Shown: positions 1-64,000 of the stretch, piece by piece | Layout: the number at the start of each line of letters is the position of its first letter | Position numbering within the stretch: position 1 is the first letter of the stretch | NCBI GenBank assembly: GCA_041390685.1 | Contig: JAWKPL010000001.1 | Location: 556,141 to 620,140 of the forward strand | Reading direction: 5' to 3' | DNA: 64,000 nucleotides | Source of the DNA: Dehalococcoidia bacterium | GTDB lineage: Bacteria; Chloroflexota; Dehalococcoidia; UBA2979 | Program-made: the position numbers and the translations under genes | The notes under the pieces: model-generated | Database searches by the model: none | What the model was told of the DNA's origin: nothing | The model's input: the letters and a program-made list of their open reading frames with translations, nothing else

Positions 1-180
1 GGAGGGTGCTGCCTCGACGCCGGCGGGCGACGGCCAGGTAGCTCCTCAGCGAGGAGCCGCCGGGATGTACGAGCGCGGACTCGATGCGGGCGGGTCTGAT
101 GTCGAGGCGCGTCACGAGACAGCCTCGAGTGACGGGACCCCGTGGTCCCGCGCGCGTGGGTCAGGTGGTGACTTCGAGTG

Positions 181-2181
181 CTAGCTCGACGCCGGGAACG
201 TGACCGGGTCGCCGCCGGTGATCGCCGCCACGGCGTGGTTGGCGGAGCGGAGGGCGCCTTCGATGAAGCCCTGGAAGTCTGAGTACGCTTCGCCGCAGAC
301 GTGGACGTTGGGGGTGGTGGAGCCTTCGAGGGGGAAGGCGCGGAGGCGGGCGCGGACCTCGGTGGAGTCGATGCCGGGCTTCCAGCAGTAGGCGGCGCCG
401 CCGAAGGCCTCGTGGGACCAGTCGTGGATGCCGAAGGAGCGCACGTCCGCGAGGGCGTCCTCGAGGCGTTCGGTAAGGACGTCGGCGGGGCCTCGGAGGA
501 GGCGGGGGACCCAGCTGTGGTCGGCGCCAAAGAGGTCCGAGAACAGGTCCTCGAGGATGTCGTGCTCCGCGGGGGAGCAGGCGCGGAGGTGGGCGGCGAT
601 GACGCCGGCGAGGGTCTGGCCGGGCTCGCGGCCGCGGCGGACGAGCTCCTCGCCGAGGCGACCGAGGGCCTCGACGAGGCCTTCCTCGACGCGAGTGCGC
701 TGGGCGTTGATCTTCGCGATGACGTCCGGGTTGGCCTCGACGAGGAGCTGGCGGACGAGGGAGCGGCGGAGCGCGTTGAGGCGCGGGTCGTCCTCGGAGG
801 CGTCGCCGGCGACGTGGGTGACGGCGTTGAAGCCGGGGCCCTCCGGGAGGAGGGGACGCCAGAACTCGATGAAGGGGTGGTCGGTGTAGAGCATGACCAT
901 GCCCGCCTCGACGGGGCAGGCGCAGACGGCCTCGGGGTCGGCGGCGGCGGGGCAGTCGGGGCTCGGCCCGGGGTGGGTGAAGTAGTGGAGCTCGCGGGTG
1001 GGGACGAGCCAGGCGAGCGATTGCGCCTCGGCGTGGGGGCTCCACCACGGATGGTCGACGACGAGGAAGGCCTTGAGGAGCGGGAGCGGCAGCACCGACT
1101 CGACGTCGGCCTGCAGCTGCGGAGTGAACGCGGCGGCGAAGCGGCGCAGTGGGGCCTGTGGGAGGGCGAGTACGGCGTGCTCGACGTTGAGGGGCGGTGC
1201 GCCCTCGACAGCAACATCGAGCGTGCCGTCGGGGCGGCCGGCGAGCCGACGGACGGCGGCGCCGAGCTCGAGCTTCACGCTGGGGAGGGCGGTGAGCTTC
1301 GCGAGGAGGCGGTCGACGAGGGTCTCGACGCCGTTGCCGCTGCTGGGGGCAAAGGTCATGAGGCGGGCGCCGGCGGTGGACGCCTGGCGGAGCCAGAAGA
1401 TGCCCCACTCGGCGGCGTTCGGGTTGTGCTCGATGAAGTGGTAGAAGGTGCCGGTGTCGCGGATGCGGGCGAGCGCGCCGGGGGAGATGGTCTCGGCGAG
1501 GGCGTTCCAGAGGCCGAGGTCGTGGAGCAGCGGACCGTTGGGGTCGGCGTGGAGGCGGCCCTCGCGGCGGAGGGTGTCGAGGTAGGCCTGGACGGCCTCG
1601 TAGTCGGGGTTGTCGAACGCGGCGTCGATGCGGGCGCGAAGGACGGCGAACTCGGCGGGACCTCGGCGACCGGCGTCGTCGCCGGTGGCGGCGGCGAGTG
1701 CGACGGAGACCTCGGACTCGTCGGGGGCGCCGTAGAACATGCGGAGCACGGCCCACATCAGCAGGTGCGAGGAGCGCTCGAAGCTCGCCTCAACATCGGT
1801 CTGGTCGTACTGCGTGGGTGAGACAGGCGCGGTGGTGGGGGAGAAGGGGACGAACTCGATCTCGAGGTGCTGCGCGAGGCGGAGGAGCTCCTGCTGGAGC
1901 TCGGGCTCGAAGCGCATGGGGCCGAACTCCGCGACAAAGGCGTCGCCGTCGCGGGCGGGGAGGTGGACGGTCTCGATGCGTCCGCCCCAGCGGTCGCCTT
2001 GTTCGAGGACGGTGACGGAGCAGCCGGCGAGGCCGAGGCGGTAGGCGGCGTAGAGGCCGCCGATGCCGCCCCCGACGACGGCGACGCGGGTTGGGGTGGC
2101 GGGCGGTGTCCGATCCTCGGAGGTCACGAGGGGTGTATAGACGTGCGGGGGCGACGGGTCAACGGGGTGGGTTGACTCCAT
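181..2181 (-). CDS. Flavin-containing amine oxidase / FAD-dependent oxidoreductase (667 aa)
   Basis: Real portion of ORF 181..2778. N-terminal Rossmann motif 'VAVVGGGIGGLYAAYRL' follows the in-frame ATG 'MESTHPV' (M200 of the track ORF). The rest is typical amine-oxidase-like. Divergent from the XDH-like gene. Confidence 0.7.
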   Translation of the reverse strand: MESTHPVDPSPPHVYTPLVTSEDRTPPATPTRVAVVGGGIGGLYAAYRLGLAGCSVTVLEQGDRWGGRIETVHLPARDGDAFVAEFGPMRFEPELQQELLRLAQHLEIEFVPFSPTTAPVSPTQYDQTDVEASFERSSHLLMWAVLRMFYGAPDESEVSVALAAATGDDAGRRGPAEFAVLRARIDAAFDNPDYEAVQAYLDTLRREGRLHADPNGPLLHDLGLWNALAETISPGALARIRDTGTFYHFIEHNPNAAEWGIFWLRQASTAGARLMTFAPSSGNGVETLVDRLLAKLTALPSVKLELGAAVRRLAGRPDGTLDVAVEGAPPLNVEHAVLALPQAPLRRFAAAFTPQLQADVESVLPLPLLKAFLVVDHPWWSPHAEAQSLAWLVPTRELHYFTHPGPSPDCPAAADPEAVCACPVEAGMVMLYTDHPFIEFWRPLLPEGPGFNAVTHVAGDASEDDPRLNALRRSLVRQLLVEANPDVIAKINAQRTRVEEGLVEALGRLGEELVRRGREPGQTLAGVIAAHLRACSPAEHDILEDLFSDLFGADHSWVPRLLRGPADVLTERLEDALADVRSFGIHDWSHEAFGGAAYCWKPGIDSTEVRARLRAFPLEGSTTPNVHVCGEAYSDFQGFIEGALRSANHAVAAITGGDPVTFPASS

Positions 2182-2263
2182 GGACCAAGCGCGGCGGCTG
2201 GCGATTGTGTTCCTCGAACGGGTGTGGTAACCCCTACGCGAAATCGGGAAGCGGAGGTGCATC

Positions 2264-4540
2264 GTGGTCGCGACAGAGCCGTACAAGGTGGTAGGTACCC
2301 GGCCGGTGCGTCCGGACGGGGTGGACAAGGTGACGGGCCGCGCGATGTACGGCGCGGACGTGAAGATGCCAGGGCTGCTGTACGCGCGGGTGAAGCGGAG
2401 CCCGCACGCGCACGCGGTAATCAAGCGGATTGACACCTCGAAGGCGGAGGCGCTGCCGGGGGTGAAGGCGGTGGTGACGCGGGCGGACTTCCGGACGGCG
2501 CCGGAGGGGCTGGTCGACCTCGGCGAGGGGACGGGCAACCTCAAGTACATGCTCGACAACGTGTGCGCGAGCGACAAGGCGCTGTATCGCGGGCACGCGG
2601 TGGCGGCGGTGGCGGCGACGGACCTGCACATCGCGGAGGACGCGCTCGACCTGATCGAGGTGGAGTACGAGGTGCTGCCGCCGGTGCTGAACGTGCGCGA
2701 CGCGATGACGGAGAGCGCGCCGATCCTGCACGACGACCTGCGTACGGCGGAGATGATCAGCCTGTTCGAGCCGCCCACCCCAGGGGCGGGTCAGGCGACG
2801 AACGTCGCGAGCCACATGCGGCTGGCGCAGGGCGACATGGTGGCGGGGTTCGCGGAGGCGGACATCGTGCTCGAGCGGGAGTTCGAGACCTCGATGGCGC
2901 ACCAGGGGTACATCGAGCCGCACAACGCGACGGTGCTGTGGAACAAGGACGACGACATCACGGTATGGACGAGCACGCAGGGGCCGTTCTCGGTGCGGTC
3001 GGCACTGGCGGGGCTGCTCGACCACCCGGTGTCGAAGATCCGGGTGATGCCGGTGGAGATTGGCGGCGGGTTCGGTGGGAAGATCCCCGTGTACCTCGAG
3101 CCGTTCGCGGCGCTGCTGTCGAAGAAGTCGGGCGCGCCGGTGAAGATGTGGATGACGCGCGAGGAGGTGCTCGAGGCAACGGGGCCGACCTCGGGGACGT
3201 ACATGCGGGCGAAGCTGGGCGCGAAGCGTGACGGCACGATCACGGCGGCGGAGGTGTACCTGGCGTTCGAGGCGGGTGCGTACCCGGGGTCGCCGGTGGG
3301 CGCGGGCGTGATGTGCGCGGTGGCGCCGTACACGATCCCGAACGTGCAGGTGGACGGGTTCGACGTGGTGGTGAACCGGCCGAAGGTGGCAGCGTACCGC
3401 GGGCCGGGCGCGCCGCAGGCGGAGTTCGCGGTGGAGTCGGTCGTCGACGAGATCGCCGAAGAGCTGGGGATGGACCCGATCGACCTGCGGATGAAGAACG
3501 CGGCCGTCGAGGGGACGCGTCGCGCGGATGGGGTCGTCTTCGGACGCATCGGCAACGTGGAGGTACTGCAGGCGATCAAGGACAGCCCGCACTACCGAAG
3601 CGAGCTGGAGGGTGAGAACCGGGGTCGCGGCGTGGCGATCGGGTTCTGGTTCAACGTAGGCTTCGAGTCGGCGGCGTACGCCTCGGTGAACACGGACGGG
3701 ACGGTGGCGTTGACGACGGGGTCACCGGACATCGGAGGGACGCGGGCGGCGCACGCGATGCAACTCGCGGAAGCCCTCGGCATTCCGTACGAGGACGTGA
3801 AGCCGCACGTGGTGGACACGGACTCGATCGGATACACGAACGTGACAGGCGGCAGCCGAACGGCGTTCGCCGGCGGCTGGGCCGCGTACGAGGCAGCGAT
3901 GGACATCGCGCGGCAACTGGAGGCGCGGGCGGCGCACATCTGGGAAGTGGACGCCGGCAGCGTGCGGTACGAGGACGGGAAGCTGTCCGGGCCAGAGGGC
4001 CGGACGATGACGTTCAAGGAGATTGCCGCGCAGCTGCCGCACACCGGCGGCATGGTCCAGGGTCGTGCGAGCGTGAACCCGACGGAGGTTGGGCCCTCGT
4101 TCGCGGGGCACATCTGCGACGTAGAGGTCGACCCGGACACGGGGAAGGTGGAGATCCTGCGCTACACGGCGGTGCAGGACGTAGGGCAGGCGGTGCACCC
4201 CTCGTACGTCGAAGGGCAGATGCAGGGCGGGGCCTCGCAGGGCATCGGGATGGCGCTGAACGAAGAGTACTTCTACGACGAGAACGGCGTGATGCGGAAC
4301 TCGAGCCTGCTCGACTACCGGATGCCGACGGCACTGGACCTGCCGATGATCGACACGATCCTCGTGCAGGTGCCGAGCGAGGGGCACCCGTACGGTCTGC
4401 GCGGGGTGGGCGAGGTGCCGATCGTGCCGCCGATGGCGACCGTGTCGAACGCGATCTACCACGCGACGGGGCTGCGGATGCGGAAGCTTCCCGCCTCGCC
4501 ACGGGTGTTGCTGGACGAGCTGCTGGGGCCGGAGGCGTAA
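2264..4540 (+). CDS. Xanthine dehydrogenase family / aerobic CO-dehydrogenase CoxL-like molybdopterin-binding large subunit (758 aa), orphan
   Basis: Translation 'MVATEPYKVVGTRPVRPDGVDKVTGRAMYGADVK...' has typical Mo-hydroxylase large-subunit signatures throughout. GTG start 6 nt after GGAGG. No FAD or 2Fe-2S subunit genes adjacent. Confidence 0.85.
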   Translation: MVATEPYKVVGTRPVRPDGVDKVTGRAMYGADVKMPGLLYARVKRSPHAHAVIKRIDTSKAEALPGVKAVVTRADFRTAPEGLVDLGEGTGNLKYMLDNVCASDKALYRGHAVAAVAATDLHIAEDALDLIEVEYEVLPPVLNVRDAMTESAPILHDDLRTAEMISLFEPPTPGAGQATNVASHMRLAQGDMVAGFAEADIVLEREFETSMAHQGYIEPHNATVLWNKDDDITVWTSTQGPFSVRSALAGLLDHPVSKIRVMPVEIGGGFGGKIPVYLEPFAALLSKKSGAPVKMWMTREEVLEATGPTSGTYMRAKLGAKRDGTITAAEVYLAFEAGAYPGSPVGAGVMCAVAPYTIPNVQVDGFDVVVNRPKVAAYRGPGAPQAEFAVESVVDEIAEELGMDPIDLRMKNAAVEGTRRADGVVFGRIGNVEVLQAIKDSPHYRSELEGENRGRGVAIGFWFNVGFESAAYASVNTDGTVALTTGSPDIGGTRAAHAMQLAEALGIPYEDVKPHVVDTDSIGYTNVTGGSRTAFAGGWAAYEAAMDIARQLEARAAHIWEVDAGSVRYEDGKLSGPEGRTMTFKEIAAQLPHTGGMVQGRASVNPTEVGPSFAGHICDVEVDPDTGKVEILRYTAVQDVGQAVHPSYVEGQMQGGASQGIGMALNEEYFYDENGVMRNSSLLDYRMPTALDLPMIDTILVQVPSEGHPYGLRGVGEVPIVPPMATVSNAIYHATGLRMRKLPASPRVLLDELLGPEA

Positions 4541-4564
4541 GGCGAGCAGACGGGACGACGGTCC

Positions 4565-5383
4565 TCAACGGGCCCGGGGCAATGCCTCGGGCCCGTTCCT
4601 GTGGCGGGTGACGGCGTAGAGCAGCGCCGCGCCGACCAACGCGACCACGATGGCGCTCAACTGGGCCTGCTTGAGGCCGAGCAGGGTGACGGTGTTGTCG
4701 CGCCAGAAGAAGACGATGAACTGGGTGATGCTGTAACCGACCAGGTAGAGCGCGAAGATCGCTCCAGGCACGGTCTTGCGGCGGAGCAAGACGACGAGGA
4801 AGCCCAGCAGGAGCAGGTTGGCGAGGATGGCATACGCCGCGGCGGGATGGTAGGGGACGCCGAGCTCCGGGACGAAGGCGCGTTCGTGGACGTAGCGCGT
4901 GGCCCAGGGGACGGTGGTCTCGTAACCGATGACGTCGCCATTGATGACGTTCCCGAGGCGGCCAAAGGGCTGGCCGACGAGTGCGGCCACCGCCATGGCA
5001 TCGAGGAGGGGCCAGACGGAGATGTGGCGCCAGCGAGCGAAGGCGATGGTGACCGCGGCGACGGCGATGATGGCGCCGAAGAAGGCCATGCCGCCCTCCC
5101 ACACGGCGAACACCTCGGCGGGATGGTCCAGGTAGTAGCCGGGGCGGTTCTGAGCCACGTAGTAGAGGCGGCCACCGAGGAGGCCGGCGGGGATGGCGAG
5201 CACCGCGAGGTCCCAGAGCTCATCGACGCGGGCGCCGAGGCGCGGGGCGAGGCGGCGCAGGACGAGCACGGCGGCGAGGATGCCGGCGACGTACATGAGG
5301 CCGTACCAGCGCACGGAGAGCGGGCCGAGCGTGAAGGCCACGGGGTCGATGGAGATGGTGATTGCCAGAAGGTCGAGAGCCAT
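4565..5383 (-). CDS. lgt: Prolipoprotein diacylglyceryl transferase
   Basis: 272 aa multi-TM protein with Lgt signature 'GQPFGRLGNVINGDVIGYETTVPW' and an N-terminus like 'RWYGLMYVAGI'. Confidence 0.85.
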   Translation of the reverse strand: MALDLLAITISIDPVAFTLGPLSVRWYGLMYVAGILAAVLVLRRLAPRLGARVDELWDLAVLAIPAGLLGGRLYYVAQNRPGYYLDHPAEVFAVWEGGMAFFGAIIAVAAVTIAFARWRHISVWPLLDAMAVAALVGQPFGRLGNVINGDVIGYETTVPWATRYVHERAFVPELGVPYHPAAAYAILANLLLLGFLVVLLRRKTVPGAIFALYLVGYSITQFIVFFWRDNTVTLLGLKQAQLSAIVVALVGAALLYAVTRHRNGPEALPRAR

Positions 5384-5464
5384 TGGCGCGGTCCGATCGT
5401 TGAAGCGGGCGAGCGTGGCCGAGGCCCGGACGTGGTCCGCCCGAGCCTCGGCCAGCCGTCGGCG

Positions 5465-5875
5465 CTAGGGCGCGACCACCTTCAACCAGAGCGTAAGCGC
5501 TCTCGCGTCGTCCGGCGTGAGGGACGCGGTCTTCGACCACGCCGGCATTGCGGTGCCGGAGCGACCGTTGAGAATCGTGTCCTCGTAGACGGCGTTGTCC
5601 CTGGTGAGTTTCTTCGGCGTCAACTCGGGGCCGACTCCACCCTGACGCTTCGCGCCGTGGCAGGCCGAGCAGTTGGCCTGGAAGAACTCAGCGACCGGCT
5701 GACCTTTGACTTTGCCCTCGGCGGCTGCAGCGGCCTCAGCGCTCGTGACGGTGGTGGTCGCGGCGGCGTCGCCACCCGACTCCTCGTCCGACCCACTGGA
5801 GCATGCGGCTGCGATGAGTGTGAGGAGGGCGAGACTCAGCGCGAGCAGCGATGCGCGCGTCGTTGAAGCACTCAT
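5465..5875 (-). CDS. c-type cytochrome, probable lipoprotein (~136 aa)
   Basis: Signal peptide ending in the lipobox-like 'LIAAAC', heme-binding 'CSACHG', and a Met ligand region. Start taken at the internal M8 ('MSASTTRASLL'). Confidence 0.7.
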   Translation of the reverse strand: MSASTTRASLLALSLALLTLIAAACSSGSDEESGGDAAATTTVTSAEAAAAAEGKVKGQPVAEFFQANCSACHGAKRQGGVGPELTPKKLTRDNAVYEDTILNGRSGTAMPAWSKTASLTPDDARALTLWLKVVAP

Positions 5876-6016
5876 GGTGCTGTTCCTTTCGCTCAAGGTG
5901 TGGAACGAGATCAGGGCGCCGCGCCGCCCTCGTGCCGTCGTTCCAAGGCGGCTCGCGAGGTCGTGCCTCGAGGGCTGGGACCAGAACGGAGCGGCAAGTG
6001 CTCGCGGCGCCGGCGA

Positions 6017-6583
6017 CTACGCCTTCGGCGGCGGGTCAGGGGCGGAGGTGAGCCAGGAAACGAGCGACCGATCGGGGCAGGTGGACGCGGCGATCCACGG
6101 GGATGAGAGCGGGGGCGCGACCGGAGGTTCGGGTACCAGCATGGACACCGAGAGCAGCGTCTGGTCGAACGTGAACACGACATCCTGGCGCGCGGCGGCA
6201 GCGGCTGTGTCGTCCTCGATGGCCGCGCCGGAAGCTTCGCCGGAGGGGGCAGGCACGATGCCATCGGGGTGCAGCTCGCAGAGGTGGAAGACCGGCGCGG
6301 CCGCAGGCGCGGGGCCTGGCGCTTGCTCCCACGGGTGTGTGTGCGGGACCGGCACGCCACCGGCGTAGATGTGGCCGTGCGACGCAGACCAGCCGGCGAG
6401 CCCGGGCGACAGCGGGGTGAGGATGGGGAGGAAGAGCGAGGCCACGGCCGCGAACGCGAGCAAGCGCGCGACCGGAGCGTTTGTGAACCGTGTAACGAAC
6501 CCGTACACGACCGCAGTATGGGCGGGCGGACGGCGGCGTTCAACGGGGCGGCCGCCCCTGGAACGCAGGAGGCCGTGCGTCAC
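6017..6583 (-). CDS. Hypothetical membrane-anchored protein with His motifs (HGH, HTH, HLCELH)
   Basis: ORF with strong GC3 bias. One TM segment 'VARLLAFAAVASLFLPILTPL' followed by a Pro/Ala-rich region. No family recognised and the start is uncertain. Confidence 0.4.
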   Translation of the reverse strand: MTHGLLRSRGGRPVERRRPPAHTAVVYGFVTRFTNAPVARLLAFAAVASLFLPILTPLSPGLAGWSASHGHIYAGGVPVPHTHPWEQAPGPAPAAAPVFHLCELHPDGIVPAPSGEASGAAIEDDTAAAAARQDVVFTFDQTLLSVSMLVPEPPVAPPLSSPWIAASTCPDRSLVSWLTSAPDPPPKA

Positions 6584-6671
6584 GCCGAGGCGGCGATGTG
6601 CGAAACGGATTCACCGCGCTTCCTGCTCGGAGGCAGCGAGCGCGCGCGGGAGGCACCGAGACCGTCGTTCG

Positions 6672-7400
6672 TCAGAGCGGGTCGTCGCCCGCCGCTGCGC
6701 GGAGGCCCGCTACGTCTTGGATCTGAATGGTGTTGCGAGAGAGGGAGAGGAGCCCGCGGTCTCGGAAGTCGCCGAGCGCCCGGGTCACGGTCTCGCGGTG
6801 GGTGCCGACCGTCTCGGCGAGTTCCTGGTGGGTCATCGACAGACGGTCGCCGCGCTGCTCCCAGGCGCGGACGAGGGCGGCGGCGACTCGGGACGGGACA
6901 TCGCGGAGGGTGCTCTCCTCGAGGCGCGCTTCGAGGTCGACGAGGCGTCCGGCGAGGATCTGGACGAGGCGGATGCCGATGACCGGATAGGCGGCGATGA
7001 GGCCCTCGATGTCGCTGGGGCTCATGACGCAGATCGTTGAGTCCTCGGTGGCCTCGGCGTAGCCGCCGAGCATGCGGTTGCCGGTGAAGGACATATTGCC
7101 GAAGGCAGTGCCAGGGAGGACGGTGCCGATGGTGAGCTTGCGGCCGTCGGCGGCGAGCCGGTAGATCTGAATGCGACCCTGTTTCAGCAAAAACAGCGCC
7201 TCTGACGCGATACCGGGCTCATAGACGGTGCGGCCGGCGGGACAGGTGGTCATGACGGTCATCTGGTCGACCTGGCGCATTTGCTCCTCGGAGAGGTCGC
7301 GGAAGAGGTCGGAGGCGCTGAGGAGTCCGAGCTTGCTTTCGAGCGAGCGGGCGGGCCGGGGAGCGGCGGCCGGCGGGGGTTCACGGCGAAACAGCTTCAT
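6672..7400 (-). CDS. Crp/Fnr family transcriptional regulator
   Basis: 242 aa with a cNMP-binding-like beta-roll and C-terminal HTH ('THQELAETVGTHRETVTRALGDF'). Its start overlaps the upstream thioredoxin stop (ATGA). Confidence 0.8.
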   Translation of the reverse strand: MKLFRREPPPAAAPRPARSLESKLGLLSASDLFRDLSEEQMRQVDQMTVMTTCPAGRTVYEPGIASEALFLLKQGRIQIYRLAADGRKLTIGTVLPGTAFGNMSFTGNRMLGGYAEATEDSTICVMSPSDIEGLIAAYPVIGIRLVQILAGRLVDLEARLEESTLRDVPSRVAAALVRAWEQRGDRLSMTHQELAETVGTHRETVTRALGDFRDRGLLSLSRNTIQIQDVAGLRAAAGDDPL

Positions 7401-7657
7401 GCCGGGCCCCCGGCCAGACGGATGGCCGCCTCGAGGTCGGCGAGCCTCGGGTTGCCGAGGGAGACGACGCGGCCGTTGAGGATGTAGGTGGGCACCGCCG
7501 CGACGAGGTGGCGGTGTGCTCCCTGGTCGCCGCGGGCGTACACGAGCGTCACCGTCACCTCCGGGTGCTCCGCTTCCACCTGGCGGGCGAGGGCGGCGGC
7601 CCGCTGGCAGGTGGCGCAGCCTTCGTCCACGTAGACCTCGAGCTCAATGGTATCCAT
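7397..7657 (-). CDS. Small thioredoxin/glutaredoxin-like protein (CATC active site)
   Basis: 86 aa, 'VYVDEGCATCQRA...PTYILNGRVV' fits the thioredoxin fold. Confidence 0.7.
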   Translation of the reverse strand: MDTIELEVYVDEGCATCQRAAALARQVEAEHPEVTVTLVYARGDQGAHRHLVAAVPTYILNGRVVSLGNPRLADLEAAIRLAGGPA

Positions 7658-7663
7658 CGGCGG

Positions 7664-8461
7664 TCAGACCCGGCTTGGCAGCTGGAAGGTGCGGTCGAGG
7701 AAGGGGATGCGGGCGAGGCGGCTCATGTGGAGTCCGAAGACCACGAGCAGCAATCCTCCGGCGCGGGTGAAGGTATCGAGGTGCGGCCCGATGGCAGAGC
7801 CGGCGAGTCCGGAGAGGGCGCCGAGAATGGTGAAGACGAGGGCGAAGCCCGCGACGAAGACGGCGGCATGCCGCAGCATGTGCCGCCTCTGCGCCGCAGT
7901 CTCCTCACCGGGGCGGACGACCTCGCCGGTGAGGGTGGCGAGGTACACGGGGACGAGCGGGAGCACGCAGGGGGAGAGGAAGGAGAGCATGCCGCCGAGG
8001 AAGGCGACGCCGAAGCCGAGCCAGCCCCCGAGGCCGGCGACCGCGCGCTGCTCGGCATCAGCCGCCTGGCCGAAGGCGAAGCCGTAGGCGAGGAAGTATT
8101 CGTTGAGGCGGGCGAATTGCCCGGTGAGAAGGGCGATGCCGACGAGGATGAACAGGACGCCTCCGGCCACCGTGAGCCAGGGCAGGTACGGCTGCGCCTG
8201 ACGCAGGCGAGGCATGAGGGAACCGAACGCGGCTCCGATGGCAAGGAACCACCCCCCGAGCCCGAGTGCGTAGGCGAGCAACAGCACCGCGCCCTGCGCC
8301 GCCGTGCCAGAGGTGGCGGCCAGAGTGAGGATGCCCGCGAGGATGGGGCCGATGCAGGGCGACCATGCGACTGCGAACGTGGCCCCGACCGCGGCAGAGC
8401 GGGGGTAGCCGCCGAGCGCGGACCGCCAGGCCGGACGCTGACCGAGCGCGGGGTCCGTCAT
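7664..8461 (-). CDS. ccdA: Cytochrome c biogenesis / DsbD-family transmembrane electron transporter CcdA, permuted domain order
   Basis: 265 aa. 'WSPCIGPIL' (canonical TM4 motif) lies in the N-terminal half and 'FLSPCVLPLVPVYLA' (canonical TM1 motif) in the C-terminal half. The ATG overlaps the stop of the upstream ResA-like gene (ATGA). Confidence 0.8.
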   Translation of the reverse strand: MTDPALGQRPAWRSALGGYPRSAAVGATFAVAWSPCIGPILAGILTLAATSGTAAQGAVLLLAYALGLGGWFLAIGAAFGSLMPRLRQAQPYLPWLTVAGGVLFILVGIALLTGQFARLNEYFLAYGFAFGQAADAEQRAVAGLGGWLGFGVAFLGGMLSFLSPCVLPLVPVYLATLTGEVVRPGEETAAQRRHMLRHAAVFVAGFALVFTILGALSGLAGSAIGPHLDTFTRAGGLLLVVFGLHMSRLARIPFLDRTFQLPSRV

Positions 8462-8967
8462 GAGGCCTGTTGCAGCGCGGCCTCGATGGCACCGGAGAAC
8501 TGGGCGGCGGAGGGCTGATAGAAGAAGCGCGTCACCTCGCGGCCTGCGCCATCGAGGAGGACGAACGTGGGGGTGCCTCGTACCGCGTACTTCGACGATG
8601 CGCCGCGGTCGCGGTTCGCCTCCTTTTCGACGAAGCGCATGCGGTCTCGGAACCCGGCGGCGGTCTGGTGCGCGAAGGGCTCCATCTGCGCGCAGAACTC
8701 GCAGGAGGTGCCAGAGAACCAGACGAGGGTGGGGCGGCCGTCGGGCGAGGGGGCGTCCGCGCTGGGGAGCGGGTCCGGAGAGTGATAGACGGTGTGGTGC
8801 GAGCCCGAGTAGCGGACGACGGCGCCGCCGGCGTTCGCCTCCGCGGCCTCCTGCGTCGCAGCGCTGGCGGCTCCGCCGCCGCCTTCATCGGAGGAGCCAC
8901 CGAGCGCGTACACGCCGAGCGCGATGACGAGGGCGGCGACAGCGGCCAGCGGGAGCCAGCGGCGCAC
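8458..8967 (-). CDS. Membrane-anchored TlpA/ResA-like thiol:disulfide oxidoreductase (CEFC)
   Basis: Only the C-terminal 169 aa of track ORF 8458..9537 look real: TM anchor, 'WFSGTSCEFCAQ', thioredoxin fold. The upstream part is Arg-rich read-through. GTG start with GGGAG 7 nt upstream. Confidence 0.7.
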   Translation of the reverse strand: MRRWLPLAAVAALVIALGVYALGGSSDEGGGGAASAATQEAAEANAGGAVVRYSGSHHTVYHSPDPLPSADAPSPDGRPTLVWFSGTSCEFCAQMEPFAHQTAAGFRDRMRFVEKEANRDRGASSKYAVRGTPTFVLLDGAGREVTRFFYQPSAAQFSGAIEAALQQAS

Positions 8968-9143
8968 GAGCGGGCTCCCAGTTGACCTTCGTTTCTGCTG
9001 CTGCTTTGCCTGGCGGCGTCGCTCGCTGGGTGTCACCCTGCACCTCCCGTGGCGTATTTCGCTCGATGCTTCCCAACACAGGGCAGCACGCGGCGCGGGC
9101 CGCGGGCTGTGATCTGCGTCACGCAGGTCTCTTATCGGAAGCC

Positions 9144-9644
9144 TCAGCGGCGACGGGCGCCGCCGGTGAGCGCGAGCAGGAGTCCGGCCATCGCACCGAA
9201 CGCGAACGTGTGTGACACAAATTGCAGCGGCCGGTCGGCGTCGGTGAACCAGTCGCGGCCGGCGGCGGGAGCGAGGACGTAGAAGTTGACGAGCCAGATG
9301 ACAGCACCGTAGGCCATGGCCAGTGAGAGCGTGCCGTAGAGGGAGCCCCGAGCGGCGGGAACGACCTCGATGAGCGCGGCGAGCGCCACCCCGAGCATCA
9401 TCGACACCATCATGTGGGTGACGAGGCCGAGGGGGATGGCGGCGGCGAGACCGATGTCTTCGGGCATCCTGCCGAGGGGCAGGGAGGCAATCATGCGCAG
9501 GGGCATCCAGAAGCCCATGCCGACGGCCGCGGACCACGTCATCGCGACCATGGCCATGGCCATCCCGGCTACGGCGCCGACGACGGCACCTCGGACTACG
9601 ACTGTGCTGGACTGTCGGGTGGCGACTTCGCTGACAGCAGACAC
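9144..9644 (-). CDS. Hypothetical integral membrane protein (4 TM)
   Basis: 166 aa hydrophobic ORF with coding-like composition. No family assigned. Confidence 0.45.
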   Translation of the reverse strand: MSAVSEVATRQSSTVVVRGAVVGAVAGMAMAMVAMTWSAAVGMGFWMPLRMIASLPLGRMPEDIGLAAAIPLGLVTHMMVSMMLGVALAALIEVVPAARGSLYGTLSLAMAYGAVIWLVNFYVLAPAAGRDWFTDADRPLQFVSHTFAFGAMAGLLLALTGGARRR

Positions 9645-9755
9645 CGCGGGGCTCCTCTCTCCTCGTCCGTTGGTCTCCCGAAGCTAGGAGCCGCCAGCCG
9701 CGGCGACAGTGACGGCGGTCACCGGCAGCCGTGATCTCGCGGGCATGAGAGCGAC

Positions 9756-10532
9756 TCAGTCGCCGGGCCGCAGCTCCCAGGTGCGGTAGAGGAGGGGCAC
9801 CCGGATCGCGCCCGCGAGGTTCAGCCCGAGCACGATGAGGAGGACGCCGGCGACCTTCTGGATCGTCGCGAGGTTGTCCTGCACGAGGTAGCCGACGACG
9901 CCGACGGAGGCGCCGATGAGCACGAAGACGACGGAGAAGCCGAACACAAAGGCGGCGGCGTGGCGGAGCGTGGCGAGGCGCTGCCGGCGCCCGGCGTCCT
10001 CGGCGGCGGTGACGCCGGCGAGGTGGCCGAGGTAGACGGGGACGAGCGGGAGGCAGCAGGGGGAGATGAAGGCGATGATGCCAGCCAGGAAGGCGGTGGC
10101 GAAGCCGAGCGGACCGCTGAGGCCCAGCCCCTCGATGGAACCTTCGGCCTCGACGACGGTGCGAGCGCCGGGGGCGAAGTACTGGTTGAACACGGTGAAG
10201 CGGTCGATGAAGACGAGGATGCCGACGAGGATCACGAGGACGCCGGCGACGCCCTCGATGGCGGGCAGCAGGGGGCGGACGCGGCGTGTGGCCGCCATCA
10301 GCTCACCGACGCCGAGGCCGGCGAGGAGGAAGGGGAGGCCGAGGCCGGCCGACCAGGCCATGAGCAGCGTGGCGCCATGGAGGACGGTACCCGAGGAGGC
10401 GGCGAGGAGGAGGATCGCGCCGAGGATGGGGCCGATGCACGGCGTCCATGCGACGGCGAAGCCGGCGCCGACGACGAACGAGCGGCCGTAGCGAGCGGGC
10501 GCGGGCAGAGCAGTGGTACGGATCCTCATGTG
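9756..10532 (-). CDS. ccdA: CcdA/DsbD-family transmembrane protein, second paralog, permuted domain order
   Basis: Start taken at the internal Met 'MRIRTTALPAPARYGRSF'. 'WTPCIGPIL' comes first, then 'FISPCCLPLVPVYLGHLAG' and TM2/TM3-like segments. Same permutation as the copy at 7664..8461. Confidence 0.8.
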   Translation of the reverse strand, partial: HMRIRTTALPAPARYGRSFVVGAGFAVAWTPCIGPILGAILLLAASSGTVLHGATLLMAWSAGLGLPFLLAGLGVGELMAATRRVRPLLPAIEGVAGVLVILVGILVFIDRFTVFNQYFAPGARTVVEAEGSIEGLGLSGPLGFATAFLAGIIAFISPCCLPLVPVYLGHLAGVTAAEDAGRRQRLATLRHAAAFVFGFSVVFVLIGASVGVVGYLVQDNLATIQKVAGVLLIVLGLNLAGAIRVPLLYRTWELRPGD

Positions 10533-10727
10533 CGGGGTGCCGGGGCTTCCATGACTCGCGGCCTCGCCTCCGCCTCGTGAGGGTCGCGCGGGCCGCCTAC
10601 GGCGCTCGGTGATCACGGTCACCAACGGCTGCGCGGACGTCCGCTAGCGTCATACGCTACATAGCAGGCGCGCGCATGACACGCGCGCCATTGAGGGACC
10701 CTGAGCGCCGAGGACGAACGGAGTGAC

Positions 10728-11699
10728 GTGGCCGTCGACGTGCGTCGCCTGCTGATCGTGATCGCCCTGGTCGCCGGGGGCGTGGCGGCGATGTGGGTGT
10801 TCGTCCTCGGGGACCCCGCGGACGAGGAGGCGGGCTTCACGGACGCGCAGATCGTGGAGGCGACGGCGGAGCCCTCGCGGGCGGTGCCGGTCGGGCTGCG
10901 GGACGGCGAGCAGGCGCCCGACTTCGAGATCTCGAGGATGGACGGGACGCGGGTCCGGCTGAGTGACTTTCGCGGACAGCCGGTGGTGATCAGCTTCTTC
11001 GCACTGTGGTGCGGGGGCTGCCTCGCGGAGATGCCCATACTCCAGTCCGCGCAGTCGGAGCGTGGCGTGGACCACTTCACGGTACTGGCGGTGAACGCGG
11101 GAGAGACACGGGAGCGGGCGCAGGAGTTCATCGACATCATCGACGCGCCATTCGTGTGGACGCTGGACTTCGACCTGACCGTGAGCGACGCCTACGGGGT
11201 GCACGGGCTGCCGCACACCGTGTTCATCGACGCGGAGGGTATCGTGCGCACGACGTACGCAGGGGCGACGAACCGCGTGCGCCTCGATACGTACCTTGAC
11301 GCCGTGGTGCGCGGGACCGAGCCGGCGCCGCTTCCCAACGAGCTGCGGTTCGTGACGAGGATCCCGCGGGACCACGTGCTGGACGTGGACGTGCGCGACG
11401 CTTCGACGGTCGTGCTGTCCTCGCGGCGGCTGCGGTGCGATGTCGCCTACTGCGCGGATTCGGTCTCCGAGGCGCTGCTGGGTACGGCGGGCGTGCTTGC
11501 CGTGAGCGCGGCGGCCGGACGAACGGCAGACGAATCCTCGCTGGAGGTCCGGTTCGACTCGGAGACCGTGACGGCGGAGGCACTGGTGGAGGCCGTCGTA
11601 GCGCTCCTCGACGGACTGCCGGACCCGCTGTTCCGGGGCGTCCCGCTGGTGGTGCGGACGGGCAGCGGGGACGCGGACGCGGAGCGGGAGACGGAGTGA
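10728..11699 (+). CDS. TlpA-like thioredoxin (WCGGC) with N-terminal TM anchor and an extra ~130 aa C-terminal domain containing CDVAYC
   Basis: 323 aa. Redoxin domain 'VVISFFALWCGGCLAEMP'. The C-terminal extension has no recognised family. GTG start. Confidence 0.7.
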   Translation: MAVDVRRLLIVIALVAGGVAAMWVFVLGDPADEEAGFTDAQIVEATAEPSRAVPVGLRDGEQAPDFEISRMDGTRVRLSDFRGQPVVISFFALWCGGCLAEMPILQSAQSERGVDHFTVLAVNAGETRERAQEFIDIIDAPFVWTLDFDLTVSDAYGVHGLPHTVFIDAEGIVRTTYAGATNRVRLDTYLDAVVRGTEPAPLPNELRFVTRIPRDHVLDVDVRDASTVVLSSRRLRCDVAYCADSVSEALLGTAGVLAVSAAAGRTADESSLEVRFDSETVTAEALVEAVVALLDGLPDPLFRGVPLVVRTGSGDADAERETE

Positions 11700-12298
11700 C
11701 GGCGGCCGAGCGGCGCGGCGGGGAGATCGACGAGCACCCAGGGACCGACCAGCTGCGCCGACGGCTGTCGCGCGCGCTGGCCGGAGGCGCCGGGGCGCTG
11801 CTCCTCGTGCTGGCCGTGCTGGGGCTGGGGGGCGTGTCCAGCGGGGGTACGCCTACGGCGGCACCTCCGTTCGAGCTCGAGTTGCTGGAGGGGGGCCGCG
11901 TGACGAACGCGGACCTCGCGGGTCGGGTGGCGGTGATCAACGTGTGGGCATCGTGGTGCCCGCCGTGCCGGGAGGAAGCGCCGGCGTTGCGGCGGACGGC
12001 GGAGCGCTTTGCCTCGGAGCCGGTGGTGTTCCTCGGGGTGGTCCGCGACGATAGCGCGGAGGAAGCGCTGGCGTTCGCGCGGGAGTGGGGGCTGTCGTAC
12101 GCGCACGCGATGGGGGATGAGGCCTTTCTGTCCGACTTCGGGGCGCGGGGCATCCCCATGACCTACGTCCTCGACGCGAACGGGGGCGTCCTGGTGCGGC
12201 ATTACGGGCCGATCTCCGAATCGAAGCTCACGGCACTGATCGAGGACGCGCTGTCGCGTCCGGCCGGGGTCAACGGTCCCGTTGAGGACGCCTCGTGA
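11696..12298 (+). CDS. TlpA-like thioredoxin (WCPPC), membrane anchored
   Basis: GTG start overlaps the upstream stop (GTGA). TM segment then 'VAVINVWASWCPPCREEAP'. The preceding 87 aa of the track ORF are Gly/Arg-rich read-through. Confidence 0.7.
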   Translation: MTAAERRGGEIDEHPGTDQLRRRLSRALAGGAGALLLVLAVLGLGGVSSGGTPTAAPPFELELLEGGRVTNADLAGRVAVINVWASWCPPCREEAPALRRTAERFASEPVVFLGVVRDDSAEEALAFAREWGLSYAHAMGDEAFLSDFGARGIPMTYVLDANGGVLVRHYGPISESKLTALIEDALSRPAGVNGPVEDAS

Positions 12299-13032
12299 GT
12301 GGGGTTGTGGAGTTCGTGCAGGTGCGGGGGGAGTACGTCTCCTTCTTTCTCGTGCTGGCGATGCTATGGGCCAGCGGCGGGACGATCGCCCGGCTGGTGG
12401 GGCTTCCTCGACGGGCGGTGGGGGACCTGACGTTCAACGGCGCGGTGGCCTTCGTGGCCGTGGGGCGGCTCGGCTACCTCGCGACCGAGGCGCCGCGATC
12501 ACTCCTCGACCCGCTGGTGGTGATCCGGTTCCAGGCGGGCATTGAGCCGCTCGTGGGAGCGGCGGCGGTCGCAGCCGTGGCCGCCTGGCAGACACGAGGC
12601 CAGGATGCCGTCGCGCGGTGGGGGGTCGCGGGGGCGGCCTCGATCGGGCTGGCGGTGGCGACGGTGGGGTACGACGTCACGTGCGTGGTGCGTGACGCCT
12701 GCTACGGGGCGGCGGCTCCCGCGCCATTCGGGTTCGAGATGTCGGGGCTCAGTGAGCCGCGGATCGCGACGCCGCTGGTGGAGGCAACGTTGCTGATGGC
12801 GGCGGGGGCGGTGCTGCTGCGGATCGGAGGGCGGCTCACGGTGGCGACGGCAGCGCTGCTGCTGGGGACGCTGGCGCTCACGCGGGCAGCGCTGACTCCG
12901 GCGTCGGCACTGGGGGTGGAGGCGGTGGGCCTCGAAACGGTGGTGCTCGTCGTGGTGGGGATCCTGGCGGTGGGGTGGGCGATCGTCCTCGGCGGGCGCG
13001 GTACAGCGGCGGTGGATGGGTCGGCAGGGTAG
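12295..13032 (+). CDS. Hypothetical polytopic membrane protein, translationally coupled to the two thioredoxins
   Basis: 245 aa, about 6 TM segments, CxxxxxC ('TCVVRDAC') in a loop. GTG start overlaps the upstream stop (GTGA). Could be a MauE/DoxX-like partner, but I do not recognise the family. Confidence 0.5.
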   Translation: MSGVVEFVQVRGEYVSFFLVLAMLWASGGTIARLVGLPRRAVGDLTFNGAVAFVAVGRLGYLATEAPRSLLDPLVVIRFQAGIEPLVGAAAVAAVAAWQTRGQDAVARWGVAGAASIGLAVATVGYDVTCVVRDACYGAAAPAPFGFEMSGLSEPRIATPLVEATLLMAAGAVLLRIGGRLTVATAALLLGTLALTRAALTPASALGVEAVGLETVVLVVVGILAVGWAIVLGGRGTAAVDGSAG

Positions 13033-13095
13033 CGGGACGGATGCGGGAGCCTGCTCGCGTGTAGGATAGGCGCGCTGTCCTGATGTGAGGTTCCG

Positions 13096-13770
13096 GTGCG
13101 TCTACGGAAGCCGCCACGTTCTGTCCCGAGGGTTGCAGGCGGGACGGCGTCCGCACCGAGCGCGCGTGGCCTGCTGCGGCGCTCGATCGAGCACCGCGTC
13201 CTGGCGGGAGCGCTGTCTACCGTGTTGGCGGCGGCCGTCATCGGGTCATGGGGCCTCGTTGGCGGATGGCTATCGAGGCCGGGGAACGCGGACGAGCTTT
13301 CGCCCACGGCGACGGCGACGCGGATGGCGACGGTCGACTATTCGGCTCTCGTCCGTCGTGCGAGCCTCGATCAGTGCGTCGCGATGACCAGCGCTATCGA
13401 TGGATTGCAGGCAGTGCTCGATGGAGACCCCGACATCGAACGTTCGCTGGAGAACGTGGAGGACGTGATCGGAGCGTTCAGAAGCACGATCGCGGCGCTT
13501 TCCGCGGTCGATCCCCCACCGGACTTCGCGCAGGATCACATCGAGTACGTCCGGTTGATCGACCAAGTGGCGGTGCACCTGTCGAACCTCCTGGCGGGCG
13601 CTCGCAAGGCCACCGCGGGAACACTACAGGCAGAGGCCTTGAACGAGATGATCAAGGCCACGGTGGTGCTCGCGGGGACGATGGAGCAACACGGCAGGCT
13701 CGTATCCGAGGAGTTCTCGCAGATGGCCAATCCGGTATCGGCGGAGGAGTGCCGAGCGCTCACCCAGTAG
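13096..13770 (+). CDS. Hypothetical secreted or membrane-anchored protein
   Basis: 224 aa, N-terminal hydrophobic segment, coding-like codon usage. No family match; the start is uncertain. Confidence 0.4.
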   Translation: MRLRKPPRSVPRVAGGTASAPSARGLLRRSIEHRVLAGALSTVLAAAVIGSWGLVGGWLSRPGNADELSPTATATRMATVDYSALVRRASLDQCVAMTSAIDGLQAVLDGDPDIERSLENVEDVIGAFRSTIAALSAVDPPPDFAQDHIEYVRLIDQVAVHLSNLLAGARKATAGTLQAEALNEMIKATVVLAGTMEQHGRLVSEEFSQMANPVSAEECRALTQ

Positions 13771-13827
13771 GCGCCGAAGGCAGCGGCGGCCCCGGGAGGG
13801 CACGCGCGGGGTCTGCTACAACAGGGG

Positions 13828-15147
13828 TCAGGCCTCGGCGGGGGTCCCCGTCCGCGCCGGGGTGGGCCCGGCGGTGTCCGTGTCGAAGGCGGGGCGGCCG
13901 GGGCCGGGTTTTTGCGCGAGCAGCATGAGCAAGGAGCCGGCGCCGGCGATGACGGCGAGCAGGGTGAACCCGGTCTCGTAATTGCCCGAGCTGTCGTACA
14001 TCAGGCCCGCGAAGACGGGGCCGATGAACATGCCGAGCATCACGATCAGCGACGAGAAGCCCATGATGGTGCCGTATGAAGCGCGGCCGAAGTACTCGGC
14101 GCGCATCGCGAGGATGACGGGGCCACGGACGCCCCAGGCGAGGCCATGGAGGACGGCGAAGCCGAGCACCATCCAGAGCGAGGTGGCGACGGCGAGCATG
14201 ACGAGTGCGACGCCGTGTCCGACCATGCAGGCGGCGATGAGCCAGCGGGAGGACCAGCGGTCGCCCGCCCAGCCACCGGCGAGCTGGCCGATGATGGTCA
14301 TGGCGGTGAGGAAGGCGATGAGTGTGGCGGCCTCGCCGCTAGAGTAGCCGAGGCTCTCTTTGACGTGTGCAACGAAGTGCACCATGACCGCGGAGACGAC
14401 GAGCAGGGCGGCGGCGTGGGCGAGGGAGATGACCCAGAAGGCGCGCACGCGCAGGGCCTCGCGGAGAGTGAAGTTGACCTCGGGCTGGTGGGTGCCGTCG
14501 GCCTCGGCGGCGGCCTGTCGAGCGGCGAGCTGCTCATGGGTGTCACCATCGGGGAGGAGGCCATAGGGCTCGGGGCGGTGCCGGACGAGCTGCGCCATGG
14601 GGAGGCCGACGACGAGGATGATGACGGAGGAGAGGAGCGCCATGCCTCGCCAGCCGTATTCCTCGAGGATGAGCGCCACGAGCGGCTGGAGGAGGCCGCC
14701 GACGGCCGTGCCGATCAGCCCGATGCCCACGGCGAGGGTCCGGCGGCGGATGAACCAGTTCACGATCGAGGTGGTGACGGTGAGGAAGCCTCCAAGCGCG
14801 GCGCCGACGGCCATGATGACGAAGGTGATGTAGAACATCGGCAGGGAGTTGATCTGACTGAACGCGACGAAGCCGCCGGCAAAGATGAGGATGCCGACGC
14901 GCATGACGGCCCGCGGTCCGAAGCGATCCAAGAGCCAGCCCTGCAAGGGACCGAGGAGGCCATCCTCGACACGGGCGAGAGAGAAGGCGATGGCGAGACG
15001 TGTCTTGCTCCACCCGAAGTCGCGTTCGAGTTCGACGACGTAGAGCCCGAAGGAGTGGAACAGCAGCATGCCGACCAGCATCTGTGACGAGAAGCCGGCC
15101 GCGACGATGAGCCATCCGTAGAAGAAGCGGTGTCCAAGGAGGGTGAT
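13828..15147 (-). CDS. MFS transporter (oxalate/formate antiporter-like), start codon uncertain
   Basis: The C-terminal 417-439 aa of read-through ORF 13828..16554 form a 12-TM MFS with an 'RFFYGWLIVAAG' start region. No in-frame ATG/GTG/TTG lies upstream of TM1. An ATC codon at 15145..15147 sits 6 nt after GGAGG. The first ATG is at 15081. Confidence 0.65.
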   Translation of the reverse strand: MTLLGHRFFYGWLIVAAGFSSQMLVGMLLFHSFGLYVVELERDFGWSKTRLAIAFSLARVEDGLLGPLQGWLLDRFGPRAVMRVGILIFAGGFVAFSQINSLPMFYITFVIMAVGAALGGFLTVTTSIVNWFIRRRTLAVGIGLIGTAVGGLLQPLVALILEEYGWRGMALLSSVIILVVGLPMAQLVRHRPEPYGLLPDGDTHEQLAARQAAAEADGTHQPEVNFTLREALRVRAFWVISLAHAAALLVVSAVMVHFVAHVKESLGYSSGEAATLIAFLTAMTIIGQLAGGWAGDRWSSRWLIAACMVGHGVALVMLAVATSLWMVLGFAVLHGLAWGVRGPVILAMRAEYFGRASYGTIMGFSSLIVMLGMFIGPVFAGLMYDSSGNYETGFTLLAVIAGAGSLLMLLAQKPGPGRPAFDTDTAGPTPARTGTPAEA

Positions 15148-15295
15148 GGCGGGCCTCCGGCTGAGGGCACGGTGAGGGTGGGGTGGTCGAACGGGCGGAT
15201 TGTACCTCGGAGTGCTGGTGGCGGCGTCGGGGGCGTCGCAGCGCCGCCTGCCAGGGGCCGTGCGAGGGAGGGGGAGCGGGACTATATTGCCGGCT

Positions 15296-18200
15296 ATGAC
15301 GTCGAGGTTCAGCCGCCCGGTCGTCTGTCCCGATCTGGTGGGGCGGGAGGCAGCGCTGGAGTGGCTGCGGCTGACGTACGCGGGGGCGGCGCGGCGGGGG
15401 TGCGTGGCGCTGGTCTCGGGGGAGGCGGGGATCGGGAAGACGCGGCTTGTCGCGGCGTTCCTCGATGAAGCGGTGGAGGCGGGCCGGTTCACGGCCCGAG
15501 CACGGTTCTTCTCCGATGATGCGGCGCTCCCGTTTTCAGGGATCGCGCGGCTGATCCTCGAGCTGGGGCACACAGAGCCGGAGAGGGGAGGGGTCGTCGG
15601 GCCGGTGGCCGACGAGCTGGCCCGAAACGCGCCGGAGCTGGCGCGTTTGCTCGGCGTGGGCCGCGGGGCGAGCACGGCGCCGGGGGTGGAGGATGCGGAC
15701 CCGGCGCGCCGCCGACGCAACATCGAGCTCGTCGCGCTGCTGCTGGTGGCGAACCTGCCCGCGGGCGGGGCGGTGCTCGCGATCGACGACGTGCACTGGG
15801 CGGACTCGACGAGCCTCGAGACGCTGCTGCACTTCGCGCGAGCGATGCCCGGCGGGTGCCTGCTGGTGCTGACGTACCGCAACGACGAGCAGTCTGGGGC
15901 GTTGCGAGCGCTGCTCGCGGACCTCGACCGGGAGCGGGTCGCCACGGAGATCGAGCTTGGTCCGCTCAGCGCCGGGGAGGTGGAGCGGATGGTGCGCGCG
16001 ACGGTGCAGCTGGATGCGGGCGGGCAACCGTCGCTGATGCGCCTCGTGCACACGCTCAGCGAGGGGAATCCGTTCCTGGTCGAGGAGATCCTGCGGACGG
16101 TGGTCGACGTCGCGGGGGCCGTGCAGCGTGTGCCGTCAGTCGACCTTGCTGCGCTGGACGTGCCGAGGAGCGTCGATGAACTCGTGCGCCGGCGAATGGA
16201 GTCTCTCGCGGATGATGACATCGAGATCGTGCGGCTCGCGGCGATCGCGGGGCAGCGTGTGGACCTGGCGCTGATGGCGGAGCTGACGGGGCACGATGAG
16301 GCGCGTCTGCTCGGAGCGATGCGACGTTGCATCGAAGCGCAGCTCGTGACTGAGGAGGCGTCGGGCGCGTTCGTCTTCCGGCACGCGCTGACGCGCGAGG
16401 CGATCCGATCGCGAGTGCTGCGGCGGGAGCGGCGGGCGATCAGCGCGCGGATCGCCCGCGCGCTGGAGCTCCGGATGTCGGGTGGCGGCGACGACGGTGT
16501 CGAGGAACTAGCGCAGCACTGGTACGAGGCGGAGGAGTGGGAGCAGGCGCACACACACGGTGTACGGGCGGGGCTGCGTGCTCTGGGGCTCGCGGCGCCG
16601 GAGGAAGCGCTCGCGCACTTCGAACGTGCGCTCGCGGCGGGCGAGCAGGCGGCGGTAGGCGACCTCTCGGCCGTGCGTCGTCTGCGAGGAACGGCGTTCG
16701 AGGGCCTGGGGGACTTCGAGGCCGCGCGGCGCGACTACGAGGCGGCAGTGGGCGATGGCGAGCGCGCGGGGAACACGCGCGAAACGTGGCGAGCGCTGCT
16801 GGACCTGGGTCTGCTCTGGGCGGCGCGGGACTACGGGCGGTCGGAGCCGTACTTCCGACGCGCGCTCGCGATCGCGCGTGAGACAGGGGACGCCGAGGCG
16901 ATCGGCCACAGCCTGAACCGGTTGGCGAACTGGTTCTCGAACACCGGGGACGCCGGGAGCGCAGTACGGCTGCACGAGGAGGCGCTCGGAATCTTCCGCC
17001 GCAGGGGAGACCGGGCCGGCGAGGCGCAGACCCTCGACCTGCTCGGCATGGCGTGCACGCAGCAGATGGACTTCGTGGGTGCAGCAAGGCACTACCGGGA
17101 GGCGATCCCGCTGCTGGAGGAGGCGCGAGACCGCGAGACGCTGAGCTCGGCGCTCGCATCGATCCAGATCGGGAGCGGGACGCGCCAGAGCGACATGACG
17201 ACCCCGGCGCTGACGCTCAGGGAGGGGAGCGACTACGGGCGTTACGCGCTGCGCATCGCGCGGGAAGCAGGGCGGCGGCCGTCGGAGGCCTACGCCCTGT
17301 GGCAACTGGCGTTCTCGCTCGGGCCGCAGGGGTTGTACGACGAGGCGCTGGCAGGGGCGGAAGGGGCGCTTCGGATCGCGCAGGAGATCGGCCACACGCA
17401 GTGGGAGATCGCGGCACGTTGCGTCCGCGGAGCGCTGATGACGGACCTCCTCGCGTTCGAGCGCGCTCGGAGATCACTCGAACGGGCAGCGGAGCAGGCG
17501 GCGGCGATGTCCTCGGGACTGTGGCTGGCGCAGGCGCAGGCGTTGCTCATCGACGCGCTGGTGGCGAGCGGGGAGCGCGAGGCCGCGGTCCGCCTGTTCG
17601 AGGCGACCAAGACGGCGGAGCCGGGTGCATTCGGCACGCGTCAGTGTTTCGCGTCCGGTGTGGAGGCGTTGCTGGCGGTCGGAGCGGTCGGACGCGCCTC
17701 GGCCATGCTCGACGCGCTGGAGGCGGCGACGAGCCCAGCGGGGGCCCTGGTGGCATTGCGTCTGGCGTATCTGCGTGGCCGGATCCTGGCCGCATCGGGT
17801 GACGAGACGGCTGCCGTGGGGGAGCTCGAGGCCGCGGCGGCAGCGGCGCGCGTGCAGGGTGACCGTTCGTACGAGTGGCGCCTCGAGTGCGAGCTGGCGG
17901 GGACGCGTGCGGCGGCGGGTGACCCGGAGGGGGCGCGCGCCGCGGGCCGACGGGCGGCAGCCGCGATCGACGAGGTCGCGGCGAAGGTCGGAGACCCGGA
18001 GTTGCAGGCGGGGTTCCTGCGAGGCGCGTACGCGCGTCTTCCAGCTTCGGTGCGACCGAACCGGGCACGTGACGGGTCGGGGCCGCTCACCTCGCGGGAG
18101 AGTGAGATTGCGGAACTGATCGCGGCGGGGCTGACCAACCGCGCCATCGCGGAGCGCCTGGTCCTGAGCCCCCGGACGGTGGAGTCGCACATCGCACACG

Positions 18201-18316
18201 CGATGGGGAAGCTCGGGTTCAGCGCGCGGGCGCAGCTGGCAGGGTGGGTCGTCGAGCGGCGCGGGGCCCAGGCGTCGCGGCGGAGCGGAACGGGCGACGG
18301 CGGGGAAGATCAGTAG
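15296..18316 (+). CDS. LuxR-family transcriptional regulator with N-terminal AAA/STAND ATPase and TPR region (MalT-like, ~1006 aa)
   Basis: Walker A 'GEAGIGKTRL', long helical-repeat middle, C-terminal LuxR HTH 'LTSRESEIAELIAAGLTNRAIAERLVLSPRTVESHI'. ATG at 15296 preceded by a G-rich RBS. Confidence 0.8.
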   Translation: MTSRFSRPVVCPDLVGREAALEWLRLTYAGAARRGCVALVSGEAGIGKTRLVAAFLDEAVEAGRFTARARFFSDDAALPFSGIARLILELGHTEPERGGVVGPVADELARNAPELARLLGVGRGASTAPGVEDADPARRRRNIELVALLLVANLPAGGAVLAIDDVHWADSTSLETLLHFARAMPGGCLLVLTYRNDEQSGALRALLADLDRERVATEIELGPLSAGEVERMVRATVQLDAGGQPSLMRLVHTLSEGNPFLVEEILRTVVDVAGAVQRVPSVDLAALDVPRSVDELVRRRMESLADDDIEIVRLAAIAGQRVDLALMAELTGHDEARLLGAMRRCIEAQLVTEEASGAFVFRHALTREAIRSRVLRRERRAISARIARALELRMSGGGDDGVEELAQHWYEAEEWEQAHTHGVRAGLRALGLAAPEEALAHFERALAAGEQAAVGDLSAVRRLRGTAFEGLGDFEAARRDYEAAVGDGERAGNTRETWRALLDLGLLWAARDYGRSEPYFRRALAIARETGDAEAIGHSLNRLANWFSNTGDAGSAVRLHEEALGIFRRRGDRAGEAQTLDLLGMACTQQMDFVGAARHYREAIPLLEEARDRETLSSALASIQIGSGTRQSDMTTPALTLREGSDYGRYALRIAREAGRRPSEAYALWQLAFSLGPQGLYDEALAGAEGALRIAQEIGHTQWEIAARCVRGALMTDLLAFERARRSLERAAEQAAAMSSGLWLAQAQALLIDALVASGEREAAVRLFEATKTAEPGAFGTRQCFASGVEALLAVGAVGRASAMLDALEAATSPAGALVALRLAYLRGRILAASGDETAAVGELEAAAAAARVQGDRSYEWRLECELAGTRAAAGDPEGARAAGRRAAAAIDEVAAKVGDPELQAGFLRGAYARLPASVRPNRARDGSGPLTSRESEIAELIAAGLTNRAIAERLVLSPRTVESHIAHAMGKLGFSARAQLAGWVVERRGAQASRRSGTGDGGEDQ

Positions 18317-18450
18317 CAGCCGCGCCCGATCTCAGTAATCCGACGGATAGGAAGCTCCTTCACGGGCGGCGAGAGTGGACAGCGGCAGGGACGCGGATCG
18401 AGACGCAGTCCCACTGCCAGCACTCGGGCACTCGCGAAGGAGCGACAACA

Positions 18451-19524
18451 GTGACGACGACATCGACGCCGGCCATCGACGAGGACCGGCTGAACGGGCT
18501 GATCGGACAGGTAGTCAACGACTTCGGAGCAACGATCTCCTCAGCGCTGGTCACGATGGGAGACCGGCTGGGGCTGTACCAAACGCTGCGGAACGTGGGC
18601 CCCGTCACGGCCGAGGGTTTCGCCTCGAAGACGGGGCTGAGTGGGCGGTATCTCCGGCACTGGCTGCTGAACCAGGCGGCCTCCGGATACATCAGCTACG
18701 AGCCGTCGACGGGCGCGTACTCGCTCTCGCCCGAGCAGGCGCTGGTGTTCGCGGATGACGACAGCCCGGCAGCGATGGTGGGTGGGTTCACGCTGATGAC
18801 GGCGGTTGTGCGAGACGAGCCGCGAATCACCGAGGCTATGCGCCGGGGACAGGGGCTCCTGTGGCGGGAGCACGACGCGGGGCTGTTCACGGGCACGGCA
18901 CGGTTCTTCAAGCCGGGGTACGTCGCGAACATCGAGCGGCACTGGCTGCCCGCGTTGGAGGACATCGAGCCGGTGCTGCGAACGGGGGGGACGGTCGCGG
19001 ACATCGGGTGCGGGTATGGGGCCTCGACGATCCTGATGGCACAGGCGTACCCGGCGTCGCGGTTCTTCGGGTTCGACACGCACGCGGAGTCGATCGAATC
19101 GGCGCGGCAGGCGGCGGCCGACGCGGGAGTGGACGACCGAGTCACGTTCGAGGTGGCAGGTGGCCGGGACTTTCCGGGGAGCGGGTACGACCTCGTCACG
19201 TACTTCGACTGCCTGCACGACATGGGGGACCCGGGAGGGGCGGCGAAGCACGCGCTGGCGGCGCTGGCGCCCGGGGGTTCGGTCATGCTGGTGGAGCCGA
19301 TGGCGGGCGCCACGGTGGAGGAGAACCTGAATCCAGTGGGCCGGCTGTTTGCGGCGGCATCCGTGCTGGTATGCACGCCACATGCGATCGCGGAAGGCGG
19401 CGAGCCCCTGGGCACGGTCGCGACCGACGCCGAGCTGCGGGCGGTGTTCGAGTCGGCCGGGTTCAGGAGCTTCGAGCGGGTCGCCGAGTCAGCGACGAAC
19501 CGGGTCTTCCAGGCTCGACGCTGA
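18451..19524 (+). CDS. Class I SAM-dependent methyltransferase with N-terminal winged-helix/dimerisation domain
   Basis: Motif I 'VADIGCGYGAST'. GTG start 8 nt after GAAGGAG. Paralog of 55706..56785. Confidence 0.75.
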   Translation: MTTTSTPAIDEDRLNGLIGQVVNDFGATISSALVTMGDRLGLYQTLRNVGPVTAEGFASKTGLSGRYLRHWLLNQAASGYISYEPSTGAYSLSPEQALVFADDDSPAAMVGGFTLMTAVVRDEPRITEAMRRGQGLLWREHDAGLFTGTARFFKPGYVANIERHWLPALEDIEPVLRTGGTVADIGCGYGASTILMAQAYPASRFFGFDTHAESIESARQAAADAGVDDRVTFEVAGGRDFPGSGYDLVTYFDCLHDMGDPGGAAKHALAALAPGGSVMLVEPMAGATVEENLNPVGRLFAAASVLVCTPHAIAEGGEPLGTVATDAELRAVFESAGFRSFERVAESATNRVFQARR

Positions 19525-19540
19525 GGGACAGCAGATGGTG

Positions 19541-19574
19541 AGCGCCCGGGATGGAGTACTCCATCCCGGGCGCT
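19541..19574. terminator. Perfect 34-bp palindrome (17-bp arms) between convergent genes; bidirectional terminator candidate
   Basis: 'agcgcccgggatggagtactccatcccgggcgct' lies between the methyltransferase stop (19524) and the lipase stop (19587). Confidence 0.55.
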
Positions 19575-19586
19575 TCCCGTATCAGA

Positions 19587-20300
19587 TCAGTCGCGCAGCG
19601 CCTCGAGAACGGCCTGGTGGACCTCGGGCATCGCCAGGAGGTCGCCGTGAGGGCCGGCGACCGAGATTTCGCGAGCATCACTGTAGAGACGACCGAGGTC
19701 GGGGTTGCCTTCCTCGTTGACGAGCGTGGTGTATGTGACGTCTCCGGGCGTCCGGTCACCGCCGTTGAGGTCGTTGAGGAATTCGCTGAAGGGGCACATC
19801 TGGCCTCCAGTGTCGGCGGGGAGGAGGCATGCGGAGAGGTCGCCGAACTGGGGGGTGTCGATGGAGACGTAGCGGCTCACCTCGGCGGTGCCGCCGAGGA
19901 AGCGGATGTAGTGCCGGAGGGAGAGGCCGCCCATCGAGAAACCAACGACGTCCACGGACTCGACGTCGGTCAGCGCCTCGATCTCCGCGACGAAGGAGCG
20001 CAGGTACTCGGCGTTGGCGCGGTTGTCATCGCCGGGGAGGATGGCGATGAAGGCATGGAAGCCATTGGCGTCGAGGAAGCGCTTGAGCGGCAGCATCTCG
20101 CGGGGACTGCCGAGCCAGCCGTGCACGAGTATGACGGGGCGGCGGCCATCCGCGGCGGCGGTGGGGGCGGGGGTGGAGGCGCCCGGCGTGGCAGCCGGTG
20201 CGCCAGCAGAGGGGTCGCCCGCCACGCCGGGGGCGTCCTCGCCGCAGGACGCGGCAAGCACGCTGATGGCCAGTAGCGCGGTGAGGGCGAACCGGAGCAC
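19587..20300 (-). CDS. Secreted alpha/beta-hydrolase lipase/esterase
   Basis: Signal peptide 'VLRFALTALLAISVLAASC', nucleophile elbow 'GFSMGG', lipase-like 'ILVHGW'. GTG start derived by frame arithmetic. Confidence 0.7.
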   Translation of the reverse strand: MLRFALTALLAISVLAASCGEDAPGVAGDPSAGAPAATPGASTPAPTAAADGRRPVILVHGWLGSPREMLPLKRFLDANGFHAFIAILPGDDNRANAEYLRSFVAEIEALTDVESVDVVGFSMGGLSLRHYIRFLGGTAEVSRYVSIDTPQFGDLSACLLPADTGGQMCPFSEFLNDLNGGDRTPGDVTYTTLVNEEGNPDLGRLYSDAREISVAGPHGDLLAMPEVHQAVLEALRD

Positions 20301-20352
20301 GCATCGAGGGTACTGCGCCGGCGCGGGCAGTGCCGATGGGCAGCCAGCGGTG

Positions 20353-20592
20353 TCAGCGGGGGGGCGGGTCTGACCTCGGGGCGAGGGTGAGGTTCCAGCC
20401 GGGGACCTGGACGCGGGCGGCGAGCTTCGCTCCGTTGTCGAAGCGCACCTGGGCAACGCCGCAGCCGACGCAGCCGAGGACATCCCAGTTGGTGCCGCCC
20501 GGCCAATGCCCGAGAACACGACCCACGGCGGTGCCGATGGTGCGCATGAGATCGGGAGGGACGTCAGTCATGTGGTGTTCGTGTTCGGCCAT
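20353..20592 (-). CDS. Small hypothetical protein (79 aa) with His-rich N-terminus (MAEHEHHM) and GCVGCG motif
   Basis: Strong C-ending codon bias indicates real coding. Confidence 0.45.
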   Translation of the reverse strand: MAEHEHHMTDVPPDLMRTIGTAVGRVLGHWPGGTNWDVLGCVGCGVAQVRFDNGAKLAARVQVPGWNLTLAPRSDPPPR

Positions 20593-21061
20593 CGTTGCCT
20601 CGTTTCGTCGGGTGCTGTCGCCCGGTGATTATGGGGGACTAGGGCCGCATGGCGCTTCGCGCCGCCGTTCGTCGCCGCGGGCGGATTGCGGGGGACGTCC
20701 GCCGGCCAGGTGTGCGCTGTGCAAGCGATCCGACATGCGCGAGCGGCTTCGTTACGCGCTTCGCAAGTCGTCAGGGGCAAGACTCGGGACGGTGACGGGA
20801 GAGAGGAGCGCACGGATGGAAACGTTGATTGCCGGAGTCGGAGCCGCGGCGGTCCTTGCAGCGGCGGAGCTGGTGATCCGCGCTCGACGCTTCGAGGCGA
20901 TACTCCCGAGACTGCGAACCCAGGCGCGACGCCCCCGTGCGGCTTCGCGTGCAGCCGCGAACGGCACGGCGAGGGGACTGCGGGCGAGCCGGCAGAGCGG
21001 CTGACGGCGGGAGCAGGGCGGTATCGCGCGGCCGGGGTCCGAGGCCGGCGTCTCAGACGAT

Positions 21062-21613
21062 TCAAGGGACGAGCGCGGCCCATCGCTGGGCGAGGCCTGC
21101 CGGGGGGATCGGCGGCAGCGGGTCGTATCGAACACCAGCTTCAGCGGCGAGCCGCGCGGCGGTGCGCTCCGCTTCGTCCCAGCGGGAGGCGCAGACCTCG
21201 CGCCAGTGTGCGGAGCCGTGACGTGCGACCCATGCCTCGTAGTCCGCGAGCCAGCGGTACGCCTGCGCGAGCCGACCGGGTGCCGGCTCTTCCTCGGGAC
21301 CCTGAAGCGCCGCCCTCGGATCCGGAAACGCACCGCCCAATCGGGCGCCGGGACGCGCATGGGGAAGGCGGCCAGTACGCGGGAGGCTGATGGCGCCTGA
21401 GGCGTCGACGAGGAGCAGTCCGCCGCTCCAGAGCAGCACGGCAAGCCGACCGACCTCGTGCCAGTAGTAGCGGTTGTGTTCACCGGTGTCCCAGTGACCG
21501 CGGTGCAAGCCGTACCTGGTCAAGAGGTTCCCATCCGGGTGGCGGATGTCCTGCCCCCACAGCCAGCACTGCGCGTCCATTAGCTGGGAGCCGGTGAGTT
21601 CATTCGCCACCAC
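21062..21613 (-). CDS. Hypothetical Trp-rich protein
   Basis: ORF 21062..21643. GTG at 'VVANEL' preceded by AGGAGGAG. No family recognised. Confidence 0.4.
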   Translation of the reverse strand: MVANELTGSQLMDAQCWLWGQDIRHPDGNLLTRYGLHRGHWDTGEHNRYYWHEVGRLAVLLWSGGLLLVDASGAISLPRTGRLPHARPGARLGGAFPDPRAALQGPEEEPAPGRLAQAYRWLADYEAWVARHGSAHWREVCASRWDEAERTAARLAAEAGVRYDPLPPIPPAGLAQRWAALVP

Positions 21614-21786
21614 GGCGTGACTCCTCCTGCACATGGATGGCACCGCGCACCGCGCCGTGCAGTGTAGGGTCAGTACGCGCGCGCTGGCGAGGGAACGTGG
21701 TGGCGACGTCCGGCGTCGAAGCGGATGCCCGGGCCCCTCGGGAGCCCGGGCATCCGCTTCTGGTTGGGCGGGAACGTCCGACGCGG

Positions 21787-22563
21787 CTAGACGCGCTTTG
21801 TCATGGCGCGGCCGACTCCCGTGGCAGCGATGGCGATTCCCACACCGATGATCGCGAGTATGCCAGCAGGAGTGCGCGCGATCAGACCCGCGTTGCCGGT
21901 GCGCGGCGGCACGGGCTGCGCAGGCTGGGGTTGCGCAGGCTGAGGCTGCGCGGCCTTCGGCGCTTCGGCGGCCTGCGCTCCACTGTTTTCTGAGTGTGCT
22001 CCGCCTTCGCCGTGGACGAGAGCTTCAATCGCTGTCATGGCGTCCTGGGAAGAGACGCGCTTGTCGCGCCACTCGTGCACGAAATGGTCGATCTCCTCGA
22101 GGAGGCCGGCGCGCTGGGCCGCGGGTACTTCGTGGACGAGGTGGTCGATCTCAGCCATCGCCTCGTCAGCGGGGAGCGTGCCCTCGTCCCATTCGTGGAC
22201 GACGTGGTCAATGGACTGAATCGCCGCCGCCGCCTCGTCATCGTCATGATGTGCTCCGCCCTCGCCGTGGACGAGGGCTTCGATCGCGGTCATCGCGTCT
22301 TCTGATGAGACGCGCCCGTCACGCCATTCGTGCACGAAGTGGTCGATCTCCTCGAGGAGGCCGGCGCGCTGGGCCGCGGGTACTTCGTGGACGAGGTGGT
22401 CGATCTCGGCCATCGCTTCGTCAGCGGGGAGCGTGCCCTCGTCCCATTCGTGGACGACGTGGTCGATGGACTGGATCGCCGCTTCCTGAGCGGACACGGG
22501 GCCACCTGGTGCCAGCCCGAGCAACGCTACCACTGCCGCCGCGACCAGGAGTTGTCGCCTCAA
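21787..22563 (-). CDS. Secreted histidine-motif tandem-repeat protein with PQ-rich linker and C-terminal sorting-signal-like tail
   Basis: TTG start 9 nt after GGAGG gives a textbook signal peptide 'MRRQLLVAAAVVALLGLAPGGPVSA|QE'. Two 85-aa near-identical repeats each carry three 'IDHxVHEW/V' units plus 'VHGEGGAHHDDDE'. Then 'QPQPAQPQPAQP', then 'PPRTG'-hydrophobic-'KRV'. Confidence 0.7.
   Translation of the reverse strand: MRRQLLVAAAVVALLGLAPGGPVSAQEAAIQSIDHVVHEWDEGTLPADEAMAEIDHLVHEVPAAQRAGLLEEIDHFVHEWRDGRVSSEDAMTAIEALVHGEGGAHHDDDEAAAAIQSIDHVVHEWDEGTLPADEAMAEIDHLVHEVPAAQRAGLLEEIDHFVHEWRDKRVSSQDAMTAIEALVHGEGGAHSENSGAQAAEAPKAAQPQPAQPQPAQPVPPRTGNAGLIARTPAGILAIIGVGIAIAATGVGRAMTKRV
21973..22482. 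repeat. Direct tandem duplication, 2 x ~255 bp, inside the His-repeat gene
   Basis: The two protein repeats differ at only a few residues. Off-frame track ORFs 22035..22247 and 22290..22505 give near-identical peptides offset by 255 nt, so the repeat is also near-identical at the DNA level. Confidence 0.7.
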
Positions 22564-22695
22564 GTCTCTTGCCTCCAATACGCCTCTTGGCGCCGGGTGT
22601 TCAGCGGCCCGACGCGTCCGCAACCTCCTTATAAGTGAGTCTTGGTCTCAGTTCAAGGGGATGAGATGCCGTATCACCCGCGGGAAACGACCTCG

Positions 22696-23715
22696 TCAGC
22701 GGAGGTGAGCGACGAGGCTGCGCATGTTGAACCGGATGAGGTCGAGGTAGGTGGGGGCATCCTCGGTGAAGGCGTCGGTCATCAGGACGCCGACGGTGAT
22801 GCCCTGGTCGCGCGCGAGCTGGTCAAGGATCGACGACTCGTACTGGGGTTCTCGGAAGACCGCCGGGACGCCGGCCTGCTCCACGCGGTCGTAGAGGGAC
22901 GCCAGGGCGGCAACGGAGGTCTCGCCTTCCCCATCGGATGGGAGGATGGAGCCGAGGACCTCGAACCCGAAACGCGCGGCCAGGTAGCCGTACGCGTCGT
23001 GCTGGACGACCAGGACGCGGCGAGCGGGCGGGATGGTCTGGATGGCGGCTTCCATCTCCGCGTCGAGGGCGCGGACCTGGGCGGCGTACCGTTCGCCGTT
23101 CGCGCGATAGAGGTCTTCGCCTTCCGGGTCGACCGACGCGAGGCCGGTGGCGATGACGGGGATCAGCTCGATCACGCGTTGAGGATCGAGCCAGAAGTGG
23201 GGATCTCCGCCCCGGTAGTCGTGGGTGTGGTCGCCGTGATCGACGACCAGGTCGCGGATGATGACATCGATGGAGTCGGTGACGACGAGGGTCGGAAGGG
23301 CGGCTTCGCGCGCGGCGCGGCGCCAGGCCGTCCGCTCCGCGAACGCCTCGAAGTGGCCGCCCACGGTGATGAGGTAGTCCGCCTCGACGAGACGCACAAG
23401 ATCCTGCGGCGTGACCTCGTAGTCGTGGGGGTTGCTGCCGGGAGGGGTGACGGACCAGACCTCGATGCGTCCTCGGCCGATGTTCTGGACGATGTCGGCG
23501 AGCACGGCGAATGAGACTGCGACCAGCTTTTGGTCGCCACCGTGAGTCGATGACCCGGCGTCCTGAGCGGCGGCCGGCTGACCGGCGGACGGAGCATCGG
23601 AGGCGGGTGAGGCAGGGCCGGACGAGGCGCCGCCAGAGCCACACGCAGCGAGGACGGACGCGACGCAGAGCATCGCGCAGACGGCACCCCACTGAAGCAG
23701 CCGCCGGACCAACAT
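22696..23715 (-). CDS. ZnuA/AdcA-like metal ABC transporter substrate-binding lipoprotein (339 aa), orphan
   Basis: Lipobox 'VLAACGSG', cluster-9 binding-protein fold, and the His/Asp-rich loop 'DHGDHTHDYRGGDPHFW' typical of zinc-specific ZnuA. The N-terminal 280 aa of the track ORF are Arg-rich read-through. No permease or ATPase adjacent. Confidence 0.75.
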   Translation of the reverse strand: MLVRRLLQWGAVCAMLCVASVLAACGSGGASSGPASPASDAPSAGQPAAAQDAGSSTHGGDQKLVAVSFAVLADIVQNIGRGRIEVWSVTPPGSNPHDYEVTPQDLVRLVEADYLITVGGHFEAFAERTAWRRAAREAALPTLVVTDSIDVIIRDLVVDHGDHTHDYRGGDPHFWLDPQRVIELIPVIATGLASVDPEGEDLYRANGERYAAQVRALDAEMEAAIQTIPPARRVLVVQHDAYGYLAARFGFEVLGSILPSDGEGETSVAALASLYDRVEQAGVPAVFREPQYESSILDQLARDQGITVGVLMTDAFTEDAPTYLDLIRFNMRSLVAHLR

Positions 23716-23822
23716 CTCGCTCCCCCTCGGCGCCAATGATACCGAGTATCGACTTTTTCGGACAAGCGGCGACGCCGGGAGCGACGGCCCGGGAGCCAGG
23801 CGGGTCGACCGGGAGCAGGAGG

Positions 23823-25094
23823 TCAGCGGGCGAGATCGATGGGGCGCGGCAGCCGCAGGGCCACGGCAAAGAGGAGGAGGGACGCGGCGAACGTGCCCAT
23901 GAACATGAGCAGGGCCCAGTCGTAGCTGCCGGTGGCGTCGTAGATGGCGCCGGCCAGCGTCGGACTCAGGATCTGACCGAGGGTCTCCACGACGGCGACG
24001 GCTCCGAGGATGGTCGCGAAGTGGCTCAACCCGAAGGCGCGTGTGAGGAGGAGCGCCTCCATCATCGGACCGCCGGCGGTGCCGACGACCCAGAGGGTCA
24101 GAAAGAGCCCGATTGCTGCCGGGCTGGTGCTGATGGTGAGTGTGGCCATGGCTCCCGCCAGGCAACCTGCCAGCGCCAGCGCCGCGTACTCGAAACGGGG
24201 GATGCGGTCGGCGGCGAGTCCGACGAGCATCCTCGTCGCGATGCTGAGGCCGGCGGTGACCGAGACGATGGTGGCGGCGGTCCGGCGGGAGATGCCGTTG
24301 GCCTCGTAGAAGGGAACCTGGTGCACCAACCAGCCGAAGAGGCCGAAGAAGAAGAGCATCAGCGCGAGCGAGAGCGTCCAGAAGAGGGGTGAGCGGAGCG
24401 CCTCTCGGAGGGTGACGCCTGACAGGGGCTCCTCGGGAAGGCCTCCTGGCGCCGAGGCGCCGCCGGTGTCGACATCGTACCGACCGACGGGCGCGTTGCG
24501 GACGACGAACAGGCCGATGGACGTGAAGACGACGGCGACAGCGACACCGGACCACAGGAGCGCGCCTCGCCAGCCGGCTAGGTCGATCAACGCCCCCATG
24601 ACGGGGAGCACGAGGAAGCCGCCGAGGGAGAAGCCGGTGCCCAAGATACTAACGGCGATGCCACGACGGCGGTCGAACCAGCGTGAGATGAGCGCCATGA
24701 ACGGGATGAAGAACATCAACGTGCGCGCGACGGCGTTGAGCGTGGAGTAGCAGTACCACTGCCAGAGCTCCTGCGTGGTCGCCAGAAGCAGATAGGTCGC
24801 AGCCGTCGCGACACCGCCGACGATGATGGCGGACCGCGCCCCGCGCTGATCCACCCACCGCCCGACGAGGGGGCCGCAGAGGCCGCTGACGAGCAGCGAG
24901 ACGGAGAACGCGAAGGAGACCTCCGAGCGGGACCAGCCGAACTCGGCTTCGAGCGGGCGGACGTAGAGGCCGAAAGCCCACATCGATACGCCGCTGCCGA
25001 GCGCCATCGCGGCGACGGAGGCCGCGAGGATCCACCATCCGTAGTAGACCGAGCGTGGCCGGCGGATGACGCCAGCAGCGGACGCGACACGCAC
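23823..25094 (-). CDS. MFS transporter (OFA-like), paralog of 13828..15147
   Basis: GTG start at 'VRVASAAGVIRRPRSVYYGWW' preceded by GAAGGAG and a 6-nt spacer. 12 TM segments. Confidence 0.75.
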   Translation of the reverse strand: MRVASAAGVIRRPRSVYYGWWILAASVAAMALGSGVSMWAFGLYVRPLEAEFGWSRSEVSFAFSVSLLVSGLCGPLVGRWVDQRGARSAIIVGGVATAATYLLLATTQELWQWYCYSTLNAVARTLMFFIPFMALISRWFDRRRGIAVSILGTGFSLGGFLVLPVMGALIDLAGWRGALLWSGVAVAVVFTSIGLFVVRNAPVGRYDVDTGGASAPGGLPEEPLSGVTLREALRSPLFWTLSLALMLFFFGLFGWLVHQVPFYEANGISRRTAATIVSVTAGLSIATRMLVGLAADRIPRFEYAALALAGCLAGAMATLTISTSPAAIGLFLTLWVVGTAGGPMMEALLLTRAFGLSHFATILGAVAVVETLGQILSPTLAGAIYDATGSYDWALLMFMGTFAASLLLFAVALRLPRPIDLAR

Positions 25095-25349
25095 TGGCGG
25101 CTCCTTCGACGCGGGTGATCCGCGATCGATCGGGAGGACTGCGGAGAAGATAGCATTCGGGCGGAAGGCCAGGCGCAACTCGGGCGTGTCCGAGCGTCTC
25201 GTGCGATCGCAGCCCAGCGATGCGAGGGTGCAGGACCTCAAGCGGCGGTGATCGGCGGCGGCTTCACCGACAACGGGGCGACGGCAGGCCCGCAGGCCGG
25301 GGGCGTACGCAGGCCGAGAACGGCAGGCGGTTACGGCGCGGCCAGGGGA

Positions 25350-25985
25350 TCAGCCGGGAGGGGTAGGACGTTCCAAGACCGTCCAGCGATAGCCACGTTG
25401 CCGCACGGTGCGTATCTCGAGCGAGGGGAGGCGCCGGAGCTTGTGGCGGAGTCGATAGAGATGCGCCTCGATGGCGCGCCGTTCGACTTCGGGGTGCCCG
25501 AGTGCTCGTGCCAGCGTCTGGGGCGTGACCGGCCGGCCCGCTCCCTCCATGAGGCAGCCGAGGAGACGCACCTCCGAGGCCGACAGGGGGACGAACGCGG
25601 ACCCGTGCTGGAGCCCGTCCGGGGTCAGCTCGGGCTGAACAGGCGACTCGGAGCGGCGCATTGCGCGGGCGCGGGTCGCGCGCCACAGGATCTCCTCGCG
25701 CGAGGCGCCGACGAAGACTAGATCGTCAGAGCGCGTTGTTATGTCCTGCATCGGCGTGACAGGATCGAACATGCGCAGGCAGAGATAGCCAGCGTCGGCG
25801 GCCGCTTCCTCGAGGAGACACTGGCCGGGGTGGGCCATGACCAGGACGACGGCGGAGGGTGGAACCCTGGTCAGTTCTCGCGAGGAGATGCCGGAGAGCG
25901 CTTCCGGTACGTTCGCCCGCACGAACTCGGGGACACGCTGTCCGATCGCGAGGGTGATGTCGTTCCGACGGTCGTCCGCCGTCAT
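25350..25985 (-). CDS. Winged-helix (OmpR/PhoB-type) DNA-binding regulator with atypical N-terminal domain
   Basis: C-terminal 'LSASEVRLLGCLMEG...YRLRHKL...RGYRW'. The N-terminal domain lacks clear receiver motifs. Confidence 0.55.
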   Translation of the reverse strand: MTADDRRNDITLAIGQRVPEFVRANVPEALSGISSRELTRVPPSAVVLVMAHPGQCLLEEAAADAGYLCLRMFDPVTPMQDITTRSDDLVFVGASREEILWRATRARAMRRSESPVQPELTPDGLQHGSAFVPLSASEVRLLGCLMEGAGRPVTPQTLARALGHPEVERRAIEAHLYRLRHKLRRLPSLEIRTVRQRGYRWTVLERPTPPG

Positions 25986-26202
25986 GGCGCTCCTCCACCG
26001 CACATGGTGTGCTCACGCCTTTACGACCATGAGTCATCCCGATGAACTTCTCGTTTCACGCGCGGGGGGCGGCGATCCTGTGACCAAAGTGTGTGAATCA
26101 AGTCACAAGCGCTTCACGCCCCGGCCTCCCTGACGTAACAGGGCGTAACTAGCCTGCCTCCATCGCAGCCCCGCGAGACAGCGAGGGCCGAGAGGAGGCG
26201 AG

Positions 26203-27270
26203 ATGGTCACCGCCACTGAAACACCGCGCGTGGGCGAGGCCGATGCGGACGTCACGAGGCCGGAACCGCTGCTCGCTGTGCGGAACCTCGTGACCGAGTT
26301 CAGGACATCGGGCGGGTGGCTGCGCGCGGTCAACGACGTCTCGTTCGAGGTGGAACGCAGCGAGGTGCTGGCGATCCTCGGGGAGTCGGGGTCAGGGAAG
26401 AGCGCGCTGCTCCGCACGATCCTGGGGATTCAACCACGGACCGCGCGCGTCTCGGGACAGGTGCTGATCGAGGGTCGCGACGTGCTCGCGATGGCAGCAG
26501 CGGAGCGCGAGGTGGTCCGGGGATCGCAGGTGTCGATGATCTTCCAGGACCCGCTGACGGCGCTCGACCCTCTGTTCACGGTCGAACAGCAGATCGTGGA
26601 GACCTTGCGCCGGCATACGGCGCTCACGAAGGCGGCGGCGCGCGAGCGCGCACTCGAACTGCTCAACCTCGTGCAGATCCCGTCACCGGAACGACGCCTT
26701 GAGGCGTACCCGTTCGAGCTCAGCGGGGGGATGCGGCAGCGGGTGGTGATCGCGATCGCGCTGGCCTGCAATCCGCGTTTGCTGCTCGCGGACGAACCGA
26801 CCACGGCGCTCGACGTCACGGTGCAGGCGCGAGTGCTCTCGCTGCTGGCGGACCTCCAACGGCGGCTCGGGATGGGCGTGGTGCTCGTCACGCACGACCT
26901 CACGGTGGCCGCGTCCGTGGCGGACCGGGTGGCGGTGATGTACGCGGGGCGGATCGTCGAGCGCGGGCCAATCCGGGAGATCGTCCGGCGGCCGTCTCAC
27001 CCTTATACGCGCGGCCTGCTGGACGCGAACATCCGACCGGGGCAGCGCGAACGGCCGGAGGCGATCGCGGGCGCGCCGCCGAACCTGGCACACCTGTCCG
27101 GGGGGTGCGCCTTCGCTCCTCGATGTCCGGTATCAGTCGACGGCTGCTTCGAAGAGCAGCCCCAGTTCGTGCTGGTCGGCCCGGACCACGCGGCTCGCTG
27201 CCTGATCGCAGAGGCCGACGTGGTCGGGGCCGGTGGCGGAGCAACAGCGAAAGGACTCCAGGGTGGCTGA
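26203..27270 (+). CDS. Peptide/nickel ABC transporter ATP-binding protein (DppD/OppD-like)
   Basis: Walker A 'GESGSGKS', signature 'LSGGMRQR', C-terminal oligopeptide-transporter extension. Confidence 0.85.
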   Translation: MVTATETPRVGEADADVTRPEPLLAVRNLVTEFRTSGGWLRAVNDVSFEVERSEVLAILGESGSGKSALLRTILGIQPRTARVSGQVLIEGRDVLAMAAAEREVVRGSQVSMIFQDPLTALDPLFTVEQQIVETLRRHTALTKAAARERALELLNLVQIPSPERRLEAYPFELSGGMRQRVVIAIALACNPRLLLADEPTTALDVTVQARVLSLLADLQRRLGMGVVLVTHDLTVAASVADRVAVMYAGRIVERGPIREIVRRPSHPYTRGLLDANIRPGQRERPEAIAGAPPNLAHLSGGCAFAPRCPVSVDGCFEEQPQFVLVGPDHAARCLIAEADVVGAGGGATAKGLQGG

Positions 27271-28942
27271 TTTCTTGAAACGGCGGTGGGCGCTCGGGTT
27301 ACAGACGGGAGCGGCGACGGTCATCGGGCTGCTGCTGCTGGCCTGTGGCGCGTCGGACACGGGCGAGGGCGGCGCCGGTGGCGCGGCGCAGTCCGAGAGC
27401 GGCGACGCGACGGCGGCCACTGACCAGTCCGGCAGCGGCGGGACGCTCCGCATCGCGATGTCCGCGGGGAACATCCCGATCCCGGACCAGTTCCCGACCG
27501 AGGGCGGCGAAGGGCGGCGCTTTGTCGGCGTCAACGTGTACGACGCCCTCGTGAACTGGGACACCGACCAGGGTGACGCGCCGCCGGGTGTGGTGCCGGG
27601 ACTGGCGGAGTCGTGGAGCCGCTCCGAGGACAACCTCACGTGGACGTTCAAGCTCCGGCAGGGGGTGACGTTCCACGACGGCACGGCGTTCGATGCGGAC
27701 GCGGTGATGTTCGCGTTCGACCGGCTGATGAAGAAGGACTTCGAGTTCTACTCGGAGACGCAGCGGGGATCCGGGGCGAGCAACATCGCGGCGATCGCGA
27801 GCTACGAGAAGATCGACGCCCAGACGGTGGCGTTCACGACGAACAAGCCGTGGTCGTTCTTCCTATACGACCTGGCGTTGATCAACATTCCCAGCCCGAC
27901 CGCCATACGGACGTACGGCAACAAGGAGTACCCGCGCCACGCGAGCGGGACCGGGCCCTTCAAGATCGACAAGTACGTCGACGGCCAGGTGATGGAACTG
28001 GTCCCGAACACGGCGTACTGGGGCCGCGTCCCGAAGCTCGAGCGGCTGATCTTGCTGCCGATGCCGGAGCCCGCGACTCGCCTCGCCGCACTGCAGTCGG
28101 GGCAGGTCGACTGGGCGGAAGTGCCGCCGCCGGATGCGATCGAGCAGCTTCGGGCGTCCGGCTACAACGTGCTCCTGAAGTCCTACCCGCACGCGATCTA
28201 CTACGGGTTCAACACGTATCGGGCGCCGTTCGACGACCCGAAGGTCCGCCAGGCGGTCGCCTACGGCATCGACCGCGAGGGGATGGTCGCGATCATCCAG
28301 GGCGCGGGCGGGCCGGCGACGCAGCTCATGTACGAGGGCAACCCGTGGCGTGACCCGACGTTCGAGGGCTACAGCTACGACCCGGACAAGGCGCGCGCAC
28401 TGCTGGCCGAGGCGGGCAAGTCGAGCGGCCTGAAGATCACGGTCGCGTACCCGACCGGCGGCTCCGGGAACATGTGGCCCGGCCCGATGAACGAGAAGTT
28501 CCAGCAGGACATGCGTGACATCGGGATCCAGGTGGACCTGGTGCCCCTCGAATGGAACACGGTAATTGCACTGTACCGAGCGGGGCTGGCGTCACCGGAC
28601 TACAGCAAGTACGACGCGTTCTACTTCTCGCCCAACACGCAGGCGCCGCTGCTCGCGTTCGCCTCGTACCTCACGGAGCGCATCCCGCCGGCGGGGTGCT
28701 GCAACGCCACGGGTTGGTCGAGCGCGGACGCGGACGCGCTCTTCAAGCAGGCGGCAAACACGTTCGACGACGCGGCGCGGGACCAGCTACTGGCGCAGTT
28801 CGAGGGACTGATGATGCGCGATGCGCCCATCGCCCCGGTCGTCCATGACCTGAACCTGCGCGTCCTCTCGCCCAAGGTCCGCGGGTGGATCCAGCCGCAG
28901 TCCTGGTGGGGCGACTTCACCAGCGTGTGGATGAAGGACTGA
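27263..28942 (+). CDS. ABC transporter substrate-binding protein, family 5 (DppA/OppA-like), lipoprotein
   Basis: 'LLLLACGASD' lipobox and SBP_bac_5-like sequence. GTG at 27263 after AAGGA is the start chosen; 27233 is an alternative. Confidence 0.8.
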   Translation: MADFLKRRWALGLQTGAATVIGLLLLACGASDTGEGGAGGAAQSESGDATAATDQSGSGGTLRIAMSAGNIPIPDQFPTEGGEGRRFVGVNVYDALVNWDTDQGDAPPGVVPGLAESWSRSEDNLTWTFKLRQGVTFHDGTAFDADAVMFAFDRLMKKDFEFYSETQRGSGASNIAAIASYEKIDAQTVAFTTNKPWSFFLYDLALINIPSPTAIRTYGNKEYPRHASGTGPFKIDKYVDGQVMELVPNTAYWGRVPKLERLILLPMPEPATRLAALQSGQVDWAEVPPPDAIEQLRASGYNVLLKSYPHAIYYGFNTYRAPFDDPKVRQAVAYGIDREGMVAIIQGAGGPATQLMYEGNPWRDPTFEGYSYDPDKARALLAEAGKSSGLKITVAYPTGGSGNMWPGPMNEKFQQDMRDIGIQVDLVPLEWNTVIALYRAGLASPDYSKYDAFYFSPNTQAPLLAFASYLTERIPPAGCCNATGWSSADADALFKQAANTFDDAARDQLLAQFEGLMMRDAPIAPVVHDLNLRVLSPKVRGWIQPQSWWGDFTSVWMKD

Positions 28943-28945
28943 GCG

Positions 28946-29890
28946 ATGCTCGTGATGCTCGTGCGGCGCCTGGCGATGGTCGTACCCACGCTGCTCGGTG
29001 TCTCGATCGTGGTGTTCCTACTGATGAGCGTCCTGCCAGGGGATCCCCTGGCAGGGCTGCTCGCCCAGGACGCGAGCGCGGCGGACCGGGCGGCGCTCGA
29101 GCAGAGCATGGGCCTGGACGACCCGTTGCCGGTGCGTTACGTGCACTGGCTCGGGGATGCGCTGACGGGAGACTTCGGGTACTCCCCGTACCGGCGGCGC
29201 GACGTTGCCGACCTGCTGGGGACGGCCTTTCGGAACACGTTGCAGCTGGCGGTGGCCTCGGCGGCGGTCGGCATCGGACTGGGGGTGGCTCTCGGGACGA
29301 TCGCGGCGGTGCACCGGGGACGTCTCCTCGACCGACTGGTCTCCGTGGTCGCGATGACGGGGATCAGCGTGCCTTCGTACTGGGTGGCGATCCTGCTGAT
29401 CATCGTGTTCTCCGCGAATCTGCACTGGCTGCCCGCCGGAGGCATGAGCAGCGGGGGCGGGGGTCTCCTCGACACGTTGAAGCACCTCGTGATGCCGGCG
29501 TTCGCCAGCGCGTTCGTATCGATCGGCGTCACGGCACGCATGATGCGCGCCAGCCTGCTGGAGACGTACGGGCAGGACTTCGTCGACACGCTGCGGGCGA
29601 AGGGGCTGACGGGCCGGCAGATCCTCTGGCACGTGGCGAAGAACGCGGCGTCGCCGGTGCTGACCGTCGCCGGCCTCCAGGTCGGGTTCCTGCTCGGGGG
29701 ATCCGTGTTGATCGAGACGATCTTCTCGTGGCCGGGCCTTGGTCAGCTCATCTTCCAGGCGATCAGCGCGCGCGACTTCCGAGTGATCCAGGCCGGGATC
29801 CTCGTCGTGGCCGTGACGTTCGTCCTCGTCAACCTCGTCGTGGACCTGCTGCAGCTGGTGATCGACCCGCGGCTGCGGAAGGCCGCCTGA
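28946..29890 (+). CDS. ABC transporter permease (DppB-like)
   Basis: 314 aa, 6 TM segments, BPD-transporter signature region. Confidence 0.85.
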   Translation: MLVMLVRRLAMVVPTLLGVSIVVFLLMSVLPGDPLAGLLAQDASAADRAALEQSMGLDDPLPVRYVHWLGDALTGDFGYSPYRRRDVADLLGTAFRNTLQLAVASAAVGIGLGVALGTIAAVHRGRLLDRLVSVVAMTGISVPSYWVAILLIIVFSANLHWLPAGGMSSGGGGLLDTLKHLVMPAFASAFVSIGVTARMMRASLLETYGQDFVDTLRAKGLTGRQILWHVAKNAASPVLTVAGLQVGFLLGGSVLIETIFSWPGLGQLIFQAISARDFRVIQAGILVVAVTFVLVNLVVDLLQLVIDPRLRKAA

Positions 29891-29922
29891 ACCAGCCGTT
29901 GCTGGACGGAAGGAGTCGCAGC

Positions 29923-30825
29923 ATGGTCGCCATCACCACGCCTACCCGCGCGAAGCGGCCGGCGGACGAGACGCTGGTCGCGCCGCGCTCGTACCTCGGG
30001 GAAGTGCGAGTCCGCTTCATGACGAAGCGGGCGGGCGTCGGGGCGCTGGGCGTGCTCGCGGTCATCGCCGTGACGGCTGTGGCTGCCCCGTTGCTGACGC
30101 CACACGACCCTCTCGCCGGCCGCGCGACGGAGCGGCTGCTCCCGATCGGGGCGGCCGGACACCTCCTCGGGACTGACGAGCAGGGCCGGGACATGCTGAC
30201 GCGTCTGCTGTACGCGGGGCGGCTGTCGCTGGTGACGGGGACGATGCCCGTCCTGATCGCGACGATCCTGGGCACAGCGATCGGCGCCACCGCGGGCTAC
30301 CTGCGGGGGCCGCTGGGCGCGGTGTTGATGCGCTCAATGGACATGCTGTACGCGTTCCCGGCGGTCATGCTCGCAATCGCGGTCGCGGCGTCGCTTGGGC
30401 CAGGGGTGAACAACTCGATCCTCGCGATCAGCATCGTGTTCATCCCGCCGATCGCGCGGGTCGCGGAGGCCGCCACGCGACGCGTTGTGCTCCTCGAATA
30501 CATCGAAGCGGCGCGGCTGAGCGGAGCAAGCACGGCGCGGATCATCGTGTCGCAGGTGCTGGCGAACATCTTCAACCCGATCTTCGTGTACGCGTCTGGG
30601 CTGGTGGGGCTGAGCATCGTGATCGCCTCGGGCCTCAGCTTCCTGGGGCTGGGGGCGGCCCCGCCGACGCCGGAGTGGGGATACATGCTCAACAGCCTGC
30701 GAGGCGCGATTTACACGCAGCCGTGGGTCGCGGTCCTGCCCGGGCTCTTCATCTTCGCCACATCGATGGCCTGCAACGTGGTGAGCGACGCGCTACGCGA
30801 CGCGCTCGACGTGAAGGACGCGTAG
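29923..30825 (+). CDS. ABC transporter permease (DppC-like)
   Basis: C-terminal 300 aa of ORF 28885..30825. ATG 7 nt after AAGGAG. Confidence 0.8.
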   Translation: MVAITTPTRAKRPADETLVAPRSYLGEVRVRFMTKRAGVGALGVLAVIAVTAVAAPLLTPHDPLAGRATERLLPIGAAGHLLGTDEQGRDMLTRLLYAGRLSLVTGTMPVLIATILGTAIGATAGYLRGPLGAVLMRSMDMLYAFPAVMLAIAVAASLGPGVNNSILAISIVFIPPIARVAEAATRRVVLLEYIEAARLSGASTARIIVSQVLANIFNPIFVYASGLVGLSIVIASGLSFLGLGAAPPTPEWGYMLNSLRGAIYTQPWVAVLPGLFIFATSMACNVVSDALRDALDVKDA

Positions 30826-30865
30826 CCGACGGCTGAGCCGAGGTGAGCAACGGAAGGAAGTGGCC

Positions 30866-31972
30866 ATGGCAACGCCGACAGGGACGCCCGTATCGACCTC
30901 GACCACGTGGGGAAGCACCACCGGGTTCAGCACCCAGTCGCCGCGTGAGCTCGTGCATGCGGATGTGCTACTGCGAGTGGCCGGGCTGTCGAAGGACTTC
31001 CCGGTACGCCTCGGGGTGCGCGCGCGGGGAGTGCTCTCGGCCGTCGACAACGTGTCCTTCGCGGTGCGCGCGGGCACGACGGTTGGCATCGTCGGGGAGT
31101 CCGGATGTGGGAAGTCGACGACCGCACGCCTGATCCTCGGCCTGATCGAGCCTGACCGCGGGTCGATCGAGTTCGAGGGGGTGGACATCCGCACCCTGGA
31201 CCGGGTGCAACGGCGAGCGGTGAAACGCAACATGCAGATGGTCTTTCAGGATCCGTACTCGGCGCTCAATCCGCGCATGTCGGTCGGGGCGAGCATCGCC
31301 TTCCCCATGGCCGTGCATGGCATGCCGCGCAAGGAGCAGCGCGAGCGAACGGCGATGCTCCTGCAGCAGGTCGGACTGCATCCGAACCACGCCTCGTACT
31401 ACCCGCACCAGATGAGCGGCGGACAGCGGCAGCGGGTGAACATCGCCCGCGCGCTGGCGCTGGAGCCGCGGCTCGTGATTGCGGACGAGGCGGTGTCCGC
31501 GCTCGACAAGTCGGTGCAGGCACAGGTGCTGAACCTGCTCACCGACCTGCAGGAGCGTCTGGGGCTGACCTATCTGTTCATCAGTCACGACCTGAACGTC
31601 GTGCAGTACGTCGCGGACCGGGTGATCGTCATGTACCTCGGACAGGTGGTCGAAGACTGTCCGTCGGACGAGCTGTACGCCCGTCCGCTGCACCCGTACA
31701 CGCAGGCGCTGCTGGCCTCGATCCCGGACATCGACCCGGACCGTCCGGCGCCCGCCGGCCTCGAGGGGGACGTCCCGAGCCCGCTCAACCCCCCCTCGGG
31801 GTGCCGGTTCCGGACGCGGTGCCCCGCGGCGATGGCGGTGTGCGGCGAGGAGCGGCCGGAGCTGCTCGAGGCGGAGCCGGGCCACCTCGTGGCGTGCCAC
31901 CTGTTCGACCGCGCGTCGCCGGCACGGGCGGCGCCGGAGCCAGCGCAGGGAGTCGCCATGGCCAACGCGTGA
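30866..31972 (+). CDS. Peptide ABC transporter ATP-binding protein (DppF/OppF-like)
   Basis: Walker A 'GESGCGKST', signature 'MSGGQRQR'. ATG after GGAAGGAAG. Confidence 0.85.
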   Translation: MATPTGTPVSTSTTWGSTTGFSTQSPRELVHADVLLRVAGLSKDFPVRLGVRARGVLSAVDNVSFAVRAGTTVGIVGESGCGKSTTARLILGLIEPDRGSIEFEGVDIRTLDRVQRRAVKRNMQMVFQDPYSALNPRMSVGASIAFPMAVHGMPRKEQRERTAMLLQQVGLHPNHASYYPHQMSGGQRQRVNIARALALEPRLVIADEAVSALDKSVQAQVLNLLTDLQERLGLTYLFISHDLNVVQYVADRVIVMYLGQVVEDCPSDELYARPLHPYTQALLASIPDIDPDRPAPAGLEGDVPSPLNPPSGCRFRTRCPAAMAVCGEERPELLEAEPGHLVACHLFDRASPARAAPEPAQGVAMANA

Positions 31973-32027
31973 CAAACGGAGCCAGCGCACATCCTCGCCA
32001 GTGGGTGAGGGGAAAGAAGGGAGCATC

Positions 32028-32219
32028 ATGCCAGCACCCACCGACACCGAAGGAACGGTACGAACGCTGCTCGCGAGCGCGGGCCTGTCGCTGACTGACG
32101 AGCAGGTGGCGATGTACGTCCGCGTGTACCCGCGGCTGCGCGCCTCGGCGGACGCGCTCTTCGCCATGCCCGAGGTCCGCTACGAGCAGCCAGCGGTGAT
32201 CTTCCCGGCGGCGGTCTGA
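32028..32219 (+). CDS. Small AtzG/GatC-like amidase-associated protein (63 aa)
   Basis: ATG 6 nt after GAAGGGAG. 'LSLTDEQVAMYVRVYPRLRASADALFAMPEV' resembles the small partner subunits found next to amidase-signature enzymes. Confidence 0.5.
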   Translation: MPAPTDTEGTVRTLLASAGLSLTDEQVAMYVRVYPRLRASADALFAMPEVRYEQPAVIFPAAV

Positions 32220-32254
32220 ACAACCAGCACGGCCACTCGACAGGAGAACTCACG

Positions 32255-33667
32255 ATGACCTTTCCGCTGACCATCGAAGCCACGGCCGCGGCGCTGCGCG
32301 CGGGCGAATTCACGAGCCTGGAGCTGACGCGGGCGCTGCTCGCGAAGGCGAAGGCGCTCAACCCCACGCTGGGCGCGTTCATCGAGATCACGGAAGAGAC
32401 CGCGCTGTCCGAGGCGGTGGCGGCGGACGCGAAGTTCGCGGCCGGAATCGACCTCGGGCCGCTGCAGGGGATCCCGTACGGCGTGAAGGACATCATCGCG
32501 ACGAAGGACGCGCCCACGACTGCGAACGGGCTGATCCTCGACCGATCGTGGGGGGCGGGGTACGACGCGACTGTCGTGGCGAAGCTGCGGGCGGCGGGCG
32601 CGGTGCTGATGGGCAAGCTGGTCCTGAACGAGTTCGCGATCGGCATGCCGGATGCGAGCAAACCGTTTCCGATGCCGCAGAACCCGTGGGACCTCGAGCG
32701 GAGCGCCTCCGGATCGAGTTCGGGGACGGGGATCGCTGTATCCACGGGCCTGGTGCTCGGCGGTCTGGGGACGGACACCGGCGGATCGACGCGGGGGCCC
32801 TCGTCGTGGAACGGGCACAGCGGGATGAAGCAGACGTTCGGGCGGGTCTCCAAGTACGGGTGCGTCCCACTGGGCTACAGCCTCGACCATATCAACCCAA
32901 TGGCGCGCAGCGCGTATGACTGCGCGCTCATGCTGACCGTGATGGCAGGCTACGACTCACTCGACCCTACGACCGTCGACGTGCCGGTCCCGGACTACGC
33001 GGCGGAGCTCACGGGCAGGATGGACGGACTGCGAGTCGGCGTGCCGATGGCGTACTTCTTCGACGCCCCCGACCTGGAGCCGGAGGTCCGCGCGGCCGTA
33101 CTGGCCGCGGTCCGGACGCTCGAGGAAGCGGGGGCCGTGGTCACGGAGGTGGCGCTGCCGCACGCGGGTGAGGCGAAGGACGCGAACATGATCATCATGT
33201 ACAGCGAGGCCTTCGCGTACCACCGTGACGACCTGGCCGCGCGGTACGACGTCTACGGACGATATACTTCGGAGGTACTCACGCGGGGCGCGCTGCTCGG
33301 GGCCTCGGACTACGTGCAGGCGCAGCGGTTCCGCTCGTACTGGAAGCGGGCGGTGGCCGATGCGATGGCGGACGTGGACGTCCTGATCACGCCGACCTCG
33401 ATCAGCCCGGCGCCGAAGCGGTCGGAGATGAGCCCGGAGAAGCAACTCGGCGGGTCCAGCTTCACGAGCCAGTGGAACCTGACGGGACTGCCGGCGATGG
33501 CGATCCCGTGCGGGTTCAGCGAGGGTGGGCTGCCGCTCTCGATGCAGGTCATCGGGAAGCCGTTCGCCGAGGGCACGGTGTTCCAGGTCGGGCATGCGTA
33601 TCAGCAGCTGACGGAGTATCACCTGCGCGTGCCCGCGATCGCGGTAGAGGCTGCAGCAGCGGCGTAG
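32255..33667 (+). CDS. Amidase-signature family amidase (GatA-like)
   Basis: 'GGSSSGTG' signature and a Ser-cisSer-Lys triad context. Confidence 0.85.
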   Translation: MTFPLTIEATAAALRAGEFTSLELTRALLAKAKALNPTLGAFIEITEETALSEAVAADAKFAAGIDLGPLQGIPYGVKDIIATKDAPTTANGLILDRSWGAGYDATVVAKLRAAGAVLMGKLVLNEFAIGMPDASKPFPMPQNPWDLERSASGSSSGTGIAVSTGLVLGGLGTDTGGSTRGPSSWNGHSGMKQTFGRVSKYGCVPLGYSLDHINPMARSAYDCALMLTVMAGYDSLDPTTVDVPVPDYAAELTGRMDGLRVGVPMAYFFDAPDLEPEVRAAVLAAVRTLEEAGAVVTEVALPHAGEAKDANMIIMYSEAFAYHRDDLAARYDVYGRYTSEVLTRGALLGASDYVQAQRFRSYWKRAVADAMADVDVLITPTSISPAPKRSEMSPEKQLGGSSFTSQWNLTGLPAMAIPCGFSEGGLPLSMQVIGKPFAEGTVFQVGHAYQQLTEYHLRVPAIAVEAAAAA

Positions 33668-33673
33668 CACAGG

Positions 33674-33709
33674 CAGCGGGGGCGGGCGCCGCAGCGGCTG
33701 CCCCCGCTG
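33674..33709 (+). terminator. GC-rich hairpin (10-bp perfect stem with nested stem) directly after the amidase stop
   Basis: 'cagcgggggc'...'gcccccgctg' with an internal 'gccgc'/'gcggc' stem. There is no U-tract, which is common at high GC. Confidence 0.45.
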
Positions 33710-34163
33710 ACCAGCACGGGTCGCTCAGACCCGGTCGATGCCGGACGCGCGCGGCGACGGGCAGAGACAGAGCACGCTCCATCCTCGGATGGGCGGAGCG
33801 GTGCGCATCCCAGCAAGCGCGTAGGCGGGCCGGCTGCTGGAGGGCGTTCGTGGACTGTGGGCGTGACCTGCGGGCGCGCCGCTGCGATGAACGACTGCGT
33901 CCCTTGCCGAGTAACGCGGAACAACGCCACACCCCCTGCGGTTCGGAACGTGCGCCGTCCTCACCAAAGCGGACGTGGTAGGCTCCGCGCGCATGCGGAG
34001 GTAGGCGTCGATGGGCCGCAGCCACGGCGCGCTCCGTCCGAAGGACCTCACCTCGGCGGGGGCGGGGTGTACGCGCGGACGCACGGGGATCTCAGCTGCG
34101 CGGCCGAGACGATCGCTCCGAGGCGTTCGGAGCGAGAGCGGCTCCAGAGTCGAGGGTGACTTC

Positions 34164-35270
34164 GTGGTGAAGACCGTTGCCCGATGGATGGTTGTGCTGC
34201 TGGTCTTCGCGGCCGGGTGCTCCTCGGGCGGGGAGACGCTGGAGGTGCGGCTCGGAGTGGTGCAGTCGCTGACCGGGACCGGTGCGGCGTACGGGCAGAG
34301 CGGCGCGGAGGGGATCAGGCTGGCGATCGATGAAGTGAACGCCTCGGACAGTGGCATTAGCATCGAGTACGCCGTCAGCGACGACGCGAGCAAGCCCGAG
34401 ACCGGCGTCGGGGCTTTCCAGGCGTTCGTCGACGACGGGGTGACGGCGGTGATCGGGCCGTCGCTGTCGAACGTCGCGTTCCAGGCCCTGGCGGTGACGG
34501 AGGGCGGCGGTGTCCCCGCGATCTCACCGATGACCACGGCAAGCGGGATTGGCGAGATCGGCGACTACGTGTTCCGAGTGGCGCTCGCCGAGGATGCGTC
34601 ATTGCCGGCGCTCATCGCGCGCGTCGCGACCATCAGCAGCGTCCGTACGGGCGCGCTCTTCTTTGACAGCAGCGACGCGTACTCGCGATCGAGCGCGGAG
34701 GCGATGCGGGCGGGCCTTGCGGCGTCCGGCGGCGCAGTGACGATCGAGGTCGACATCGCCGCGGGGATGCCGACCGCGGCCATGCTGGCGGGCTCCGCAG
34801 TCACCGAGGCGGATATCTTCTTGCTGCCGATGCTGGTCGATGCGGCGGCGCCGGTGCTGCGCGGGCTGCGCGACGCGGGGCTGACGCAGCCCGCGATCGG
34901 GGGGAGTGCGCTCGCATCGCCAGACCTGGTGAAGCTGGCAGGCGACGCAGCGGACGGGACGTACGTGGCGTCCACATGGCACCCGGACGTGGCCAACGAG
35001 CGAAGCCGGGAGTTCGTCCGGGCATACACCGAGGCGTTCGGTCACGCGCCGGACAACTACGCGGCCGTGAGCTACGCCTCGGTCTACCTGCTCGTCGATG
35101 CTCTGCAGCGCGCCGGCTCGCCCGATCCGGACAAGCTGCGGGACGCGCTGACGGCAACGAGCGCCCTGGACACGGTACTCGGGACGCTGTCGATTGGGCC
35201 AAGCGGTGATGCGACGTTCCAGCCGGTATTCCAGGTGTTCAGCGACGGAACGCTGACGTTGCTCGACTAG
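34164..35270 (+). CDS. Branched-chain amino acid-type ABC substrate-binding protein (LivJ-like), lipoprotein, orphan
   Basis: 'LLVFAAGCSSGG' lipobox and a periplasmic-binding-protein type I-like fold. No permease or ATPase follows. Confidence 0.7.
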   Translation: MVKTVARWMVVLLVFAAGCSSGGETLEVRLGVVQSLTGTGAAYGQSGAEGIRLAIDEVNASDSGISIEYAVSDDASKPETGVGAFQAFVDDGVTAVIGPSLSNVAFQALAVTEGGGVPAISPMTTASGIGEIGDYVFRVALAEDASLPALIARVATISSVRTGALFFDSSDAYSRSSAEAMRAGLAASGGAVTIEVDIAAGMPTAAMLAGSAVTEADIFLLPMLVDAAAPVLRGLRDAGLTQPAIGGSALASPDLVKLAGDAADGTYVASTWHPDVANERSREFVRAYTEAFGHAPDNYAAVSYASVYLLVDALQRAGSPDPDKLRDALTATSALDTVLGTLSIGPSGDATFQPVFQVFSDGTLTLLD

Positions 35271-35384
35271 GCCTCGGTCAGGGTCCATCGATCGCCGGGT
35301 GCCGCGGCGTGCCTCGCGGTGGCGTCGCGCGGAGCGCGGAGGATGCACTCGCATCGTCAGGCAAGATCCCGAAGGAGTGGTCGA

Positions 35385-35668
35385 GTGGAGGACTTCTCGC
35401 TTCAGGAGGCGCGCGAGGTGCTCGCCGCGCTCCGCGCGATCGCGCGATCGCGCGGGACGAGCTTCGCGCACCGCTGAGCGATGCGGACTGCGCGGCGCTG
35501 ATGGAGGCGGGCGTGGAGATCAAGGACCGCACTCGCGGGCTGATCGATTTTCCGACCACCATCGATGGGTCGCCGTCCTACTGGTGCTGGCAGGCGGGCG
35601 AGCCGGACATCTCGTGGTGGCACCGGCAGGACGCCGGCTTCGCCGGCCGGAGGCCCGTGGCCGACTGA
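35385..35668 (+). pseudogene. DUF2203-family gene disrupted by an 8-bp tandem duplication (GCGCGATC x2) causing a frameshift
   Basis: One frame gives GTG (after AAGGAG) then 'VEDFSLQEAREVLAALRAIARSRGTSFAHR*'. The other gives '...ELRAPLSDADCAALMEAGVEIKDRTRGLIDFPTTIDGSPSYWCWQAGEPDISWWHRQDAGFAGRRPVAD'. Deleting one 8-mer fuses the two into a continuous DUF2203-like protein. Confidence 0.55.
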
Positions 35669-35871
35669 TCCAGCCGAGGCGTGCGGACCCAACGCTGGCG
35701 GCGAGGGCGGGCCGGCGGGTCCCTTCGCGCGCGGCCACGCATCCGGCGGATTGGCCTCGGCACGGGTTGCGGGCCGGGGGGATCGATCTCTAGAGTACCG
35801 CTACCACGTTCGTGAAGTCGGTCCGGCCGCGCCGTGCTCTGGAGCGGGCCGTCTGTTGAGAGGAGGCGCCG

Positions 35872-37050
35872 GTGTCCCTTCGAGGAGCAGCTGCCATCGT
35901 CGGAGTATGCGAACTCAAGCCTGAGCGGTCCCGACCGGACCGCGACGTGGCGAGCCTGCTGGCGGAGGCGAGCTTTGGAGCGATCCGCGATGCCGGTCTC
36001 CGCAAGGAGGACATTGACGGGATGCTGATGGAGCCCGACTTCAGCGGTCACGCGGGCGGGCTGAACGCCAAGATGGCGGAGTACATGGGCATCCAGCCGC
36101 AGTTCGGCGCAGGCTTGAATGTGCAGGGCGCTTCCGCCGTCACCGGCGCGGTCCTGGCGGCGGCCATTGTGAACGCCGGCCTGGCGACCTTCGTCCTGGT
36201 GGCGTGCGCGGAGGCACGCGACCCCAACGCCCGGTTCGAGGGCTTCCCGCCGCCGGACCCGACACTCGGCGAGTGGCAGAATCCGTGGGGCCCCGTGGTC
36301 GCGGCGAACGGCCACTACGCGATGATCGCCCACCGCTACGAGTACCTTTATGGGGCGGACGTCGCGAAGCGCGCGAAGATCGCCGTCGACCAACGCACGA
36401 ACGCCTGCGCGAACCCGAACGCGGTCTTCTACGACACGCCGATGACGACCGAGGACGTGGTCAACTCACGACTGGTCGCGGACCCGCTGCACCTGCTCGA
36501 GTGTGTGATGCCGACCTCCGGCGGCTCGGCGTTCATCGTGGGGCCCGCGGACCGCGCACGCAGCATGCCGCACAAACCTGTGTACATCCTCGGCGGCGCG
36601 ACCCACATCCCGCGCCAGCACTTCATGCACATGTCGGACTTCGCGGTGGCGCCGGTCGAGCGGGCGTCAAAACGGGCGATGGCGATGGCGGGCTACGGGC
36701 CGTCGGATATGGACCTGCTGCAGCTGTACGACTCGTACACCATCACCGTCATGCTGGAGCTAGAGGACTCCGGGTTTTGTCCGAAGGGCGAAGCGGGGGA
36801 CTGGATCCAGGAGCAGGACTTCACCTACCGCGGCAACTTGCCGCTGAATACGCACGGCGGCCAGATGTCGTACGGGCAGGCAGGCGACGCCGGCGGCTTT
36901 TCGCAGGTCACCGAGGCGGTGTTCCAGGCGCGGGGCGATGCGGGCGAGCGGCAGGTACAGAAGGACATCAACCTCATCTACGTCACGGGCTCCGGGGGGT
37001 CATTCGCACAGCAGGCCGGCATGGTGCTGAGCACCGACCCAACCGCCTAG
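35872..37050 (+). CDS. Thiolase-like protein (SCP-x/Ltp2-type, non-canonical thiolase)
   Basis: 392 aa with a thiolase fold. GTG 5 nt after AGGAGG. Confidence 0.75.
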   Translation: MSLRGAAAIVGVCELKPERSRPDRDVASLLAEASFGAIRDAGLRKEDIDGMLMEPDFSGHAGGLNAKMAEYMGIQPQFGAGLNVQGASAVTGAVLAAAIVNAGLATFVLVACAEARDPNARFEGFPPPDPTLGEWQNPWGPVVAANGHYAMIAHRYEYLYGADVAKRAKIAVDQRTNACANPNAVFYDTPMTTEDVVNSRLVADPLHLLECVMPTSGGSAFIVGPADRARSMPHKPVYILGGATHIPRQHFMHMSDFAVAPVERASKRAMAMAGYGPSDMDLLQLYDSYTITVMLELEDSGFCPKGEAGDWIQEQDFTYRGNLPLNTHGGQMSYGQAGDAGGFSQVTEAVFQARGDAGERQVQKDINLIYVTGSGGSFAQQAGMVLSTDPTA

Positions 37051-37074
37051 CACCGCGCATCGAGGAGCATCAGC

Positions 37075-37497
37075 ATGCCCGAGTACAACAAGCCGCTCAT
37101 CGACGAGCCGACGTTCAACAGCAAGGAGTGGTGGGCCGCAACGAAGGAGCACCGGCTGCTCTTCCAACGCTGCCGTCTTTGCCAGACACCGGTGTTCTTC
37201 CCTCGGTACGTCTGCCCGGGAGCGGATTGTCTCGGCGTCGGCACGCTGGAGTGGGAGGAGTCGTCCGGGCGCGGCCGCATCTTCTCGTTCACGGTCGTGC
37301 GTCAGCCGATGGACCGGCGCTTCAACGACGACGTCCCGTACGTCTTCGCGTTGATCCAGCTCGACGAGCACTGGCGGATGTGGAGCAATGTCATTGGGAT
37401 CGATCCCGGGGAGGTCCGCGTCGGCCAGCGTGTCGAGGTCGAGTGGGACGATGTGACCGGCGAGGTCGCGCTGCCGAAGTTCCGCGTCGTCGCGTAG
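37075..37497 (+). CDS. DUF35 Zn-ribbon/OB-fold protein (ChsH2-like thiolase partner)
   Basis: 'CRLCQTPVFFPRYVCPGADC' zinc ribbon plus OB fold. Canonical pairing with the upstream thiolase-like gene. Confidence 0.8.
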   Translation: MPEYNKPLIDEPTFNSKEWWAATKEHRLLFQRCRLCQTPVFFPRYVCPGADCLGVGTLEWEESSGRGRIFSFTVVRQPMDRRFNDDVPYVFALIQLDEHWRMWSNVIGIDPGEVRVGQRVEVEWDDVTGEVALPKFRVVA

Positions 37498-37751
37498 CTG
37501 AGCCGCCACCGGGGTCGCCCTGACGTGCAGGGTGGTGATGCGCAGGACCGGAGGGACCTCGTCTCGCGGCGCCCGGTCGCCGAATGGGGGCCACACCTCG
37601 AGGCCGGTGAGCCGGACGGCGGTGCGCCCTTCGCATGGCTTCACCGCCTTGCGGAGGACGCACCGCCGTTGTTCGAGTTCCGCTGACGAGTGTCCGCCCT
37701 GGCCGGTGAGGTCACGGTGCGAGCGGCCGGTCACTCCCCCGGCAGCACCTC

Positions 37752-38552
37752 TCAACCGACGAGGTATGGGGGGTGCTGCGGATCCGCCGTCAGACCGCTT
37801 GCCGACCGCTGGTCTCCAGCCACCAGTGGGTCGCGCCGGCCACCCTTCGTCAGCAACCACAACCCGAGCCACATCTCGCCCAGCACCGAGGGCACAGCGA
37901 CCACGGCGAGGAAGATGTCCGCATAGTCGCCGTAGTCCGGCAGGATCGTGTTGGCGAGCGTGTCGGCGATGTACGCAAGCCCGGCAGCGATGAGCAGGAG
38001 AGACAGCGCCCTCGGCGCCAGATTCGCCCGGCGGGTGAGGAAACCGACGAGCATGAGATGCAGCCCGAAGCTGGCAAGACCGACGAGCCACGTGAAGTTG
38101 AAGGCGTCGAGATAGAGCGTCACCTGCGCGTTCACCTGGCCCGCCTCGAAGGCGTCGAACGCACCGTCTCCGTCGAGCATGCCGAGCACCATGAAGAAGA
38201 AGACGAGGGCGACTCCCAGGAACACCGTGTAGACGAGGCGAGCCCATGCGCTGAGCAATGAGAGGTCATGGTTGGCGGGGCGAAAGACGACATATAGGCC
38301 CCACGCGACGACAACATCGATGAGAAACACGGCGAGGAAGGCTACGGCGCCCGCTCGGAAGAGACCTTCTGACTCGACGATGTTCGCGACCGTCGCCGCA
38401 GCGTCATCCGGGACGACCAGTCCCTCGCGGACCATGAAGTTCGCGAAGATGGCGAGGAAGAAGATCGCGACGTAGCCGACTCCCGCGATGCGAGCCGCCG
38501 CGCGGGTCGAGATGGACGGCGCAGGTATCGTTCCTGCAGATGGTGCATTCAC
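37752..38552 (-). CDS. DUF4386 family membrane protein
   Basis: Start region 'TRAAARIAGVGYVAIFFLAIFANF...VVPDDAAATVANIVESEGLFR' is typical of DUF4386. GTG start after AGGAGAG. Confidence 0.7.
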   Translation of the reverse strand: MNAPSAGTIPAPSISTRAAARIAGVGYVAIFFLAIFANFMVREGLVVPDDAAATVANIVESEGLFRAGAVAFLAVFLIDVVVAWGLYVVFRPANHDLSLLSAWARLVYTVFLGVALVFFFMVLGMLDGDGAFDAFEAGQVNAQVTLYLDAFNFTWLVGLASFGLHLMLVGFLTRRANLAPRALSLLLIAAGLAYIADTLANTILPDYGDYADIFLAVVAVPSVLGEMWLGLWLLTKGGRRDPLVAGDQRSASGLTADPQHPPYLVG

Positions 38553-38609
38553 AGTAGCTCTCCTGTTCGCTGCTGGGTGTGCGTTGCTCCTGGCTGGTTC
38601 GCCTGCGAA

Positions 38610-39824
38610 CTACACGGTGATCACCACCTTTCCTCGGGCGCGGCCGGACTGGACATGTCGAATCGCGTCCTGTGACTCGTGGAGAGGGAAGGTCCGGTCG
38701 ACCGCGGGGGTGATCCGACCATCGCGCGCGAGGGCGGCGAGCACCTCGAGATCCGCAGGGCGGACCGTCGAGATGAGGAAGCCGAGCTTCTGCCGGACGA
38801 ACGCTGAGAGGATGCGCGCGCGCAGTTGTCGGTCGACGCCACCGGCGAACGTACCCCCGCCCTCACCACCGACGATGACGAGTGTCCCGTCCGGCGCGAG
38901 CGCGCGGCGAAGGAGCCGAATGGGGCGGTTCCCGGCAATGTCGAGGATGACGTCGAAGCGCGCGCCCCGTGCGGTGATCTCCTCGCGCGTGTAGTCGACG
39001 ACCTGCGTGGCTCCGAGGGACCGGACGAGGTCGAGCTTCGCGGTACTTGCCACGGCTGTGACTCGGGCACCGAGAGCGACCGCGATTTGCACGGCGAAGG
39101 AGCCCACCCCACCGGACGCGCCGATCACGAGTACGTGCTGGCCCGGCTGGACGGCCGCCGCGTCCCGGAGGGCCTGGAGCGCCGTGACCGCGGACGTACC
39201 GAGGGCGGCGGCCTGCTCCCACGACACGGTCGGTGGCCTGTGAGCGAGCCTGTCTTCCGGTACAGCGGCGTACTCGGCGTAGGCTCCGGCACCGCTGCCG
39301 AACACATCGTCTCCCGGCTGGAAGCGCGTGACGGCCGAGCCGACGGCTTCGACCTGTCCGGCGAGGTCCAGTCCCGGAATGGACTGCTTCGGGCGGCGAA
39401 GCCCGTACACTGCCCGCAGGACATACGGCCGCCCGGTCATGAGGTGCACGACACCGGCGTCCACGGCGCTGGCGCGCACGCGCACAAGCACCTCGCGGTC
39501 ACCGACCGTGGGGATGCTCGCGGTCGCGAGCTGCAACTCGTCGGCGGAGCCGTACTTCGTCTGCAGGACGGCCTGCATCAGTCCGTTGCCGGCCGGAGCG
39601 GCATCGATGGGGCAGACGGAGATGACGGGGATGCCAAGGTCGCGCATCCGCGCGATCACGCCGTGCAGCGCGGCCTGGTCACGTACGGGGATGCGGAGGA
39701 GCGTGGTGCCGTCCGCCTCACGCGTGATCGATGTGACGTCGACGCGGTCGGACCATCCATCGTCGAGGTGGCCTCGGACGCGGATGTCGTAGAGGACCGG
39801 CTTGTTCGTGGCGTGCGCCGACAT
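38610..39824 (-). CDS. MDR-superfamily NAD(P)H quinone oxidoreductase fused to an uncharacterised ~82 aa N-terminal domain
   Basis: ATG 6 nt after AGGGAG. Residues 1-82 ('KPVLYDIRVRGHLDDGWS...GIPVISV') precede a canonical MDR start 'MQAVLQTKYGSADELQL' with 'GASGGVGSFAVQIA'. Confidence 0.7.
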   Translation of the reverse strand: MSAHATNKPVLYDIRVRGHLDDGWSDRVDVTSITREADGTTLLRIPVRDQAALHGVIARMRDLGIPVISVCPIDAAPAGNGLMQAVLQTKYGSADELQLATASIPTVGDREVLVRVRASAVDAGVVHLMTGRPYVLRAVYGLRRPKQSIPGLDLAGQVEAVGSAVTRFQPGDDVFGSGAGAYAEYAAVPEDRLAHRPPTVSWEQAAALGTSAVTALQALRDAAAVQPGQHVLVIGASGGVGSFAVQIAVALGARVTAVASTAKLDLVRSLGATQVVDYTREEITARGARFDVILDIAGNRPIRLLRRALAPDGTLVIVGGEGGGTFAGGVDRQLRARILSAFVRQKLGFLISTVRPADLEVLAALARDGRITPAVDRTFPLHESQDAIRHVQSGRARGKVVITV

Positions 39825-39964
39825 CGTTGACTCCCTTCGCCGCGGAGGGGGCGCTCCCGGCTGCAGACTGTGGTCGATGACTCCAATCTGGATGGATCGG
39901 CGGACGCCGCCCTCGGCCAAAGGGTGTAATCGGGGGGTGCAATTCGGAGCGTGAAGGCGGAGCG

Positions 39965-42688
39965 CTAGATCAAGCGCAGCTCGTTCGCGCGAGCGACTGC
40001 CTCGGTGCGGTGGGTCACGCCGAGCTTGCCGTAGGCGTTCGCGATGTGTCGCTTCACGGTCGCAACGCTGAGGACGAGATGGTCAGCGATCTCCTGGTTT
40101 CGCATACCGGTCGCGATCAGGCGGAGGATCTCCACTTCGCGGGCGGTGAGCGCCTCGGGCAGCGCCATGGGCTCGTGAGCCGCGTGCTTCGTCGATATGC
40201 CGTGTTCGCGGAGCGCGCGCACGAGGTCGCCGGCGTACGCGGTCGCGACGCCATCAGCGACGGCCTGGCGGAGCAGGCCGTGGACCGGCTCGCCCTCGGC
40301 CGCAACGAGGCGCCAGTAGCCCTCTGGTTCGGCCAGCCGGAGCGCTTCGGCGAAGAGCACCGTCGCCGCCTCCGTGTCGCCGAGCGCCTGTGAGGCCAGC
40401 GCCTGCAGGAGGCGGATCTCCAGGACGCTGCCGTCTCGGAGGCCGTCCGCGTCCTCGAAGAGCCGACCGAGCAGTCCGAGCGCGGCCGTCGCATCAGCGG
40501 GACTGCCGTTGATGCGGGAGCGGTAGAGCAACAGCCGCACCAGCGTGAGGTACTCGTACTCGCGTTCGAAGGCTACCTGGCCGTCTGCTGAGAGTCCCTG
40601 CTGTGCCGCCCACGTCTCGACTTCCGAGAGCCGTCCCGCAAACAGCATCACGCGGGCCCGCCTCGCGTGCATCGGGACACTCGGGACCGTGGCGGGGACG
40701 ACGGAGCGCTCAGCCTCGCAGAGGTCCTCGATCGCCGCGGCGAAATCGCCGTTGAGCTCGTGCAGACGGGCGCGTCCCGCGGCGAGTCGCGAGAGCGTTT
40801 CCGGGAGCAGGGCGTCCTGCGCGAGTTCCTCGGCGATGTGCTGATGCCGAGCCGCCGCACCGAGATCGCCCCGCTCGGCCGCGACGGCGCTGAGACCGAG
40901 ATGCGCATCCGCCGCTCCCGGCATGAGCGGGTTTCCGGCGGTGTTCCAGAGGGACAGCGCACGTTCGTAGTGGCGGCACGCTTCAGTGAGTCGCCCGCGC
41001 CACATCGCCAGCTTACCGGCGTCGTAGAGGGCGCTGACCGCCAGGGCAACGTCTCCCGACCGCTCCAGCCCTTCAACCCCTCGGGAGTGCGCCGCAGCCG
41101 CGGCGTTCAGGTCACCCATGCGCCACGGCGCGAGCGCGAGCAGGAGCGCAGCGCCTGACCGCCAGGTGTGCTGGTCCGCGGGCAACACCTCGAGGGCGCG
41201 CTGGGAGTGCTCCACCGTGGCGGTGACATCGCCGGTGGCCATCGCGTGGTATCCACGGGCAACCGCGGTGAGTCCCTGCAGCAACGCGAGCGCCTCGTCG
41301 GGCCGCCCCGGACTCGCGGCGCTCGCTCGTCCGTCAGCGGCCCGCGACGCGACATCGAGCCAGCGGAGCGCGGCCCCCATCTCACCTGCGGGGAATAGTC
41401 CGAAGGCGTAGTACGCGCAGAGGACGGGACGCTGCGCCACGACCTCGTCAGGGAGCTGACGCAACCATTCGAGGAGTTGAAGCGGCTGGTAGGCGCGCAC
41501 CACGTCCGAGGCGATGGACTCGATCAGTTCGGCCGCGCGTTCGACGTGGCCTCCGACCAGGGCTTGGCTGATCGCTTCGTGCGCCTGACCGGCGCGGGTG
41601 TACCAGTCGCTGGCAGCGCGGTGAAGGTTACGGACTTCGTACTTCGCGTCGTTGTTGACGTGCGCCCGGAGGACATCGGAGAAGAGGTGGTGGTAGCGGA
41701 ACCACTGGCGCCGATCGTCGAGTGCCACGACGAAGAGATTCGCGCGCTCGAGGCCCTCGAGCGTTGCCGCGCCATCCGCGCGACCGGTCAGCGCGTCGCA
41801 CAGCGGGCCGTACAGGCGGTCGAGGATCGATGTCTTCAGCAGGAAGTCGCGTACGTGCGCGGGCTGACGATGCAGTACCTCCTCGAGCAGGTAGTCGACG
41901 ATGTACCGGTCGTTGCCGGCGAAGGCCGCAACGAATGCACCGTGGTCATCGCGGCCCTCCATCGAGAGCGCGGCGAGCTGCAGCCCGGCGATCCAGCCCT
42001 CGGTACGCCGTTCCAGCGCGGCGATGTCGTCAGCGGAGACCTGGAGGCCCATTGTGTCCTTGAGGAAGGCGGCGGCCTCGTCCGTGGAGAAGGCCAGATC
42101 CGCAGAGCGGAGTTCCGTCAGGTCGCCGCGCGACCGCAGTCGAGCGATGGGGATCGGCGGGTCGGCCCGGCTGGCCAGCACGAGGTGCATCTGGCGGGGC
42201 ATGTGGTCGATGAGGAAGGCCATTGCCTGGTGGACGGCTTCTGACTCGACGGCGTGATAGTCGTCGAGCACCAGGACGACGGGCGTAGCTTCGGCGGCGG
42301 CATCGTTGAGCACGGCGGTGAGGACCACCTCGGCGGGGTATGGTTGCCGGGTGCGCACCATCGCGAGCGCGCGTCCGCCGACGTGTGGATGTGCACGCCG
42401 CAGCGCTTCGACCACGTACTCAAGGAAGCGTCCGGGATCGCCGTCGCCGCGGTCGAGCGAGAGCCAGGCCACGGTGCGACCGGGCTTCGAGGCGAGCCAT
42501 TCTCCGAGCAGCGTGGTCTTGCCGGCGCCGGCGCGGGCCGAGATTACGGTGACACGGCCCTGTGCGCCTCGTTCGAGGCGCTGCACGAGGCGCGGCCGGC
42601 GGACGAGCCCGCCCCTCCAGGCGGGCGGGAAGAACCTGGTCTCCAGCAGCGCCGGCGCGGGGGCGGCTTCAATGTCCATTCCGTCCAT
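39965..42688 (-). CDS. LuxR-family regulator with STAND/AAA ATPase and TPR region (MalT-like, ~907 aa)
   Basis: 'ISARAGAGKTTLL' P-loop and C-terminal LuxR HTH 'LTAREVEILRLIATGMRNQEIADHLVLSVATVKRHI'. Start taken at the internal 'MDGMDIEAAP' by analogy with MalT N-termini. Confidence 0.75.
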   Translation of the reverse strand: MDGMDIEAAPAPALLETRFFPPAWRGGLVRRPRLVQRLERGAQGRVTVISARAGAGKTTLLGEWLASKPGRTVAWLSLDRGDGDPGRFLEYVVEALRRAHPHVGGRALAMVRTRQPYPAEVVLTAVLNDAAAEATPVVLVLDDYHAVESEAVHQAMAFLIDHMPRQMHLVLASRADPPIPIARLRSRGDLTELRSADLAFSTDEAAAFLKDTMGLQVSADDIAALERRTEGWIAGLQLAALSMEGRDDHGAFVAAFAGNDRYIVDYLLEEVLHRQPAHVRDFLLKTSILDRLYGPLCDALTGRADGAATLEGLERANLFVVALDDRRQWFRYHHLFSDVLRAHVNNDAKYEVRNLHRAASDWYTRAGQAHEAISQALVGGHVERAAELIESIASDVVRAYQPLQLLEWLRQLPDEVVAQRPVLCAYYAFGLFPAGEMGAALRWLDVASRAADGRASAASPGRPDEALALLQGLTAVARGYHAMATGDVTATVEHSQRALEVLPADQHTWRSGAALLLALAPWRMGDLNAAAAAHSRGVEGLERSGDVALAVSALYDAGKLAMWRGRLTEACRHYERALSLWNTAGNPLMPGAADAHLGLSAVAAERGDLGAAARHQHIAEELAQDALLPETLSRLAAGRARLHELNGDFAAAIEDLCEAERSVVPATVPSVPMHARRARVMLFAGRLSEVETWAAQQGLSADGQVAFEREYEYLTLVRLLLYRSRINGSPADATAALGLLGRLFEDADGLRDGSVLEIRLLQALASQALGDTEAATVLFAEALRLAEPEGYWRLVAAEGEPVHGLLRQAVADGVATAYAGDLVRALREHGISTKHAAHEPMALPEALTAREVEILRLIATGMRNQEIADHLVLSVATVKRHIANAYGKLGVTHRTEAVARANELRLI

Positions 42689-42945
42689 CCGACGATTGTA
42701 GGGAATCGACCGCGCGACATCGGGGCGGGACGGCAGGCGTGCCGGAGTCCCGCGGGCCTCCGCGCCCGGAGTCACTGATGCCGGGCTGCGGGTTCCGGGC
42801 GCGACCGCGTGGCGGATGGTCGGGCCGGAAGCACGATCATGCCGCCACCGCCGTACGTTATCGGCGACGATCACAACTCGCTCGTACCGCACAATCCACG
42901 CGGAATGGCGTTCCATTCCGCTGTGTATGAAGGGGTTGGGCCGGA

Positions 42946-44019
42946 GTGAAGATCGAGACTGGCTTCGGGGAGACCTGGCTGGGGGAAGTGCCCGCCCGCG
43001 TGCGCGAGGCGGAGGCGGCCGGCTTCGACTCCATCAGCACGCCGGAGATGCGGCACAACTCCATCCTCGAGCTGACTCTGGCGGCGGAACACTCCGAGCG
43101 GATGGAACTGTGCACCGGCGTCACGATCGCGTTCCCGCGCTCACCGATGGTCATGGCGCAATCGGCGTGGGACCTGCAGCAGTTCAGCAAGGGCCGCATC
43201 AACATCGGGCTGGGCTCGCAGGTGAAGGGTCACAACATCCGGCGGTTCGGCGGCACGTGGTCGCCACCTGCCCGGCGGATGGAAGAGTATGTAACGATGA
43301 TGCGGGCCATCTGGCGGTCGTGGCAGTTCGGAGAACGGCCCGAGTTCGTCGGCGAAGACTATCGGTACCTGCTGATGACGCCCGCATTCAATCCGGGGCC
43401 GATCGACTACCCGTTCCCGAAGATCTCAATCGCCAGCGTCGGGCCGAAGATGGCCGAGGTGGCGGGCGCCGTCGGCGATGGGCTGCGTCCTCATGGGTTC
43501 ATGACCGAGAAGTACATGCGTCAGACGGTCCTGCCGGCGGTCGAGCGGGGCGCGCAACGCGCCGGACGCACGCTCGCGGACATCGAGATCTCGGTGGGCG
43601 GGTTCAGCGCCTTCGGCGAGACGGAGGCTGAGGTCGAGCAGGCCATCGACGCTCTGCGACGTCCGATCTCCTTCTACGGTTCGACGCGCACGTATCACGT
43701 CGTGTTCCAGGCGCACGGTCTGGAAGCGCTCGGGATGCGGCTCCATGAGCTCTCGTTGCGCGGTGAGTGGGACAAGATGCTTGAGGCTGTGACGTTCGAG
43801 CATGCGGCGGAGATGGCGAACGCCTGCACCTACGATGAGCTGCCTCGGTACGCGCGCGAGCACTTCGAGTACGCGACGCGCATGCGGCTGCCGTTTGGAG
43901 ACGAGCACGGCGCGGGACGGTACGGCGGGTCGGAGGAAGCCGACGGCACGCATCCCTCGATGAGCCGGGAGCGCCTCGACTGGCTCATCAAGGAGTTGCA
44001 CCAGGTCGGGGCCGCCTGA
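42946..44019 (+). CDS. LLM-class (luciferase-like) F420-dependent oxidoreductase
   Basis: 357 aa TIM-barrel LLM sequence. Divergent from the LuxR/MalT regulator. Confidence 0.75.
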   Translation: MKIETGFGETWLGEVPARVREAEAAGFDSISTPEMRHNSILELTLAAEHSERMELCTGVTIAFPRSPMVMAQSAWDLQQFSKGRINIGLGSQVKGHNIRRFGGTWSPPARRMEEYVTMMRAIWRSWQFGERPEFVGEDYRYLLMTPAFNPGPIDYPFPKISIASVGPKMAEVAGAVGDGLRPHGFMTEKYMRQTVLPAVERGAQRAGRTLADIEISVGGFSAFGETEAEVEQAIDALRRPISFYGSTRTYHVVFQAHGLEALGMRLHELSLRGEWDKMLEAVTFEHAAEMANACTYDELPRYAREHFEYATRMRLPFGDEHGAGRYGGSEEADGTHPSMSRERLDWLIKELHQVGAA

Positions 44020-44023
44020 CCCA

Positions 44024-44040
44024 GCAGCCGACGAGGCTGC
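44024..44040 (+). terminator. Short hairpin (6-bp stem, 5-nt loop) after the LLM gene
   Basis: 'gcagcc gacga ggctgc' lies between convergent genes. Confidence 0.3.
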
Positions 44041-44090
44041 GTGATGCGGGCCCTCGCGGTCACGCGACCGGAACCCCACGGGGCGGCGGA

Positions 44091-45158
44091 TCATCGCGCT
44101 CCGGCCATCGCTGCCGGCGGGACCAGGCGCACGGTCGTGGTCGGATAGGCGAAGTCGATCCGGCGCTCGGCGAATCGCCGGAAGATCTCGAAGTTGATCT
44201 GCTCGTGGATGTCCATGTAGCGGTTGTAGTCGGGGTCCAGCACGAAGTACACGACCTCGAACTGCACCGCGCTCGATGCGAACCGCGCGAGATGGGCGCG
44301 GTCGAATCGCGTACCGTCCTGTCGCTCCACGGACTCCCGTAGGAGGCGCGGGATGTCCTCGAGCTGCTCGGCGGGAGTCTCGTACGTCACGTCGACCAGG
44401 AACAGCACGCGCCGCTCTTCCATCCGCTGGTAGTTCTGCAGCCGGCTTTGCAGGATGTCTGTGTTCGAGAAGATCAGCTGCTCGCCCGATAGGCTCCTGA
44501 TGCGTGTCGTCTTGAGACCAACGTTCTCGACGACGCCCATGCGATCGCCAACGACGATGAAGTCCCCGACGAGAAACGGCTTATCCATCACGATCGCGAG
44601 CGAGGCGAAGAGGTCTGCCAGCACGCTCTGCGCGGCGAGCGCTACCGCAATACCGCCGATTCCCAGACCGGCGACGATCGCGGTCACTCGAATGCCGACG
44701 TTGTCGAGGATCAGCAGCACGATGATCGACCACATAGCGACGCGGGCGAGCAGTCCAATCGCCCCGAGCGTCGTGACGCTGGCTGAATCGGTGGCGAGGC
44801 GGTCGCGCCGGTAGCGCGCGACCCAGAAGCCGATCGCCTCGTTTCCCCATACGGCCGACTGAGCCAGCAGTCCGATCACGGCACCGGCCTTGGCGATGCG
44901 CCCGAAGTTGGGTGCCACATCGAGGGTAAGGAGCCCCGCGTACGTAGAGAGCAGCAGGATCGGGAGCAGGCGAGTGCTCCCGGCGAGCGCCGCGACGAGC
45001 TGTCCTGCGCTGGCCTCCGCCACGAGCAGCCTCGAGGCGCGTCTTCGTACTGTCCGCCGCACAAGAAGGAGGGCCGCGCACGTCACGAGGACGACGCCAG
45101 CGGCGAGCATCCAGCGAGCGAGCGAGTTTCCTCCGACTGACGTTTCGAGCCACGTCAT
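44091..45158 (-). CDS. Mechanosensitive ion channel family protein (MscS)
   Basis: TM helices followed by a conserved MscS beta domain ('FLVGDFIVVGDRMGVVENVGLKTTRIRSLSGEQLIFSN'). Confidence 0.85.
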   Translation of the reverse strand: MTWLETSVGGNSLARWMLAAGVVLVTCAALLLVRRTVRRRASRLLVAEASAGQLVAALAGSTRLLPILLLSTYAGLLTLDVAPNFGRIAKAGAVIGLLAQSAVWGNEAIGFWVARYRRDRLATDSASVTTLGAIGLLARVAMWSIIVLLILDNVGIRVTAIVAGLGIGGIAVALAAQSVLADLFASLAIVMDKPFLVGDFIVVGDRMGVVENVGLKTTRIRSLSGEQLIFSNTDILQSRLQNYQRMEERRVLFLVDVTYETPAEQLEDIPRLLRESVERQDGTRFDRAHLARFASSAVQFEVVYFVLDPDYNRYMDIHEQINFEIFRRFAERRIDFAYPTTTVRLVPPAAMAGAR

Positions 45159-45454
45159 CGCGCCTCCGTTCCGCCCGCAGGCGCAGCAGGGCCCCTCTGG
45201 GGCCGATCGCTCTCGTCGGACGGACGCGCCCGTCCCTGCGCCGCGCCGAGAGAGGGGGGGCCGCCTCCGACGTTACCCGTGGAAGCCCGTTCGTCAACCC
45301 TGCGATGCGGTGGCGGCCAGTTCGACCAAGAAAACAAGGAGAGGTGAGCAGCGATGCCGGCCTGCGGCCAACGTCCCTCCGTCGGGCTGGATATGCCGTC
45401 GAGACCGCATGTCAGCGCCGCGGGGAAGCCCGGCAGGCGGGGACCCGCCGTCTC

Positions 45455-45829
45455 CTAGTACGCGTTCAACTCGTGCAGGCGGTCATCGCTGATACCGAAG
45501 TGGTGCGCGATCTCGTGATGGACGGTGTGCCGCACCAGGGCGAAGAGGTGGTCCTCGTCGCGCGCGAGGCGCTCGAGGGCGAGCTGGAAGAGGACGATCT
45601 TGTCCGGTGGGATCATCCCGTAGCCGCTGTGGCGTGCGGTCAAGGGGACCCCCCGGTAGAGCCCGAGCAGCATTCCGTTGCTGCCGCCGAGGCGCTCGCG
45701 GTCCTGTGGCGTGGGAGCGTCCTCGATGACGATCGCGAGGTTATCGAGTCGTGTCCGGAATTCGGGCGGGAGTTCGTCGAGTACTCGTTCCACCATCGAC
45801 TCGAGCGTCCCGGCGAGTGTCCTGTGCAT
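45455..45829 (-). CDS. Zn-metallopeptidase-like small protein (HExxH: HHEIAHH)
   Basis: 124 aa of the DUF1025 / metallopeptidase family type. Confidence 0.65.
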   Translation of the reverse strand: MHRTLAGTLESMVERVLDELPPEFRTRLDNLAIVIEDAPTPQDRERLGGSNGMLLGLYRGVPLTARHSGYGMIPPDKIVLFQLALERLARDEDHLFALVRHTVHHEIAHHFGISDDRLHELNAY

Positions 45830-46105
45830 TCGCCAAGTATAGGAGCGGCTGTGGCGCCTCGCCGGAAGCCGATGATGGCGCTGGGGGCGGTATGCACCTC
45901 GGGGGCTTCATGGCCGCGCCGCATGCATGGTGCAGCGATGTGAGCACCGGGGTGCGTCAGGTGGCCGACCTGCAGCCGCCAGGACCAGCGGCGGGCGGTT
46001 CGCCGCAACCGGGAGTCGTCGCTCAGTTGTGGGGCTCACGCTGTGGCTCGTGACCTTGCCGCAACTTCGTCCTCCTATCCTCGGCAAGAACGAAAGGAGC
46101 GAGCC

Positions 46106-46546
46106 GTGAAGTCGCTCTGGAGCGGAATGGCCGGCGCCCTCGCACTCACAGCGGCCCATCAGGCCGTGAATCGCCTGAGGGGGGATGCGCCTCGGATGGA
46201 CCTGCTCGGATCGGAGGTGCTCGCGAAGCTGGCCGCCAAGGCGGGTGTGCGCGTCAGCCCGCGCGGGCGTGGAGTCCGGGTTGTCGCGCTGGTGGGCGAC
46301 CTGCTCGCGAACGGTCTGTTCTACAGCCTGGCGGGCCGCACGAGACATCGATGGCGTGGCGGCCTGCTCCTCGGATCGGCGGCCGGAGCGGGAGCGGTGC
46401 TGCTCCCCGGGCCGCTCGGTCTGACGGCCGCATACGCGACGCGCACCCGTGTCACGTCGTTGACGGCGTTCGGCCTGTACTTCCTCGGCGGCGTGGTGGC
46501 AGCAGGTGCGTCACACGTGTTCTCCGCACCGGGGGAGGCGGACTGA
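46106..46546 (+). CDS. Hypothetical Gly/Ala-rich membrane protein
   Basis: GTG 6 nt after AAGGAG. No family recognised. Confidence 0.4.
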   Translation: MKSLWSGMAGALALTAAHQAVNRLRGDAPRMDLLGSEVLAKLAAKAGVRVSPRGRGVRVVALVGDLLANGLFYSLAGRTRHRWRGGLLLGSAAGAGAVLLPGPLGLTAAYATRTRVTSLTAFGLYFLGGVVAAGASHVFSAPGEAD

Positions 46547-46756
46547 TCGGCTGAGCGATTGCCCGTGGCTCTGACCGCAATAGCCGTCGGAGTCCGCCCG
46601 CCCTCGTCGCGTCCATTCTTCGAGCGGCTGTGCTCAGTCGCGGACTGATGCGCCGCCCATCAGGGGAGGGCGGTCGAAGCGACTGGCGGGGTAGGTAGGT
46701 TGCGGATCCGGACGAGCTTTACCGTTCAGCGGCAAACATGGATGTGGAGAGAGGTC

Positions 46757-46832
<76 letters not shown>

Positions 46833-46845
46833 TCGGGGAGGGACA

Positions 46846-48348
46846 TCATACCTCGGTGGCTGATGTGATGGCGAGGTTGTGGCCGAAGGCGCGCACGAAG
46901 CGCTTGCGGAGGGAGGAGGGGTCCCAACCGGGGGGGAGGTCCGCGTCGAGTGCCACTTCGGCGGTGGCGGCGTCAACGTTGAGGCGGAACTGGAAGGGCG
47001 ACGGCGGGAGGCGCTGTTCGAGCTGGTCGGCGAGGTAGAGGAGCGCGCTTGCACGAGCCAGGGGGGCGCGGTCGTTGTCGGCGAGGAGCGGCGCGTAGGC
47101 GAGCGGGTCGTAGCGCTCGGAGTTCGCGCCGCGCACGAGGGCCCCGAGCAGGGCCTGCTCGCGGTGGGTGAACCCATCGAGGCCGCGGGCGAGGATGATG
47201 CTCTCGGCGTGACGATGGCGGTTGTAGTAGTCGACACCGCGACCGAGATCGAGGAGGGCGGCGGCGACGGGAAGCAGGGGGGTGATGTCGTCGTCGGGCA
47301 GCCTGAGCGCGGTGGCGGCGCGGGTGACGATGACGCCTCGGCGGGCGGCGGCCCCGGCGGTGTCCGGCGCGAAGCGGGCGAGCGCGCGATCGACGGCGGC
47401 GGCGCGCAGTTCGGGGACCGGGACGAGAGCGCCATCGAGGTGGGCGAGCGCGACCCCCTCGCGGAGTCCCTGACCCGAGACGATTACTTCGTCGGCGCGG
47501 AGATGCTCTAGGAGGGCCTGGATGACGAGCGCGCCGGCGACGATGGTGTCCGCGCGATCCTCGTTGAGTCCGGCGACGGCGAGGCGTTCGGCGCGCGGCA
47601 TGGCGGTGAGGTCGCCGGCGATCTCGTCGAGGCGGGCGCGGGTCAGGGCGTAGCCGTGGAGGTGGGGGAGGGGGTAGCCGTAGCGGACGCGCGCGATCTT
47701 GGCGAGGTTGCGGATGGCGCCACCAGTGCCGACGAGACGGGCGGCGCCTTTGAGGCGGCCCAGGCCGACGTGCGCGATCTCGCGGGTGATGTGCTTGCGG
47801 AGGGCCCGTAATTGACTCGAAGGAGGCGGGTCGGCGAATACGAACTCGTCCGTGAGGCGGACAGCGCCGAGCTGCAACGTGGCGAGGCCGTCCGGGGCGC
47901 GGTCGCGGAAGCTGACGAGCTCGGCGCTCCCGCCGCCGAGGTCGACGAGTACGCCCTCAGTGACGGGCAGGCTGTGCAGTGCGCCGAGGAAGGCCAGGCG
48001 CGCCTCCTCCTCGCCCGGGACGATGCGGAGGTCGAGGCCGAGCGTGGTGCGCACGGCGGCGACGACTTCGGCGGCGTTGGCGGCATCGCGGACAGCGGAG
48101 GTGGCGACCACGGCGACGTCAGCGGCGCCCGCCGCACGGGCAATGGCGACGAACTCGCGCAGGACATCGATGACGCGGATGAGAGTGACGGGGCTAAGAC
48201 CGCCGTGCTCACGTACGTCCCGAATCAGGCGCGGAACCGCGCGTGCTTCCTGGACGACCTCGAGGAAGGCGCGTCCGTCCGTGTCGATGACGGCGATGCG
48301 CATGGAGTTGGAGCCGACATCGATGGCGGCGATGCGGGTGTCCAGCAA
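46846..48348 (-). CDS. ppx: Ppx/GppA family exopolyphosphatase / guanosine pentaphosphate phosphohydrolase
   Basis: N-terminal 'AAIDVGSNSMRIAV' actin-like ATPase fold and a C-terminal HD-like region. 500 aa. Confidence 0.85.
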   Translation of the reverse strand: MLDTRIAAIDVGSNSMRIAVIDTDGRAFLEVVQEARAVPRLIRDVREHGGLSPVTLIRVIDVLREFVAIARAAGAADVAVVATSAVRDAANAAEVVAAVRTTLGLDLRIVPGEEEARLAFLGALHSLPVTEGVLVDLGGGSAELVSFRDRAPDGLATLQLGAVRLTDEFVFADPPPSSQLRALRKHITREIAHVGLGRLKGAARLVGTGGAIRNLAKIARVRYGYPLPHLHGYALTRARLDEIAGDLTAMPRAERLAVAGLNEDRADTIVAGALVIQALLEHLRADEVIVSGQGLREGVALAHLDGALVPVPELRAAAVDRALARFAPDTAGAAARRGVIVTRAATALRLPDDDITPLLPVAAALLDLGRGVDYYNRHRHAESIILARGLDGFTHREQALLGALVRGANSERYDPLAYAPLLADNDRAPLARASALLYLADQLEQRLPPSPFQFRLNVDAATAEVALDADLPPGWDPSSLRKRFVRAFGHNLAITSATEV

Positions 48349-48552
48349 CGAGCGGGCTCCGTCCCGGGGAATCTGGTACCTCGATGCTCACGGTAGCGCG
48401 GCCGGCCAGCGGGGGCGAGGGCGGCCGCGCTGCCCCCTCGGCTGGAGGCCGCGCTACACTGGCGGCACATTGACGACGTGGACGGTGCGCGCACGCGGAC
48501 CGTTGTGATCCGGGCCCATCGGGTGGGCCCTCGTGGGACCGGGGCCGCGGAC

Positions 48553-50214
48553 ATGATTCGTGACGAGGTGCAGAGGCTGGTGGCGCAGGCGCTCGCGGCG
48601 GCGCAGGAGGCGGGCGACATTCCGGTGTTCGCCGTGCCGGAGATCCAGGTAGAGCACCCGGCACGCGTGGAGCACGGTGACTACTCGGCGAACCTGCCGT
48701 TGCGGATCCAGGGCCTGGCGCGGATGAAGGCGGTAGACGTCGCGGAGTCGCTGCGGCGGCACGTGCCGGCGCACGTCGCAGTGTCGGACGTGCGAGTGGC
48801 CCCGCCGGGATTCCTCAACTTCTACCTCGACGCCGCGTGGCTGGCCTCGCAAGTCAGGGAGATCGCGGCGGCAGGGTCGGACTACGCCGGGAGCGCGGCC
48901 GGCGCGGGGCGGCGGCTGCAAATCGAATATGTGTCGGCGAACCCGACGGGCCCGGTGCACGTGGGGAACGGGCGCGGGGCGGCAATCGGGTCGACGCTCG
49001 CGCGCGTGCTCCGGGCGGCGGGCTATGACGTCGAAGAGGAGTACTACGTCAACGACGCGGGTACGCAGGTAGCGATCTTCGCGCGGACGCTGTACGCGCG
49101 GTACCAGCAGCTCTTCGGACGGGCGGTCGAGATCCCGGAGAACGGGTATCCGGGCGAGTACATGGTGCAGATCGCGGAACGGATCCGCGAGTTGCACGGC
49201 GACCGCTTCCTCCGGCCGGCCGGCGAGGAGACGGGCGCGGAGCTGGGAGATGTCGGCATCCAGTTGATGGTCGACCAAATCCGGGACGACCTCGAGTTGC
49301 TGCGGGTGCGGTACGACCGCTGGTTCTCCGAGCGGTCGTTGCAGACCGAGGGCGGGCCGTACTCGGAGGTGATGCGGATCCTCGAGGAGCGGGGCCACGT
49401 CGTGCGGCGGGAGGGAGCGGTGTGGTTCGCCTCGTCGCAACTGGGGGAGTCGAAGGACAACGTGCTGATCCGGTCGGACGGGGTGCCGACGTACTTCGCC
49501 TCGGACGTTGCCTATCATTATGACAAGTTCATCCTCCGGGGGTTCGACCGGGTGATCGACATCTGGGGCGCGGACCATCAGGGGCACGTGTCCCGGGTGA
49601 AGGCGGCGGTGACGGCGGTGGGGGGGAACGGTGACGACCTCGACGTGCTGCTGTACCAGCTGGTGACGCTGAAGCGCGGGGCCGAGGTGGTGCCGCTGTC
49701 GAAGCGGGCGGGCGAGATCGTGACGCTGCGCGATGTAGTGTCGGAGGTCGGTGCGGACGCGGCGCGGTTCTTCTTCCTGCAGCCCTCGGCGGGGTCGACG
49801 ATGGACTTCGACCTGGAACTGGCGACGCGGCAGAGTGACGAGAACCCGGTGTACTACGTGCAGTACGCGCACGCGCGGATCTCGAGCATTCTCGCAAGGG
49901 CGGCTTCCGAGGGGGTGAGCTCGGACGGCGCGGACACCTCGTTGCTCACGCACGAGGCGGAGCAGGCGCTGCTGCGGAAGCTGCTGCTGTTGCCGGAGGT
50001 GGTGGAGCAGGTGGTGACGTCGCTGGAGGCGCACCATTTGCCCGCGTACGCGCAATCGCTGGCGCAGTCGTTCCACGTGTTCTACACCCAGTGCCGCGTG
50101 ATCACCGAAGACGTGCCGCTGACGAAGGCGCGACTGGCGCTGGCGGAGGCGACGCGGACGGTACTGGCGCGGACGCTCGAGCTGATGTCGATCAGCGCGC
50201 CGGAGCAGATGTAG
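48553..50214 (+). CDS. argS: Arginine--tRNA ligase
   Basis: 'SANPTGPVHVGNGRGA' (HIGH region) and a KMSKS-equivalent region. Start taken at the internal 'MIRDEVQRLV'. Confidence 0.9.
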   Translation: MIRDEVQRLVAQALAAAQEAGDIPVFAVPEIQVEHPARVEHGDYSANLPLRIQGLARMKAVDVAESLRRHVPAHVAVSDVRVAPPGFLNFYLDAAWLASQVREIAAAGSDYAGSAAGAGRRLQIEYVSANPTGPVHVGNGRGAAIGSTLARVLRAAGYDVEEEYYVNDAGTQVAIFARTLYARYQQLFGRAVEIPENGYPGEYMVQIAERIRELHGDRFLRPAGEETGAELGDVGIQLMVDQIRDDLELLRVRYDRWFSERSLQTEGGPYSEVMRILEERGHVVRREGAVWFASSQLGESKDNVLIRSDGVPTYFASDVAYHYDKFILRGFDRVIDIWGADHQGHVSRVKAAVTAVGGNGDDLDVLLYQLVTLKRGAEVVPLSKRAGEIVTLRDVVSEVGADAARFFFLQPSAGSTMDFDLELATRQSDENPVYYVQYAHARISSILARAASEGVSSDGADTSLLTHEAEQALLRKLLLLPEVVEQVVTSLEAHHLPAYAQSLAQSFHVFYTQCRVITEDVPLTKARLALAEATRTVLARTLELMSISAPEQM

Positions 50215-50269
50215 CGAGCGGGGTTGCGCCTCGGAGATCGGGGCACGTGGGCGCTCAGCCCTCTGTAGG

Positions 50270-50296
50270 GCGGGATCGGCAGCAAGCCTGTCCCGC
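50270..50296. terminator. Weak hairpin (6-bp stem) between convergent argS and the VOC-family gene
   Basis: 'gcggga'...'tcccgc'. It overlaps the VOC-family gene stop. Confidence 0.25.
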
Positions 50297-50706
50297 TACT
50301 CGTCGACCGTCGGGCCGCTGTACAGGATCTCGAACTGCAGGCGATCGGGTGACTCGAAGATGATCTGGTAGTACGTCTCGTCGTCGTCGTTTACGAACTC
50401 GGGACGACGGCGCGGGGTCTCGAAGAGCAGATCAACGCCCTGGCCGCGTAGCCACGCGCCGACGAGGTCGACGTCCGCCGGGGCATCCGTGCCGATGCCG
50501 ATGTGGTTCATCCCCGGGCCGTCGTAGTCGTTGGTCGACGCGCTCGCCTTGTGGAACCAGATGCTGTCTCTGCCGGCCCCGCCGAAGCCGAAGAACCCAT
50601 CCCCCTCGTAGATAACGGGCCAACCCAGGAGCCCGAAGAGTCCTCGATAGAATGCGCTGTTCTGCGGATCGATATTCAGCTGGATGCGGGCGAGATGGGT
50701 CCCCAC
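50296..50706 (-). CDS. VOC / glyoxalase-bleomycin resistance family protein
   Basis: 136 aa, two beta-alpha-beta-beta-beta modules. Confidence 0.7.
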   Translation of the reverse strand: MGTHLARIQLNIDPQNSAFYRGLFGLLGWPVIYEGDGFFGFGGAGRDSIWFHKASASTNDYDGPGMNHIGIGTDAPADVDLVGAWLRGQGVDLLFETPRRRPEFVNDDDETYYQIIFESPDRLQFEILYSGPTVDE

Positions 50707-50841
50707 TGGGGGAGCTCCTTCCGCGGCGGCCCTGCGAGTCAGCGCGCCGGCACAAGCGGTCGCCGACGATCATGGAACATTAGTTCTCTTCCTGCAAGAT
50801 AGCGGCGCCGGAACGTCAACGAATGGCCGCGAGAGCTTCGG

Positions 50842-52113
50842 TCAGGCCGTGGGGAGGCGGAGGGTGAACCTCGATCCCCGGCCTGGGGTGGATTCGACGG
50901 CGGTGGAGCCGGAGTGGGCCTCCGCGATGCCGCGGACGATGGCGAGGCCGAGGCCGGCGCCGTCGGAGCTCTCGCCAGTGCGGGTGCGGGAGCGCTCGGC
51001 GCGGAAGAAGCGGTCCCAGACGCGCGGGAGGTCTTCGGCGGCGATGCCGTGGCCAGTGTCACGGACATGGAGGGCGACTCCCTCGCGGACGGGTTCGACG
51101 ACGACGGTGACGGAGCCCTCGGGTGGGGTGTAGGCGAGGGCGTTACTCACGAGGTTACGGACCGCACGCTCGATGAGGGCGCCATCGAGGAGGGCCGCGG
51201 GAACGGGGCCGCGAACCTGGAGGGTAAGGGTGATGCGGCGAGCGACGGCCTGGGCCTGCATAGCATCGACGACCTCGGCGGCGATCTCGTCGAGGGCGAG
51301 GGGACGGCGGGTCAGCTGCACGGAACCGGCGTCGAGCTGAGAGAGCTGAAAGAGGTCGTCGATCATGGCGCCGAGGCGTTCGGCTTCGCGGCGCATGGCG
51401 TGGTGGTAGCGCTTCACTTCGGCCTCCGCGGTCACGACCTCGTCGTCGAGGGCTTCGGCCATGGCGCGCATGGAGGCGAGGGGCGTGCGGAGGTCGTGGG
51501 AGATGGCGATGGTGAAGTCGCGGCGGTCGCGCTCAAGGGCGGCGCGGGCGACCTCGGCAAACTCAAGGCGATCGGCGAGGACGTTCACGTCATCGGCGAG
51601 GCGGGCGACCTCGTCACGGCCGACTGCGGGGACGCGGGTGTCGTAGCGGCCGAGGGAGAGGACACGCACCGCCTCGGTGACCGAGTGCAGGCGGCGGGTG
51701 ATGGTGGTGGCGACCCAGGTGCTGAAGCCGAGGGAGATGGTGGCGCTCACGGCGATGAGCGCGATCAGCAGGCCGAGGTCGTGATCGGTCGACACGAACA
51801 TGAGCTGGGAGACGATGAAGACGTTGAGGAGGCCGACGAGGGCTCCGATGAGCCCCCCGAGAGCGACCTTCGTGCGCAGGGTGAGGGCGCCCGCGCGGTC
51901 AGCGGCCTGGACGCCGGCGGCGCCGCCGAGGAGCGTCGCGGCGCCGGAGAGCGCGATGTACAGCGCGAGCGCGCGGAGGTCGCCCGCCGGAGGCTGAATC
52001 AGCAACTGGGCGACGAGCAGGCCGACGAGGATGGCGGCGCCCAGCGCGAGCGCGAACGTGGCGAGCCCGGGCGACGGCGTGGATGGGACCCGCAGCGCGA
52101 CGTGATTCCTCAT
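50842..52113 (-). CDS. Sensor histidine kinase (HAMP-HisKA-HATPase)
   Basis: H-box 'ISHDLRTPLASM' plus N, G1 and G2 boxes. Start at the internal 'MRNHVALRV', with GGAG 9 nt upstream; this avoids overlapping the response regulator. Confidence 0.8.
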   Translation of the reverse strand: MRNHVALRVPSTPSPGLATFALALGAAILVGLLVAQLLIQPPAGDLRALALYIALSGAATLLGGAAGVQAADRAGALTLRTKVALGGLIGALVGLLNVFIVSQLMFVSTDHDLGLLIALIAVSATISLGFSTWVATTITRRLHSVTEAVRVLSLGRYDTRVPAVGRDEVARLADDVNVLADRLEFAEVARAALERDRRDFTIAISHDLRTPLASMRAMAEALDDEVVTAEAEVKRYHHAMRREAERLGAMIDDLFQLSQLDAGSVQLTRRPLALDEIAAEVVDAMQAQAVARRITLTLQVRGPVPAALLDGALIERAVRNLVSNALAYTPPEGSVTVVVEPVREGVALHVRDTGHGIAAEDLPRVWDRFFRAERSRTRTGESSDGAGLGLAIVRGIAEAHSGSTAVESTPGRGSRFTLRLPTA

Positions 52114-52138
52114 GAGCGGGCTCCAGTCTGCCGAGGCA

Positions 52139-52840
52139 TCAGCCTTCGAACTTGTAGCCGACGCCCCAGACGGTACGGAGGAACGCTGGGCGCGAAGGAT
52201 CATGCTCGATCTTCGTGCGGAGGCGGCGGACGTGGACGGTCACGGTGCCCGCGTCGCCCTCGAAATCCTCGTCCCAGATGGCGTCCATGAGCTGCTCGCG
52301 GCTGAAGACACGGCCGGGGTGCTCGGCGAGGTAGGCGAGCAAGTCGAACTCGCGAGCGGTGAGGGCGACTGGCTCGCCGCGCAGGAGGACCGTGCGTTTG
52401 ACCGGGTCGACCTCGAGATCGCCGAAGCGGAGGTTGCCGCGCGCGCCAGCGCCACCGGTGCGCACGGGGGCGGCCGCGCGGCGGAGCACGGCCTCTACGC
52501 GGGCCACGAGCTCGCGGGGGCTGAAGGGCTTGGTGACGTAGTCGTCCGCGCCGAGCCCGAGGCCGTTGATCTTGTCGGCCTCGCCGTCGCGGGCGGTGAG
52601 CAGGATCACGGGGGTGGCGCCGTCCTCGCGGATGCGCTGGCAGACCTCAAGGCCGTCGATGCCGGGCAGCATGACGTCGAGGACGACGAGGTCCGGGGCG
52701 GCGCGGCGGTAGGCGGCGAGTCCGGCATTCCCGTCGTGAGCGACCTCGACCTCGTAGCCGTCGCGGCGGAGGTAGCGTTCGACTACGTCGGCGACCATAT
52801 CCTCATCTTCGACGACGAGGATGCGCCTGGCATCGGGCAT
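52139..52840 (-). CDS. OmpR/PhoB-family response regulator
   Basis: Receiver 'ILVVEDEDMV...LVVLDVMLPGIDG' and winged-helix 'VGYKFEG'. Confidence 0.9.
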   Translation of the reverse strand: MPDARRILVVEDEDMVADVVERYLRRDGYEVEVAHDGNAGLAAYRRAAPDLVVLDVMLPGIDGLEVCQRIREDGATPVILLTARDGEADKINGLGLGADDYVTKPFSPRELVARVEAVLRRAAAPVRTGGAGARGNLRFGDLEVDPVKRTVLLRGEPVALTAREFDLLAYLAEHPGRVFSREQLMDAIWDEDFEGDAGTVTVHVRRLRTKIEHDPSRPAFLRTVWGVGYKFEG

Positions 52841-52923
52841 GGTGCGCCTCCGTCCTCTTCTGTGTACTACGACGAACGTACGCGGGAAGACTTACCGAAG
52901 TATGACGGTGGAGTGGTTGCAGA

Positions 52924-53223
52924 TCAGTCGGTAGCGAGGCGGTCCTCGACAGCCCGCACCTTGGCGTCGAGCGCGTTCTCGACACCGGGGCGGAGGTCGG
53001 CCTTGAGGACGAGGCTGGCGCGGCCCGTGCGGGCGGCGACGGCCTGGGTGGCGGCCCGGACGACCGCCATCACCTCGTCCCATTCGCCCTCGACGGTGGT
53101 GAACATGGCATCGGTGCGGTTGGGCAGTCCGGATTCGCGGACGATGCGGACAGCGTCGGCGACGGTGTCGCTGACCGACGTGGAGGCGGTGCCGATGGGG
53201 GTGACTGAGAAGGCGACGAGCAT
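52924..53223 (-). CDS. MTH1187/YkoF-family (thiamine-binding-like) small protein
   Basis: 99 aa, beta-alpha-beta-beta-alpha-beta pattern typical of DUF77. Confidence 0.6.
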   Translation of the reverse strand: MLVAFSVTPIGTASTSVSDTVADAVRIVRESGLPNRTDAMFTTVEGEWDEVMAVVRAATQAVAARTGRASLVLKADLRPGVENALDAKVRAVEDRLATD

Positions 53224-53357
53224 GCAGACTCCTCGATGTGGGCTGAGGCGGGACTATCCCGGCGGGCCTGACCGGGCTAACACGAAGCGAGTAAGATAGC
53301 GACGCCCGGCCGGAGGGGCGGGCGCAGTCACGACGCAATCCTCGGGAGGAATGCACC

Positions 53358-55637
53358 TTGGTCGCTACGGACAAACCATACACGACGATCGGAACGCGGC
53401 CGGTGCGGCCGGACGGCGCGGACAAGGTCACGGGTCGGGCGCAGTACGGCGCGGACATCTCGTTGCCGGGGATGCTGTTCGGGCGCGTGAAGCGCAGCCC
53501 GCACGCGCACGCGCACATCAAGAAGATCGACGTGTCGAGGGCGCTGGCGCTGCCCGGTGTGAAGGCGGTGATCACGAACGCCGACTTCCCGGCGGCGGAG
53601 GACGTGATCGAGGACCTGGGCGAGAGCGCGACGAACCTGAAGTGGCTGCTCGACAACATCCTGGCCTCAGACAAGGCGCTGTATCAGGGGCATGCGATCG
53701 CGGCGGTGGCGGCGACGGACCCGCACGTCGCTGAGGACGCGCTGCAGCTGATCGAGGTTGAGTACGAGTTGCTGCCGCCGGTGATGAACGTGCGCGACGC
53801 CATGCTGGAGTCGGCGCCGCTGCTGCACCCGGACATGCGTACGGTGAAGATGCTGGCGCGCTTCGTGCCGGGCCCGGAGCGGGGCGACCGGCCGACGAAC
53901 ATCGCGAGCACGCTGCAGTTCAAGAACGGGGACGTGGAGCAGGGATTCGCGGAGTCGGACATCATCCTCGAGCGGGAGTTCGAGACGACGATGACGCACC
54001 AGGGATACATCGAGCCGCAGAACGGGACTGCGTTCTGGAATTCGGACGATGAGCTGACCGTGTGGACGAGTACGCAGGGCGCGTTCTCGGTGCGGGACCA
54101 GACGGCCAAGATCGTGAAGCTGCCGGTGTCCAAGGTGCGCGTGGTGCCGATGGAGATCGGCGGCGGGTTCGGGGGGAAGATCCCCGTGTACCTGGAGCCG
54201 CTGGCGGCGATCCTGTCCCGGCAGACGGGGCGTCCCGTGAAGATGAGCATGAACCGCGAGGAGGTGTTCGAGGGGACGGGGCCGACCTCGGGGGCGTACC
54301 TGCGCGTGAAGCTCGGTGCGAAGCGCGACGGGACGTTCATGGCCTCGGAGGCGTTCCTGGCCTACGAAGGCGGGGCGTATCCGGGATCGCCGGCGGGCGG
54401 TGGTGCGGTCTGCATCTGGGGGCCGTACGACATCCCGAACATCCTGGTGGACGCGCTGGACGTGGTGGTGAACAAGCCGAAGGTGGCGGCGTACCGGGCG
54501 CCGGGCGCGCCCGCCTCGGAGTATGCGTTCGAGTCGCTGGTGGACGAGCTCGCGGAGATGCTCGACATGGACCCGATGGACCTGCGTCTGAAGAACGCGG
54601 CCACGGAGGGGACGCGGCGCACGGACGGCACGGTGTTCGGGGTGATCGGCAACATCGAGACGATGGAAGCCGTGAAGAACAGCGACCACTACCGTTCCGA
54701 GATGCAGGGCAAGCACCGCGGGCGCGGCGTGGCCATGGGCTACTGGGGCAACGCGGGGATGGAGTCCTCGGCGTACGCGTCGGTGGTCGCGGACGGCACG
54801 GTGGCGCTGGTGATTGGCGCGACGGACATCGGTGGCAGCCGGGCTTCGCACGCGATGCAGATGGCGGAGACGCTGGGCATCCCGTACGAGGACGTGAAGC
54901 CGAAGGTGGTAGACACGGACTCGGTCGGGTACACGGGCGTGACCGGCGGGAGCCGGACGACGTTCGCGGGCGGCTGGGCCGTCTATGAGGCGGCGATGGA
55001 CATTCGCAGCCAGCTCGAAGAGCGGGCGGCGGCGATCTGGGAGGTCGACCGCAACCTCGTGCGTTACGAGGACGGCGGCGTGAACGGCCCCGACGGGAAG
55101 CGGTTCAGCTTCCGGGAGCTGGCGGGGCAGCTGCCGCACACGGGCGGGATGATCCAGGGCCGGGCGGACATCAACAAGAGCACGCAGGGGCCCTCGTTCG
55201 CGGCGCACATCGCGGACGTGGAGGTCGACCCGGAAACGGGCAAGGTGCAGGTGCTGCGGTACACGGCGATCCAGGACGTCGGGACGGCTGTGCACCCCTC
55301 GTACGTGGAGGGCCAGATCCAGGGCGGCGCGGTGCAGGGCATCGGGATGGCGCTGTCGGAGGAGTACTTCTACGACGAGCAGGGGCAGATGCGCAACGCG
55401 AGCTGGCTCGACTACCGGATGCCGACGACGCTCGACCTGCCGATGATCGAGACCATCCTCGTGGAGGTCCCGAACCCCGGTCACCCCTACGGGGTACGTG
55501 GCGTGGCCGAGGTGCCGATCGTGCCGGCACTGGCGGCCGTAGCGAACGCGATCTACCACGCAACGGGGCTGCGGATGCGGAAGCTGCCGGCGTCGCCGCG
55601 GGCGGTGCTGGAAGAGATGCTGGACAACCCCTCGTAG
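53358..55637 (+). CDS. Xanthine dehydrogenase/CoxL-like molybdopterin-binding large subunit, second orphan paralog (759 aa)
   Basis: TTG start 7 nt after GGGAGGA. 'MVATDKPYTTIGTRPVRPDGADKVTGRAQYGADIS...' is collinear with 2264..4540 along its full length. Confidence 0.85.
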   Translation: MVATDKPYTTIGTRPVRPDGADKVTGRAQYGADISLPGMLFGRVKRSPHAHAHIKKIDVSRALALPGVKAVITNADFPAAEDVIEDLGESATNLKWLLDNILASDKALYQGHAIAAVAATDPHVAEDALQLIEVEYELLPPVMNVRDAMLESAPLLHPDMRTVKMLARFVPGPERGDRPTNIASTLQFKNGDVEQGFAESDIILEREFETTMTHQGYIEPQNGTAFWNSDDELTVWTSTQGAFSVRDQTAKIVKLPVSKVRVVPMEIGGGFGGKIPVYLEPLAAILSRQTGRPVKMSMNREEVFEGTGPTSGAYLRVKLGAKRDGTFMASEAFLAYEGGAYPGSPAGGGAVCIWGPYDIPNILVDALDVVVNKPKVAAYRAPGAPASEYAFESLVDELAEMLDMDPMDLRLKNAATEGTRRTDGTVFGVIGNIETMEAVKNSDHYRSEMQGKHRGRGVAMGYWGNAGMESSAYASVVADGTVALVIGATDIGGSRASHAMQMAETLGIPYEDVKPKVVDTDSVGYTGVTGGSRTTFAGGWAVYEAAMDIRSQLEERAAAIWEVDRNLVRYEDGGVNGPDGKRFSFRELAGQLPHTGGMIQGRADINKSTQGPSFAAHIADVEVDPETGKVQVLRYTAIQDVGTAVHPSYVEGQIQGGAVQGIGMALSEEYFYDEQGQMRNASWLDYRMPTTLDLPMIETILVEVPNPGHPYGVRGVAEVPIVPALAAVANAIYHATGLRMRKLPASPRAVLEEMLDNPS

Positions 55638-55658
55638 GGCCGCGACTGGAGGGTGAAG

Positions 55659-55692
55659 CGAAGGCCGAGGAGGGTGACCTCCTCGGCCTTCG
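55659..55692. terminator. Strong hairpin: 15-bp perfect GC-rich stem, 4-nt loop (gtga), between convergent genes
   Basis: 'cgaaggccgaggagg gtga cctcctcggccttcg'. Confidence 0.6.
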
Positions 55693-55705
55693 TCGTCGCG
55701 AGCGG

Positions 55706-56785
55706 CTACTTCCTGACCTCGAAGATGAGGTTGAAGGGCGTTTCGGCGGCGCGGCGGAAGCGGGTGAAGCCGGCTTCCTCGAAGACAGCGCGGGTGGCCG
55801 CCTCGCCGGCCTGGGCGCCGAGGGCATACAGCCCGCCCTCGCTTACCGCATGCGGAAGGCAGACCAAACTCGATGCCGCGTAGTACAGCCGTCCGACGGG
55901 GTTGAAGTTGTCCTCGACGCGATCCGAAGCGAAGGGCTCGACGAGCAGGACCGCACCGTCGGGCGCGAGCGCCCCGTATGCCTGGCGAGCCGCCGCGAGC
56001 GGATCACCGAGATCGTGCAGGCAGTCGAAGAAGCAGACCAGGCCGTAGTCGCGGCCAGGGATGCCGCCGGCACCGACCACCTCGAAGGACACGTTGTCGA
56101 GGTCCCGCTCGCGGGCGAGGCCGCGGGCCGCCTCGACGGAGCCCGAGTGCGTGTCGAAGCCACGGAACGTGCTCCACGGGAACGCCTCCGCCATGAGGGT
56201 GGTGGAGTGACCGTAGCCGCAGCCGATGTCGGCGACGAGGATTCCGGCCTCGAGCAATGGGACGACGCCGGTCAGCGCCGGCAGCCACTCGGAGACGAGG
56301 CTGGCGCGATAGCCGTTGCGATAGAACGTGGCGACTCCCTCGTGGAGACGATGGTCGTGCTCACTCCACGCGATCCCCTCGTCATTGCGATAGGCCTCGA
56401 CGAAGCGTTCCTGTTCGCGGAACAACGTGGCGGGGACGTGCCAGGCCGACGGGATGAACACGGGGCTGGACTCGTCCGCGAAGACGAGGGCCTGCTCCGG
56501 GTTGAGCTCGAAGCAGCCGGTGGCGGAGTCGAAGTCGACGTAGCCGCCGGCGGCCTGGGCGTACAGCCACTCGCGGACGTAGCGCTCGGGCGCGCCGGCC
56601 CGCCGGGCAACCTCGGCGGGAGGCAGGGGGCCCTGATCCCACATGGCCACGTAGAGCCCGAGGGCATGGCCGACGACGACAGTGGAGCCGCCGTAGGCGG
56701 CGGAGATGTCCGAGACAGCGCGTCCGACGAGCGTCTCGAGGCTGGCCTGGTCGACGGGGCGAGGCCGATGCAGCTGGGTGGTCAT
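55706..56785 (-). CDS. Class I SAM-dependent methyltransferase, paralog of 18451..19524
   Basis: ATG 7 nt after GGAGG. Motif I 'VADIGCGYGHST'. Same architecture as the paralog. Confidence 0.75.
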   Translation of the reverse strand: MTTQLHRPRPVDQASLETLVGRAVSDISAAYGGSTVVVGHALGLYVAMWDQGPLPPAEVARRAGAPERYVREWLYAQAAGGYVDFDSATGCFELNPEQALVFADESSPVFIPSAWHVPATLFREQERFVEAYRNDEGIAWSEHDHRLHEGVATFYRNGYRASLVSEWLPALTGVVPLLEAGILVADIGCGYGHSTTLMAEAFPWSTFRGFDTHSGSVEAARGLARERDLDNVSFEVVGAGGIPGRDYGLVCFFDCLHDLGDPLAAARQAYGALAPDGAVLLVEPFASDRVEDNFNPVGRLYYAASSLVCLPHAVSEGGLYALGAQAGEAATRAVFEEAGFTRFRRAAETPFNLIFEVRK

Positions 56786-56891
56786 AGCAATCCTCCAAGT
56801 ACCGCGCTCCGCCGGTGGGAGCCCTGCACAAGAGGTTCGGGGTTGAGGGGGCCGCCTCGTAAGGGCGAGAATCGCCAAAAGGAGGCCGTTC

Positions 56892-57929
56892 GTGCCATCG
56901 CAGCCGCTGCACGTGAGTCTGATTGCGATTCCGGACGCGATGGCGTCCACGTTGACCGGGATCTACGACGCGCTGAGCAGCGTGGAACGGGTCGCGGAGT
57001 GGGCCGGAGTCGACCTCGGGGGGCCGCAATTCGAGGTGGAGCTCGTGGGCCTGGAGCGGAGCGAGGTGACGCTGGCCTCGGGGTTGCCGCTGCAGCCGCA
57101 TCGCTCGCTGGCGGAGGTGACACGGACCGACCTCGTGGTCGTGCCGTCGCTGCTCGCGCCGAACGGGGAGTGGGAGCCGGGGCGGTACCCGGCGCTGGTC
57201 GAGTGGTGCGTGGAGGCGTACGCGAACGGGGCGGCGCTGTGCTCGGCGTGTTCGGGGTTGCTGGTGCTCGCGGAGACGGGGCTCTTCGACGGGCACTCGT
57301 GCACGGTGCACTTCGGCTACGCGAACGAGTTTCGGCGACGGTTCCCCGCGGTCCCCGTGACACCGGAGCGGGTGCTGCTGGTGAGCGGCGAGGGAGAGCG
57401 GCTGATTACCTCGGGGGCGGCGACATCGTGGCACGACCTGGCGCTGTACCTAGTGGCGCGCTACGTGTCGCCGCTCGTGGCGCAGGCGGTAGCGCGGTTC
57501 TATGCGTTCCAGATGCACCCGGAGGGGCTTGCGCCGTTCGTCGTGTTCGAGGGACGGACGGACCACGGTGACTCGGCGATTGAGACAGCGCAGCGGTGGA
57601 TCGCCGACCATCTGGACGTGCCCGCGCCGGTGGAAGAGATGGCGCAGCGATCGGGACTGACGGAGCGCACGTTCAAGCGACGGTTCACGGAAGCGACGGG
57701 GCTCGCGCCGATCGCGTACGTGCAGCGACTGCGCGTCGAGCAGGCGAAGCGGATGCTGGAAGCCGACGATGCCGCCGTCGACGACATCGGTTGGCGGGTG
57801 GGGTACGAAGATGCGTCGTCGTTTCGGAGACTGTTCCGCAGGACGGTGGGGCTGACGCCGTCGGCGTATCGACGGCGGTTTCGGGTGCCGAGCTTCGAGG
57901 ACGAAACGGGGGCGACCGTGGTGAGGTAG
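56892..57929 (+). CDS. GlxA-family transcriptional regulator (DJ-1/PfpI domain + AraC HTH)
   Basis: N-terminal DJ-1-like domain with 'CSACSG' and C-terminal AraC HTH 'TFKRRFTEATGLAPIAYVQRLRVEQAKRML'. Confidence 0.8.
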   Translation: MPSQPLHVSLIAIPDAMASTLTGIYDALSSVERVAEWAGVDLGGPQFEVELVGLERSEVTLASGLPLQPHRSLAEVTRTDLVVVPSLLAPNGEWEPGRYPALVEWCVEAYANGAALCSACSGLLVLAETGLFDGHSCTVHFGYANEFRRRFPAVPVTPERVLLVSGEGERLITSGAATSWHDLALYLVARYVSPLVAQAVARFYAFQMHPEGLAPFVVFEGRTDHGDSAIETAQRWIADHLDVPAPVEEMAQRSGLTERTFKRRFTEATGLAPIAYVQRLRVEQAKRMLEADDAAVDDIGWRVGYEDASSFRRLFRRTVGLTPSAYRRRFRVPSFEDETGATVVR

Positions 57930-58012
57930 GTCAGCGGCGGATCCACCCGGCGAGCGGATGCGCGCAGCCGTGGAGCGCGTATGCTCGGGGACGGTCGTAC
58001 ACGCCTTGACGG

Positions 58013-59245
58013 GTGGAGGGAACGCGGGTGGGCGGGGCACGTCTGATCTTCGGGATGGCGGTGCTGTCGTTGCCGGCGATCGCGCTCCGGCTGACCGGGA
58101 CACATCTGGGCACGGTAGCTGACACATCGGTGTTCGGACTGGCGATCGTGGCGGCGGCGTTCCTCCTCGCGTGGGGGGCGGAAGCGGCCGAGGTCGACAT
58201 CTCGCAGGCGCTGGCGGTGGCGTTCGTGGCACTGATCGCCGTGCTGCCCGAGTACGCGGTGGACATGACGTTCGCGTGGAAAGCGGGCAACGACCCGGAG
58301 TTCGCGCCGTACGCGGTCGCGAACATGACAGGTGGCAACCGGCTGCTCATCGGCGCGGCGTGGCCGATGGTATTCCTGCTGTTCTGGTGGCGCGCGCGGC
58401 GGCACGTGATGCGCCTGGAGCACGGTCATGCGATCGAGATTGCGACGCTGGCGGTGGCGACGCTGTATTCGTTCACGATCCCGCTGAAAGGCGAGATCGC
58501 GCTGTACGACACGGTGATCCTCGCAGCGCTATTCATCGGGTACGTGTACATCATCGCGCGGGCACCGACTGAGGAGCCGGAGCTGATCGGGCCGGCGCGG
58601 ACGATCGGCACGCTGCCGATGTACCAGCGACGGGCGAGCATCGTGATCATGCTCGTCTACGCGGCGGGCGCGATCTTCGCCTCGGCGGAGCCGTTTGCGG
58701 AGGGTCTGGTGCACAGCGGCGTGCAGCTGGGGATCGACGAGTTCCTGCTGGTGCAGTGGCTGGCGCCGCTGGCATCGGAGGCGCCGGAGTTCCTGTTCGC
58801 GGGGATCCTGGCGAACCGCGGACGAGCCGGGGTGGCGATGGGGGCGCTGCTGTCCTCGAAGGTGAACCAGTGGACGCTGCTCATCGGTGGTCTACCGCTA
58901 GCGTACGCGATCTCGAAGGGGGGCTTCCACGGGCTGCCGCTGGACACGCGGCAGACGGAGGAGGTGTTCATCACCGCGGCACAGTCGGCGTTCGCGGTGG
59001 CGATCCTGGTCAGTCTAAGCATCAACCGGTGGGAGGCGATCCTCCTGTTCACGCTGTTCATGATCCAGTTCGTGATCCCGGTGGAATCGATCCGCATGGT
59101 GATCGCCGGGATCTACATGGTGCTCGCGATCACGATCCTGATCCGCGAGCGCGCGCACGTGGTGCACCTGCTGCGGCAGGCGCGGCGGACCATCGCCGGC
59201 GACCATACGGAGCTGGCGATGGAGGGCGCGACCGCGGAGCGCTAG
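58013..59245 (+). CDS. Ca2+/Na+ antiporter (CaCA family) membrane protein
   Basis: Two alpha-repeat-like regions ('GAEAAEV', 'LAPLASEAPEF') and about 10 TM segments. Confidence 0.65.
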   Translation: MEGTRVGGARLIFGMAVLSLPAIALRLTGTHLGTVADTSVFGLAIVAAAFLLAWGAEAAEVDISQALAVAFVALIAVLPEYAVDMTFAWKAGNDPEFAPYAVANMTGGNRLLIGAAWPMVFLLFWWRARRHVMRLEHGHAIEIATLAVATLYSFTIPLKGEIALYDTVILAALFIGYVYIIARAPTEEPELIGPARTIGTLPMYQRRASIVIMLVYAAGAIFASAEPFAEGLVHSGVQLGIDEFLLVQWLAPLASEAPEFLFAGILANRGRAGVAMGALLSSKVNQWTLLIGGLPLAYAISKGGFHGLPLDTRQTEEVFITAAQSAFAVAILVSLSINRWEAILLFTLFMIQFVIPVESIRMVIAGIYMVLAITILIRERAHVVHLLRQARRTIAGDHTELAMEGATAER

Positions 59246-60753
59246 CGGGGCATCCTGGCCGCCGGGGGGAGCCGGAGCAACTGGCCCGGGATGAGTTGCG
59301 CGTCATTCGCGGCGGCGAGCGCCTCGGCGGTGATGCCATACCTCGAGGCAACCGAGTATAGCGAGTCACCCTGCAGCACGAGGTGTTCCCGAGCGACCTC
59401 GCGAGGCGGGTGGAACTCGCGCGGCTGGCTGGACGGCGGGATACGAAGCACCTGTCCCACCTGGATGAAATCCGGGTTCGCAATGCCATTCGCCGCGATG
59501 ATGGCCTGCATCGAGACACCGAACCGTGCGGCGATACGACTGAGGATGTCCCCCGGCTGGACGGTATACGTTTGCTCCGCGGAGCCGCCGTCCTCCGCCG
59601 GCGCGGCCGGGGGCGTGGGCGGGGACTCGGGCGCGGGGGATTCCTCGAGTCCGGGGATGCGCAGGCGCATGCCGACAGGGACGAAATCCGGGTTGGCGAT
59701 GCCGTTCGCGGCGACGAGCGCGGCGATGGTGGTGCCGAAGCGGGCCGCGATGGCGCCCAGGCTGTCACCGGGCTGGACGACGTAGATCGCTCCGCCGCCG
59801 GATGGAACGGGTGGCGAACCCTGGAGCTGTCCGAAGACGGCGGCGGCTGAACGAATGAGCCCACCATAGAAGGCCGCCTGTCCGTTGCCGTTGTAGCCGG
59901 TCGCGAACGCCTCGTAATTGCGGACACGAAGCGCCTCGAGCATGGGGGACGTGTCGCCGTGACCGCGGATGAAGTCGAACATGCCGAGGATCTGGTAGCG
60001 GATGTCGCTGCTGAAGCGTTCGAACATCTCGTGCACGTTGTCGTAGCCGACGAGTGCATGGTTGAAGCCCATGATCTGGGCGATGCCCATGCTGATGGAG
60101 TAGAGTGCGGCCGCGTCATCGAGGCTACGGGCGAAGTCGAGCACCTCCCACTCGCCGGCCTGGCTGAGGTGGCAGGGCTCCCAGTCGCCGCCGGGTCGGC
60201 AGAAGAGGTGGCCCTGCCAGACGGTGCCGGGATCGAACTGGAAGTGAGCATCGAACTCGGCGGCGCGCTCGTGACCGAGGAAGCCGCGGAAGAGGTGGTT
60301 CTCGAAGCGGATGACCATGCGCCCGTCGGGGCCCGAACCGCGACCGCCGGACTCGGTGTACAGCACCGCGACGATCGCGGCGGGGTCGAGGCCAACGGTG
60401 CGGCAGAGAGCGTCGAGGAGGCCCCCATAGGCGTTCCAGGTCGCGGCGAGCGCGGCGCCGAGCTGGCCGAAGCCCGCGGCGTCGAGCCGGCGATCGGGTG
60501 GAGCCTCGAGGGAGACGGAGCGCAGTTCGTCGTGCTGCCAGAGGTAGTCAGTGACGAGGCCGCGGGAGGTAGCGCCCACGGAACGAGCAGCGACCCAGCC
60601 ACGGCCGAGGTGACATTCGACCTCGTACCAACCGTCGCGGTCGCGAAGGATGTCGACAGCGATGCCGCGATCGAGCGAGGCGGCAGGTCGTGTGTCGGCG
60701 GGTGCGGCGCGCAGCTCGGTAGGGATGATGACGACGGCGGTGCGGGCGGGCAT
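59242..60753 (-). CDS. Peptidoglycan hydrolase: SH3-like + N-acetylmuramidase (DUF3380-like) + 3x LysM
   Basis: Three LysM repeats ('YVVQPGDSLGAIAARFG', 'YTVQPGDILSRIAARFG', 'LVLQGDSLYSVASRYG') follow a muramidase-like core. Confidence 0.7.
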   Translation of the reverse strand: MPARTAVVIIPTELRAAPADTRPAASLDRGIAVDILRDRDGWYEVECHLGRGWVAARSVGATSRGLVTDYLWQHDELRSVSLEAPPDRRLDAAGFGQLGAALAATWNAYGGLLDALCRTVGLDPAAIVAVLYTESGGRGSGPDGRMVIRFENHLFRGFLGHERAAEFDAHFQFDPGTVWQGHLFCRPGGDWEPCHLSQAGEWEVLDFARSLDDAAALYSISMGIAQIMGFNHALVGYDNVHEMFERFSSDIRYQILGMFDFIRGHGDTSPMLEALRVRNYEAFATGYNGNGQAAFYGGLIRSAAAVFGQLQGSPPVPSGGGAIYVVQPGDSLGAIAARFGTTIAALVAANGIANPDFVPVGMRLRIPGLEESPAPESPPTPPAAPAEDGGSAEQTYTVQPGDILSRIAARFGVSMQAIIAANGIANPDFIQVGQVLRIPPSSQPREFHPPREVAREHLVLQGDSLYSVASRYGITAEALAAANDAQLIPGQLLRLPPAARMPR

Positions 60754-60898
60754 GGTGTGCTCCTGGTGCGATCCCGATTCGGGCGGTCGATCGGGCGGAT
60801 ATTAACAGCCGCGGCAGGGATCAGGGACGGCGAACTTGCACCTCGGGCGAGGTGGAACGAGCGGGCAAACGCACAGGGTTTCGTGGGACACTGGTTGC

Positions 60899-61345
60899 AT
60901 GGATACACGGATTCTCTACTGCCCTCGAGACGGCGCACGACTGACGGATGAGCGGTTACGCGGGATTCCGGTGGACCGATGCGAGACCTGCCGGGGATCG
61001 TGGCTCGACCCGCACGAGCTGGACCGGCTGGAGGCGACGGCGGCGAACGACGAAGTGCGACGCGGCATGGTGACGTACGCCGAACGCCCATCGGAGCTTG
61101 CGTGCCCGGTGTGCGCGCGCCCGATGACCGCGTTCAACTATCGGGCGCACAACCTGCAACTCGAGACGTGCGCCGAGCACGGATACTGGCTGGACGAGCA
61201 CGAGGACCGCGCGGTGCTGGACCTGATCCGGGAGCGGCAACGGGGCCTCGGGCGCGTGTCTTCCGCAGAGGCCGCCTGGGAGGCGACGCGTCGAGGTGGA
61301 GGCGGCGGGTTCGGCGACCGGCTGCGGCGGTTCTTCGGCAGATAG
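60899..61345 (+). CDS. TFIIB-type zinc-ribbon protein
   Basis: Two CxxC...CxxC ribbons: 'CPRDGARL...CETCRGSW' and 'CPVCARPM...CAEHGYW'. Confidence 0.6.
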   Translation: MDTRILYCPRDGARLTDERLRGIPVDRCETCRGSWLDPHELDRLEATAANDEVRRGMVTYAERPSELACPVCARPMTAFNYRAHNLQLETCAEHGYWLDEHEDRAVLDLIRERQRGLGRVSSAEAAWEATRRGGGGGFGDRLRRFFGR

Positions 61346-61542
61346 CCGTTACTCGGGCCGCGGCTGTGCGGCACGGTCGTGAGCCTTCACGGCAGAACCT
61401 CTGAGTCGCGGAATCAGGCACGCGAGTGGTGTCCCGACCCACGGGCCTCCTCGTGCGCTTAGCACGCGCATTACAACGACAGGGCCAGTTGTTGACCTCT
61501 CAGCGTCACGATGGAGATCAGTAGCACCGAAAGGCCGTCATT

Positions 61543-62346
61543 GTGACTGAGAGCGGGTCGTTCAAGGGGATGCTGTTCGGGCTGGTCGTGATCGTGTCGC
61601 TGCTAGCCGGCGGCGCACTGACGTTGACCTTCGCGGACAGCAGCGGCGGTGATGGGGGGGCAGGGACATCCGCCTCGACGGTGGAGGCAACGGCGACGGA
61701 CAGCCCCATCGCGATCGCGACGGTCGAGGGGCAAGGACTGCCGGGGCTCGTGGAGCGAGTATCGGACTCGGTCGTCACGATCCGGACGGCGGTTGGGACG
61801 GGGTTCCGGCAGGGAAGCGGGACCGGCACGGGCGTGGTGCTGAACAGGGACGGTCACATCGTGACCAACTACCACGTCGTCGAGAACGCGCGAGAGATCA
61901 CGGTGACCTTCCGGGACGGTACCGTGGCAACAGGCACGGTGGTCGAAAGCGACGAGCGCCAAGACCTGGCGGTGGTGCAAGTGTCGGTGCCGTCCAACGT
62001 GTTGTCACCAGCGACGTTCGCCGATTCGAGCGGCGTGCGTCCGGGCGACCCGGTGTTCGCCATCGGAAACCCGTTCGGATTGAACTTCACCGTGACCGCT
62101 GGGGTAGTGAGCGCGCTCGACCGGTCGTCGCCGTCGGGGACGGGTGGACTGAAGGGGATGATCCAGACAGACGCGGCGGTCAATCCCGGCAACTCCGGCG
62201 GACCGCTGTTCAACAGCGCGGGCGAGGTGATCGGGATCAACACATCGATCGAGAATCCCTCGGGAGCGACGGTCTTCGTCGGTGTCGGGTTCGCAATTGC
62301 CTCCAACACCGTGCGGGACTTCGCTTCGGAGTTCCTCTCGCGATAG
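61543..62346 (+). CDS. Trypsin-like (S1/HtrA-type) serine protease, membrane anchored, no PDZ domain
   Basis: Catalytic 'TNYHVV', 'DLAV', 'GNSGGPL'. Confidence 0.8.
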   Translation: MTESGSFKGMLFGLVVIVSLLAGGALTLTFADSSGGDGGAGTSASTVEATATDSPIAIATVEGQGLPGLVERVSDSVVTIRTAVGTGFRQGSGTGTGVVLNRDGHIVTNYHVVENAREITVTFRDGTVATGTVVESDERQDLAVVQVSVPSNVLSPATFADSSGVRPGDPVFAIGNPFGLNFTVTAGVVSALDRSSPSGTGGLKGMIQTDAAVNPGNSGGPLFNSAGEVIGINTSIENPSGATVFVGVGFAIASNTVRDFASEFLSR

Positions 62347-62429
62347 CTCACGCGTAGCAGGCGAACCAGCGTTCGATCCCGAGGAGCGATGGGTGGGACA
62401 ATCCACTTACTCCTCGGGATCGGATCAGG

Positions 62430-63524
62430 TTGATGCGCGTTATCGCCTCGGTCGTTGTAGTGACGGTTGCGCTGGCTTTGTCGGCGTTGACGGCGACCGC
62501 TCTGAGTCCGTATCCCGCGGGAAGCGTGGGATACGACATTTCGTTCCCGCAGTGCGGCGGGGCGCTGCCGGCGCAGCCGTACGCGTTTGGCATCGTGGGC
62601 GCGACGGGCGGGCGAGCGTTCACGCATAACCCGTGCCTGCGGGCGCAGTATAACTGGGCAGCGGCCAGCGGCCGTCCGCCTTCGGTCTACATCAACACCA
62701 AGTTCCCATCCGGGACGACGATCGGGCAACGAGACACGGGGCCCGCAGGCACGTGCGCGGCCACCGATACGAGATGCCAGGCGTACAACTACGGCTACAA
62801 GACGGCGCAGGACGCGGTCGCCTACGCGAAGACGCAGGGAGTGCTGGACGTCGCGACGTGGTGGCTGGACGTGGAGACCGAAAACACGTGGTCGGACGAC
62901 AAGGCGATGAACGCCGTGGTCCTCGAAGCGGCGATCGACTACCTCAAGACGATGAGCGCCTCGATCGGGATCTACTCGACGACATACCAGTGGTCGACCA
63001 TCGCTGGGACGTACTCGCCCGGGCTGCCGGTGTGGGTCGCCGGCGCCACGGATGTGACGCACGCGCACCAACTGTGCGCGACCGGATCGTTCGGGGGCGG
63101 CGAGGTGCAACTGGTGCAGTACCCGGCACCGCCGTTCTCGAAGAACCTCGTGTGCGGGGCGGCTCCGAGTCCGACAGCGACGCCGACCCCGGCGAGCACG
63201 GCCACCGCCACCACCACGGCCGCGGCGACGCCCGGGGCTACAGCGACCGCAACCGAGACGAGCACGGTGCAGGCGCTCACCGGGGGGACCGTCCCGGCTG
63301 ACGGCGGCTTCGGGCTTGCGGTGTACCGGGGCGGGGCGGTGGACGACCTCGTGACCTCGACCGGCTGCCCGGTGGAGACGATGGTGCTCTACTTCACGGT
63401 CAACGGATCGTTCGTGACGTTTATCCCGGGAACGTCGGTCGCGGCTGTGAACGCGTCGTTCCTGCTGACGTTCCCAGGCGGGTCGCTTCCGGAGCGCACA
63501 GGGTTCCTCGGGAAGTGCGTCTAG
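62430..63524 (+). CDS. Secreted DUF1906 (Rv2525c-like glycoside-hydrolase-like) protein with T/P/A linker and C-terminal domain
   Basis: Signal peptide, then 'GYDISFPQCG...AFGIVGATGG'. Low-complexity linker 'PSPTATPTPASTATATTTAAATPGATATATETS'. Confidence 0.6.
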   Translation: MMRVIASVVVVTVALALSALTATALSPYPAGSVGYDISFPQCGGALPAQPYAFGIVGATGGRAFTHNPCLRAQYNWAAASGRPPSVYINTKFPSGTTIGQRDTGPAGTCAATDTRCQAYNYGYKTAQDAVAYAKTQGVLDVATWWLDVETENTWSDDKAMNAVVLEAAIDYLKTMSASIGIYSTTYQWSTIAGTYSPGLPVWVAGATDVTHAHQLCATGSFGGGEVQLVQYPAPPFSKNLVCGAAPSPTATPTPASTATATTTAAATPGATATATETSTVQALTGGTVPADGGFGLAVYRGGAVDDLVTSTGCPVETMVLYFTVNGSFVTFIPGTSVAAVNASFLLTFPGGSLPERTGFLGKCV

Positions 63525-63605
63525 CCGCCCGCGCAGTAGCCCGACGCACCGCCCGTCCTCGATCAGGTCCGTGTTCGCGTCGGGCCCGGCCGTCCGCGTT
63601 GAGGG

Positions 63606-64000
63606 CTAGAGATCCGCGACCTGGGCGATGACGTCGCTCATGGCCCTGAGGACGCCAGGGTCCTGCACGTTGGCGATGGTGCCGATCGTCGTCTGCACGC
63701 CGGCCTCCGCGAAGCGGCCGATGGTGTCGACGAGTTCGGGGACCCGCTCGCCGGAGGCGCCGGGGTCCATGCGGAGCGTGATCGTGCGATGGATCTCGTC
63801 GTAGTTGCGGCCATCGGCTTCGCAGTGGCCGGCGAGGATCTCGAAGCGGCGGCGTACTTCCTCGGGTGAGTCGCCGCGGACGTTGCAGGCATCGCCGTAG
63901 CGGGCGACCAGGCGAAGGGTCTTCTTCTCGCCGCTGCCGGCGACGAGGATGGGCGGCCGCGGTTGCTGGAGTGGCTGCGGGACGCAGAGGGTCTCTTCGA
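63606..64000 (-). CDS. LLM-class F420-dependent oxidoreductase, 3' part only (gene continues beyond the window)
   Basis: The reverse-complement translation ends '...ILVAGSGEKKTLRLVARYGDACNVRGD...RMDPGASGERVPELVDTIGRFAEAGVQTTIGTIANVQDP...*'. This is not in the ATG-anchored ORF track. Confidence 0.6.
   Translation of the reverse strand, partial: EETLCVPQPLQQPRPPILVAGSGEKKTLRLVARYGDACNVRGDSPEEVRRRFEILAGHCEADGRNYDEIHRTITLRMDPGASGERVPELVDTIGRFAEAGVQTTIGTIANVQDPGVLRAMSDVIAQVADL

Follow-up and report, generated by a model that had tools for sequence, protein, structure and literature searches.

Gene Content of the Locus

We analysed a 64 kb window of a Dehalococcoidia genome of about 2.6 Mb. Pfam and NCBIfam searches placed every gene listed in the original prediction at its position and in the fold assigned to it. 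The 166-aa membrane gene at 9144–9644 (minus strand) was missing from that list. The genes and predicted operators are as follows.

4565..5383, minus strand: lgt, prolipoprotein diacylglyceryl transferase (Pfam LGT, E = 3e-63; TIGR00544, 164.5 bits, cutoff 118.9)
5465..5875, minus strand: monoheme cytochrome c (c551/c550-like) with signal peptide and lipobox (Cytochrome_CBB3, E = 1.5e-13)
6017..6583, minus strand: His-rich orphan with an N-terminal hydrophobic segment (alternative start 6508)
6672..7400, minus strand: crp, CRP/GlxR-like regulator (cNMP_binding and HTH_Crp_2)
7397..7657, minus strand: trx3, 86-aa cytoplasmic mini-thioredoxin, CATC (Thioredoxin_3, E = 9.5e-9)
7664..8461, minus strand: ccdA1, circularly permuted CcdA, catalytic residues Cys36 and Cys165
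8458..9036, minus strand: trxCEFC, membrane-anchored extracytoplasmic thioredoxin, CEFC (Thioredoxin_2 and Thioredoxin)
9109..9122: predicted Crp box 1, GTGATCTGCGTCAC, intergenic, 73 nt before the start of trxCEFC
9144..9644, minus strand: mem166, Met-rich 166-aa membrane protein with about four helices and without Cys (no family match)
9709..9722: predicted Crp box 2, GTGACGGCGGTCAC, intergenic, 65 nt before the start of mem166
9756..10529, minus strand: ccdA2, circularly permuted CcdA, 47% identical to ccdA1
10609..10622: predicted Crp box 3, GTGATCACGGTCAC, between the divergently oriented ccdA2 (80 nt to its ATG) and tlpA-CGGC (106 nt to its GTG)
10728..11699, plus strand: tlpA-CGGC, anchored TlpA/Redoxin domain plus a C-terminal alpha/beta domain of about 130 aa (AhpC-TSA and Redoxin)
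11696..12298, plus strand: tlpA-CPPC, anchored TlpA/ResA-like thioredoxin (Redoxin, E = 2e-18)
12295..13032, plus strand: predicted degenerate Lgt-fold polytopic membrane paralogue (HMM of Lgt-family ORFs; no Pfam match)

Redoxin and AhpC-TSA models are typical of ResA and TlpA. The CEFC protein, which had been called ResA-like, does have a thioredoxin fold, but it matches the generic Thioredoxin and Thioredoxin_2 models instead. Its GTG start at 9036 is preceded by GGGAGG, and its Arg/Lys-rich N-terminus is followed by a single hydrophobic helix. The cytochrome c gene encodes a CSACH heme motif and a LIAAAC lipobox, the latter read from the sequence. The His-rich orphan carries the motif SHGHIYAGGVPVPHTHPW, has no Pfam or NCBIfam match, and has homologues only in the near-identical assemblies L001 and L002. 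A mem166 homologue adjoins crp in the related locus L034, where it lies between two operator boxes, and another was found in L092.

Circular Permutation of the CcdA Proteins

Alignment to the CcdA structure 5VKV, with which the Pfam matches agree, showed that the halves of both CcdA1 and CcdA2 are swapped, giving the helix order TM4-5-6-1-2-3. The two proteins are natural circular permutants in which two three-helix repeats have changed places. We found no description of natural circular permutation in the CcdA family, and the original prediction did not mention this architecture. None of the NCBIfam CcdA models reaches its cutoff on the permuted proteins, and some sources name them TauE/SafE.

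Both halves are homologous to Thermus thermophilus CcdA (5VKV; E = 3.9e-26), and half by half they are 45–55% identical to canonical CcdAs. The permuted proteins share with CcdA (5VKV, B. subtilis, R. capsulatus) and the DsbD transmembrane domain (PF02683) an inverted 3+3 repeat of six helices, two catalytic Cys within PC motifs, and genes that adjoin those of extracytoplasmic thioredoxin-fold partners. However, the repeat order is swapped, an external linker has been added, and the termini, which are extracytoplasmic in canonical CcdA, are predicted to be cytoplasmic. The acidic linker of about 35 aa joins the old TM6 to the old TM1 and consists of the former C- and N-terminal tails; in this breakpoint class (type A) its sequence matches a canonical C-terminal tail fused to a canonical N-terminal head. 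The K+R counts per loop (3.8/0/3.0/1.3/3.4/1.0/1.8) predict an N-in/C-in topology with the linker outside. Judged by the positive-inside rule only, each helix would keep its native membrane orientation, and thus both ends of the permuted protein would be cytoplasmic.

The unusual order could be caused by assembly or gene-calling errors that join tandem ccdA fragments into one ORF, or the genes could be decaying pseudogenes. Circular permutation through tandem duplication does pass through tandem copies, and assemblies of metagenomic genomes can collapse repeats. However, at least 120 full-length collinear homologues (clusters at 90% identity from NCBI, ENA, JGI and Logan assemblies) were found in independent assemblies as single uninterrupted ORFs, some of them on megabase contigs. 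The genome has a third permuted copy outside the window, and the three paralogues, diverged to 47–56% identity, have the same order, which is also unchanged in the ccdA2 orthologues of L006, L007, L169 and L170. The two catalytic Cys, their PC motifs and a further 28 positions do not vary, charges are coherently distributed, the fold prediction is confident, and GC3 is 0.9. An artefact is therefore extremely improbable. A second breakpoint class (type B, TM2-3-4-5-6-1) occurs in relatives, and neither class formed a single clade in a crude tree.

Gene Junctions and the Predicted Operator

The original prediction described a minus-strand run with overlapping stops and starts. On this strand such overlaps (ATGA) exist only between trxCEFC and ccdA1 and between trx3 and crp; the regulator gene is indeed embedded among redox genes and overlaps the thioredoxin gene. 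Between ccdA1 and trx3 there is a 6-nt gap, and the intervals between the remaining minus-strand genes measure 81–163 nt, including 81 nt between lgt and its upstream gene. The overlapping run is not continuous. On the plus strand, the proposed coupling of three genes was confirmed in the sequence, where tlpA-CPPC overlaps both of its neighbours as GTGA.

A CRP-type palindrome, GTGA-N6-TCAC, which had escaped the original prediction, lies 65–90 nt upstream of the three promoter-proximal start codons of the island. The window contains five such sites, where 0.86 would be expected, and none of 100 shuffles reached five. Three of the five fall in the three intergenic promoter regions of the island, and a perfect box outside it is located at 26093. 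Box density per 10 kb was 4.6 in the island; elsewhere in the window it was 0.35, and unrelated ccdA loci (1.27 Mb) gave 0.24. No box was found at the cytochrome c gene, the His-rich orphan or lgt, and lgt is thus probably outside the regulon. An association of Lgt with the cytochrome c lipoprotein had been proposed from their adjacency. We found nothing further in its favour, and both genes are set off by gaps.

The same element recurs in related loci. It was found 49–65 nt upstream of trx3-crp in seven of them (L034, L086, L089, L099, L123, L129 and L171), and a symmetric variant, GTAA-N6-TTAC, was found in nine more. Exact boxes were present in 9/44 upstream regions compared with 1.2% of control windows. 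L169 and L170 contain seven and five boxes, respectively, all between called genes. The gene set itself recurs in relatives in several arrangements, and because of this the clustering of redox genes is not due to chance. Coding overlaps, an operator motif common to three promoter regions and recurrence with the Crp gene in other Dehalococcoidia together bear out the idea of a linked reductant-delivery system.

The Crp Regulator and Its Mini-Thioredoxin

The palindrome matches what the CRP-like recognition helix of the island Crp, RETVTR, would be predicted to bind. The protein belongs to a Chloroflexota subfamily of about 130 members in which R202, E203 and T204, the RET of this helix, are invariant, and among solved structures it is closest to T. 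thermophilus Crp (4EV0) and GlxR (3R6S). Domain architecture is common to the island protein, E. coli CRP, C. glutamicum GlxR and 4EV0, as are the RETVxR helix and a TGTGA-N6-TCACA-like operator among regulators of the CRP/GlxR type. The island Crp presumably lacks equivalents of the cAMP-contacting Arg82/Ser83 of E. coli CRP. Unlike those regulators, it is paired with a mini-thioredoxin gene, has a cysteine pair that covaries with this partner, and has a predicted regulon of thiol-redox genes. Since a box lies upstream of trxCEFC-ccdA1-trx3-crp, crp is placed for predicted autoregulation. The genome may contain further Crp paralogues that recognise this box.

The conserved trx3-crp pairing did not figure in the original prediction. 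A trx3 homologue of about 85 aa lies immediately upstream of crp in about 41–45 of 71–77 assessable loci (about 58%). CcdA occurs within 6 kb in 7 of 42 large loci of the subfamily, and the Crp–CcdA link is therefore limited to a subset. Cys53 and Cys124 of Crp are both present in 35/45 proteins with an adjacent trx3 but in 3/32 without it (Fisher's test, p = 1.5e-9, a value that ignores phylogeny). In our own alignment E. coli CRP likewise has a Cys at the position of Cys124, which thus need not be redox-active.

In the OxyR-GrxA and sigmaR-RsrA-TrxBA loops, a regulator with a thiol switch induces its own resetting reductase, and the FNR-like FLP of Lactobacillus casei is a precedent for a disulfide switch in the Crp/Fnr fold. 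The likeness to a putative Crp-Trx3 switch is one of analogy, and the cysteine positions of FLP are different.

The TlpA Pair and the Lgt-like Membrane Protein

Bradyrhizobium TlpA is a reductant for ScoI/CoxB, and ResA, CcsX and CcmG reduce apocytochrome. The island TlpA proteins have in common with them a membrane-anchored Redoxin fold, a WCxxC motif and a gene position beside CcdA. However, all scores of the corresponding NCBIfam equivalog models fall below their cutoffs; tlpA-CGGC has a partial ResA match (NF002854, E = 4e-26, 92 bits, cutoff 170). The island pair also differs in its translational coupling to an Lgt-like membrane protein and in the C-terminal domain of one member. This domain, modelled with a pLDDT of 84, carries the conserved motif LRCDxxYC. 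Across about 55 clusters of the tlpA-CGGC family, C95, C98 and C242 never vary, and at least 90% retain C237. In L169 and L170 the gene directly follows crp.

The membrane protein coupled to the TlpA genes, whose Lgt-like nature the original prediction had not recognised, is by profile similarity a degenerate Lgt-fold paralogue. A profile HMM of 11 Lgt-family ORFs aligned positions 20–246 of 268 to residues 10–228 of 245 with 20.6 bits; none of 300 locally shuffled controls exceeded 5.8 bits. GYDVT stands in place of the catalytic GRxGN motif.

Proposed Regulon and Its Function

We propose, with a probability of about 0.7, that 6672–13032 is a Crp-family-controlled regulon that exports thiol-reducing power to the cell envelope. 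Going by homology and gene pairing, the two CcdA-type proteins would carry electrons across the membrane from thioredoxin-type donors in the cytoplasm to thioredoxin-fold acceptors anchored on its outer side. CcdA1 would have the CEFC thioredoxin as its partner, and CcdA2 the two TlpA proteins and the Lgt-like membrane protein.

CcdA is the usual supplier of reductant for cytochrome c maturation in Gram-positive-type envelopes. The locus could accordingly be an accessory of classical system II maturation, in which CcdA and thioredoxins of the ResA/CcsX type keep the apocytochrome CxxCH in reduced form; CcsBA would then have its gene elsewhere, and the surplus thioredoxins would be redundant paralogues. 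The cytochrome c gene 800 nt downstream of crp, the partial ResA match and a type-B permuted CcdA directly after a CcmC-like ORF in L017 agree with this. However, the cytochrome c gene has no operator box, and the pathway does not need as many as three CcdA paralogues and four CxxC proteins. No ORF of the window scanned against Pfam matched ResB, CcsA or Ccm, no WWD-motif ORF was found there, and none of the three families was seen within 7–10 kb of the examined type-A CcdA or trx3-crp loci. The reported absence of CcsBA/ResBC thus holds for the 64-kb window and cannot be extended to the genome of about 2.6 Mb. In the relatives examined, the neighbours of trx3-crp are DsbA-like, DUF3179, thioredoxin, glutaredoxin, TlpA and DUF7482 genes, never heme-handling genes. 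We consider a system II accessory locus unlikely. The designation "cytochrome c maturation island" does not apply in any demonstrable sense, and the locus reads as a thiol-reductant export regulon.

In Streptococcus pneumoniae, CcdA1 and CcdA2 each supply a dedicated surface thioredoxin-fold protein, Etrx1 or Etrx2, and do not serve cytochrome c maturation (PMC3914529). The island is similar in that its two CcdA paralogues each have their own surface thioredoxin-fold proteins. However, the pneumococcal pathway includes MsrAB2 and the island has no Msr gene; the acceptors are lipid-anchored there and helix-anchored here; and the permuted CcdAs and the Crp-family regulator and mini-thioredoxin embedded in the operon set the island apart.

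This parallel may also indicate envelope defence or repair against copper or oxidative stress, as in Scs (ScsB/C/D) or CcdA-Etrx-MsrAB2, in which the thioredoxins would reduce mis-oxidised cysteines, copper-centre assembly factors or oxidised methionines. The conserved Cys pair in the extra domain of TlpA-CGGC, the Met-rich membrane protein, the His-rich orphan, a stress-type regulator with predicted autoregulation and a box upstream of a glutaredoxin gene in L170 are in line with such a role. Two JGI records call members of the tlpA-CGGC family "peroxiredoxin/copper chaperone CopZ". However, the Pfam HMA match of the extra domain (E = 0.047) is below threshold, and Foldseek returned HMA structures only at ranks 29 and 40 and nothing at E ≤ 1e-3. 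Moreover, neither the window nor the related loci that we inspected yielded an msrA, msrB, sco, copA or multicopper oxidase gene, and the His-rich protein is confined to the source species. Stress defence as the specific role is possible, although we would not assume it.

For the thiol-reductant export regulon, the neighbours of trx3-crp in relatives support the earlier suggestion of a role that probably goes beyond cytochrome c maturation; the substrates probably include apocytochrome c without being limited to it. We tentatively suggest that co-translated Trx3 might reset a candidate Cys53–Cys124 thiol switch in Crp and close a feedback loop. Such a loop would match the supply of reductant in the envelope to oxidative or thiol stress.

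Gene Content and Organization of the Redox Island

The window, which has a GC content of about 70%, matches the Dehalococcoidia MAG GCA_050181135.1; a 2.6-Mb contig carries the same proteins in identical form. All genes named in the original prediction are present, and as an observation it was largely right; only the gene encoding a 166-aa membrane protein (mem166) had been omitted from its list.

Genes of the redox island
4565–5383, minus strand, Lgt
5465–5875, minus strand, monoheme cytochrome c with CSACH motif and lipobox
6017–6583, minus strand, His-rich orphan
6672–7400, minus strand, Crp-family regulator
7397–7657, minus strand, trx3, an 86-aa Thioredoxin_3 protein with CATC motif
7664–8461, minus strand, CcdA#1
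8458–9036, minus strand, trxCEFC, a helix-anchored thioredoxin with CEFC motif
9144–9644, minus strand, mem166, a 166-aa Met-rich, Cys-free membrane protein with about four helices and no family
9756–10529, minus strand, CcdA#2
10728–11699, plus strand, TlpA-CGGC
11696–12298, plus strand, TlpA-CPPC
12295–13032, plus strand, 245-aa membrane protein, degenerate Lgt-fold paralogue

A minus-strand run with overlapping stops and starts had been proposed. The 4-nt overlaps are real and delimit two compact units, trxCEFC-ccdA1-trx3-crp and tlpA-tlpA-membrane protein, but the other minus-strand genes are set apart by gaps of 81–163 nt. The scan for sigma-70 promoters and terminators gave no promoters, and its terminator-like matches were implausible.

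The window also contains three gene pairs recognised by their matching Pfam architecture: molybdopterin-binding xanthine-dehydrogenase-like subunits (2264–4540 and 53295–55637), HTH_65-methyltransferases (18463–19524 and 55706–56962), and large AAA-TPR-LuxR (STAND-type) regulators (15200–18316 and 39965–43033).

Permuted Architecture of the CcdA Proteins

The solved CcdA of T. thermophilus (5VKV) was used as the reference for an alignment. In CcdA#1, residues 150–249 correspond to chain residues 5–93 of 5VKV (TM1-3) and residues 6–125 to chain residues 91–212 (TM4-6). Pfam matches gave reversed halves in both CcdA#1 and CcdA#2, and we named the resulting helix order, TM4-5-6-1-2-3, type A. Six hydrophobic segments are present and both halves align to 5VKV, as in a six-helix 3+3 inverted repeat; Foldseek gave no informative match. 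The collinear TM1–TM6 with extracytoplasmic termini of the CcdA/DsbD_TM family (PF02683) was not found in them. Because of this helix order and of the predicted cytoplasmic location of both termini, we regard these proteins as permuted variants and not as canonical PF02683 members. The two catalytic cysteines, C36 (WSPCIGP) and C165 (SPCVLP), lie one in each three-helix repeat and are invariant in 63 homologues, as are about 28 further positions.

This order is no artefact: the 120 best matches are full-length, collinear relatives with 52–64% identity, drawn from NCBI, ENA, JGI and Logan assemblies. A third paralogue (P0060), located on the same 2.6-Mb contig outside the window, has the same type-A order. 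Exact-sequence searches for the genomic context of CcdA#1 and of P0060 gave no record.

Both termini of canonical CcdA lie outside. The K+R counts per loop in the permuted form (3.8/0/3.0/1.3/3.4/1.0/1.8) predict a cytoplasmic position of both termini under the positive-inside rule, and the acidic linker at 113–150 is predicted to be extracytoplasmic; thus, every helix would retain its canonical CcdA orientation. The linker resembles the canonical C-terminal tail (FNxYF...) joined to the canonical N-terminal head (...G.FGFAVAF). Such a junction is the hallmark of permutation via tandem duplication, fusion and truncation. Tandem-fused 12-helix intermediates were sought among the matches with three aligned stretches, all of which were canonical proteins with long loops.

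An inverted-repeat, elevator-type model has been presented for the CcdA fold (bioRxiv 10.1101/2022.09.07.506916). No description of a circularly permuted CcdA or DsbD was found in the literature searched, and some sources annotate the permuted proteins as TauE/SafE. Their genomic partners are the genes of the CEFC thioredoxin and of the TlpA proteins. From this pairing we propose that the permuted CcdAs would pass electrons from cytoplasmic thioredoxin to extracytoplasmic thioredoxin-fold partners.

A Second Permutation Class and the CcdA Tree

A search of 1.84 billion representatives placed type A in about 6–9 of the best 150 clusters. Seven others (P0121, P0138, P0142, P0163, P0168, P0219 and P0265) showed the order TM2-3-4-5-6-1, here named type B, in which the TM1 helix "SPCVLPLVP" is placed at the C-terminus; the remainder were canonical. 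In the genome scan, type A was confined to the Dehalococcoidia loci L001–L007. The hosts of type B were Dehalococcoidia, Anaerolineae, a Trueperaceae MAG and unclassified bins (L008–L012, L015, L017 and L059).

All sequences were re-ordered to the canonical order and a neighbour-joining tree was built (69 sequences, 230 columns, 100 bootstraps). In this crude tree with weak deep nodes, type A and type B were each monophyletic in 0 of 100 bootstraps, so that a single origin of either type was not recovered. The CcdA#2 group paired with the canonical P0131 in 89 of 100 bootstraps, and CcdA#2 is 52–55% identical to canonical halves versus 46.5% to CcdA#1. The lack of monophyly and the closeness of CcdA#2 to canonical proteins tentatively suggest that the CcdA order may have been permuted repeatedly or may have reverted.

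Thioredoxin-Fold Proteins and the Lgt-Like Protein

In the CEFC protein an N-in anchor precedes a thioredoxin fold of generic type, which matches generic thioredoxin models only. The two TlpA proteins carry a Redoxin/AhpC-TSA domain, a membrane anchor and the motifs WCGGC and WCPPC, as expected for TlpA/Redoxin proteins. The TlpA-CGGC family comprises about 55 clusters of 308–326 aa, in which WCTSC is the usual motif. Its C-terminal domain (residues ~195–323) is conserved in the family, with the motif LRCDxxYC, in which R-C-D-x-x-Y-C is invariant, and was modeled as a beta-beta-alpha-beta-beta-alpha-beta sandwich (pLDDT 84).

Two JGI records name family members "CopZ". The HMA model (PF00403) matched this domain at E = 0.047, its 14.5 bits lying below the cutoff of 24.8. 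No Foldseek match reached E ≤ 1e-3, and HMA domains appeared there at ranks 29 and 40. The motif is CxxxxC, versus CxxC in HMA. An assignment to HMA stays below threshold, and the link is only suggestive.

The 245-aa protein (12295–13032) scored 20.6 bits end to end with a custom Lgt HMM, compared with 5.8 for the best of 300 shuffled controls. The Pfam Lgt model (PF01790) did not match it, and direct BLASTP against Lgt gave only a 16-residue match (E = 0.078), so a profile was needed. At the position of the catalytic G-R-x-G-N with its essential Arg, the protein reads GYDVT; because this motif is lost, we treat it as a degenerate paralogue and not as an Lgt enzyme. In loci from several phyla, lgt or lgt-like ORFs stand directly beside ccdA, often together with tlpA (L018, L020, L021, L026, L028, L032, L036, L041, L047 and L065), in MAGs of Chloroflexota, Eremiobacterota/Vulcanimicrobiota, Acidobacteriota and others.

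Relation to Cytochrome c Maturation

No genes for ResB, CcsA, Ccm proteins or oxidases turned up in the 64-kb window, which otherwise encodes unrelated functions, and neither CcsB/ResB nor CcsA/ResC (WWD domain) was found beside the type-A CcdA loci examined. Regular expressions for the WWD motif picked up nothing but CcmF and CcmC, both in loci unrelated to the island. The heme-handling part of System II was thus missing both from the window and beside these loci. The ResA equivalog model (NF002854) gave the CGGC protein 92 bits, below its cutoff of 170.

The original prediction had noted the absence of CcsBA/ResBC. This is correct within the 64-kb window and overreaches as a genome-wide statement, because about 2.5 Mb of the genome lies outside it. 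The reading of the genes as a linked set that delivers reductant beyond System II was right, while the link drawn between Lgt and the cytochrome went too far. In L017, a CcmC-like ORF with WNTWWTWD immediately precedes a type-B CcdA, and this neighbourhood makes a role in cytochrome c maturation possible, though such a role is not specifically indicated for the island.

The Crp Regulator and Its Candidate Operator

The regulator has the CRP/FNR architecture, with a cNMP-binding beta-roll (PF00027, E = 4.6e-14) followed by an HTH domain (PF13545, E = 1.4e-17). It is CRP/GlxR-like, its closest solved relatives being 4EV0 (E = 3.7e-23) and 3R6S, and its subfamily of about 130 clusters comes from Dehalococcoidia and other Chloroflexota. 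The recognition helix reads RETVTR, with RET invariant in the subfamily alignment. This is a recognition helix of the E. coli CRP type, and helices of that type read TGTGA half-sites.

The window contains five copies of the palindrome GTGA-N6-TCAC, compared with 0.86 expected, and none of 100 shuffles reached this number. Three of the five boxes lie in the three promoter regions of the island. One precedes trxCEFC by 73 nt and another precedes mem166 by 65 nt; the third is in the divergent ccdA2/tlpA region, 80 nt from the ccdA2 start and 106 nt from the tlpA start. The island has 4.6 boxes per 10 kb, compared with 0.35 for the remainder of the window and 0.24 for other ccdA loci totalling 1.27 Mb. 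A CRP-type helix and TGTGA-N6-TCACA-like operators thus occur together, and these boxes are the predicted binding sites. With its own box, a homologue that adjoins crp in L034 and a second homologue in L092, mem166 is a candidate member of the regulon.

The sole perfect TGTGA-N6-TCACA in the window is located at 26093–26106. It separates a divergent OmpR-type regulator gene on the minus strand (25350–26012) from an operon for an oligopeptide ABC transporter (from 26149), and either this Crp or a different one may act on it as well.

The trx3-crp Module in Related Loci

A trx3-like gene lies directly upstream of crp in about 41–45 of 71–77 assessable loci, often with a 4-nt overlap. About 49–65 nt upstream of trx3 we found either the GTGA-N6-TCAC palindrome or the symmetric variant TGTAA-N6-TTACA. 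The exact palindrome was present in 9 of 44 upstream regions, against 1.2% of control windows, and the GTAA/TTAC variant in nine additional regions. That both half-sites change together is the behaviour expected of the operator of a dimeric regulator.

Two loci (L169 and L170) have the order trx3-crp-tlpA, with a tlpA of the CGGC family, accompanied by a divergent type-A CcdA that belongs to the CcdA#2 group. Seven boxes were found in L169 and five in L170, all between called genes. Boxes at 4011/4082 of L169 and at 13217 and 2323/2438 of L170 precede radical-SAM/methyltransferase, YjeF_N and glutaredoxin genes, and this placement suggests that the regulon is wider than envelope thioredoxins.

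A Tepidiformaceae contig (L034) combines trx3-crp, mem166, a Trx-BrxC fusion, a canonical 8-helix CcdA and TlpA, with three boxes in 5.2 kb. The thioredoxin-BrxC (monothiol bacilliredoxin) fusion (2454–3293) and the adjoining CcdA (3290–4321) both lie beside trx3-crp, and this CcdA keeps the canonical order, with an insertion of roughly two additional helices after TM3 and before TM4. In L110 and L122 the genes run ccdA-trx3-crp, and the CcdA is canonical. In L172, whose Crp is about 76% identical, trx3-crp stands alone and boxes flank a DUF7482 gene. From these arrangements, the order in the window looks as if trxCEFC-ccdA1 had been inserted between the operator and trx3-crp. The Crp–CcdA association is not universal, as a CcdA occurs within 6 kb in only 7 of 42 large loci of the Crp subfamily.

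Two further families recur beside trx3-crp, DUF3179 (L087, L088, L090–L092, L147, L170 and L171) and DUF7482 (L088, L169, L172 and L173), the latter with a Crp box 76 nt upstream in L172 and L173. Both are absent from the island of the window.

A Possible Thiol Switch in Crp

R82/S83 of E. coli CRP and the N-terminal Cys cluster of FNR have no counterpart in this Crp: the positions aligned to the cAMP-contacting R82/S83 read (Y/F)AEA, and an FNR-type cluster is absent. Cys124 is present in 45/45 Crp proteins with an adjacent trx3 versus 20/32 without, and Cys53 in 35/45 versus 4/32. Both residues occur together in 35/45 versus 3/32 (Fisher's test uncorrected for phylogeny, p = 1.5e-9). By alignment to E. 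coli CRP, they presumably lie on strands beta1 and beta8, which are neighbours in the jelly roll.

Together, the covariation with trx3, the beta1/beta8 placement and the missing cAMP and FNR features lead us to propose that Crp could be a thiol-disulfide sensor reset by Trx3, although we rate the chances of this as somewhat worse than even. The co-translated Trx3 would reset a Cys53–Cys124 disulfide in the Crp beta-roll. The OxyR–GrxA loop is an instance of feedback between a regulator and a reductase, and its likeness to the proposed Crp–Trx3 logic is an analogy only.

The wider reading, to which we assign a probability of roughly 0.3, is that the CcdA repeats may be interchangeable modules reshuffled repeatedly in Chloroflexota, and that a Cys53–Cys124 switch in Crp would govern the supply of envelope reductant.

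Significance

The interest of the locus lies in the permuted CcdA architecture and in the trx3-crp operator module, both backed by sequence data and by comparison with other loci. To our knowledge, few polytopic membrane proteins occur as natural circular permutants. A family whose canonical and permuted members share 45–55% identity provides ready-made material on the role of repeat order in folding and topogenesis; such pairs bear on the elevator-type electron transfer that has been proposed for CcdA and DsbD, inform the evolution of inverted-repeat proteins and raise the question of why annotation models miss such variants. The presence of "CcdA plus thioredoxins" alone does not warrant an annotation as cytochrome c biogenesis.

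We know of almost no experimental work on regulation in Chloroflexota. The trx3-crp module and its operator give a well-defined candidate regulon for thiol homeostasis in the envelope, one that lends itself to testing. If the wider reading is true, Chloroflexota would hold a series of naturally occurring permutants, with at least two breakpoint classes, of a membrane protein of the inverted-repeat, elevator type, and a previously undescribed Crp-fold thiol switch over the supply of envelope reductant.

What the first reader, a model, noticed from the sequence alone, without database searches (positions are those of the whole stretch)
7664..10532. Two CcdA/DsbD-family paralogs with apparently circularly permuted transmembrane halves
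In canonical CcdA (e.g. B. subtilis) and the DsbD beta domain, TM1-3 carry the 'SPCxLP' cysteine and TM4-6 carry 'WTPCxGP'. Here both paralogs run the other way: 'WSPCIGPIL'/'WTPCIGPIL' plus TM5/6-like helices come first, and 'FLSPCVLPLVPVY'/'FISPCCLPLVPVY' plus TM2/TM3-like helices come second. Each half aligns residue-by-residue to the opposite half of B. subtilis CcdA. The ATGA overlap with the upstream ResA-like gene fixes the N-terminus of copy 1, so the order is not a start-site artefact. DsbD-family proteins are built from an internal inverted repeat, so a half-swap could fold. Two diverged copies showing the same order argues it is a lineage feature and not an assembly error.
Basis: partly seen in the sequence, partly recalled or inferred. 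Interest (0 to 1): 0.75.

Follow-up and report, generated by a model that had tools for sequence, protein, structure and literature searches.

The report
Circularly permuted CcdA membrane thiol reductases
Two neighbouring genes of a Dehalococcoidia (Chloroflexota) genome encode real CcdA-type membrane electron carriers whose two three-helix halves are in swapped order, a natural circular permutation of a multi-helix membrane protein that is shared by hundreds of relatives and that I could not find described.

Summary
Copy 1 (7664-8461, minus strand, 265 aa) and copy 2 (9756-10529, minus strand, 257 aa) are bona fide DsbD/CcdA-family proteins. In both, the TM4-5-6 half (W[ST]PCIGP) comes before the TM1-2-3 half (SPCxLP).

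A profile built from 55 canonical CcdAs matches each protein in two pieces in reversed order. It matches the computationally un-permuted sequences in one full-length piece. Half-specific profiles score about 100-126 bits on the "wrong-order" half against 5-14 bits on the other.

All 240 closest database homologues, from many independent assemblies, have the same order, so this is not an artefact. Charge bias predicts N-in/C-in, with the new 21-29-residue linker outside, so every helix keeps its canonical orientation.

The genes sit among one cytoplasmic and three membrane-anchored thioredoxin-like genes and a c-type cytochrome. This fits the usual CcdA job, which is inferred here, not shown.

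At 50% identity clustering the permuted clade is small: 6 full-length clusters among the best 150 representatives. Every named member is Chloroflexota.

I also found a second, different permutation (TM1 moved to the C-terminus) in Deinococcota, Chloroflexota and Eremiobacterota genomes and in one archaeal genome bin. My searches of the held papers found no description of either. Verdict: a new architectural variant of a known family.

The parts
7664..8461 (-). Copy 1: circularly permuted CcdA, 265 aa. Order is TM4 (WSPCIGP, Cys36), TM5, TM6, linker (about residues 118-146 between hydrophobic segments, with invariant Glu137), TM1 (SPCVLP, Cys165), TM2, TM3.
   Evidence: Canonical profile positions 129-238 match residues 17-126, and positions 8-122 match residues 148-261.
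9756..10529 (-). Copy 2: circularly permuted CcdA paralogue, 257 aa, 47% identical to copy 1 by tblastn (46% in alignment A1). Same helix order, with WTPCIGP followed later by SPCCLP.
8458..9036 (-). Membrane-anchored thioredoxin-fold protein, 192 aa, GTG start. It has an Arg/Lys-rich N-tail, one TM helix and a CEFC motif. Its stop codon overlaps the ATG of copy 1 (ATGA). Probable extracytoplasmic electron acceptor.
   Evidence: Pfam Thioredoxin_2 and Thioredoxin. Overlap shown. Same gene call in syntenic locus L086.
7397..7657 (-). Small thioredoxin-fold protein, 86 aa, CATC motif, no signal peptide or TM helix. Starts 6 nt after the copy 1 stop. Candidate cytoplasmic electron donor.
   Evidence: Pfam Thioredoxin_3, 35.6 bits. 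Conserved next to copy 1 in L086.
6672..7400 (-). Crp/Fnr-family regulator. Overlaps the Trx_3 gene by 4 nt and lies last in the apparent operon.
   Evidence: Pfam cNMP_binding, HTH_Crp_2 and Crp. Conserved in L086.
10728..11699 (+). TlpA/ResA-like redoxin, 323 aa. N-terminal TM anchor, WCGGC motif and a C-terminal extension of about 130 aa. Divergently transcribed from copy 2.
   Evidence: Pfam AhpC-TSA and Redoxin. Conserved in L086.
11696..12298 (+). Second TlpA-like redoxin, 200 aa, TM anchor, WCPPC motif. Overlaps the previous gene by 4 nt.
   Evidence: Pfam Redoxin and AhpC-TSA. Start taken from the L086 gene call.
5465..5896 (-). Mono-haem c-type cytochrome (CSACH) with a lipoprotein-like signal sequence. 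A possible end client of the reducing pathway.
   Evidence: Pfam Cytochrome_CBB3 and Cytochrom_C. Sequence.

Best explanation
Both genes encode functional members of the CcdA branch of the DsbD family whose polypeptide chain has been circularly permuted.

Architecture. The ancestral N- and C-termini, both on the outer face of the membrane, are joined by a new linker of 21-29 residues. New termini were opened in the cytoplasmic TM3-TM4 loop. The chain therefore runs TM4-TM5-TM6-linker-TM1-TM2-TM3, with both ends in the cytoplasm. Each helix keeps its canonical orientation, and the two catalytic cysteines (TM4 WxPCxGP and TM1 SPCxLP) are retained.

Mechanism (inferred). The protein should work like canonical CcdA. 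The TM1/TM4 cysteine pair is reduced from the cytoplasmic side by a thioredoxin, possibly the adjacent 86-aa CATC protein. It is re-oxidised on the outer side by membrane-anchored thioredoxin-like proteins: the CEFC protein translationally coupled to copy 1, and the WCGGC and WCPPC TlpA-like pair next to copy 2. These in turn serve cytochrome c maturation or other extracytoplasmic reductions.

Origin (inferred). The likely route is the classical one: tandem duplication, in-frame fusion, then loss of the outer halves.

What is shown and what is inferred. Shown: the homology, the helix order, conservation of that order across the clade, the charge bias, and the gene neighbourhood. Inferred: the topology, the catalytic activity, the partners and the evolutionary route.
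For: 1. Order.
- Pfam and PDB matches are non-collinear.
- A profile of 55 canonical CcdAs matches copy 1 as positions 129-238 then 8-122, and copy 2 as 123-236 then 8-122. Nothing is lost or duplicated.
- The in-silico un-permuted sequences give a single full-length match, positions 8-238 and 8-236.

2. Identity of the halves. Each half scores about 100-126 bits on its own half-profile and 5-14 bits on the other.

3. Not an artefact.
- The ATGA overlap fixes the N-terminus of copy 1.
- tblastn finds no other DsbD-like sequence in the window.
- All 240 best homologues have WxPC first.
- A syntenic MAG has the same two genes.

4. Topology. Over 53 family members, mean K+R is 11.6 in the N-tail, the 5/6 loop, the 1/2 loop and the C-tail combined. 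It is 1.4 in the 4/5 loop, the linker and the 2/3 loop combined. Canonical CcdAs show the matching bias, 10.4 for loops 1/2, 3/4 and 5/6 against 3.4 for the rest.

6. Function.
- Both catalytic motifs are invariant in 122 sequences.
- Thioredoxin-fold neighbours surround both genes.
- A TlpA-like gene overlaps a permuted ccdA in an unrelated contig, L085.
Against: - No experiment bears on activity.
- The first AF2 model (copy 1, shallow alignment) was poor, with pLDDT 71 and implausibly long helices. Foldseek against the PDB was uninformative, with 5vkv at E 0.87.
- Two closely related contexts of the copy-1-type clade, loci L081 and L082/L083, have no thioredoxin-like neighbour. The partner assignment is therefore specific to this locus.
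- Only 64 kb of the genome was available. I do not know whether a canonical ccdA or the haem-attachment genes resBC/ccsBA are also present.
- No tandem-duplicate intermediate was found among the 150 best representatives.
Confidence: 0.85

Rival explanations
1. Assembly or gene-calling artefact. Two tandem canonical ccdA genes, or one gene with a frameshift or misjoin, are read so that the C-half of one and the N-half of the next look like a single ORF.
For: Both halves are complete family halves, and permutations classically arise from tandem copies, so such a layout would look similar.
Against: - Each ORF is bounded by unrelated genes: a thioredoxin-like gene overlapping the start, and the Trx_3 gene 6 nt after the stop.
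- tblastn finds no further DsbD-like segment in the window.
- 240 of 240 homologues from NCBI, JGI, ENA and Logan assemblies have the same order and similar lengths of 242-299 aa.
- The linker is conserved, with an invariant Glu.
Confidence: 0.01
2. No permutation. Because the two halves of CcdA are homologous repeats, the halves have simply exchanged their diagnostic motifs by point mutation (convergence), and the chain is collinear with canonical CcdA.
For: The halves are distant internal repeats. Cross-half profile matches are detectable at 5-14 bits.
Against: Half-specific profiles discriminate by about 90-120 bits over the whole length of each half, not only at the motifs. The un-permuted sequences give one continuous match, profile positions 8-238 for copy 1 and 8-236 for copy 2.
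Confidence: 0.01
3. Inverted-topology variant. The swapped protein inserts N-out/C-out, so each half is flipped in the membrane relative to canonical CcdA. It exploits the pseudo-two-fold symmetry of the fold, perhaps with reversed donor and acceptor faces.
Against: The positive-inside bias is strong and points the other way: K+R 11.6 against 1.4 for N-in/C-in. The same loops (1/2 and 5/6) are K/R-rich in canonical CcdA. The N-tail carries 3.9 K+R on average and there is no signal sequence.
Confidence: 0.04
4. The permuted clade has left the reductive CcdA function. It might be a transporter of another substrate (some members are named TauE/SafE sulfite exporter) or a carrier of oxidising rather than reducing equivalents.
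For: - Some members carry the NCBI name 'sulfite exporter TauE/SafE family protein'.
- Copy-1-type relatives in loci L081 and L082/L083 lack thioredoxin-like neighbours.
- The DsbD family belongs to a superfamily of small exporters (PMC4608589).
Against: - Both redox cysteines and their Pro/Gly motifs are invariant in 122 sequences.
- Pfam's best hits are DsbD_TM and DsbD_2, not TauE.
- In this window both copies are embedded among four thioredoxin-fold genes, and L085 repeats the TlpA-ccdA overlap.
Confidence: 0.07

Closest known systems
CcdA (T. thermophilus 5VKV; B. subtilis and R. capsulatus CcdA), the six-helix membrane thiol-disulfide electron transporter
   Same: Clear homologue: about 96-98 bits to 5VKV, and 211 and 233 bits to a canonical profile. 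Both catalytic motifs, the six hydrophobic segments, the loop charge pattern and the thioredoxin-like neighbours are shared.
   Different: The chain order is TM4-5-6-linker-TM1-2-3 instead of TM1-6. The termini are predicted to be cytoplasmic instead of external. The cytoplasmic TM3-TM4 loop is cut. A new external linker carries an invariant Glu.
DsbD / ScsB beta domain
   Same: Same superfamily core and the same two membrane cysteines (NCBIfam DsbD subfamily hits in two stretches).
   Different: DsbD and ScsB have eight helices and periplasmic alpha and gamma domains fused to external termini (PMC3322552). The permuted proteins have no external termini to fuse to and are stand-alone.
S. pneumoniae CcdA1/Etrx1 and CcdA2/Etrx2 (PMC3914529; listed, not read in detail)
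   Same: Two CcdA paralogues in one genome, each beside its own surface thioredoxin-like acceptor. This is the arrangement seen here. (The pneumococcal layout is recalled from the literature, not tested here.)
   Different: The pneumococcal CcdAs are, to my knowledge, collinear.
DsbB / VKOR circular permutation (PMC4555120)
   Same: It is also a membrane thiol-redox family in which two groups differ by circular permutation of the helix order (ABCD against CDAB). [quoted passage not shown]
   Different: That relation is inferred from structure between very distant families. Here the permuted and canonical forms are alignable at the sequence level, with E around 1e-33 to 1e-41 per half, and coexist within one class of bacteria.
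'Type B' permuted CcdA found here (TM2-3-4-5-6-linker-TM1)
   Same: It has the same TM6-to-TM1 junction, a linker of similar length and often a similar Glu motif.
   Different: The cut is in the TM1-TM2 loop, so only TM1 is moved. It is found in Deinococcota, Anaerolineae and other Chloroflexota, Eremiobacterota and a Woesearchaeota genome bin.

Membership tests
DsbD/CcdA family (Pfam PF02683 DsbD_TM) | Significant match to the family profile above the curated cut-off | tested here: met
   74.2 bits for copy 1 and 59.7 bits for copy 2, against a cut-off of 27.1. 211 and 233 bits to a profile of 55 canonical CcdAs.
DsbD/CcdA family | Two membrane-embedded catalytic cysteines in the motifs SPCxLP (TM1) and W[ST]PCxGP (TM4) | tested here: met
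   Copy 1 has Cys165 and Cys36. Copy 2 has SPCCLP and WTPCIGP. Both motifs are invariant in 122 relatives.
DsbD/CcdA family | Six transmembrane helices made of two homologous three-helix repeats | tested here: met
   Six hydrophobic segments. Each half matches one half-profile strongly and the other weakly. The AF2 helices are consistent with this.
Canonical CcdA architecture | Collinear order TM1-3 then TM4-6, with both termini outside the cytoplasm | tested here: not met
   The order is reversed. The positive-inside bias places both termini in the cytoplasm. These proteins are therefore members by homology but an architectural variant.
Canonical CcdA architecture | CcdA-like three-dimensional fold (O-shaped scaffold with TM1 and TM4 in the centre) | tested here: inconclusive
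   [not shown]
CcdA function | Genomic association with an exported thioredoxin-like acceptor (ResA/CcmG/TlpA type) | tested here: met
   A CEFC thioredoxin-like gene overlaps copy 1, and a TlpA-like pair is divergent from copy 2. The same layout occurs in L086, and a TlpA-ccdA overlap occurs in L085. It is absent in L081 and L082/L083.
CcdA function | Thioredoxin-dependent transfer of reducing equivalents across the membrane | not testable with these tools
   Requires genetics and biochemistry.

The most novel reading that the evidence does not exclude
The CcdA scaffold has been circularly permuted in nature at least twice, at two different cytoplasmic loops. Type A is cut in the TM3/TM4 loop and type B in the TM1/TM2 loop. 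Both may descend from one fused tandem-duplicate ancestor, because they share the TM6-to-TM1 junction and a similar Glu-containing linker.

If so, this would be the clearest sequence-level series of natural circular permutations in a multi-helix alpha-helical membrane protein. It would also be a ready-made natural test of the proposed elevator mechanism. In type A the mobile helix TM4 is freed from its cytoplasmic tether, and in type B the mobile helix TM1 is freed from its own.
Probability: 0.45. Interest if true: 0.7.

Novelty: new variant of a known kind. Interest (0 to 1): 0.55.

Why it matters
Natural circular permutation is well documented for soluble proteins but rarely for multi-helix membrane proteins. 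The DsbB/VKOR case was presented in 2015 as the first, and it rests on structure alone (PMC4555120).

Here the permuted and canonical forms are unambiguously alignable and occur in related organisms. This gives four practical points.

1. It shows that the CcdA fold and its membrane insertion tolerate cutting the cytoplasmic TM3-TM4 loop, and in type B the TM1-TM2 loop, when the external termini are joined.
2. It offers natural constructs to test the elevator model of CcdA, in which TM1 and TM4 move inside a TM2/3/5/6 scaffold (PMC7329351).
3. It explains inconsistent database names for these proteins, such as CcdA, hypothetical protein and TauE/SafE. It also warns that collinear HMM-coverage rules will mis-handle them.
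4. It moves both termini to the cytoplasm. That forbids DsbD-like fusion to periplasmic domains but would permit fusion to cytoplasmic partners.

The function itself is probably ordinary.

Tried and rejected
- AF2 on copy 1 with a 53-sequence, low-diversity alignment gave a poor model (pLDDT 71, with 60-residue 'helices'). Foldseek against the PDB was uninformative. A second model, of copy 2 with 122 sequences, was better.
- The afdb50 fold library was not available.
- The look-up of encoding contigs could not find P0001 or P0060, so the rest of the 2.6-Mb source contig could not be examined.
Its 'query residues matched' column merges out-of-order segments, so it cannot be used to call the order. 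I re-derived the order from motifs and profile coordinates.
- A neighbour-joining tree of un-permuted sequences was too poorly resolved to decide between a single and multiple origins. Type A did not come out cleanly monophyletic, type B was scattered, and no bootstraps were run.
- P0514 (373 aa) looked like a possible duplication intermediate. It is a type B protein with unrelated extra C-terminal helices.
- Text searches combining 'circular permutation', 'circularly permuted' or 'permuted' with CcdA or DsbD found nothing relevant, and the LysE-superfamily paper does not mention permutation. Two key subscription papers, Zhou & Bushweller 2018 and Bushweller 2020, are not held. Absence from the literature is therefore not proven.
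Full report
**What is there.** The window has about 70% G+C. It matches a 2.6-Mb contig of a Dehalococcoidia (Chloroflexota) metagenome-assembled genome, in which P0001 is 100% identical to copy 1. On the minus strand lie two ORFs.
- Copy 1 is 7664-8461, 265 aa.
- Copy 2 is 9756-10529, 257 aa. The ORF extends upstream to a TTG at 10625.
- The two are 47% identical.
- The ATG of copy 1 overlaps the TGA of the upstream gene as ATGA.

**The order of the halves is reversed.**
- Pfam DsbD_TM matches both proteins above its cut-off, but in two stretches. The C-terminal part of each protein lies on the N-terminal part of the profile. DsbD_2 puts copy 1 residues 22-109 on profile positions 121-198 of 199.
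- Against the solved T. thermophilus CcdA (5VKV), copy 1 residues 150-249 align to CcdA 5-93 and residues 6-125 to CcdA 91-212. Copy 2 does the same.
- From the genome loci fetched I extracted 58 canonical CcdAs, in which SPCxxP precedes WxPCxGP. I built a profile from the 55 of them shorter than 260 aa.
- That profile matches copy 1 as positions 129-238 (residues 17-126) followed by positions 8-122 (residues 148-261). Copy 2 behaves likewise.
- When the sequences are cut in the linker and rejoined in canonical order, each gives one continuous match, positions 8-238 and 8-236.
- Half-specific profiles exclude a mere exchange of motifs between the homologous repeats. The N-halves score 104.8 and 126.3 bits on the TM4-6 profile against 14.3 and 7.1 bits on TM1-3. 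The C-halves score 119.8 and 118.2 bits on TM1-3 against 4.6 and 10.2 bits on TM4-6.

**It is not an artefact.**
- No other DsbD-like segment exists in the window, and each ORF is flanked by unrelated genes.
- All 120 best homologues of copy 1 (52-64% identity, at least 90% coverage) have WxPC before SPC. So do all 120 best homologues of copy 2 (58-92% identity). They come from NCBI, JGI, ENA and Logan assemblies.
- A third paralogue, P0060, is on the same contig.
- A related MAG (L086) has the same gene order around both copies.

**How large the clade is.** In the library of 50%-identity representatives, 8704 proteins match at E of 1e-3 or better. Among the 150 best:
- 6 full-length clusters (P0056, P0123, P0126, P0132, P0133, P0175) and 3 fragments have this order, which I call type A;
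- 7 have a different permutation;
- the rest are canonical.

Named type A members are all Chloroflexota or Dehalococcoidia.

**Topology.** Copy 1 has six hydrophobic segments. Mean K+R over 53 family members is as follows.

| Region | Mean K+R |
|---|---|
| N-tail | 3.9 |
| TM5/6 loop | 2.6 |
| TM1/2 loop | 3.2 |
| C-tail | 1.9 |
| TM4/5 loop | 0 |
| Linker | 1.3 |
| TM2/3 loop | 0.1 |

- The first four regions sum to 11.6 and the last three to 1.4.
- Canonical CcdAs have the matching pattern. Loops 1/2, 3/4 and 5/6 are K/R-rich, and the termini and loops 2/3 and 4/5 are poor.
- So the permutation keeps every helix in its usual orientation. The old external termini are joined, and the cytoplasmic 3/4 loop is opened into two cytoplasmic tails.
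- The part of copy 1 between the two profile matches is 21 residues (127-147). The profile has 7 positions before position 8 and 8 after position 238, so 15 of those residues could come from the former termini. That is about the length expected if two tandem copies were fused end to start (inference).
- The linker contains a Glu that is invariant in 122 sequences spanning both paralogue clades: E137 in copy 1 and E129 in copy 2.

**Structure.**
- The first AF2 model (copy 1) was poor, and Foldseek was uninformative.
- A deeper alignment gave a copy 2 model with pLDDT 81.8 and pTM 0.78.
- 171 residues is more than one half, so the sequential superposition must run through the internal pseudo-symmetry.
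- This is compatible with a CcdA-like fold but is not decisive, because unrelated transporters score similarly.

**Context and likely function.** Downstream on the minus strand the genes run as follows.
- Copy 2.
- A 166-aa hydrophobic ORF.
- A 192-aa membrane-anchored thioredoxin-fold protein (CEFC).
- Copy 1.
- An 86-aa signal-less thioredoxin-fold protein (CATC).
- A Crp/Fnr regulator.
- A 188-aa ORF.
- A lipoprotein-type cytochrome c (CSACH).
- Lgt, the prolipoprotein diacylglyceryl transferase.

Divergent from copy 2 are two TlpA-like redoxins (WCGGC and WCPPC) and a 245-aa membrane protein, all with 4-nt overlaps.

Another contig, L085, has a TlpA-like gene overlapping a permuted ccdA. 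Loci L081 and L082/L083 have no such neighbours.

The best-supported function is the ordinary CcdA one: passing reducing equivalents from a cytoplasmic thioredoxin to exported thioredoxin-like proteins through the TM1/TM4 cysteine pair. The mechanism as reviewed is an elevator-like movement of TM1 and TM4 within a TM2/3/5/6 scaffold (PMC7329351). This function is inferred, not shown.

**A second permutation.** Among the related loci and representatives are proteins with the order TM2-3-4-5-6-linker-TM1. In these, profile positions of about 52-238 are followed by about 5-45. They have proper starts at TM2 and stops after TM1.
- They occur in Trueperaceae and Deinococcales, Anaerolineae and other Chloroflexota, Dehalococcoidia, Eremiobacterota and one Woesearchaeota genome bin.
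- 98 of the 120 best homologues of the Trueperaceae protein have this order.
- Many carry a similar Glu motif in the linker. This hints at a common fused ancestor with type A.
- The neighbour-joining tree cannot settle that question.

**Is it known?** Full-text searches combining circular permutation or permuted with CcdA or DsbD found nothing relevant. The LysE/DsbD superfamily analysis does not mention permutation. The DsbB/VKOR permutation was presented in 2015 as the first for alpha-helical membrane protein families. Databases simply call these proteins CcdA, hypothetical protein or TauE/SafE family. Two key subscription papers were not available, so I cannot exclude a prior mention.

**Verdict.** The observation and the interpretation are both correct. 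This is a real circular permutation, conserved across a lineage, of a known membrane redox protein, probably with unchanged function. It is a new architectural variant rather than a new kind of system. It is of moderate to good interest for membrane-protein evolution and for mechanistic work on CcdA. The interest is raised by the second, independent cut point found in other phyla.

Noticed in passing
L002:5731-6486 (+), L024, L046, L003, L005, L006; proteins P0121, P0138, P0142, P0163, P0168, P0219, P0265, P0431-P0530: A second, different circular permutation of CcdA. The order is TM2-3-4-5-6-linker-TM1, so only TM1 with its SPCxLP cysteine is moved to the C-terminus. It occurs in Deinococcota (Trueperaceae), Anaerolineae and other Chloroflexota, Dehalococcoidia, Eremiobacterota and a Woesearchaeota genome bin. 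98 of the 120 best hits to the Trueperaceae protein have it.
   Followed up: partly
window 8020-8110 (-) (copy 1 linker, residues 118-146); copy 2 residues about 120-140: The newly created TM6-to-TM1 linker has a Glu that is invariant in 122 type A sequences. A similar 'hydrophobic-E-x-x-hydrophobic' motif appears in most type B linkers. This suggests a shared origin or a structural role for the linker.
   Followed up: partly
window 9144-9644 (-): A 166-aa hydrophobic ORF with GC3 0.85 and no Pfam match lies between copy 2 and the thioredoxin-like gene. The syntenic MAG locus L086 has only a 270-nt gap at this position, so it is a lineage-specific insertion or loss.
   Followed up: no
window 12295-13032 (+): A 245-aa multi-helix membrane protein with no Pfam match. 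It overlaps the second TlpA-like gene by 4 nt and is conserved in L086, and it has a Cys pair (DVTCVVRDAC). It may be a further component of the extracytoplasmic thiol system.
   Followed up: no
window 6017-6583 (-): A 188-aa ORF without a Pfam match lies between the Crp/Fnr regulator and the cytochrome c gene.
   Followed up: no
database names of P0006, P0054, P0058, P0439: NCBI names some permuted CcdAs 'sulfite exporter TauE/SafE family protein', and names others CcdA or hypothetical protein. The non-collinear architecture probably confuses rule-based naming.
   Followed up: no
window 1-64000: GC skew (G-C)/(G+C) is positive in every 2-kb bin of the window, from 0.03 to 0.23, so the whole window lies on one replichore-like skew regime.
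   Followed up: no
[not shown]
   Followed up: no

What the first reader, a model, noticed from the sequence alone, without database searches (positions are those of the whole stretch)
21787..23715. Candidate zinc-scavenging pair: orphan ZnuA-like binding lipoprotein directly upstream of a secreted poly-histidine-motif repeat protein (AdcAII-Pht-like arrangement)
A ZnuA-type lipoprotein with the Zn-specific His/Asp loop 'DHGDHTHDYRGGDPHFW' has no permease or ATPase genes nearby. About 130 nt downstream on the same strand sits a signal-peptide protein built from six 'IDHxVHEW/V' units plus 'VHGEGGAHHDDDE' acidic-His tails. The layout mirrors the streptococcal adcAII-phtD operon, where a His-triad surface protein feeds zinc to an orphan ZnuA-like protein. 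The repeat protein is not a Pht homolog (the motif is HxxHE, not HxxHxH). It is therefore a possible convergent, undescribed metal-capture surface protein.
Basis: partly seen in the sequence, partly recalled or inferred. Interest (0 to 1): 0.8.

Follow-up and report, generated by a model that had tools for sequence, protein, structure and literature searches.

The report
New zinc-uptake helper protein family
Next to a zinc-type binding lipoprotein sits a surface-anchored, very acidic, histidine-bearing helical-hairpin protein from an unnamed family that elsewhere is inserted into the histidine loop of zinc-binding proteins, so it is probably a new kind of zinc-capture helper, though no metal binding has been measured.

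Summary
On the minus strand an AztC/ZnuA-type lipoprotein (22696-23715) is followed 132 nt later by a secreted, C-terminally anchored repeat protein (21787-22563, 258 aa). No ZnuB/ZnuC or AztD gene lies in the 64 kb.

The repeat protein is real and under purifying selection. It consists of four ~40-aa helical hairpins, predicted to form two four-helix bundles. It matches no Pfam, NCBIfam or PDB family. An exhaustive search found about 17 relatives in two forms:
- Stand-alone anchored proteins in Chloroflexota, 8 of 9 with context adjacent to znuA or znuB.
- The same hairpins inserted in the His-rich loop of Zn-type binding proteins.

A palindrome, TGA[GT]A[CT]-N3-[GA]T[CA]TCA, occurs three times in the window, only in the promoters of these two genes. 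It is also enriched upstream of related binding-protein operons, some of which sit beside Fur-family genes, so it is a probable Zur box.

Best reading: a zinc-starvation-induced surface zinc antenna or chaperone for the binding protein, analogous to Pht, ZinT and AztD but not homologous to them. Metal binding, zinc specificity and transfer are inferred. The conserved motif is [DE]xxxH on each helix, not HxxHE.

The parts
22696..23715 (-). AztC/ZnuA-type cluster A-I metal-binding lipoprotein (339 aa). Lipobox Cys25. Predicted ligands His97, His173, His239 and Asp314.
   Evidence: Pfam ZnuA 5e-68. Best NCBIfam model is AztC at 218 bits, below its cut-off of 350. Best PDB match is P. denitrificans AztC 5w56, with all four ligand positions conserved. 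The Mn-type Glu of MntC is replaced by His. Coordinates.
23218..23241 (-). Three-His loop DHGDHTHD just before ligand His173. It is the counterpart of the AztC D-loop.
   Evidence: The same loop, DHGDH[TV]HD, occurs in L001, L006 and the AztD-linked L007. In AztC the three D-loop His are essential for zinc transfer from AztD (PMC7463823).
23736..23765 (-). Promoter-like site of the binding-protein gene: -35 TTGTCC (23760-23765), 18 nt, -10 TATCAT (23736-23741). It overlaps the palindromic operator CGATACTCGGTATCA (23737-23751).
   Evidence: Promoter scan. Operator match with 1 mismatch.
22628..22676 (-). Own promoter of the repeat-protein gene with two operator sites. Site 1 TGATACGGCATCTCA (22662-22676); -35 TTGAAC (22651-22656); site 2 TGAGACCAAGACTCA (22636-22650); -10 TATAAG (22628-22633).
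   Evidence: Sequence. Operator matches. The same two-site layout occurs upstream of homologues in L001, L081, L084, L087, L088 and L092.
21787..22563 (-). Repeat-protein gene (258 aa, TTG start, stop included): secreted, acidic, His-bearing helical-hairpin protein with a C-terminal anchor.
   Evidence: Homologues.
22489..22563 (-). Signal peptide (residues 1-25), predicted cleavage VSA|QE.
   Evidence: By inspection of the sequence. All homologues have an equivalent N-terminus.
22234..22485 (-). Module 1 (residues 27-110): two helical hairpins predicted to form a four-helix bundle, followed by the His/Asp tail GEGGAHHDDDE.
   Evidence: AlphaFold2 with an alignment gave pLDDT 88 and pTM 0.77, helices 2-15, 21-34, 43-55 and 61-73, with a disordered tail. 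Hairpin HMM domains.
21979..22230 (-). Module 2 (residues 112-195): tandem copy of module 1 ending in GEGGAHSENSG.
   Evidence: 77 of 85 residues identical to module 1; 32 of 255 nt differ, mostly synonymous in the helical part. The two-module model has pLDDT 88.5.
21790..21978 (-). C-terminal anchor: Pro/Gln-rich linker (21910-21978), sorting-signal-like PPRTGNAG (21886-21909), transmembrane helix (21811-21861), basic tail RAMTKRV (21790-21810).
   Evidence: Homologues carry P[AP]x[TSA]G[NGS][AG]G, and P0011 has a canonical LPKTG. No NCBIfam LPXTG model hit.
21718..21760 (-). GC-rich 20-bp inverted repeat downstream of the stop codon. It looks like a terminator but lacks a T tract.
   Evidence: I1, 95% complementary, 3-nt loop. 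The consensus terminator scan did not call it.

Best explanation
The pair is a zinc-starvation module of a monoderm Chloroflexota-like bacterium. Both genes are probably repressed by one Fur-family regulator, most likely Zur, through the palindrome TGA[GT]A[CT]-N3-[GA]T[CA]TCA in their promoters.

When derepressed, the cell exports two tethered proteins. One is a lipid-anchored AztC-like binding protein with a high-affinity His3Asp site and a three-His acceptor loop. The other is the hairpin protein, held at the surface by a C-terminal transmembrane or sortase-type anchor behind a Pro/Gln spacer.

The hairpin protein displays two very acidic four-helix bundles (40 Asp/Glu, 7 Lys/Arg and 17 His in 165 residues). 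These carry [DE]xxxH pairs on heptad positions outside the hydrophobic core, plus flexible His/Asp tails. The proposal is that these form many low-to-moderate-affinity, fast-exchanging Zn(II) sites. They would concentrate zinc at the envelope and pass it to the binding protein's loop and then its buried site. The binding protein would deliver zinc to a ZnuBC/AztAB-type permease encoded elsewhere.

Shown here: gene reality, architecture, conserved adjacency, fusion into binding-protein loops, and the shared operator. Inferred: Zur as the regulator, metal binding, zinc specificity, direct transfer, and the mode of anchoring.
For: 1. Conserved neighbourhood.
- L001 (binding protein 60% identical) has a one-module homologue directly downstream.
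- P0005 and P0008 sit in fur-znuA-znuC-znuB-homologue operons.
- P0007 follows a znuA with no znuBC adjacent.
- P0012 and L090 follow an ABC-3 permease gene. P0003 and P0004 are divergent from znuA.
- In total 8 of 9 stand-alone members with context are adjacent to such genes, and the binding proteins involved are only 36-39% identical to the window's.

2. Domain fusion. The same hairpins, in 1 to 6 copies, are embedded among His-rich linkers in the loop just before the DPH[IF]W ligand of Zn-type binding proteins. These are P0001, P0009, P0010, P0013-P0017 and L093-L095, several of them in znuACB operons.

3. Shared operator.
- There are three matches in 64 kb, all at these two promoters. Chance expectation is 0.49, and 0 of 100 shuffles reached 3.
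- The two-site promoter is conserved in seven loci.
- The motif is 15-fold enriched upstream of related binding-protein genes (0.30 per kb against 0.020 per kb).
- Fur-family genes are adjacent in L084 and L088.

4. Binding protein. It has the Zn-type ligands His/His/His/Asp and an AztC-like three-His loop. That loop accepts zinc from a chaperone in AztC (PMC7463823).

5. Family conservation. It concentrates on carboxylate and His residues: D8, H12, E15, D16, E22, E26, E/D29 and H33.

6. Structure and selection. The fold prediction is confident. Purifying selection acts between the two modules.
Against: - No metal binding, affinity or specificity can be computed here.
- The hairpin insert of the binding protein P0015, in the operons that also hold a free copy, has lost most of its His residues. 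The fold may therefore serve another role, such as docking.
- The conserved His count is only two per hairpin, and the first His of HxxHE is variable.
- The regulator is assigned from adjacency only, and no Fur-family gene is in the window.
- In L001 a UreG (nickel chaperone) gene lies upstream.
- His3Asp sites such as that of TroA also bind Mn.
- Most close relatives of the binding protein pair with other accessory proteins instead.
Confidence: 0.6

Rival explanations
1. The protein is an extracytoplasmic metal buffer or detoxification sponge that sequesters excess divalent metal at the envelope, like SmbP, ZraP or Hpn. It would not be an uptake helper.
For: Extreme acidity and His content. 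Variable copy number of hairpins. Predicted exposed sites suggest low-affinity, high-capacity binding.
Against: It shares its operator and neighbourhood with uptake genes: znuA, znuC and znuB under a Fur-family gene. It is fused to uptake binding proteins. No efflux or resistance genes are nearby. By established knowledge of Zur regulons, Zur-type repression means expression when zinc is scarce.
Confidence: 0.1
2. The hairpin is mainly a protein-protein docking or scaffolding element. It could tether or cluster binding proteins at the wall, or dimerise with hairpin inserts of binding proteins. The His residues would be secondary or regulatory.
For: P0015-type inserts keep the hairpin fold signature but few His residues. 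Free and inserted copies coexist in L084 and L088. Sub-threshold similarity to SHOCT-like and XseB hairpins, which are oligomerisation-type helical hairpins. A single hairpin (L095) cannot form a four-helix bundle alone.
Against: The window's binding protein has no hairpin insert to dock with. The most conserved non-core residues are carboxylates and His, not a hydrophobic interface. In fusions the hairpins are always flanked by classic His/Asp-rich linkers.
Confidence: 0.15
3. The system handles a metal other than zinc (Mn, Ni, Co or Fe). The Fur-family regulator would then be Mur, Nur or Fur rather than Zur.
For: TroA-type His3Asp sites bind Mn as well as Zn (PMC7463823, discusses TroA). The MntC models score second. 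UreG lies upstream in L001. Exposed His/carboxylate sites are not selective.
Against: The third ligand is His, as in AztC/ZnuA, and not the Glu of Mn-type proteins. The best family and best PDB matches are AztC. Fused relatives are annotated as, and score best as, zinc binding proteins with classic His-rich loops. A COG0523-like GTPase sits beside a related operon in L004; this is read from its sequence only.
Confidence: 0.12
4. The protein is a divergent member of the streptococcal Pht (polyhistidine triad) family, so the locus would be a true adcAII-pht homologue.
Against: No Pfam or NCBIfam hit to any Pht model. No HxxHxH motif. The predicted fold is all-helical. No PDB sequence or fold match.
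Confidence: 0.01

Closest known systems
AztC-AztD (AztABCD zinc transporter, Paracoccus denitrificans)
   Same: The binding protein is most similar to AztC. It keeps the His/His/His/Asp ligands and a three-His loop before the second ligand. An accessory secreted protein is encoded next to it. In AztC that loop receives zinc from the accessory protein (PMC7463823, PMC6689063).
   Different: The accessory protein here is a small helical-hairpin bundle and not the AztD beta-propeller. No AztD or AztAB genes are in the window. The binding protein scores below the AztC equivalog cut-off (218 against 350 bits).
AdcAII-PhtD (Streptococcus pneumoniae)
   Same: An orphan zinc-binding lipoprotein is encoded beside a His-rich surface protein thought to feed it zinc. 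Both are under zinc-responsive repression.
   Different: There is no homology: no HxxHxH triads, an all-helical fold, a C-terminal anchor and a different phylum.
ZinT / the ZinT-like domain of AdcA
   Same: An accessory zinc-binding module that exists either free or fused to a cluster A-I binding protein. This is the same free-or-fused logic seen here. The ZinT/AdcA relationship is from general knowledge; the NCBIfam AdcA model is listed.
   Different: ZinT is a lipocalin-like beta fold fused at the C-terminus. The hairpins are helical and are inserted inside the His-rich loop.
The His-rich loop of ZnuA-type binding proteins
   Same: Same position in the fused relatives, same His/Asp/Glu chemistry, and the hairpins are interleaved with classic His-rich linkers.
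   Different: The classic loop is disordered and acts in cis. Here the element is a folded hairpin, repeated 1 to 6 times, and in Chloroflexota it is also released as a separate anchored protein.
SmbP (small metal-binding protein, Nitrosomonas europaea)
   Same: A small secreted, helical, repeat-built, His-rich protein that binds several divalent metal ions. This is from general knowledge; only application papers were found.
   Different: No sequence relationship was tested. SmbP has 7-residue repeats and is linked to copper and metal stress, not to a zinc-uptake operon.
SHOCT-like (PF22746) and XseB helical hairpins
   Same: The turn WEDGxL(T/S)AEEA gives repeated weak matches to these models.
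   Different: All matches are below the cut-offs (21-25 bits against 27 for PF22746), cover only about 17 residues, and lack the conserved [DE]xxxH pairs.

Membership tests
Cluster A-I metal-binding protein (Pfam ZnuA, PF01297) | Match to PF01297 above the gathering score | tested here: met
   229.8 bits against a cut-off of 29, covering profile positions 1-261 of 263.
AztC (NCBIfam NF040870 equivalog) | Score above the curated cut-off of 350 bits | tested here: not met
   218.3 bits. It is the best model but is below the cut-off.
AztC | Zinc ligands His, His, His, Asp | tested here: met
   His97, His173, His239 and Asp314 align with the AztC ligand positions in 5w56.
AztC | Flexible loop with three His (D-loop) before the second ligand | tested here: met
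   DHGDHTHD at residues 159-166. Its role is described in PMC7463823.
AztC | Encoded with aztA, aztB and aztD | tested here: not met
   tblastn with AztA, AztB and AztD relatives found none in the 64 kb. The rest of the genome is unavailable.
Pht polyhistidine-triad proteins | Repeated HxxHxH triads and a match to a Pht family model | tested here: not met
   No HxxHxH motif. No Pfam or NCBIfam hit.
AztD zinc metallochaperone (NF038015) | Match to the AztD model / beta-propeller fold | tested here: not met
   The repeat protein has no hit and is predicted all-helical. By contrast the L007 neighbour scores 209 bits.
Sortase (LPXTG-type) substrates | LPXTG-like motif, hydrophobic segment and basic tail at the C-terminus | tested here: inconclusive
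   PPRTGNAG, a 17-residue hydrophobic segment and RAMTKRV are present. P0011 has LPKTG. No NCBIfam anchor model matched, and no sortase gene was examined.
SHOCT-like domain (PF22746) | Score above the gathering cut-off of 27 bits | tested here: not met
   Homologues score 21.4-25.1 bits over 17 residues. The window protein gave no PF22746 hit at E <= 0.001.
Zur regulon member | Zur operator in the promoter and zinc-dependent repression | tested here: inconclusive
   The conserved palindrome lies in both promoters and upstream of related znuA operons beside Fur-family genes. Regulator identity and zinc response cannot be tested with these tools.
New hairpin family (this work) | ~40-aa hairpin L..ID.(I/V)VH.WEDG.(I/L)(T/S)AE.A(L/M)E.IE.L(I/V)H, in pairs | tested here: met
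   The window protein has four hairpins at about 82 bits each against the hairpin HMM, which was built from window and L001 hairpins. Independent members score 30-71 bits.

The most novel reading that the evidence does not exclude
The 40-aa His/carboxylate helical hairpin is a portable, folded zinc-antenna module. It would have evolved as a structured replacement or extension of the disordered His-rich loop of zinc-binding proteins. It works in cis, as 1 to 6 copies inserted in the loop, in several phyla. In Chloroflexota it also works in trans, as a wall- or membrane-anchored protein that hands zinc to an AztC-like binding protein. That would make it a further independent family of extracytoplasmic zinc metallochaperones beside Pht, ZinT, AztD and ZrgA. 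Together with the palindrome, it would define a Zur regulon for Chloroflexota.
Probability: 0.45. Interest if true: 0.7.

Novelty: new variant of a known kind. Interest (0 to 1): 0.6.

Why it matters
Accessory proteins that capture zinc outside the cell and feed it to ABC-transporter binding proteins (Pht, ZinT, AztD, ZrgA) are few. They have been studied mainly in pathogens and in Paracoccus. This locus points to an unrelated, very small and easily expressed helical module doing that job.

The same module is inserted in binding-protein loops in low-GC lineages and is free-standing in Chloroflexota. That gives a natural cis/trans pair for studying how zinc moves between proteins. Hairpin copy number varies from 1 to 6, which offers a built-in dosage series. 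The associated palindrome gives a testable candidate Zur box for a phylum in which the papers searched here report none.

All members found are annotated as hypothetical proteins or as plain zinc-binding proteins, so the module is currently invisible to annotation.

Tried and rejected
- The word-indexed search of 5.8 billion proteins with the whole protein found nothing. Only the exhaustive phmmer search found the family. The profile search through the word index added few members.
- The first metagenome scan with window-derived patterns found nothing. A narrower one gave three fused loci.
- A full-text search for the peptide motif returned only OCR noise.
- The paper mentioning Zur and Chloroflexi holds no Chloroflexi Zur motif.
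- P0018-P0023 are giant surface proteins with Cys-containing repeats. They share only the HxWDEG turn and were rejected as family members.
- An apparent similarity between the 193-aa ORF downstream and an ORF in L002 was not confirmed by tblastn.
- The Thermomicrobiales neighbours of the binding protein, which I first took for AztD, match neither the AztD model nor the L007 AztD-like protein.
- An EF-hand-like reading of the turn (DG-x-[IL]-[TS]-x-x-E) was considered and set aside. EF-hand positions 1 and 3 are His and Trp, the model puts them inside helix A, and no EF-hand model reached E 0.01 on the whole protein.
- The 278-aa ORF start at 22623 was rejected because it lies inside the conserved promoter.
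Full report
**What is in the sequence**

The window has about 69% G+C. Both genes of the finding lie on the minus strand.

The upstream gene spans 22696-23715 and encodes a 339-aa lipoprotein with lipobox LAAC (Cys25) and a long Ser/Pro/Ala tether.
- It matches Pfam ZnuA at 5e-68.
- Its best NCBIfam model is AztC, at 218 bits against a cut-off of 350.
- Its best solved relative is Paracoccus AztC, 5w56. In that alignment all four AztC ligand positions are kept: His97, His173, His239 and Asp314 (coordinates).
- Against Synechocystis MntC, the Mn-type Glu is replaced by His.
- The loop DHGDHTHD (residues 159-166) sits just before ligand His173. It corresponds in position to the AztC D-loop, whose three His are essential for taking zinc from AztD (PMC7463823).
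- The same loop, DHGDH[TV]HD, occurs in L001, L006 and in Pseudonocardia L007, where an AztD-like gene follows the binding-protein gene.

The second gene starts 132 nt downstream.
- The ORF is open from 22623, but the plausible start is TTG 22563, with GGAGG 8 nt upstream. The upstream part of the ORF overlaps a conserved promoter.
- The 258-aa product has a signal-peptide-like N-terminus and two 85-aa tandem modules.
- After the modules come a Pro/Gln linker, the motif PPRTGNAG, a 17-residue hydrophobic segment and a basic tail.
- A 20-bp GC-rich inverted repeat follows the stop codon.
- The two modules differ at 32 of 255 nt. In the helical part nearly all changes are synonymous third-position changes. 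The reading frame is therefore under purifying selection.

No ZnuB, ZnuC or AztD relative is in the 64 kb. The only ABC transporter is Opp/Dpp-type, at 26.2-32 kb.

**What the repeat protein is**

Pfam, NCBIfam and PDB sequence searches give nothing above threshold.

AlphaFold2 predicts four helices per module, with the His/Asp tails disordered.
- Single sequence: pLDDT 88.5.
- With an alignment: pLDDT 88, pTM 0.77.

Each module is an internal duplication of a ~40-aa helical hairpin. The window protein has four hairpins.

The word-indexed search of 5.8 billion proteins found no relative. The exhaustive phmmer search of 1.84 billion representatives found 23 hits. Six of these (P0018-P0023) are unrelated Cys-containing repeats. 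The other 17 fall into two architectures.
- **Stand-alone proteins.** These are 136-220 aa, most of them 153-183 aa. They have a signal peptide, one module, a His/Asp tail and the motif P[AP]x[TSA]G[NGS][AG]G, which is a canonical LPKTG in P0011. A hydrophobic segment and a basic tail follow. Those with a source name are annotated as hypothetical proteins of Chloroflexota MAGs.
- **Inserted hairpins.** One to six hairpins are inserted, between classic His/Asp-rich linkers, in the loop just before the DPH[IF]W ligand of Zn-type binding proteins (P0001, P0009, P0010, P0013-P0017). One of these is from 'Liberiplasma'. Three further low-G+C metagenome loci sit in znuA-znuC-znuB operons. Two of them have near-identical binding-protein genes differing by one hairpin.

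Across 46 hairpins the near-invariant positions are D8, H12, E15-D16-G17, E22, E26, I28, E/D29 and H33. The family signature is therefore [DE]xxxH on each helix plus a WEDG turn.

Heptad reasoning places these polar residues outside the hydrophobic core. The mature repeat region has 40 acidic residues, 7 basic residues and 17 His in 165 residues.

**Link to the binding protein**

The source genome is not in the genome collection. The closest binding protein (60% identity) is in a Dehalococcoidia MAG, L001, and has a one-module homologue directly downstream. Contexts of the other stand-alone members are as follows.

| Member (locus) | Context |
|---|---|
| P0005 (L084-L086), P0008 (L088) | Last gene of a fur-family-znuA-znuC-znuB operon |
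| P0007 (L087) | Follows a znuA, with no znuBC adjacent |
| P0012 (L092), L090 | Follow an ABC-3 permease gene |
| P0003 (L082), P0004 (L083) | Divergent from a znuA |
| P0002 (L081) | No such neighbour on a 1.8-kb contig |

The binding proteins next to the homologues in L084 and L087 are only 36-39% identical to the window's over the aligned C-terminal part, and they carry hairpin inserts themselves. The association is therefore not simply inherited synteny. Neighbourhood conservation and domain fusion both tie the hairpin module to cluster A-I zinc uptake.

**Regulation**

The intergenic region upstream of the repeat gene contains a conserved promoter-like block. In order on the minus strand:
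- site 1, TGATACGGCATCTCA (22662-22676)
- -35, TTGAAC
- site 2, TGAGACCAAGACTCA (22636-22650)
- -10, TATAAG

The same two-site layout precedes the homologues in L001, L081, L084, L087, L088 and L092.

The binding-protein promoter is TTGTCC, 18 nt, TATCAT. It overlaps CGATACTCGGTATCA (23737-23751).

The degenerate pattern TGAKAYNNNRTMTCA, allowing one mismatch, hits the 64-kb window exactly three times, and these are the three sites above. The chance expectation is 0.49, and no shuffle out of 100 reached three.

In the 80 binding-protein loci the pattern is 15-fold denser in the 600 bp upstream of the binding-protein match than elsewhere (0.30 against 0.020 per kb). Several 'distant' hits lie upstream of the accessory gene that precedes the binding-protein gene.

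Fur-family genes flank the operons in L084 and L088 (PF01475). Fur-like ORFs also precede the binding-protein gene in L010 and L046, judged from their sequences only.

I read the palindrome as the Zur box of these organisms. This is inference. No Fur-family gene is in the window, and I found no published Chloroflexota Zur motif.

**Mechanism proposed**

Under zinc limitation both promoters are derepressed. The lipid-tethered AztC-like binding protein and the C-terminally anchored hairpin protein are exported. The acidic bundles and His/Asp tails bind Zn(II) at many [DE]xxxH sites that are predicted to be exposed and labile. They pass zinc to the three-His loop and then to the His3Asp site of the binding protein. 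The binding protein docks on a permease encoded elsewhere.

- Shown here: the architecture, the conservation pattern, the adjacency, the fusion and the shared operator.
- Inferred: metal binding, zinc specificity, direct transfer, Zur as the regulator and the anchoring mode.

Evidence that weakens the proposal:
- His-poor hairpin inserts such as P0015 suggest the fold can serve a docking role.
- A UreG gene lies upstream in L001.
- His3Asp sites of the TroA type also bind Mn.

**Comparison with known systems**

The arrangement works like AdcAII-PhtD, ZnuA-ZinT (including the free-or-fused ZinT logic) and AztC-AztD. The protein is not a member of any of those families, because the motif, model and fold tests all fail (see the membership table).

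Relatives of the binding protein in Thermomicrobiales carry a different, also unannotated, secreted 450-550-aa family next to the gene. Pseudonocardia carries AztD. The position beside AztC-like binding-protein genes is thus filled by different accessory proteins in different lineages.

**Verdict**

I classify the finding as a new variant (an unrelated, undescribed protein family) of a known kind of system (accessory zinc-capture proteins of ABC importers). Interest is 0.6.

Noticed in passing
window 22636-22650, 22662-22676, 23737-23751; L017 9818-9832; L026 9851-9865 and 9880-9894; L038, L040, L050, L052, L057, L078, L087: A palindrome, TGA[GT]A[CT]-N3-[GA]T[CA]TCA, is 15-fold enriched upstream of AztC/ZnuA-type operons in Chloroflexota loci. 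It is a candidate Zur box for the phylum. I found no published description of it.
   Followed up: partly
L002 8287-9714, L004 8447-9990, L006 2493-3863, L008 4593-5957, L017 10832-12322 and 12223-13821, L003 8313-10181(-), L009 4146-5735(-): A conserved secreted 450-550-aa protein family lies next to the binding-protein gene in Thermomicrobiales-like MAGs. Some members have an N-terminal His-rich stretch. The family has no Pfam or NCBIfam hit and matches neither the AztD model nor the L007 AztD-like protein. It may be another binding-protein accessory family.
   Followed up: partly
L094 4542-5792 and L095 107-1216: Two near-identical low-G+C zinc-binding proteins differ by exactly one hairpin (two copies against one). 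This is a copy-number polymorphism of the inserted module.
   Followed up: no
L001 2892-4016 and 4051-4302: A UreG (236 bits, above its cut-off) with a C-terminal extension of about 170 aa, and a small secreted Cys-rich ORF (CLCPIC), lie just upstream of the binding-protein/hairpin pair in the closest relative.
   Followed up: no
L004 6971-8179(-): A COG0523/CobW-like GTPase ORF, recognised from its sequence only, lies beside a related accessory/binding-protein operon. This is typical of zinc-starvation regulons.
   Followed up: no
L084 2562-4049 (P0015/P0030), L087 4401-5876, L088 2598-4070: The binding protein next to the free hairpin protein in L084 (P0015/P0030) carries its own degenerate hairpin inserts with most His residues lost. 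The L087 and L088 proteins are about 490 aa and appear to have a similar insert. Cis and trans copies therefore coexist and may interact.
   Followed up: partly
hairpin turn, e.g. window residues 38-50 of the 258-aa protein (about 22414-22452): The turn H-E-W-E-D-G-x-[IL]-[TS]-A-E-E gives repeated sub-threshold hits to SHOCT-like PF22746 and to exonuclease VII small subunit models. It also resembles positions 5-12 of an EF-hand loop.
   Followed up: partly
P0018-P0023 (no window coordinates): Giant surface proteins (957-2506 aa) with H[ESD]WDEG.VTTEPTC repeats of about 40 aa were pulled in by the HxWDEG turn. They are a different, Cys-containing repeat.
   Followed up: partly
window 26203-31972 and 32099-33667: A complete Opp/Dpp-type ABC transporter (two ATPases with oligo_HPY, a family-5 binding protein and two permeases) is followed by an amidase. 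No operator match lies nearby.
   Followed up: partly
window 21062-21643 (-) and 15200-18316 (+): A 193-aa ORF downstream of the pair has no family match and a lower GC3 (0.78). A 1038-aa AAA_16-TPR-LuxR-type regulator lies 3.5 kb away.
   Followed up: no
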